Below, piece by piece: positions 1 through 15,945 of a stretch of 15,945 bases of DNA; position 1 is the first letter of the stretch; every line of letters begins with the position of its first letter. A model generated the notes under the pieces. That model saw only the letters and a program-made list of their open reading frames with translations, did no database searches and had not been told where the DNA came from. Source of the stretch: a virus (Duplodnaviria; Heunggongvirae; Uroviricota; Caudoviricetes); the IMG/VR virus record IMGVR_UViG_3300015207_000448; one strand, written 5' to 3'. The position numbers were made by a program, and so were the translations under genes.

Positions 1-465
1 TTTGCCCATATTATCAAGTTCGATAAACAGGTCATTTGAATGACTTGATACCATCAGCACATCAATATTCCCTTCCATAAAGTTGGTATGATTAAGAAGT
101 GGACATCCATGAGCCTCAATCCATTCCATTACGGCGATTGTACCACATCCAGTTCCGGACAGTTTGATATTCTTGCCAGCATAATCAGGATTAGATTGCT
201 TCTTAACCCCAATCATTATCTCGCCAGTAAATTCACACGAAAGACCGGCTATAAATCCACGAGCATTTATAATGTATTTATCCGTTTCTACCGACTTTTT
301 CATTATGTCAAGAACCTTAGTCAAGTCTTGCTCACCATATTTGAATGAACCTTTGAAACCATATATGGTATCAAATTTTGCACGTCCCAAGTCAGTCATT
401 ACTAACTCATTGAACTCACTACCCTCCAGCATTATAGCGGAGGGAATAATGTCTTTTAACTTCAT
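1..465 (-). CDS. Hypothetical protein, 3'-truncated by the window edge (MKLKDIIPSAIMLEGSEFNELV...)
   Basis: Manual translation gives an open frame from ATG at 465 to position 1 (155 codons). It is absent from the ORF track because no stop lies in the window. It is co-oriented with the neighbouring array. Confidence 0.8.
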   Translation of the reverse strand, partial: MKLKDIIPSAIMLEGSEFNELVMTDLGRAKFDTIYGFKGSFKYGEQDLTKVLDIMKKSVETDKYIINARGFIAGLSCEFTGEIMIGVKKQSNPDYAGKNIKLSGTGCGTIAVMEWIEAHGCPLLNHTNFMEGNIDVLMVSSHSNDLFIELDNMGK

Positions 466-469
466 AGCG

Positions 470-592
470 TTATTGTTTGTTGATTGCGGAGAAGGCGGTC
501 ACGATAACCGCAACTGTTTGTTTATGGTTCCCAGATGCTTCTTTACCCTCCAGACCTTGTGGCTTTCCCGGTACAATCTCGAAAGAATCCAT
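470..592 (-). CDS. Possible 40-aa small protein (MDSFEIVPGKPQGLEG...)
   Basis: ATG at 592 to TAA at 470-472 fills the gap between two co-oriented genes and ends 4 bp before the next ATG. Confidence 0.35.
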   Translation of the reverse strand: MDSFEIVPGKPQGLEGKEASGNHKQTVAVIVTAFSAINKQ

Positions 593-634
593 ATTGTTAG
601 CAGCATTTCCCAACAAGTATCATCTCCTGTGTAA

Positions 635-913
635 TTATGCAATTTCCTTAAAGAATATTGGGTATTTACCCAGTTCGGCACAGCAGTTGTAATTTGTAAA
701 GCTGAGGACATCGCTATCAAACGAATCGCCCCACCAAACTGCGTGTTCTTTATCAATCGGATATGGAGTGACCCACACCCCATCCACACTGCAAAGACAA
801 GGGAGCAGATAAACTGTCTCCCCAGCCTCATACAGCTTGCGAGCCTGAGTTTTGTTGATTTGCTTAATTCTCTTCTTCAGGCTGTTAGAGAATATCGGTT
901 CCGGATAACGCAT
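635..913 (-). CDS. Hypothetical phage protein, 92 aa
   Basis: ORF track; tightly packed in the leftward array; A-rich start context (AAAATG). Confidence 0.75.
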   Translation of the reverse strand: MRYPEPIFSNSLKKRIKQINKTQARKLYEAGETVYLLPCLCSVDGVWVTPYPIDKEHAVWWGDSFDSDVLSFTNYNCCAELGKYPIFFKEIA

Positions 914-924
914 TTTGTGAATTT

Positions 925-1776
925 TTAAGCAGCCTCTTTCAAATCGTATTCTGCGATAACTTCGGAGATAAGTTCCTCCGTTTCCATATAAAAGCCCCAG
1001 CAGGAGCCAATCTCTTCCCAGTCAAATGACTCAACCTTACGACCATCTGAATAAGTCTTAGTGTATGGTTCCTTCTTTTCCAGAACATAACCTTTGACAT
1101 CCCCCCAAGCCCACATTCCGATACATTTGACTTCTCCGTCAATCACTTTCATAGCTTGTTCTTGCCAAGTTTTGTAGTGGTTGGGAGAAAAACCACAACG
1201 CTCATCGAACATCTTTTTGGTAACATAGGAGAACCCTCTCATGTGATCGCCCTGGGAATATCCACTGGAATTCCATTCTTTTATCACGAAGTCCTTGGCA
1301 CATTCTTGGATGAGGGCCATTAGGTCATCCTCATCCAGTGGCTCCAACAACTCCATTCGGTAGTCATGTTTTTTGAGGTCGGAAGGGTCAATTTCCAAGT
1401 CATTTAGCCATTGCCCCTCATATAGACCATATCCTCGTTTGCCTTGGAGAACCCATTGACGCTGTGAACGGTCGTAGAAGAACCGCAAACCATCCACCTT
1501 GCCAGCTTTGAAATACTTGATGATGTCTTTCTGTTCCACCACTTCAGCAGCTATACGCTGGAGAATATCAGCTACTGAATATTCACGACAGTTGGAAACG
1601 TGTTCTTTCCAGTCGCAGCTCTGACTCAACCAATAGCGTCCGTGTTCCAGATGCTCAAAAATGTGAATTGCACCCATATCCCAATCTTGGACCGGGCAAC
1701 TTGGGTAATCATCGTGGTATATCTTGATGCGATAGTCACCAATCTCTTTGGTTTCTATCAATAAATTATCATTCAT
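925..1776 (-). CDS. Hypothetical phage/MGE protein, about 283 aa
   Basis: ORF 925..1863; start moved to Met30 (1776) to avoid overlap with the upstream gene ending at 1781. Patterns 'YRIKIYHDD..CP..DWD' and 'WAWGDVKGY...SCWGFY' resemble widespread uncharacterised phage proteins. Confidence 0.8.
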   Translation of the reverse strand: MNDNLLIETKEIGDYRIKIYHDDYPSCPVQDWDMGAIHIFEHLEHGRYWLSQSCDWKEHVSNCREYSVADILQRIAAEVVEQKDIIKYFKAGKVDGLRFFYDRSQRQWVLQGKRGYGLYEGQWLNDLEIDPSDLKKHDYRMELLEPLDEDDLMALIQECAKDFVIKEWNSSGYSQGDHMRGFSYVTKKMFDERCGFSPNHYKTWQEQAMKVIDGEVKCIGMWAWGDVKGYVLEKKEPYTKTYSDGRKVESFDWEEIGSCWGFYMETEELISEVIAEYDLKEAA

Positions 1777-1780
1777 AGTT

Positions 1781-2113
1781 TCAGGAATAAGCGAATAAAA
1801 CAAATCTCTTGACATCTTTGAGGTCAAGTGAAAAATCATCCCACTTGAAATCAAGTTCTTCATCAGTGTTCCAATCTCCGTTAATTACTTCGGTCATCAA
1901 TACCGAGGTATCTCCGATAATTCTGAAGAGTGGAGCAAACTGATAGTAGGTTGTGCGGTCAGTCTTGTCAAGATAGACTCTGATACAAGGCTGTTTCTCT
2001 CCTTTGGTGGGAGAATAAGTGCCTTTTCTTGCGGACACATCAGAGATATGAATCCCGTTCTTCTGTTTGATGTTGTCTGCATTGTTGAGGAGTAGAAAAT
2101 CGTAGAAGTCCAT
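1781..2113 (-). CDS. Hypothetical protein, 110 aa
   Basis: ORF track; fits operon packing. Confidence 0.75.
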   Translation of the reverse strand: MDFYDFLLLNNADNIKQKNGIHISDVSARKGTYSPTKGEKQPCIRVYLDKTDRTTYYQFAPLFRIIGDTSVLMTEVINGDWNTDEELDFKWDDFSLDLKDVKRFVLFAYS

Positions 2114-2125
2114 AAGACTCAGTAT

Positions 2126-2839
2126 TTAAGTGTGTCTTGACCATCCATAAGACGGGTCAATTTGGTAGGCAAAATTCTGTTGATAGCCTGTTTCGGGCCA
2201 GCCGTGAAATACTATTCCACCGGCAAGACCTTCTTGACGATTTCGGTATTCGCAGAAAGTGAACTCATTACGTGTCGGATAGTATGTGACTTCATAGAAA
2301 TGATCATCAGCCGTCTTACGATAGTTGCGAAACTCACGCAAAATCTGAATTAAGGTTCTTCCGTCACGGCTCTCTTCGGAACGGAGCATTTCTTTCAGTT
2401 TGCCGAGAGTGATATTCTTGAAGCGGACGGGCATCTTGAAATTTTTGGGAAGCGGACCATTCTTCGCTTTCCAATTCTCGACAACTGGCGTAACTACATC
2501 ACGGATAACTTCACGAGCTGCTTTTTCGGTGGTTTCCTTAACCTCATCCTTAGTGATTAAGAAAATCTTATCACCACCCAGCCAATCAAGATAGGCAGTG
2601 AATGGGTCGGAGCCTTGGGCGTGAGCATATCTGGCAGCCTCATCATTATTGAAGTGCTCATCGTAATCACCAAGTCTGAGCAAGTGAGTATGGCTTTCAC
2701 CCACAATCCACAGCATCGGGAATTTTGACTCATCGGCAGTCTCGATGTAAGGCTTATCGTATTTGGTGAAGTCGCTTTGAAAGCTCTTCATTAAGTCCGC
2801 AACGATATTGGTCATACGGTTGATTATTTTCTCATTCAT
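2126..2839 (-). CDS. Hypothetical protein with a probable DUF4120-like C-terminal domain
   Basis: C-terminal 'GGIVFHG...YGWSRHT' resembles the Bacteroidales DUF4120-type GGLxxHG...GWxxHT ending (recognised from memory). Confidence 0.65.
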   Translation of the reverse strand: MNEKIINRMTNIVADLMKSFQSDFTKYDKPYIETADESKFPMLWIVGESHTHLLRLGDYDEHFNNDEAARYAHAQGSDPFTAYLDWLGGDKIFLITKDEVKETTEKAAREVIRDVVTPVVENWKAKNGPLPKNFKMPVRFKNITLGKLKEMLRSEESRDGRTLIQILREFRNYRKTADDHFYEVTYYPTRNEFTFCEYRNRQEGLAGGIVFHGWPETGYQQNFAYQIDPSYGWSRHT

Positions 2840-3078
2840 AGGAACTTGATTGTTGGGGTGTTGATAACTTGGTGTTCTGCATTGAGAGCGAGCTGCATCT
2901 TTTTTGCACGACGGTCATGCCACTGATGATACACCGAGGTACGAATGTGAAATTTCTTCCACAGCACTTTGATACAAAAGCGGCGATAGTGGCGGCGTGA
3001 GAATTTATAGATGGTTGCGATAAACATAATCGCAAATATCAAAAGTGCTTTGATGAGATTGAAAAGAGGGGTTTTCAT
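2836..3078 (-). CDS. Small membrane-anchored basic protein, about 80 aa
   Basis: Start placed at Met32 (3078) of ORF 2836..3171. Hydrophobic helix LFNLIKALLIFAIMFIATIY followed by an Arg/Lys-rich tail. 4-bp overlap with the next gene. Confidence 0.6.
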   Translation of the reverse strand: MKTPLFNLIKALLIFAIMFIATIYKFSRRHYRRFCIKVLWKKFHIRTSVYHQWHDRRAKKMQLALNAEHQVINTPTIKFL

Positions 3079-3190
3079 ATTGATAAGCGTTTTATTCGTA
3101 TTAGTTGAAGTCGCTCTCAGAATTTTCTTAACGGATGTTAATAATTGAAGTCGGGCGATGTTTTTGAGCACACCGCCCTAATCAATTCAG

Positions 3191-3703
3191 TCAAGCGACC
3201 TTTGCTTTAAGTCCGAGAGCGGTTGCACATTCCTGGGCGTTAGCGGTCTTGATAACCCAGCCTTCGCCACCGGTCAAATGGCTATTGAACACACCTTTGA
3301 ACTGCTCTTTGAGGACTTTGCGGAGAGGCTTGGTATTGCCACGAAGCACCCAGCAACGGTCGTTGTACTTCTCGAACGTCAGACCGAGTTTCTTGATGGC
3401 AGCCGTGTCGGTTATGGCGATGAGAGTATCAGTTTCGCCGGCGGTCTTGGTTTCAGCTTTGGGGGCCTCAGCAGGTTTTGCCTTGGGCGTCTTGTCCTTT
3501 TTGGACTTGGTTTCGGTCTTAGTGGGTGTCGGAGTTGTAGTTTTGGCTTTCCCAGTAGTGGCACTGGCTGCGATTTCTTTATATCGTGCCTCATAAGCGG
3601 ACTGAACCTGCTTGATAAGACCATTGGCAGCAGATTTTAACTCATCAGTTGACTCGTACTGAGCGAATACGCTCTCTAATACGCTTGAAAAATTTATTCT
3701 CAT
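3191..3703 (-). CDS. Hypothetical protein, about 170 aa, with a K/T/P/A linker and a small conserved-looking C-terminal domain
   Basis: Start at Met18 (3703). C-terminal 'WVLRGNTKPLRKVLKEQFKGVFNSHLTGGEGWVI' follows the GxTK..K..LK..gg.FN..L...GW pattern common in phage/plasmid accessory proteins. Confidence 0.75.
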   Translation of the reverse strand: MRINFSSVLESVFAQYESTDELKSAANGLIKQVQSAYEARYKEIAASATTGKAKTTTPTPTKTETKSKKDKTPKAKPAEAPKAETKTAGETDTLIAITDTAAIKKLGLTFEKYNDRCWVLRGNTKPLRKVLKEQFKGVFNSHLTGGEGWVIKTANAQECATALGLKAKVA

Positions 3704-3731
3704 TGTTTTGGATTTTAGAAGTGAAAGAAAA

Positions 3732-3759
3732 AGCCGGCACCTCAGATGAAGCACCGGCT
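3732..3759 (-). terminator. Putative intrinsic terminator
   Basis: AGCCGG (3732-3737) / CCGGCT (3754-3759) stem, followed on the minus strand by TTTTCTTT, just downstream of the gene ending at 3781. Confidence 0.55.
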
Positions 3760-3780
3760 ATTGATTTTGATTTTGGCAGT

Positions 3781-3948
3781 TTAATCCTCTACCAGCGGAT
3801 CGCGCTCATTGAGAATATCCTCGATACCCTCAATTTCCTGACTGAGCAGTTCGATTTCAGCAGTGTCGTTTGACTGCATCATTCGTTCCGCAAGATTGTC
3901 GCGCTTTTCCTCCAATTCGGAGGTGGTCATTGCATCATAGTTTGCCAT
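3781..3948 (-). CDS. Small acidic coiled-coil protein, about 55 aa
   Basis: Start at Met24 (3948), 8 bp after the upstream stop; Glu/Asp-rich helical sequence. Confidence 0.65.
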   Translation of the reverse strand: MANYDAMTTSELEEKRDNLAERMMQSNDTAEIELLSQEIEGIEDILNERDPLVED

Positions 3949-3956
3949 AGTTGATA

Positions 3957-4262
3957 TTAGTTTAGAATGATACGTTTGCGGTTGGTTTTCTTGTTCACCA
4001 CCACAGCGAGGCGGCATTTTGCATCGTGCTTTTTACAGAGATTATATGACTCCACAACGTGTCGGGAAGCCTGTATCAACTCACCATTGTACAGGAAATA
4101 GAACTTGGTCGTTTTGTTCCCCTTGGAGTTGACACTTTCGTCCTCGACTATCTTCACGATTTGGGAGTTATTCACGGGGATTGTGTCGTTTTTGACTTCA
4201 TCGGCAGCATAAGCGGACACAGCAGCCACCGCGAGAATGATTGTGAGAATGAGTTTCTTCAT
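3957..4262 (-). CDS. Secreted/periplasmic hypothetical protein, 101 aa
   Basis: Classical signal peptide MKKLILTIILAVAAVSAYA|ADEV. Confidence 0.75.
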   Translation of the reverse strand: MKKLILTIILAVAAVSAYAADEVKNDTIPVNNSQIVKIVEDESVNSKGNKTTKFYFLYNGELIQASRHVVESYNLCKKHDAKCRLAVVVNKKTNRKRIILN

Positions 4263-4274
4263 CGCTTGGAATTT

Positions 4275-4694
4275 TTAGAGATTTGCACTTGCGTCTGCCA
4301 TCTCAAACTCAGGGTCGGGCATAAAGGTGTACACCTCCAGACCGTCAAAACTGTAATCCTCATTCAGCACCAGGGCGCCGACGAGTTTCTTGCCCTCTTC
4401 GATATAGTTGTGAACCATTTGGAAAGTTTCAAGGTCAACGAGGATTTCACACTCGAAGAGATTTGCGTCGGCATCGTTATAGAGCAGACAATAGGCATCG
4501 TCATACTCATACTCTTCCACCACATATTCAGTGGAAAAGAACATTCCGCTCACTGGGCGGTTTTCAGACGGATATTCCGCAAGAGATGCAGTGATTTCGT
4601 CCTGATACTTCACGAAAGAGGCAGCAACGGCACAGCCGACACCGAGGAAAGCAGCCACACAGCCGACTGCAAGGGTTTTGAGAAGTGATTTCAT
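4275..4694 (-). CDS. Exported or membrane-anchored acidic hypothetical protein, 139 aa
   Basis: N-terminal MKSLLKTLAVGCVAAFLGVGCAVAA signal-like segment; very acidic mature part. Confidence 0.75.
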   Translation of the reverse strand: MKSLLKTLAVGCVAAFLGVGCAVAASFVKYQDEITASLAEYPSENRPVSGMFFSTEYVVEEYEYDDAYCLLYNDADANLFECEILVDLETFQMVHNYIEEGKKLVGALVLNEDYSFDGLEVYTFMPDPEFEMADASANL

Positions 4695-4833
4695 TTTCTG
4701 TTGGATTTTGAAGGGTTAGCGTAATTGATGTACTTGCCACCAGAGCAGGAAGCGACTCTCACAGCCACACGAGGGCGACCGCAGATGTAATAAACTGTTC
4801 TAATCATTTTGTTGAATTTTTATTGGGTTGATA

Positions 4834-5322
4834 TTATTTTTCCATACGGACGGAGTTTGCCAAACGTGTTGACAGACCCATTTTGGGAGCGTTTTTGCGT
4901 GACGGTCTGCGACCTTTGGCAGCATTGAAGATTTCCCTCGCACTCATCTCAGAAAGTGGCTTGGAAGTATCACGACACTCATACGCACTCATCGCTTTTT
5001 CAGCGGTCATATTGACGGAAGTATGCAACACAGTCACTCTTTTCCCCTCAATCACATAGTGGGCACGGAACCGCAAGTTTGCTTGGAATTGAGCGGTCAC
5101 TTTACGGCGCACCTCAGAAGTACGACCGCCGACAGCCCAATTATTCCCGATACGACCCAGCACCACCTTGCGCCGGCGGATGCTGCATTTCCCGATATAT
5201 TCGATTTCTTCACGCTCAAAGTTTTCGGCATTGATATGTGCCTCACTCAAACGCAAAAGCCCAACGCCATAGGCATTGAGTTCAGATTTGGGCATAGAAA
5301 CCCCTTTGAATGATGTTACCAT
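4834..5322 (-). CDS. Basic hypothetical protein, 162 aa
   Basis: ORF track; AAAAATG start context; co-oriented with the array. Confidence 0.7.
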   Translation of the reverse strand: MVTSFKGVSMPKSELNAYGVGLLRLSEAHINAENFEREEIEYIGKCSIRRRKVVLGRIGNNWAVGGRTSEVRRKVTAQFQANLRFRAHYVIEGKRVTVLHTSVNMTAEKAMSAYECRDTSKPLSEMSAREIFNAAKGRRPSRKNAPKMGLSTRLANSVRMEK

Positions 5323-5398
5323 TTTTAAGTGTTTTTGTTTGGTGAGTGTGGGGGACTCGCACCCCCAATGTCGCTAAAGTTCACCCGATAGTTGAGGC

Positions 5399-6019
5399 TT
5401 AGAAATACACCTCAGACTTTTCAATGTTCACGATTTCGCGGACTTCTTTGCCGTCTTTTTCAGCGATGCGAATGATGCAAAGGTCTTCCATCTCTTCCCA
5501 CGCGAGGTCGGACTCCACGCTTTTGTCGTTGTACTTTTTGTAATCACGACCTTGCTTCAGACCGCGCAGAATGATTGCGACAGTCCACTTGTCGTCAGCG
5601 ATTTCGGACAGCATGAAGCGTGAAACGCACTTGCCGTCAATCTTTGCAGCCTCTTCGGGTGTGAACACACGATAGACCGTGCCGTCCTCATCTTTGTACT
5701 TTGCAGGGATATTCTTGAACACACACATTTTCCCCTTTTCGCCCTCAGTCTGCATTGCAGTGTTCCACCCTTTGCGGATAGTGCCGGGGGTGTAGCCCTT
5801 TTTCTGCACTTTGCCGTTTTGCTTGGTCACAGTGAAACGCTCCACGCCCATTGCGCTCATCCACGCCTCCACAGTGAGTCCGTCGCACGAAGCGAGTTTT
5901 TCACTGTACAGCGTCTCGAATTGACGCAGTACCTGCGTGAGTTGCGAGGTCTTGCCGAGGATTTCACGGGTGCCGGCGTTGATTTGCTTTGCGTTGAGAG
6001 TAGTTGCAGAAGTTGCCAT
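5399..6019 (-). CDS. Hypothetical protein, 206 aa, first gene of the leftward array
   Basis: ORF track; no recognisable motif. Confidence 0.8.
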   Translation of the reverse strand: MATSATTLNAKQINAGTREILGKTSQLTQVLRQFETLYSEKLASCDGLTVEAWMSAMGVERFTVTKQNGKVQKKGYTPGTIRKGWNTAMQTEGEKGKMCVFKNIPAKYKDEDGTVYRVFTPEEAAKIDGKCVSRFMLSEIADDKWTVAIILRGLKQGRDYKKYNDKSVESDLAWEEMEDLCIIRIAEKDGKEVREIVNIEKSEVYF

Positions 6020-6944
6020 GATGATTTAGTAACCCCACACGAGAGCGGTTACAACTGCTTTAATTATTAGACATAGTGGGTACGGGGACGCATTGCAATC
6101 CCCTGCGCCGCTTTTACGGACTTACCCTATAAAGTGTTAATTGGATTGTAAAATCTACCAGAACGGGCGTAACTTGTGCTCCTACGCCAATCCGAACACG
6201 CCCACTAAGGGGTACGGTCAGTGCGCTTGCATGGTATGCCTTTACCGCATTCGTGCGCAACCGTTTTTGCACATTTCGGACTTCTTTGCGTTCTATGCTA
6301 TCCGATTGAGTCGTTTCACCCTACAAGTCGGACAAAGGTTTCCCCCGAATGGTCACATTACGCCACTCTTCCCCCATGCGCAGGGGCTTCCGCGCTTTAT
6401 ACGCCCGCACTATTGCGGTTTTTACTCACACACGGATATTTTTGTAACTTAATCATTGAAACGGTTTGCTACTTCGATACTTCACACGTTTTTTGCTATA
6501 TTGCAGTTCATGGAATTGCATAGCATAGACGAAAATTTGCTAAATTTTGCTCACTCATGGAGTCAAGCGGTTTCACTTTTCGCACCTATTGCCAAAGGTT
6601 ACTAAGCATCAATATGTCAAAGTTCTCTTGCAAGTTTTTGAGAGGTTCGGGAGCTAATCCGTTTCTCAAATCTTACACCACAATATTGCAGTGGTCTTTG
6701 GACGGTTACAACACCTTTGGCAAAATTTTTTTTGAAATAGTCCATCTTTTATATCTATTAAGGTGTAAGGCTGTTTGCAAGGTTGTAAGTGATTGATTTA
6801 CAGCAAACTAAAAATCTTCATTTTTCTTGAAAATTTTTTGTGAAAATGGTTATTTTTGTGTTTGGAGAAGGTCTAAAAAAGGTTTAGGGTGTTTTGGAGT
6901 GTTAAACAAATGTTAAAAAATGGAGTTACACATATATATAAAAA

Positions 6945-6972
6945 GGTTTCACTTTCTAAAAATAGTGAAACC
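6945..6972. repeat. Inverted repeat GGTTTCACT-N10-AGTGAAACC
   Basis: Read directly: arms at 6945-6953 and 6964-6972. Confidence 0.85.
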
Positions 6973-7081
6973 AAAATTTCAAAATTGAGCCAAAAGATTG
7001 AAAAACAAGCAATTATCGGCAATCAATGTAGATTAAACACTTTTTAACACTTTAAGTCGGTTTTTCAGTCTAAAAATAGAT

Positions 7082-7106
7082 GTTTCACTTATTGCAAAAG
7101 TGAAAC
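7082..7106. repeat. Inverted repeat GTTTCACTT-N7-AAGTGAAAC
   Basis: Read directly: arms at 7082-7090 and 7098-7106. Confidence 0.85.
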
Positions 7107-7815
7107 CAAAATAAGCCAAAAATGGAGCTAAACATCTGAAAATAAATAAAAAACCGGGGTGGGTGCCTCCCTTGCTCTTCAAGGCAGATGTAAATTTTTC
7201 CCAATTTTCAAATCTCGTTTTTGGTAGTTGTTTTACTGGTAGGATGAGTGCCATCCCAGCTCCACAAAACCCCTTTGAATCGACCCAATTTTCTTCCCAG
7301 AAATCGGCTTCAAACCATCATTTTTAAGCCAAAATCGGCTAAACCCCTGAGCCATCTTAGCTTACCTAATTTACAGCACCTCAGTTCTTTCTCTTAATCC
7401 TGAGAGGTCATCCCAGCCAATTTTCAAAACCGTCTAAAATGCCCCAAATTTCGCCTTTCTCAACCCCAAATGAACAACTACCCATCTTGGCCCACAAAAT
7501 TGATTGTACGGCCTCCTATGGGGCAAATTTGGGCATATTTCATCTCAACGTCCGTTCAGGATATTTGGCAACCATAAAAATTCTTGTTTTTGGCACACCA
7601 GAAACCTCTCAGAACACTTGCCCAAATTTTCCGGGGGCCATTTTTCAAGTCGGTTTTTGGACTGGGGGCGATCGGCGGGGCGAGGCCGGCGGCGGGCGCG
7701 GTCTTATTTGGGAAGGTTTTAAGAATTTCAAAAAAAGAAAAACCTTAAACCTCCTTCCACTCCCTAAAACTTCCCCAACACTTCTTCCAAACATCACAAA
7801 ACAATTTTTGTAAGA

Positions 7816-7919
7816 ATACTGGGATAGGAACTAAGCTCTATTCAAAAAACTCTAAACAGTCTTTTGAAGGTTTGCTGGGAATGAGGGGGAACAGACTTTG
7901 ATAAAGATACTGGGATAGG
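7816..7919 (+). repeat. 13-bp direct repeat ATACTGGGATAGG, two copies
   Basis: Exact copies at 7816-7828 and 7907-7919. Confidence 0.85.
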
Positions 7920-8032
7920 GAGCTACGATTACTAAGAAGTTCTCTGCTTTGGGCGCGCTCGCGTGTGCGCGAGCCACTCGACCGAATTTCCTTTTCGACT
8001 TTAGGAGAAAAGGAATGAGGGAGAGTGGACCC

Positions 8033-8131
8033 TTTCTTTCTATTTTTTCTTTTTATTTATTTTTCTTTTTTTCTTTTTCTGTCGGTTTTTCTTTTTTTCT
8101 GTTTTTTCTTTTTCTTGTTGTTCTTTCTTTC
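8033..8131 (+). repeat. T-rich low-complexity polypyrimidine tract
   Basis: About 100 nt made almost entirely of T runs broken mostly by single C/A/G. Confidence 0.9.
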
Positions 8132-8255
8132 GTGGCCTCCGACCGCCCCAGCCACAAAAACAATGCGCCGAGCTTCACAGCCCAGCGCACTTGTAAACCA
8201 AAATTTGTATGAGACAAAAACTCGTGCTCATTTCATAATAGTCGGTGGAGAGAGG

Positions 8256-8271
8256 AACACTGCTTTCATCA
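8256..8271 (-). repeat. 16-bp motif TGATGAAAGCAGTGTT, copy 1
   Basis: Plus strand AACACTGCTTTCATCA, identical to 8994-9009 and 9610-9625. Confidence 0.9.
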
Positions 8272-8436
8272 GGATCTGCGCCGATTGTTTGCCCTGCGCT
8301 CTTTTCTGGATATTGGCTTTCGGCTCTCTTCTCCGGAAGTCAGGATTGCGTACTGTTTGGGTACATCAGGTATCGGGGCCTTTGGGTGGAATGGCGAAAC
8401 AGCCATCATCGCACTAATCAGAATTTCGGGTATCAT
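8269..8436 (-). CDS. Small basic protein, 55 aa (MIPEILISAMMAVSPFHPKAP...RKERRANNRRRS)
   Basis: Manual translation, below the ORF-track cutoff. It overlaps the end of 8414..8671, and its TGA stop is the first three bases of the 16-bp motif. Confidence 0.5.
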   Translation of the reverse strand: MIPEILISAMMAVSPFHPKAPIPDVPKQYAILTSGEESRKPISRKERRANNRRRS

Positions 8437-8671
8437 AACTTTCTTCAGTTTTTTCTACTGGCAGCCAAGAGAACCGCCATTGGTGTTTGTTGGATGATTT
8501 GCTCACTATGCTCTGGAAGTCGAAGCAGACAGCATTGAACTGTCGTACTCTGAAAAACTTGTGATTGCTGCCGTCATCAGTGTAACAGTGAATGTAAATG
8601 TCCGAGCCTTGGGCCGGATATTTGGCAAACGTGTTCCAATGCAGCGACAGCAGATGTTCTTTGAAGTCCAT
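8414..8671 (-). CDS. Hypothetical protein, 85 aa
   Basis: ORF track; 1 bp from the upstream gene. Confidence 0.65.
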   Translation of the reverse strand: MDFKEHLLSLHWNTFAKYPAQGSDIYIHCYTDDGSNHKFFRVRQFNAVCFDFQSIVSKSSNKHQWRFSWLPVEKTEESYDTRNSD

Positions 8672-8672
8672 C

Positions 8673-8975
8673 TCAGATTATGAATTTGTTGTCAGGTACA
8701 ACCAAGCCCTTTCCAGGCTTCCAGCCTTTTTCAACTTTCAGCTTCTGGAATTTCTCGATAAGGTCAACCATAACCTGATCAGAAACTCTACCAAGATGGA
8801 AATACACACATCCGTCAATGTTACGGCAATCTTTGATGGTCTTTTCAGGAATTTGCATCATCATCTTCCCATTCTGCATTACCGGCTTGAAATCATAGTC
8901 GGCAAATCTGGAATCCAGTGTTACCAAGGTCAGGTTCCCGAATTTCTGGAACTCAAACGGTATCGGTCTGCTCAT
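8673..8975 (-). CDS. Hypothetical protein, 100 aa
   Basis: ORF track; operon packing. Confidence 0.75.
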   Translation of the reverse strand: MSRPIPFEFQKFGNLTLVTLDSRFADYDFKPVMQNGKMMMQIPEKTIKDCRNIDGCVYFHLGRVSDQVMVDLIEKFQKLKVEKGWKPGKGLVVPDNKFII

Positions 8976-8993
8976 TGTGTTTCAGTTTTTGAA

Positions 8994-9009
8994 AACACTG
9001 CTTTCATCA
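8994..9009 (-). repeat. 16-bp motif, copy 2
   Basis: Exact AACACTGCTTTCATCA between the wHTH stop (9012) and the ATG at 8975. Confidence 0.9.
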
Positions 9010-9011
9010 AT

Positions 9012-9593
9012 TTAATCATATTCCTCTTCCTCTGCCGGATCGTGGTCTGGGTCAAGAACGTGGGTATCGTATGCACCTTTCACATCTTCCTTGGTGAGAT
9101 TGAGGATATTGATTTTGCGTGAGGCTTTCCTGATCCGAGTGTAAATACCCAGATCTTCGCCTTCAACGAGGTCATTCAAATGTTGAATAGCTGGATAATT
9201 GAGCTTGCGGAGTCGGCCCCCACCCTTTTTCCCATTTGGGGTCTCCAGTAATAGCCCAATTTTTCTGAGAGAATAAAGACAGTTGCTAAGAGTAGGAGCA
9301 GAAATTTTCATTCTAACTGCCATCTCTTTTAACGACAATGCACAATCACCATTCTCATTGGTTTCTTCGATGATGGTGGAAAGCAACATCAATTCATTCT
9401 TGCTGAGAAAATATATCAGGACTTTGGGGAGTGGGATAACCATTCCGTCAAAAACCTCATCGGCCTCTACGGATGCAATTACCTGATACTTGACTTTAGG
9501 CAAGACTATTCTGCCTCTAAGCTGTTTTTGATCGAGCTTGATGATAATCGGCTCCGGGGGTGGGAGTTTAGCTCTATTTGGTACTCGCTTCAT
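9012..9593 (-). CDS. Winged helix-turn-helix DNA-binding protein
   Basis: 'SLKEMAVRMKISAPTLSNCLYSLRKIGLL' fits a wHTH, followed by a wing-like 'ETPNGKKGGGRLRKL'; acidic C-terminal tail. Confidence 0.75.
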   Translation of the reverse strand: MKRVPNRAKLPPPEPIIIKLDQKQLRGRIVLPKVKYQVIASVEADEVFDGMVIPLPKVLIYFLSKNELMLLSTIIEETNENGDCALSLKEMAVRMKISAPTLSNCLYSLRKIGLLLETPNGKKGGGRLRKLNYPAIQHLNDLVEGEDLGIYTRIRKASRKINILNLTKEDVKGAYDTHVLDPDHDPAEEEEYD

Positions 9594-9609
9594 GTTATGA
9601 ATTGTTCAT

Positions 9610-9625
9610 AACACTGCTTTCATCA
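9610..9625 (-). repeat. 16-bp motif, copy 3
   Basis: Exact copy 16 bp upstream of the wHTH ATG. Confidence 0.9.
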
Positions 9626-9660
9626 CGTCAGGATGTGGCAACATCCTCATTTGCAAGTTG

Positions 9661-9691
9661 CAAAATTATTAAAAATTTAAGTTCGGACAAA
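9661..9691 (-). promoter_or_regulatory. Bacteroidetes sigma-A promoter for the wHTH operon
   Basis: Minus strand TTTG (9688-9691), 19-bp spacer, TAATTTTG (9661-9668); matches the TTTG-N19-21-TAnnTTTG consensus. Confidence 0.7.
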
Positions 9692-9731
9692 ATAATGGGC
9701 GAATAATTCACCCAGTTTTAATTTTTAATAG

Positions 9732-9739
9732 TAACTTTG
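9732..9739 (+). promoter_or_regulatory. -7 promoter box TAACTTTG for the rightward gene
   Basis: Matches TAnnTTTG, 27 bp upstream of ATG 9767; no clear -33 TTTG. Confidence 0.55.
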
Positions 9740-9766
9740 CAGGTTAAAAAGACAAGACCGTTCCAG

Positions 9767-10630
9767 ATGAAAACTCTGAATCAAATATACCGATACACTT
9801 CTGATTGCCAGTTCCCAGACGAGGACTGGCAGAAAGTTCTCGCATATTGTCGCAAACGGTTTAAGGGAGGGAACATTCGTGTCTCTCAGATTCCCAAATC
9901 TACTTCAACATATCAGGAATTTCTTGATTGGATAGAGTTTGGATTTGGAGCTGGTGATTTTGTTAGCTATGGCAATACAATGGGTGTGGTCGGAAATAGC
10001 ACGCCGGCAGGAGTGATTTTAGCTGCTTATTGTGACTATGATGGAAATCTCATCGTAAATGATATGGAGGTTCTGGAGCCAGAGAGATTAAAACCTCTTG
10101 ATGAGGCCCGGATATTACAGTTGAAACGCCTCTTATTTGAGAAAGGGGTGGATTTTCATGTTCGATTTGGTAAGTTTGAGAAACTATACACCCCTAAAAA
10201 ATATTTTTATGGCACTATTGAAAACCCCAATAGTGATGAGCCAAATGTGGGTATGTTCTTAGAATCAGACAATTCCAAATATCATTTTCTGGCGTATCTG
10301 GAGGGGGATGAACTTAAAATGGATTATTGGGTGGATTCTAACTATACACCCTTAAAACCAGCATTGGAGGCTGACATAAAACGATTACACGCAGCTACAT
10401 CTAAGCAAGGTTGGTTCTATAATGAGCGGTGTCATCAATTTGTAAAAGCACCCAAAAAGGGAAAGGATAATGTGTACTGGTATCTGAATGAGAATTTTGA
10501 ACTTGTGATGGATCGGGATAATGGTTCAAAGAAGCATTTGGATAGATTTAAGGCCGGTAACTACATCTTAGACTATACTGAAGGGTTGTTCTTTATGAAG
10601 GAAGTCAAAAAGATGAGGGGGAAAGCGTAA
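9767..10630 (+). CDS. Hypothetical phage protein, about 287 aa, with an internal duplication
   Basis: Start moved to ATG 9767 because the track's TTG start lies inside the -7 box. Two 'LKP..EA.I..L......G..F' units; C-terminal 'YWYL...D...RFKAGNY' pattern typical of phage hypotheticals. Confidence 0.8.
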   Translation: MKTLNQIYRYTSDCQFPDEDWQKVLAYCRKRFKGGNIRVSQIPKSTSTYQEFLDWIEFGFGAGDFVSYGNTMGVVGNSTPAGVILAAYCDYDGNLIVNDMEVLEPERLKPLDEARILQLKRLLFEKGVDFHVRFGKFEKLYTPKKYFYGTIENPNSDEPNVGMFLESDNSKYHFLAYLEGDELKMDYWVDSNYTPLKPALEADIKRLHAATSKQGWFYNERCHQFVKAPKKGKDNVYWYLNENFELVMDRDNGSKKHLDRFKAGNYILDYTEGLFFMKEVKKMRGKA

Positions 10631-10645
10631 TGCCATCCCCCTCAT
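10613..10645. terminator. Bidirectional intrinsic terminator between convergent genes
   Basis: Perfect 10-bp stem ATGAGGGGGA / TCCCCCTCAT with an A run on the left and a T run on the right. Confidence 0.8.
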
Positions 10646-10646
10646 T

Positions 10647-11483
10647 TTATCGTTGGTCTATCGGTTTGAAAGTCTTTTTCAAGGCTACATCGTACCAATA
10701 ATCTTCTGCCTTATCAGCTGGAATTTTATCAGCAAATGATTGTTGGCCGTTAGCTTTATTCCAAGCAAGAACTTTATCATACGAAAACGCATACATTCCC
10801 ACCGGCTGTTGTCTGAGTGTGGATTTCTCATTAAGACAGCTGAGAATATCCTTCTCAGTGACGTAAAGATAATCCTTGTATTCATTTTTGAAATGGATAA
10901 AGTTGTCGTATTGGTGCTTGTTGTAGAAAAGCGCCCAACAATATACCACAATCTCCATATCGGTCAGTTGATCCCAACCATTGTTCTCATCATCTTCGGC
11001 AAGCATAATCACTTGTCTGAGATAGGTGCGATTGACTTTGGCCTGCTCTTTTGTTACCTCATAAGGTTTAAGCATAGGATCTACACGACCGCCCAGATTA
11101 AGAACCCCCTCTTTGGTCAAGGTATATTCTCCATTTTCCAATGGGAAGCTGAAGATGAGATTGAGACGCTTGTGATCATAAGCGTTTACTTTTCGGATTG
11201 AGTAATTCTTATCCCATATACGGACTTGCTTACGATTGGAAGCTGCATCATTGAAATCATCAGCAATATCCAAAACAAGACGGTCAAGGATTTTTTTCTC
11301 AATCTTGCAACCCCATATATCCTCTGGAGTAAACTCTTCGTCATCCTCCGGGGCCACAATGTCGTAGAGGCAGCTGAGAGCATAGGCTGCATGAAGCATG
11401 AATGGCTGGTCACTGATTTCCCAAGGCTCATTCATCAATGTGTCTATATCTGACACATCGTATGGCATATACTTGTTACTCAT
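10647..11483 (-). CDS. Hypothetical protein, 278 aa
   Basis: ORF track; long, acidic; no recognisable motif. Confidence 0.8.
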   Translation of the reverse strand: MSNKYMPYDVSDIDTLMNEPWEISDQPFMLHAAYALSCLYDIVAPEDDEEFTPEDIWGCKIEKKILDRLVLDIADDFNDAASNRKQVRIWDKNYSIRKVNAYDHKRLNLIFSFPLENGEYTLTKEGVLNLGGRVDPMLKPYEVTKEQAKVNRTYLRQVIMLAEDDENNGWDQLTDMEIVVYCWALFYNKHQYDNFIHFKNEYKDYLYVTEKDILSCLNEKSTLRQQPVGMYAFSYDKVLAWNKANGQQSFADKIPADKAEDYWYDVALKKTFKPIDQR

Positions 11484-11766
11484 CGTCAGGGAGGATTTTT
11501 TCTATTGCGTCGATGAGATCTGAAGCATAAGGTGAGGGATTGTTCATTGTGTTGAACACAATGAGCTTGATGATGCGATACAGTGTAGAGCCGATAGGAT
11601 TGTTCGGCTGGTGCATACAAGAGAATATCGCCTGAGCAATATTATCAGTTTCTCCGTGAGCAACGGCACCACATTGGCCATCTTTGTGAGCGATAATGAG
11701 GAAGTCTGAATCATCCCCCATAATCTGTTGTGCTTTTTTAAGCAACTCTTCAGTTTTTTGTTTCAT
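11476..11766 (-). CDS. Hypothetical protein, 96 aa
   Basis: ORF track; overlaps both neighbours. Confidence 0.75.
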   Translation of the reverse strand: MKQKTEELLKKAQQIMGDDSDFLIIAHKDGQCGAVAHGETDNIAQAIFSCMHQPNNPIGSTLYRIIKLIVFNTMNNPSPYASDLIDAIEKILPDDE

Positions 11767-12373
11767 TGGAATTTGGTTTACTGATTATACTGCTTTCATC
11801 ACTTTTTATATCCTGGAGATTGATAAAGAAACCACAATGTTCATCACCTACATTCCATTTTGGTGGAACTGTATTGAATGGGCCTCTTTCATCATTCTCC
11901 AATGCCCGGTTATATCTGAAACAATGATAGCGATCCAGACACGCACGAGCCTGACATTTCTTATTACTTTTCTTCAGTTGACGATATGCTTTCAAGGTTA
12001 TCTCTACTGCTGAGGTGGGAAGTTGTGAGGAAAATCGGTCCGGTATGGTGCCTATAACCCATATATCATTTGACTGAATAAGGGAACCGTCGGTACGCAT
12101 AAAATATCTCATCTTTCCCTTACCTCCGAGAATAAGGGTCTTATCCTTTTTGTCGGCAACCGGATGCAGACGCAGACATTTATGATTGACCACCTCCATA
12201 TATTCCGGGGGGTAAGCAATCAAATCTTCCCAGTACGCACACTCATAGCAGACACCATCTCTGACCATAATATGAGCGATACGATTTTGGGTATTGTAGT
12301 TCTGCATCCAGATTTTCTTTCCACAAAGACCACAATATTTGATTTTACTCAATATTCTGCATCTATTTTCCAT
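11750..12373 (-). CDS. Cys-rich, probable zinc-binding hypothetical protein, 207 aa
   Basis: CGLC...CYEC pair plus CxxxxCxxxxxC...HC; starts 2 bp after the recombinase stop. Confidence 0.75.
   Translation of the reverse strand: MENRCRILSKIKYCGLCGKKIWMQNYNTQNRIAHIMVRDGVCYECAYWEDLIAYPPEYMEVVNHKCLRLHPVADKKDKTLILGGKGKMRYFMRTDGSLIQSNDIWVIGTIPDRFSSQLPTSAVEITLKAYRQLKKSNKKCQARACLDRYHCFRYNRALENDERGPFNTVPPKWNVGDEHCGFFINLQDIKSDESSIISKPNSNETKN
11789..11801 (-). repeat. 13-bp core of the 16-bp motif, copy 4
   Basis: ACTGCTTTCATCA, inside the 3' end of 11750..12373 and 22 bp upstream of ATG 11766. Confidence 0.8.
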
Positions 12374-12375
12374 TC

Positions 12376-12969
12376 TTATATCTGTATAGAGTCAAAGATG
12401 TTTGATATTTCATCATTACGAATACCAAGATAAGTAATCGTAGTATCTAAGCTGGTATGCTTGAAAATACGATTGAGGTACATAAGAGTCTTTTCATCTT
12501 GACCTCCTTTATCATAGACATACCTTCCAAATGTTTTCCGAAATGTGTGAGTGCTGAAATTGTCAATATCCAGATCATATTTTACCGCCCATTTCTTTAA
12601 GGTGCGATTGATATACTGAATTGACACAGCCTTTCCCTCTTCTCCTTTTTGCCCTACAAGGATAATGTCTCTTTTGGGAGGTTTACCCATCAGTTTATAA
12701 AGAGAAGTGAAATGGTCAGAAGCATTTTGTCCGATTGGGATAACGTGAGTCTTATTGGTTTTCTTTGCCGTGATGACAATCTTTCTCTGGTCAAGCACGT
12801 CAGTCCACCTTAGTTTACATACATCAGAAAAGCGCAGCCCGGTACAAAAAGACAGGATGCAATAACAGGCCCACCAATATTTCTTTTCATCAATAAGGGT
12901 CTGAACAAGTTTTTGATAATCGGCATACGGCAGATAGTCGGCCGTAGTCACGCTTCCTTTTTTACTCAT
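12376..12969 (-). CDS. Tyrosine recombinase (phage integrase family), catalytic domain only, 197 aa
   Basis: Catalytic residues R46 (GLRFSD), K70, H141-x-x-R144 (HTFRKT), H171 and Y180 are all present; no N-terminal arm- or core-binding domain. Confidence 0.92.
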   Translation of the reverse strand: MSKKGSVTTADYLPYADYQKLVQTLIDEKKYWWACYCILSFCTGLRFSDVCKLRWTDVLDQRKIVITAKKTNKTHVIPIGQNASDHFTSLYKLMGKPPKRDIILVGQKGEEGKAVSIQYINRTLKKWAVKYDLDIDNFSTHTFRKTFGRYVYDKGGQDEKTLMYLNRIFKHTSLDTTITYLGIRNDEISNIFDSIQI

Positions 12970-12991
12970 ACAATTTTTGGTTTTGGTATCG

Positions 12992-13023
12992 CAAAATTAA
13001 TTCCAAAAAGTGAAACCACCAAA
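12992..13023 (-). promoter_or_regulatory. Bacteroidetes sigma-A promoter of the recombinase operon
   Basis: TTTG (13020-13023), 20-bp spacer, TAATTTTG (12992-12999); an AGTGAAACC site (13009-13017) sits in the spacer. Confidence 0.7.
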
Positions 13024-13156
13024 TATTTTTGTAGTTTCACTTTCTAAAAAATGTTAAACTTGACTTAAAACACTGGTAACGTGTTATCTAAGCATTTAAG
13101 GAAGTTTCACTTTTTACAATAGATACACCTTAATTATATAGGAAAGGCCATTAAAA

Positions 13157-13189
13157 AAGGAGCGTGTGCTTCTCTGCTTCACGCTCCTT
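13157..13189 (-). terminator. Intrinsic terminator after the dUTPase gene
   Basis: Perfect 10-bp stem AAGGAGCGTG / CACGCTCCTT followed by a T run on the minus strand. Confidence 0.8.
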
Positions 13190-13210
13190 AATTGTGCTGT
13201 ATGAATCGGA

Positions 13211-13672
13211 TTACTGGTGTTCCAGCTGACCAAAACCTTTAGTGCCTCGGTCTGTAGTCGTGAGTTCTGAGACAATCTCAAACGGAGTGCCAACATACTT
13301 TTTGACTACAAGCTGTGCAATTTTCTCTTTATGCTTGATGAGGAAAGGCTCTTTCTCAAAGCTCTTGATGATAACACCTACTACGCCCCTGTAATCTTCA
13401 TCCACTGTTCCAAGGATGACATCGGCATCAAGCCTCTTCTCGGTATCATGGACTTGAAGAGAATATCCTTTCATACCATTAATCGAGGAACCACTACAAG
13501 GTCTGACTTCACCCTGGGTGTGAGGGTCCAGTTCAACAGCTATGTCGAGTGGAATCATATTGCGGCCAGGATTGACCACTACGTCTTTTGGAGTAAAGAG
13601 ATCGTAGCCGGCGGCAAACTCATTTACTCGTTTGGGGGCTATTGCCCCTTCTGATAACAGAACTACTTTCAT
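13211..13672 (-). CDS. dut: Trimeric dUTPase homologue with degenerate motifs 2 and 5 (possible pseudogene)
   Basis: AGYDL, PCSG (canonical RSG), GTVDEDYRG, IAQL, RGTKGFGQLE (canonical RGxxGFGS[T/S]G). Confidence 0.85.
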   Translation of the reverse strand: MKVVLLSEGAIAPKRVNEFAAGYDLFTPKDVVVNPGRNMIPLDIAVELDPHTQGEVRPCSGSSINGMKGYSLQVHDTEKRLDADVILGTVDEDYRGVVGVIIKSFEKEPFLIKHKEKIAQLVVKKYVGTPFEIVSELTTTDRGTKGFGQLEHQ

Positions 13673-13695
13673 TTTCTATATTTAATGTTATAAGA

Positions 13696-14049
13696 TTATT
13701 TTCCTTGGGATTTCTGGAGAACAAGATATTCACTCTCCAACATTACAGAATTTTTGAGCATCTTCCGCGTAGTGTAAATCTTTCGATCGTCTCCTACAGC
13801 TTCATCAAACTCAAATAAAGTCAGTTTACCCACATCATCAGGCTCAATCTGAAAATCCGGGGGAACCACTCTCCAGTATCTTTTATTGACTGAGATAATG
13901 CTCCCATAAGCTGCTTTGATTAAGGACTGACGGATTGTGTTAGTCAAAGTGGCGGCCTCGCTTATGGATTTGAATATCGCCACCAGAATGTATGACGAAT
14001 CAAATGCCACGATTGTGGTCGGCTTATTGTTCACTTCTTGCTGCGTCAT
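13696..14049 (-). CDS. NUMOD1-like small DNA-binding protein without a nuclease domain
   Basis: 'AIFKSISEAATLT...SLIKAAYG...KRYWR' resembles the F.S..EAA...I...G...WR NUMOD1 pattern; no HNH or GIY-YIG motif. Confidence 0.55.
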   Translation of the reverse strand: MTQQEVNNKPTTIVAFDSSYILVAIFKSISEAATLTNTIRQSLIKAAYGSIISVNKRYWRVVPPDFQIEPDDVGKLTLFEFDEAVGDDRKIYTTRKMLKNSVMLESEYLVLQKSQGK

Positions 14050-14497
14050 TCTCTCTATCTTTGATTATATCGCTTAGAACGTCTGACGGCAATCTCTCAG
14101 CTGCCATACTAAATATGAAACCGTGACTGTAAGCAACTCCATCAGTTATGGCATCCACCAATATGCTGTTGAAGTACAAAAACATTTCAGGGTTCACATA
14201 AGCTATGAAGATAAAAGCTAATTCCGCATCTACCAGGATATGACCATCGGTGTTTTGATAGAAAAGTTCTGAGGTTTTCTTGTTAGCATTTTTAGTAAGG
14301 GTCTCGATAAAATGCTTATTGGCCCTCATAAACACCCGATGATCAATCGCTGGAAGTTTACTGGCTTCAAGATATGCTGTATAATCAAATACAGCTTTCT
14401 TTTCACCTAAGAATCCAAAATGCAGATCAGCTATCTCTGGAAGCAGTGTCTCGTCAGTTGTTACTTTCTCTTTGAGGATAGTTGTCTTGTAATCCAT
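14024..14497 (-). CDS. Possible divergent KilA-N-like DNA-binding protein
   Basis: 'GHILVDAELAFIFIAYVNPEMFLYFNSILVDAITDG' resembles the KilA-N G.W....LA..FA.WLSP.F..W segment. Confidence 0.5.
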   Translation of the reverse strand: MDYKTTILKEKVTTDETLLPEIADLHFGFLGEKKAVFDYTAYLEASKLPAIDHRVFMRANKHFIETLTKNANKKTSELFYQNTDGHILVDAELAFIFIAYVNPEMFLYFNSILVDAITDGVAYSHGFIFSMAAERLPSDVLSDIIKDRENDAARSEQ

Positions 14498-14502
14498 AGC
14501 GT

Positions 14503-14922
14503 TTACTCAAACACATCCATAACTTTGGTTTCTGTGATGCTGGCAACTTCAAAGTCTGCGACCGTGCCCTTCATGCCTTTCATAAAGTTGTCGAGAGCAC
14601 TACGGAAATCGTATGCCTGAACCATATAGTAGGTCGGGGCCAACTTCTCAGTGTTGGTCTTTTCATCAATGTGAATGAAATTGGCTTTAACCTTATACCA
14701 GCGATCGCCATTGGGATCATAGAAGATTTCAGACACATTGGACTTAGTAACGGCAGCCACTGAGAACTCTCCTGAAATGTAAGGTGTCACTTCCTTAGTG
14801 ACACGAGCTTCAGCTTCTGTAAAAGAATCGGCCTTCACGAGATATGGCTCAACAACGTCTTTGATTTTGCCATTCTCTAATTGTTTCTTGAATCGAACTT
14901 TCGCTTCAATGTAAGCTAACAT
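14503..14922 (-). CDS. DUF4494 family protein
   Basis: 'EPYLVKADSFTEAEARV...PYISGEF...DRWYKVK...GMKGTVADFEVASITETKVMDV' matches the Bacteroidales DUF4494 pattern. Confidence 0.85.
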   Translation of the reverse strand: MLAYIEAKVRFKKQLENGKIKDVVEPYLVKADSFTEAEARVTKEVTPYISGEFSVAAVTKSNVSEIFYDPNGDRWYKVKANFIHIDEKTNTEKLAPTYYMVQAYDFRSALDNFMKGMKGTVADFEVASITETKVMDVFE

Positions 14923-14955
14923 ATAAATGGGATTTGAATAATGAACTGCGGATAA

Positions 14956-15222
14956 TCATTTGATCTCATCGAGATTTATGTAGAAAGCATTGTCAGGAAC
15001 TTTCTCCGGACCAATGGCCCTGGGGAATTTGTATAGTTCCCAACTATAACTGGTATATCGCTTGAAATAATAAGTATCATAACTGACACCAATCTTCAGG
15101 CAGATATTACAGCTTTCAGTCGGTGGGTTATTCTTCAGGTTTTTCCAATTTGTCATTTGACTGTAGTATTTGTGAGTTGTTTCGATGTACTCCTTTTTAT
15201 AATAGTATTGGGTGTATAGCAA
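14956..15222 (-). CDS. Hypothetical protein; start uncertain (15222 or ATG 15156)
   Basis: ORF track; 'MTNWKNLKNNPP..S' resembles phage W.....P N-termini. Confidence 0.55.
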   Translation of the reverse strand: MLYTQYYYKKEYIETTHKYYSQMTNWKNLKNNPPTESCNICLKIGVSYDTYYFKRYTSYSWELYKFPRAIGPEKVPDNAFYINLDEIK

Positions 15223-15381
15223 GATTAAGCAAAGTGAAACATCGCTACCTATATTGTGCTGAATATCAACAATAAAAAAGTTGAAAATTTTTTATTTCAC
15301 CTGTGTACTTGCCGAATTTGTGGTGTTCAGGGTTTCCCCAACCCACTGTACAGTAAGACTATTACCAATAAAATCAAGATT

Positions 15382-15945
15382 ATGCGTAAACGCACAGAAC
15401 ATAATTCAAATGGTAATTTCTTTACTGATGAGGCCCTGATTGCCAGTTATAACCTTGTCAAAAAGACCATTACCGATTATACCGATGAACTGACACGTCG
15501 GTGTCGTTACAAAAGTGTTGTCAGTCAAGTTGAGAACGGCACCATTATGGATGACCGTTCCAGACTCATAGACCTATATGAAGCCTGCTATATCCAAAAT
15601 GCGCATCTTCAGGGTACCATTGCAACTTTGTTTTCCCAGCTCGTAGGCAAGCGATATATGTTTGCTCGTGAAGATAAGGACGGGAAATGGATAAGAGATC
15701 CCAAACAGTCAAAAATATGCCAAGGATCTCAGTTTGAAAAGATTATCAAAGGCATCATTGAAGCCGAATTATATGGCTATACTTTGCTGGAGATAATGCC
15801 TGAAATAGACCCTGAAACTGGATTGCTGAAAGAGGTCAACAGCATTGAACGTCGATGTGTCCTTCCTGATCAACGTCGTGTTGTTCAGCGTTGGTGTCAA
15901 TGGAGTCCGGGATGGGATTTAGATTCAGAACAGTATCGCCACAAC
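15382..15945 (+). CDS. Phage portal protein, Mu gp29-like / DUF935 family, 3'-truncated by the window edge
   Basis: Manual translation is open for 188 codons. 'RSRLIDLYEACYIQNAHLQG' and 'IIEAELYGYTLLEI...RRCVLP' match the DUF935 portal pattern seen in Bacteroidales phages. Confidence 0.75.
   Translation, partial: MRKRTEHNSNGNFFTDEALIASYNLVKKTITDYTDELTRRCRYKSVVSQVENGTIMDDRSRLIDLYEACYIQNAHLQGTIATLFSQLVGKRYMFAREDKDGKWIRDPKQSKICQGSQFEKIIKGIIEAELYGYTLLEIMPEIDPETGLLKEVNSIERRCVLPDQRRVVQRWCQWSPGWDLDSEQYRHN

Follow-up and report, generated by a model that had tools for sequence, protein, structure and literature searches.

Conjugative plasmids carry anti-defence islands in their leading region, and the first-step-transfer region of phages T5 and BF23 is reportedly a further leading region that is poor in restriction sites. 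EcoRII sites in T3 and T7 DNA, which are widely spaced, are refractory to cutting, and the enzymes that act on two sites (Type IIE/IIF) include HpaII and Sau3AI. In T7-like phages (Autographiviridae) the leading region likewise avoids restriction sites (PMC12455610). Genome-wide, both phages and their hosts avoid the sites of orthodox Type II systems (Rusinov et al. 2018, PMC6286503; 2015, PMC4687349); among the phages surveyed, those with a host that has a cognate Type IIM enzyme were without exception poor in GATC, and the degree of avoidance in temperate phages resembled that of their hosts.

The stretch of DNA analysed here (the window; 15,945 nucleotides) is part of a ~107-kb temperate phage, the hosts of which are gut Bacteroidales, and scans were performed over the 75-kb record that holds the window and contains 170 GATC sites. 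Across the whole phage, GATC occurs at about half of its expectation, with an observed/expected ratio (O/E) of 0.47, and the likely host is depleted to a similar degree (0.54). This general poverty is not specific to the phage, being common to it and its likely host. CTAG is near-absent from the whole phage, as it is from the host, and CATG is the most avoided site of the phage relative to the host. Positions 1-7669 of the window (the block) are consequently not an island in a normal genome; they exhibit an approximately 5-fold deeper GATC depletion on top of the genome-wide one. The earlier note on this DNA had held that a depletion seen throughout the genome would speak against its reading, and such a depletion is indeed present, although in a milder form than that of the block. 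The features of the window are collected in Table 1.

Table 1. Features of the window and of the site-poor block within it.
Feature	Positions	Strand	Details
GATC-poor block	1-7669		3 sites, O/E 0.10; runs on ~9 kb left of the window
GATC-free stretch	3802-7669		longest in the 75-kb record
GGCC-free stretch coinciding with the GATC gap	3468-7488		GGCC at 1315, 2196 and 3464, next at 7489
Promoter-proximal end of long leftward, presumably early gene array	1-6019	-	~12 small genes, nearly all without known family
Conserved acidic, presumably early protein (marker gene)	925-1863	-	homologue searches, predicted fold
Conserved, presumably early protein	2126-2839	-	homologue of BS-TP1 gp62; DUF4120-like C-terminus (weak, sub-threshold)
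Two small genes (3957-4262 and 4275-4694)	3957-4694	-	N-termini signal-peptide- or lipoprotein-like
First two array genes	4834-6019	-	GC-rich (~50%), kept in nearest relatives only
GC-rich leader 5' of first array gene	6020-6440	-	no ORF conserved in relatives
AT-rich control region	6441-7438		operator-like inverted repeats
GC-rich element at sharp right edge	7631-7700		GATC 7670; GGCC 7636 and 7684; CCGG 7631 and 7686
Separate small leftward operon, outside the desert	8162-9691	-	genes 9012-9593, 8673-8975 and 8414-8671
Small tyrosine recombinase, catalytic domain only	12376-12969	-	family match
Start of Mu-type portal gene	15256-15945	+	opens rightward structural arm

Judged by architecture, the genes of the block can reasonably be regarded as early, as they are promoter-proximal in a long operon beside the control region. 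The marker protein, whose true start is probably located ~27 codons inside its ORF, has more than 200 relatives; its gene is found in no fewer than four distinct types of phage backbone (the window's own type, G009, G011/G010 and the ~150-kb L038 cluster), and its confident predicted fold has no match among solved structures. The two small genes with signal-peptide- or lipoprotein-like N-termini look like moron-type genes. Six CATG sites are clustered at 5612-6556, from the 5' end of the first array gene, through the leader, to just past it, and the operator-like inverted repeats GGTTTCAC...GTGAAACC of the control region are found at 6945-6972 and 7082-7107. Two GGCC sites (7489 and 7510) lie immediately left of the GC-rich edge element. 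In the operon outside the desert, a match to a Bacteroides-type promoter (9661-9691) and a terminator-like hairpin (8162-8191) are present. The small tyrosine recombinase is not the integrase of the prophage; the latter is located ~29 kb left of the window.

Only three GATC sites are found in the block (at 1245, 2302 and 3798), with none in 3802-7669, as against 24 in 7670-15945, and on recounting the numbers given in the earlier note (3, 0 and 24) proved exact. A maximal-order Markov (trinucleotide) expectation of 28.6 sites yields an O/E of 0.10, the value lying between 0.10 and 0.14 depending on the control. Scaling to the O/E found outside the block (0.50) lowers the expectation to 14.3 sites (P 4e-4), whilst a synonymous-codon shuffle of the block genes predicts 21.8, compared with the three seen. 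Neither trinucleotide nor codon composition, the two checks that had been suggested, therefore explains the GATC depletion. Among all 7669-bp stretches of the record, the block has the lowest GATC count (P 0.003 versus random placement of the 170 sites), and no other GATC gap in the genome is as long as its 3.9-kb one (P 0.02).

A coinciding desert of GGCC had not been noticed in the earlier reading. Six GGCC sites are located in 1-7669 versus 23 in the remainder of the window, where the rest of the genome leads to an expectation of 15.6 for the block (P 0.005), and the minimum of the GGCC scan falls at the same place as that of GATC (P 0.002). When the 136 strand-merged 4-mers are ranked by local depletion, GATC, GGCC and CCGG occupy the top three positions and palindromes account for six of the first twelve (P 6e-4). 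GC-containing 4-bp palindromes are shifted as a class at 19-38 kb of the record only (P 6e-4), and non-palindromic 4-mers display no shift in the block. AGCT, CCGG and CATG are depleted in the block region to a lesser degree than GATC and GGCC, and CATG in the coding DNA of the block (codon-shuffle O/E 0.30) is not clearly lower than elsewhere (0.29-0.54). The signal of the block looks like restriction-site avoidance rather than composition.

Chance acting with local composition, with nothing beyond the host-like genome-wide poverty in GATC, is a disfavoured and highly unlikely source of this pattern. The single-word scans reach P values of merely 0.002-0.003 in a region that was chosen post hoc by a reader, and unbiased meta-analyses in distant relatives (see below) are not significant for GATC. 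Nevertheless, two independent words coincide, the trinucleotide and codon-shuffle controls explain neither of them, and significance is attained both by the class-level palindrome test and, for both words, by an independent test based on private sites, also described below.

The earlier note considered the depletion to be sharp and confined to the left part of the window. It is not confined, since a GATC O/E of ~0.2 persists for a further ~9 kb leftwards (record 20-29 kb) before rising; the edge is sharp on the right, in the control region, but on the left the depletion fades over ~15 kb and extends beyond the window. Along the early arm, the codon-shuffle O/E of GATC changes with distance from the control region from 0.14 (0-6.6 kb) through 0.29 (6.6-15 kb) to 0.54 (15-34 kb). 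Over the same intervals, the values are 0.26, 0.62 and 1.08 for GGCC and 0.58, 1.06 and 1.22 for AGCT. In the structural arm right of the portal start, the O/E of GATC is 0.6-0.8. Within the array, variability is greatest at 1.3-9.6 kb of the record, where all genes are unique; this part is not depleted beyond background, and the novelty of the genes is thus no explanation of the desert.

Sites private to a lineage were compared with their neutral expectation, using one relative that is 85-93% identical, for which the median over all words is 0.9-1.0. In the block, 9 private GATC sites were found against 36.1 expected (0.25), compared with 28 against 39.3 next door (0.71; P 0.003); for GGCC the corresponding numbers are 10 against 19.8 (0.51) and 25 against 19.0 (1.32; P 0.006). 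Purifying selection on new GATC and GGCC sites is demonstrably 2-3 times stronger in the block than in adjacent DNA, and this lower persistence of new sites argues against a passively inherited foreign module. The alternative offered by the earlier note, that of a module acquired from a donor whose word usage differs, is accordingly weakened, general word usage appearing normal and selection being ongoing.

A mosaic history could nonetheless take another form, in which the block, or successive pieces of it, recombined in from lineages under stronger GATC/GGCC restriction, the rest of the phage matching its present host. This scenario is possible, although we consider it unlikely. The family is visibly mosaic, as the marker gene resides in at least four backbones, the palindrome O/E of relatives varies from place to place along their genomes, its troughs lying at differing positions, and the levels of the block (GATC 0.14, GGCC 0.26) equal those of G011 genome-wide (0.14 and 0.25). 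However, non-palindromic 4-mers are unshifted, and passive inheritance followed by neutral decay would not lead one to expect the stronger exclusion of new sites since the split. The block and control region together constitute the most deviant stretch of the record, with a dinucleotide distance of 71-79 versus 21-44 for most stretches, a high value that stems largely from the non-coding region. Protein identity to G003 is lower in the block (~50%) than to the right (~66-75%), yet the step at the edge itself is only from ~50% to ~66%, and a recombination junction was not found there; a single alignment to a close relative, at 89.5% identity, crosses the right edge of the desert with no break in identity. 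In addition, those array genes that vary most, and are most plainly accessory, lie in an undepleted part, and no closer donor was found.

The longest GATC gap is situated at the same place in three other whole genomes (G003, G004 and G005) and in 10 of the 17 lineage representatives. Apart from G004 and G005, which are mutually related, the four genomes compared have hardly any nucleotide similarity, or none, at the gap. These co-located gaps are partly due to a lower number of GAT and ATC trinucleotides there. In the same three genomes, which are more distant, the codon-shuffle O/E of GATC is uniformly 0.22-0.49, without a promoter-proximal gradient. A meta-analysis of 18 lineages anchored on the ORF-free region placed GATC at 0.87x its flank expectation (not significant), with no depletion of GGCC; in a fixed-zone meta-analysis, GATC stood at 0.84x expectation (not significant) and only GGCC was clearly low (0.53x). 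Distant relatives thus show the pattern of the block weakly. In G011, which carries the same marker on another backbone, the 46-kb early arm has 7 GGCC sites where 85 are expected, and the opposite arm has 44 where 84 are expected. In G010, the arm bearing the marker has a higher GATC level than its counterpart. Relatives also have troughs elsewhere, e.g. BS-TP1 at 84-93 kb.

It had been proposed that the block enters the cell first, a claim for which no support was obtained. Packaging normally starts at terS/terL, and the gene order puts 34-43 kb between the block and these genes along the direction of packaging, and 64-72 kb in the opposite direction, i.e. the block is mid-map in the prophage; the predicted terS-side ends have no desert. 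That it nevertheless represents first-entering DNA, the longest exposed as in T7 and T5, with a virion end at about 7.5-8.4 kb, within the large non-coding region, appears improbable. A sharp edge with one-way decay over ~15 kb is the profile expected of progressive entry from an end near 7.6 kb, and the unusually large distance between terminase genes and portal in this family makes the usual rule for packaging sites less safe. There is also a precedent in the Autographiviridae, where the location of sites in the leading region decides restriction sensitivity (PMC12455610). One related contig ends, with the sequencing adapter attached, ~125 nt upstream of the first array gene, a single case that may be an artefact or a transcript end, but other contigs ending nearby break in 50-bp tandem repeats and are assembly breaks, not termini; the published account of the relative BS-TP1 is without termini data. 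Furthermore, the family has contractile-tail and Mu-type head genes, and phages of this type are not known to enter stepwise or by transcription.

The small genes of the block had also been put forward as anti-restriction candidates. Comparison of the block proteins with Pfam, PHROG and NCBIfam returned no match to an anti-restriction family, and Pfam gives no Lar match for a neighbouring gene of a relative that is labelled 'Lar-like'. A search for the phage GATC methyltransferase that had been suggested was similarly negative: D12 (Dam-type), N6/N4 and C5 methylase families have no matches in the window's record, and a D12-class methylase is absent from four near-complete relatives and from the record's 99% identical twin contig. 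Among 201 Bacteroidales genomes, the DpnII family is represented in 13 (10 of these with strong near-full-length matches) and the HaeIII family in seven; neither nuclease family is present in the single host-proxy genome (G001). The likely host does encode a D12-class adenine methylase, and the site-free core spans the operator-like repeats and the leader, as would fit a model in which host methylation at GATC/GGCC interferes, within the control region, with the working of a repressor, a polymerase or an origin. This model is very improbable, given that the depletion covers more than 10 kb of coding DNA, affects at least two unrelated words and follows a smooth gradient, whereas regulatory sites would account for a few hundred bases only.

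The explanation that we favour, tentatively and as something short of probable, is that selection against restriction sites is position-dependent, its target being the DNA expressed first. Selection would keep Type II palindromes scarce in the control region and in those ~8-15 kb of the leftward early operon that are nearest to the promoter. During its first minutes in the cell, first-expressed DNA would have to stay uncut and open to transcription, and the block presumably encodes functions by which host defences are weakened or damaged phage DNA is rescued, such that a cut in the block would be costlier than a cut elsewhere. The three GATC sites of the block are spaced by 1.06 and 1.50 kb and followed by 3.9 kb without any, and spacings above 1 kb may leave the remaining sites poor substrates for two-site enzymes. 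Counting against this explanation, no accepted mechanism is known by which cuts would harm one part of a rapidly injected genome more than another.

In more general terms, it is conceivable, if doubtful, that in large temperate phages with a map-internal early region the outcome of Type II restriction depends on site location, the first-expressed operon and control region being kept near site-free with a gradient that decays from the early promoter. The principle of the 'leading region', as it applies to T7, T5 and conjugative plasmids, would then extend to phages without polar entry, and cuts outside the early operon would be partly survivable, e.g. owing to anti-restriction or repair functions that are expressed early, or because co-infecting kin are helped. 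Why a cut outside this operon should harm less than one inside it would become a testable question. Most scores of avoidance are given for genomes as wholes; should position count in temperate gut phages as in T7-like ones, predictions of host range and restriction sensitivity based on site counts would be wrong without a weighting by location. Deserts would also serve as a pointer, obtainable from sequence alone, to the first-expressed, defence-countering genes of uncultured phages, in this case to about a dozen genes annotated without function and one widespread family with an unmatched fold. If module history is responsible instead, the desert marks recombination between phages whose hosts differ in their restriction repertoires.

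The locus resembles several known systems in part. In common with the genome-wide avoidance surveyed by Rusinov et al., GATC is low throughout the phage (0.47) and its host (0.54); that work scored genomes as wholes, whereas here a 5-fold deepening within one genome is accompanied by a second word, a gradient and differential ongoing selection. Like the leading regions of plasmids, the DNA that would be expressed first is variable, contains many small unknown genes and may be dedicated to countering defences, although plasmid leading regions are set by transfer polarity from oriT and no anti-defence gene emerged from the family searches with the block proteins. The likeness to the refractory EcoRII sites of T3 and T7 is that thinning to spacings above 1 kb can protect despite leftover sites; the cases differ in that the single host-proxy genome yielded no nuclease of the DpnII or HaeIII family. 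In T7-like phages and T5, the site-poor region abuts the first-entering physical end, the DNA enters slowly or in steps, and Type I systems are among the enzymes that were studied. In contrast, the block belongs to a temperate phage of Bacteroidales, ~107 kb in size, that has genes for a contractile tail and a Mu-type head; it is map-internal by gene order, starts at a divergent control region and is poor in 4-bp Type II words. What it shares with the leading regions of these phages is that an apparently early, variable and mostly unannotated part of the gene complement is kept site-free whilst sites persist elsewhere, such that the location of sites, and not their number alone, would count.

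Direct search gives the same GATC counts as the earlier note, with sites at 1245, 2302 and 3798 within positions 1-7669 (the block) and 24 more from 7670 onwards. The window maps to 29150-45094 in a 75.5-kb IMG/VR provirus (the record) and matches it except for 16 substitutions close to the right end. Under a maximal-order Markov model (trinucleotide, within the record), 28.6 sites are expected in the block, an observed/expected ratio (O/E) of 0.10. The block has the minimum GATC count among all 7669-bp windows of the record (P 0.003, with 170 sites placed randomly), and a 3.9-kb GATC gap is the record's longest (P 0.02). Shuffling synonymous codons within the block genes predicts 21.8 sites where 3 are seen. 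The depletion is therefore real and not compositional, as trinucleotide, amino-acid and codon controls all fail to account for it. Its description as sharply bounded holds for the right side, near 7.6 kb, but not for the left: sliding GATC O/E is ~0.2 over record 20-36 kb, then 0.47, and then 0.75 in the structural genes. Similarly, it is local in that the block lies far below the rest, although the whole record is also low (O/E 0.47). Relaxed constraint in fast-evolving genes, leading to fuller site loss, was rejected because synonymous changes can remove every GATC and because depletion is lacking where the gene array varies most.

A second word coincides with this desert. GGCC is absent between 3464 and 7489, numbers 6 in the block versus 23 in the remainder of the window, and has an O/E of 0.23-0.28 at record 24-36 kb versus ~0.8-1.2 elsewhere (scan P 0.002); it is depleted genome-wide neither in the phage nor in the host. 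Among 136 strand-merged 4-mers, GATC, GGCC and CCGG are the three most depleted locally, GC-containing palindromes as a class shift at record 19-38 kb only, and non-palindromic words show no shift. The local depletion is palindrome-specific which, together with the coincidence of GGCC and the failure of the composition controls, supports restriction-site avoidance. Codon-shuffle ratios along the leftward array of early genes reveal a gradient common to GATC, GGCC and AGCT. The best explanation, put forward tentatively and at somewhat less than an even chance, is position-dependent selection on first-expressed DNA.

Codon-shuffle O/E of three palindromes, with distance counted from the array start
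Word	Early, 0-6.6 kb	6.6-15 kb	15-34 kb	Middle genes	Structural genes
GATC	0.14	0.29	0.54	0.64	0.69
GGCC	0.26	0.62	1.08	1.67	1.01
AGCT	0.58	1.06	1.22	1.22	1.00

A relative's contig, 85-93% identical to the phage, spans the edge on both sides, with one 89.5% alignment crossing it. For all 4-mers, expected lineage-private occurrences were calculated from the other sequence's context and an empirical substitution matrix; the all-word median O/E comes to 0.90 for the block and 0.99 for the DNA on its right. Since the private-site ratios of the palindromes are lower in the block than right of the edge, selection against these sites during recent divergence is 2-3 times stronger in the block.

Lineage-private palindromic sites, observed/expected (ratio), on the two sides of the edge
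Word	Block	Right of edge	P (block vs right)
GATC	9/36.1 (0.25)	28/39.3 (0.71)	0.003
GGCC	10/19.8 (0.51)	25/19.0 (1.32)	0.006
AGCT	27/29.0 (0.93)	57/36.2 (1.57)	0.014
CCGG	15/19.3 (0.78)	28/21.1 (1.33)	0.06
CATG	8/30.4 (0.26)	17/35.5 (0.48)	0.11

This stronger recent selection weakens the alternative raised in the earlier note, a mosaic history in which a site-poor module was inherited from a foreign donor, as a passively inherited segment would not give the private-site asymmetry. Nor does the trough follow gene novelty: all genes of the distal array (record 1.3-9.6 kb) are unique, yet its depletion is no deeper than background. A donor module nevertheless keeps its place in the ranking, as an unlikely but serious alternative.

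The ~107-kb genome order was pieced together from the record and a 99% identical 89.7-kb contig. It begins with an integrase, a 34-kb leftward small-gene array, a 1.4-2.4-kb largely non-coding control region and a short middle module that includes a small tyrosine recombinase, and continues with a Mu-type portal and structural genes, a diversity-generating retroelement, replication genes, terS and terL. The block represents the promoter-proximal end of the array together with the left portion of the control region. Among described phages, the nearest relative is the temperate, 111.7-kb Bacteroides phage BS-TP1, whose publication contains nothing on termini, methylation or restriction (PMC12694917).

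Features of the early region and its surroundings (window coordinates)
Feature	Position	Remarks
GC-rich leader	6020-6440	In the control region; ~420 nt, ~55% GC; upstream of first array gene; several inverted repeats
Operator-like inverted repeats GGTTTCAC...GTGAAACC	6945-6972, 7082-7107	Operator-like inverted repeats GGTTTCAC...GTGAAACC
GC-rich element	7631-7700	In the control region; palindromes return
Bacteroides promoter pattern TTTG-N-TAnnTTTG	9661-9691 (-), 12992-13023 (-)	Window's only two matches; each just upstream of a leftward gene

The leader is possibly a 5' untranslated region with secondary structure; Rfam gave no RNA family in the whole window, leader included, at E <= 0.1. An operator-like GGTTTCAC motif, placed before the small recombinase, overlaps the second promoter match. 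In a close relative an Abi_2 (abortive-infection) family gene (L156:13548-14441) lies between the small recombinase and the portal, where the window has none, a difference that marks this interval as, most probably, a variable defence cargo slot.

The suggestion that the block genes are anti-restriction factors is not shown, as scans of their ORFs against PHROG, Pfam and NCBIfam yielded unknown-function or sub-threshold matches only. Nearly all of these genes belong to no known family, and two of them encode products opening with signal-peptide-like sequences. Five related genomes gave no match to Pfam Lar, leaving the 'Lar-like restriction alleviation' label of BS-TP1 gp61 unconfirmed. For the first array gene, the sole match in a language-model atlas search (0.76) is at chance level; a literature search on DUF4120 found no paper, and nothing in the phage collection came close to identity with the window as a whole. 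At 2126-3171 (-), the window has a 237-aa gene and, separate from it, a 111-aa ORF upstream; in G012, a contig with 99% identity, the gene continues as a single 302-aa ORF. The protein encoded at 925-1863 (-), used here as a marker, is a widespread acidic early protein, has conserved GYSQGD and SCWG motifs, and has >200 phage relatives on at least four phage backbones. Its fold is predicted confidently (pLDDT 86). The model found nothing in Foldseek/PDB at E <= 0.001, a best Z of 6.0 (noise level) in exhaustive VIA-align and its own family only in the ESM Atlas; the predicted fold has no convincing solved-structure match, and newness is not claimed.

The block had also been proposed to be the first DNA to enter the cell. 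On the circular map, however, terS is 34-43 kb away from it when followed the way terS-to-terL transcription runs and 64-72 kb away the opposite way, DNA adjoining terS has no desert, and in one related group the contig ends clustered ahead of the array are tandem-repeat breaks. Entry order is therefore judged unsupported and is improbable as the cause. In a single related IMG/VR contig (L066:1-52), terminal Illumina adapter is joined to phage DNA ~125 nt upstream of the first early-array gene; the 99.9% identical L065 reads through the junction point, and the end may represent a genuine DNA terminus, the 5' end of a transcript or an artefact. The ~50-bp tandem-repeat arrays are found in one cluster of ~150-kb phages, 8-9 kb ahead of the marker (starts of L042, L055, L079, L086 and L090; L058:970-1270), and may be iterons. 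Five assemblies break within them, and the contig ends there were rejected as physical termini. The idea that the edge joins two prophages, or prophage and host, was likewise rejected, as the record starts with the integrase ~29 kb leftward and synteny with the related phage G003 runs through the edge.

One block gene has a 96% identical copy in the Muribaculaceae gut bacterium Heminiphilus faecis AM35, where GATC O/E is 0.54 and CTAG 0.02 over the 120 kb counted. Given these similar levels in phage and bacterium, the genome-wide share of the GATC signal mirrors the host. CTAG occurs 0 times in the window, twice in the 75-kb record, once in 112-kb BS-TP1 and three times in the 120 kb of the likely host (L095-L100, O/E ~0.02), and is far less avoided in the related phages G010 (O/E 0.68), G006 (0.15) and G003 (10 sites). 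BfaI, from Bacteroides, cuts CTAG. CATG is the truly phage-specific avoided word, with an O/E of 0.31 in the phage versus 0.93 in the host. Six CATG fall within 1 kb (window 5612-6556), over the 5' end of the first gene and the GC-rich leader, the word being scarce elsewhere; local enrichment is also found in the corresponding zone of G003 and its fellow relative G004. The host proxy encodes a D12-class adenine methylase adjoining an HNH nuclease (L100:5273-7139), possibly a candidate Type II pair. NlaIII, which recognizes CATG, is an HNH enzyme.

The search for a phage GATC methyltransferase elsewhere found no Dam-type, N6/N4 or C5 methylase in the window's record, and no Dam-type (D12) methylase in four near-complete relatives or the 99% identical twin. 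Among 201 Bacteroidales genomes, DpnII-family (GATC) nucleases are present in 13, with 10 strong, near-full-length matches, and HaeIII-family (GGCC) nucleases in 7; the host proxy has neither. A sporadic, strain-level distribution of enzymes such as this would drive site avoidance.

In the whole genomes of G003, G004 and G005 (the last two mutually related), the longest GATC gap matches the block's gap in position, and the matching spot falls inside the longest gap of the 20-kb locus in 10 of 17 lineage representatives (P ~0.001). In the gap zone ~1.5 kb of the twin and G003 is alignable at ~74% identity and, G004 with G005 aside, no other pair is alignable. On a different backbone carrying the marker (G011, L130-L134), GGCC numbers 7 against 85 expected in the 46-kb early arm (1-46 kb), with 44 for 84 expected in the other (48-85 kb; P 5e-8). 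In G009 (L124-L129, 170-14757), the 14.6 kb that follow the marker and continue its array hold 4 GATC against 54 expected, with GGCC not depleted. Coding-sequence GATC O/E is 0.22-0.49 throughout G003-G005, with no gradient, G010 shows a reversed arm bias for GATC, and relatives have troughs at other positions. Two zone-based meta-analyses gave GATC at 0.84-0.87 times flank expectation, which is not significant, and GGCC at 0.53 times in one with no depletion in the other. The co-located gaps accordingly reflect mostly local trinucleotide content and are weaker evidence for a conserved positional trait. Given this mixed evidence, the strong block contrast is established for this lineage and suggestive only for the family.

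Position-dependent selection would keep the DNA that is expressed first poor in restriction sites. The closest known phenomenon is the avoidance of such sites in the leading region of T7-like and T5-like phages (PMC12455610), of which the desert would be a variant in a temperate phage, situated here in an internal early region.
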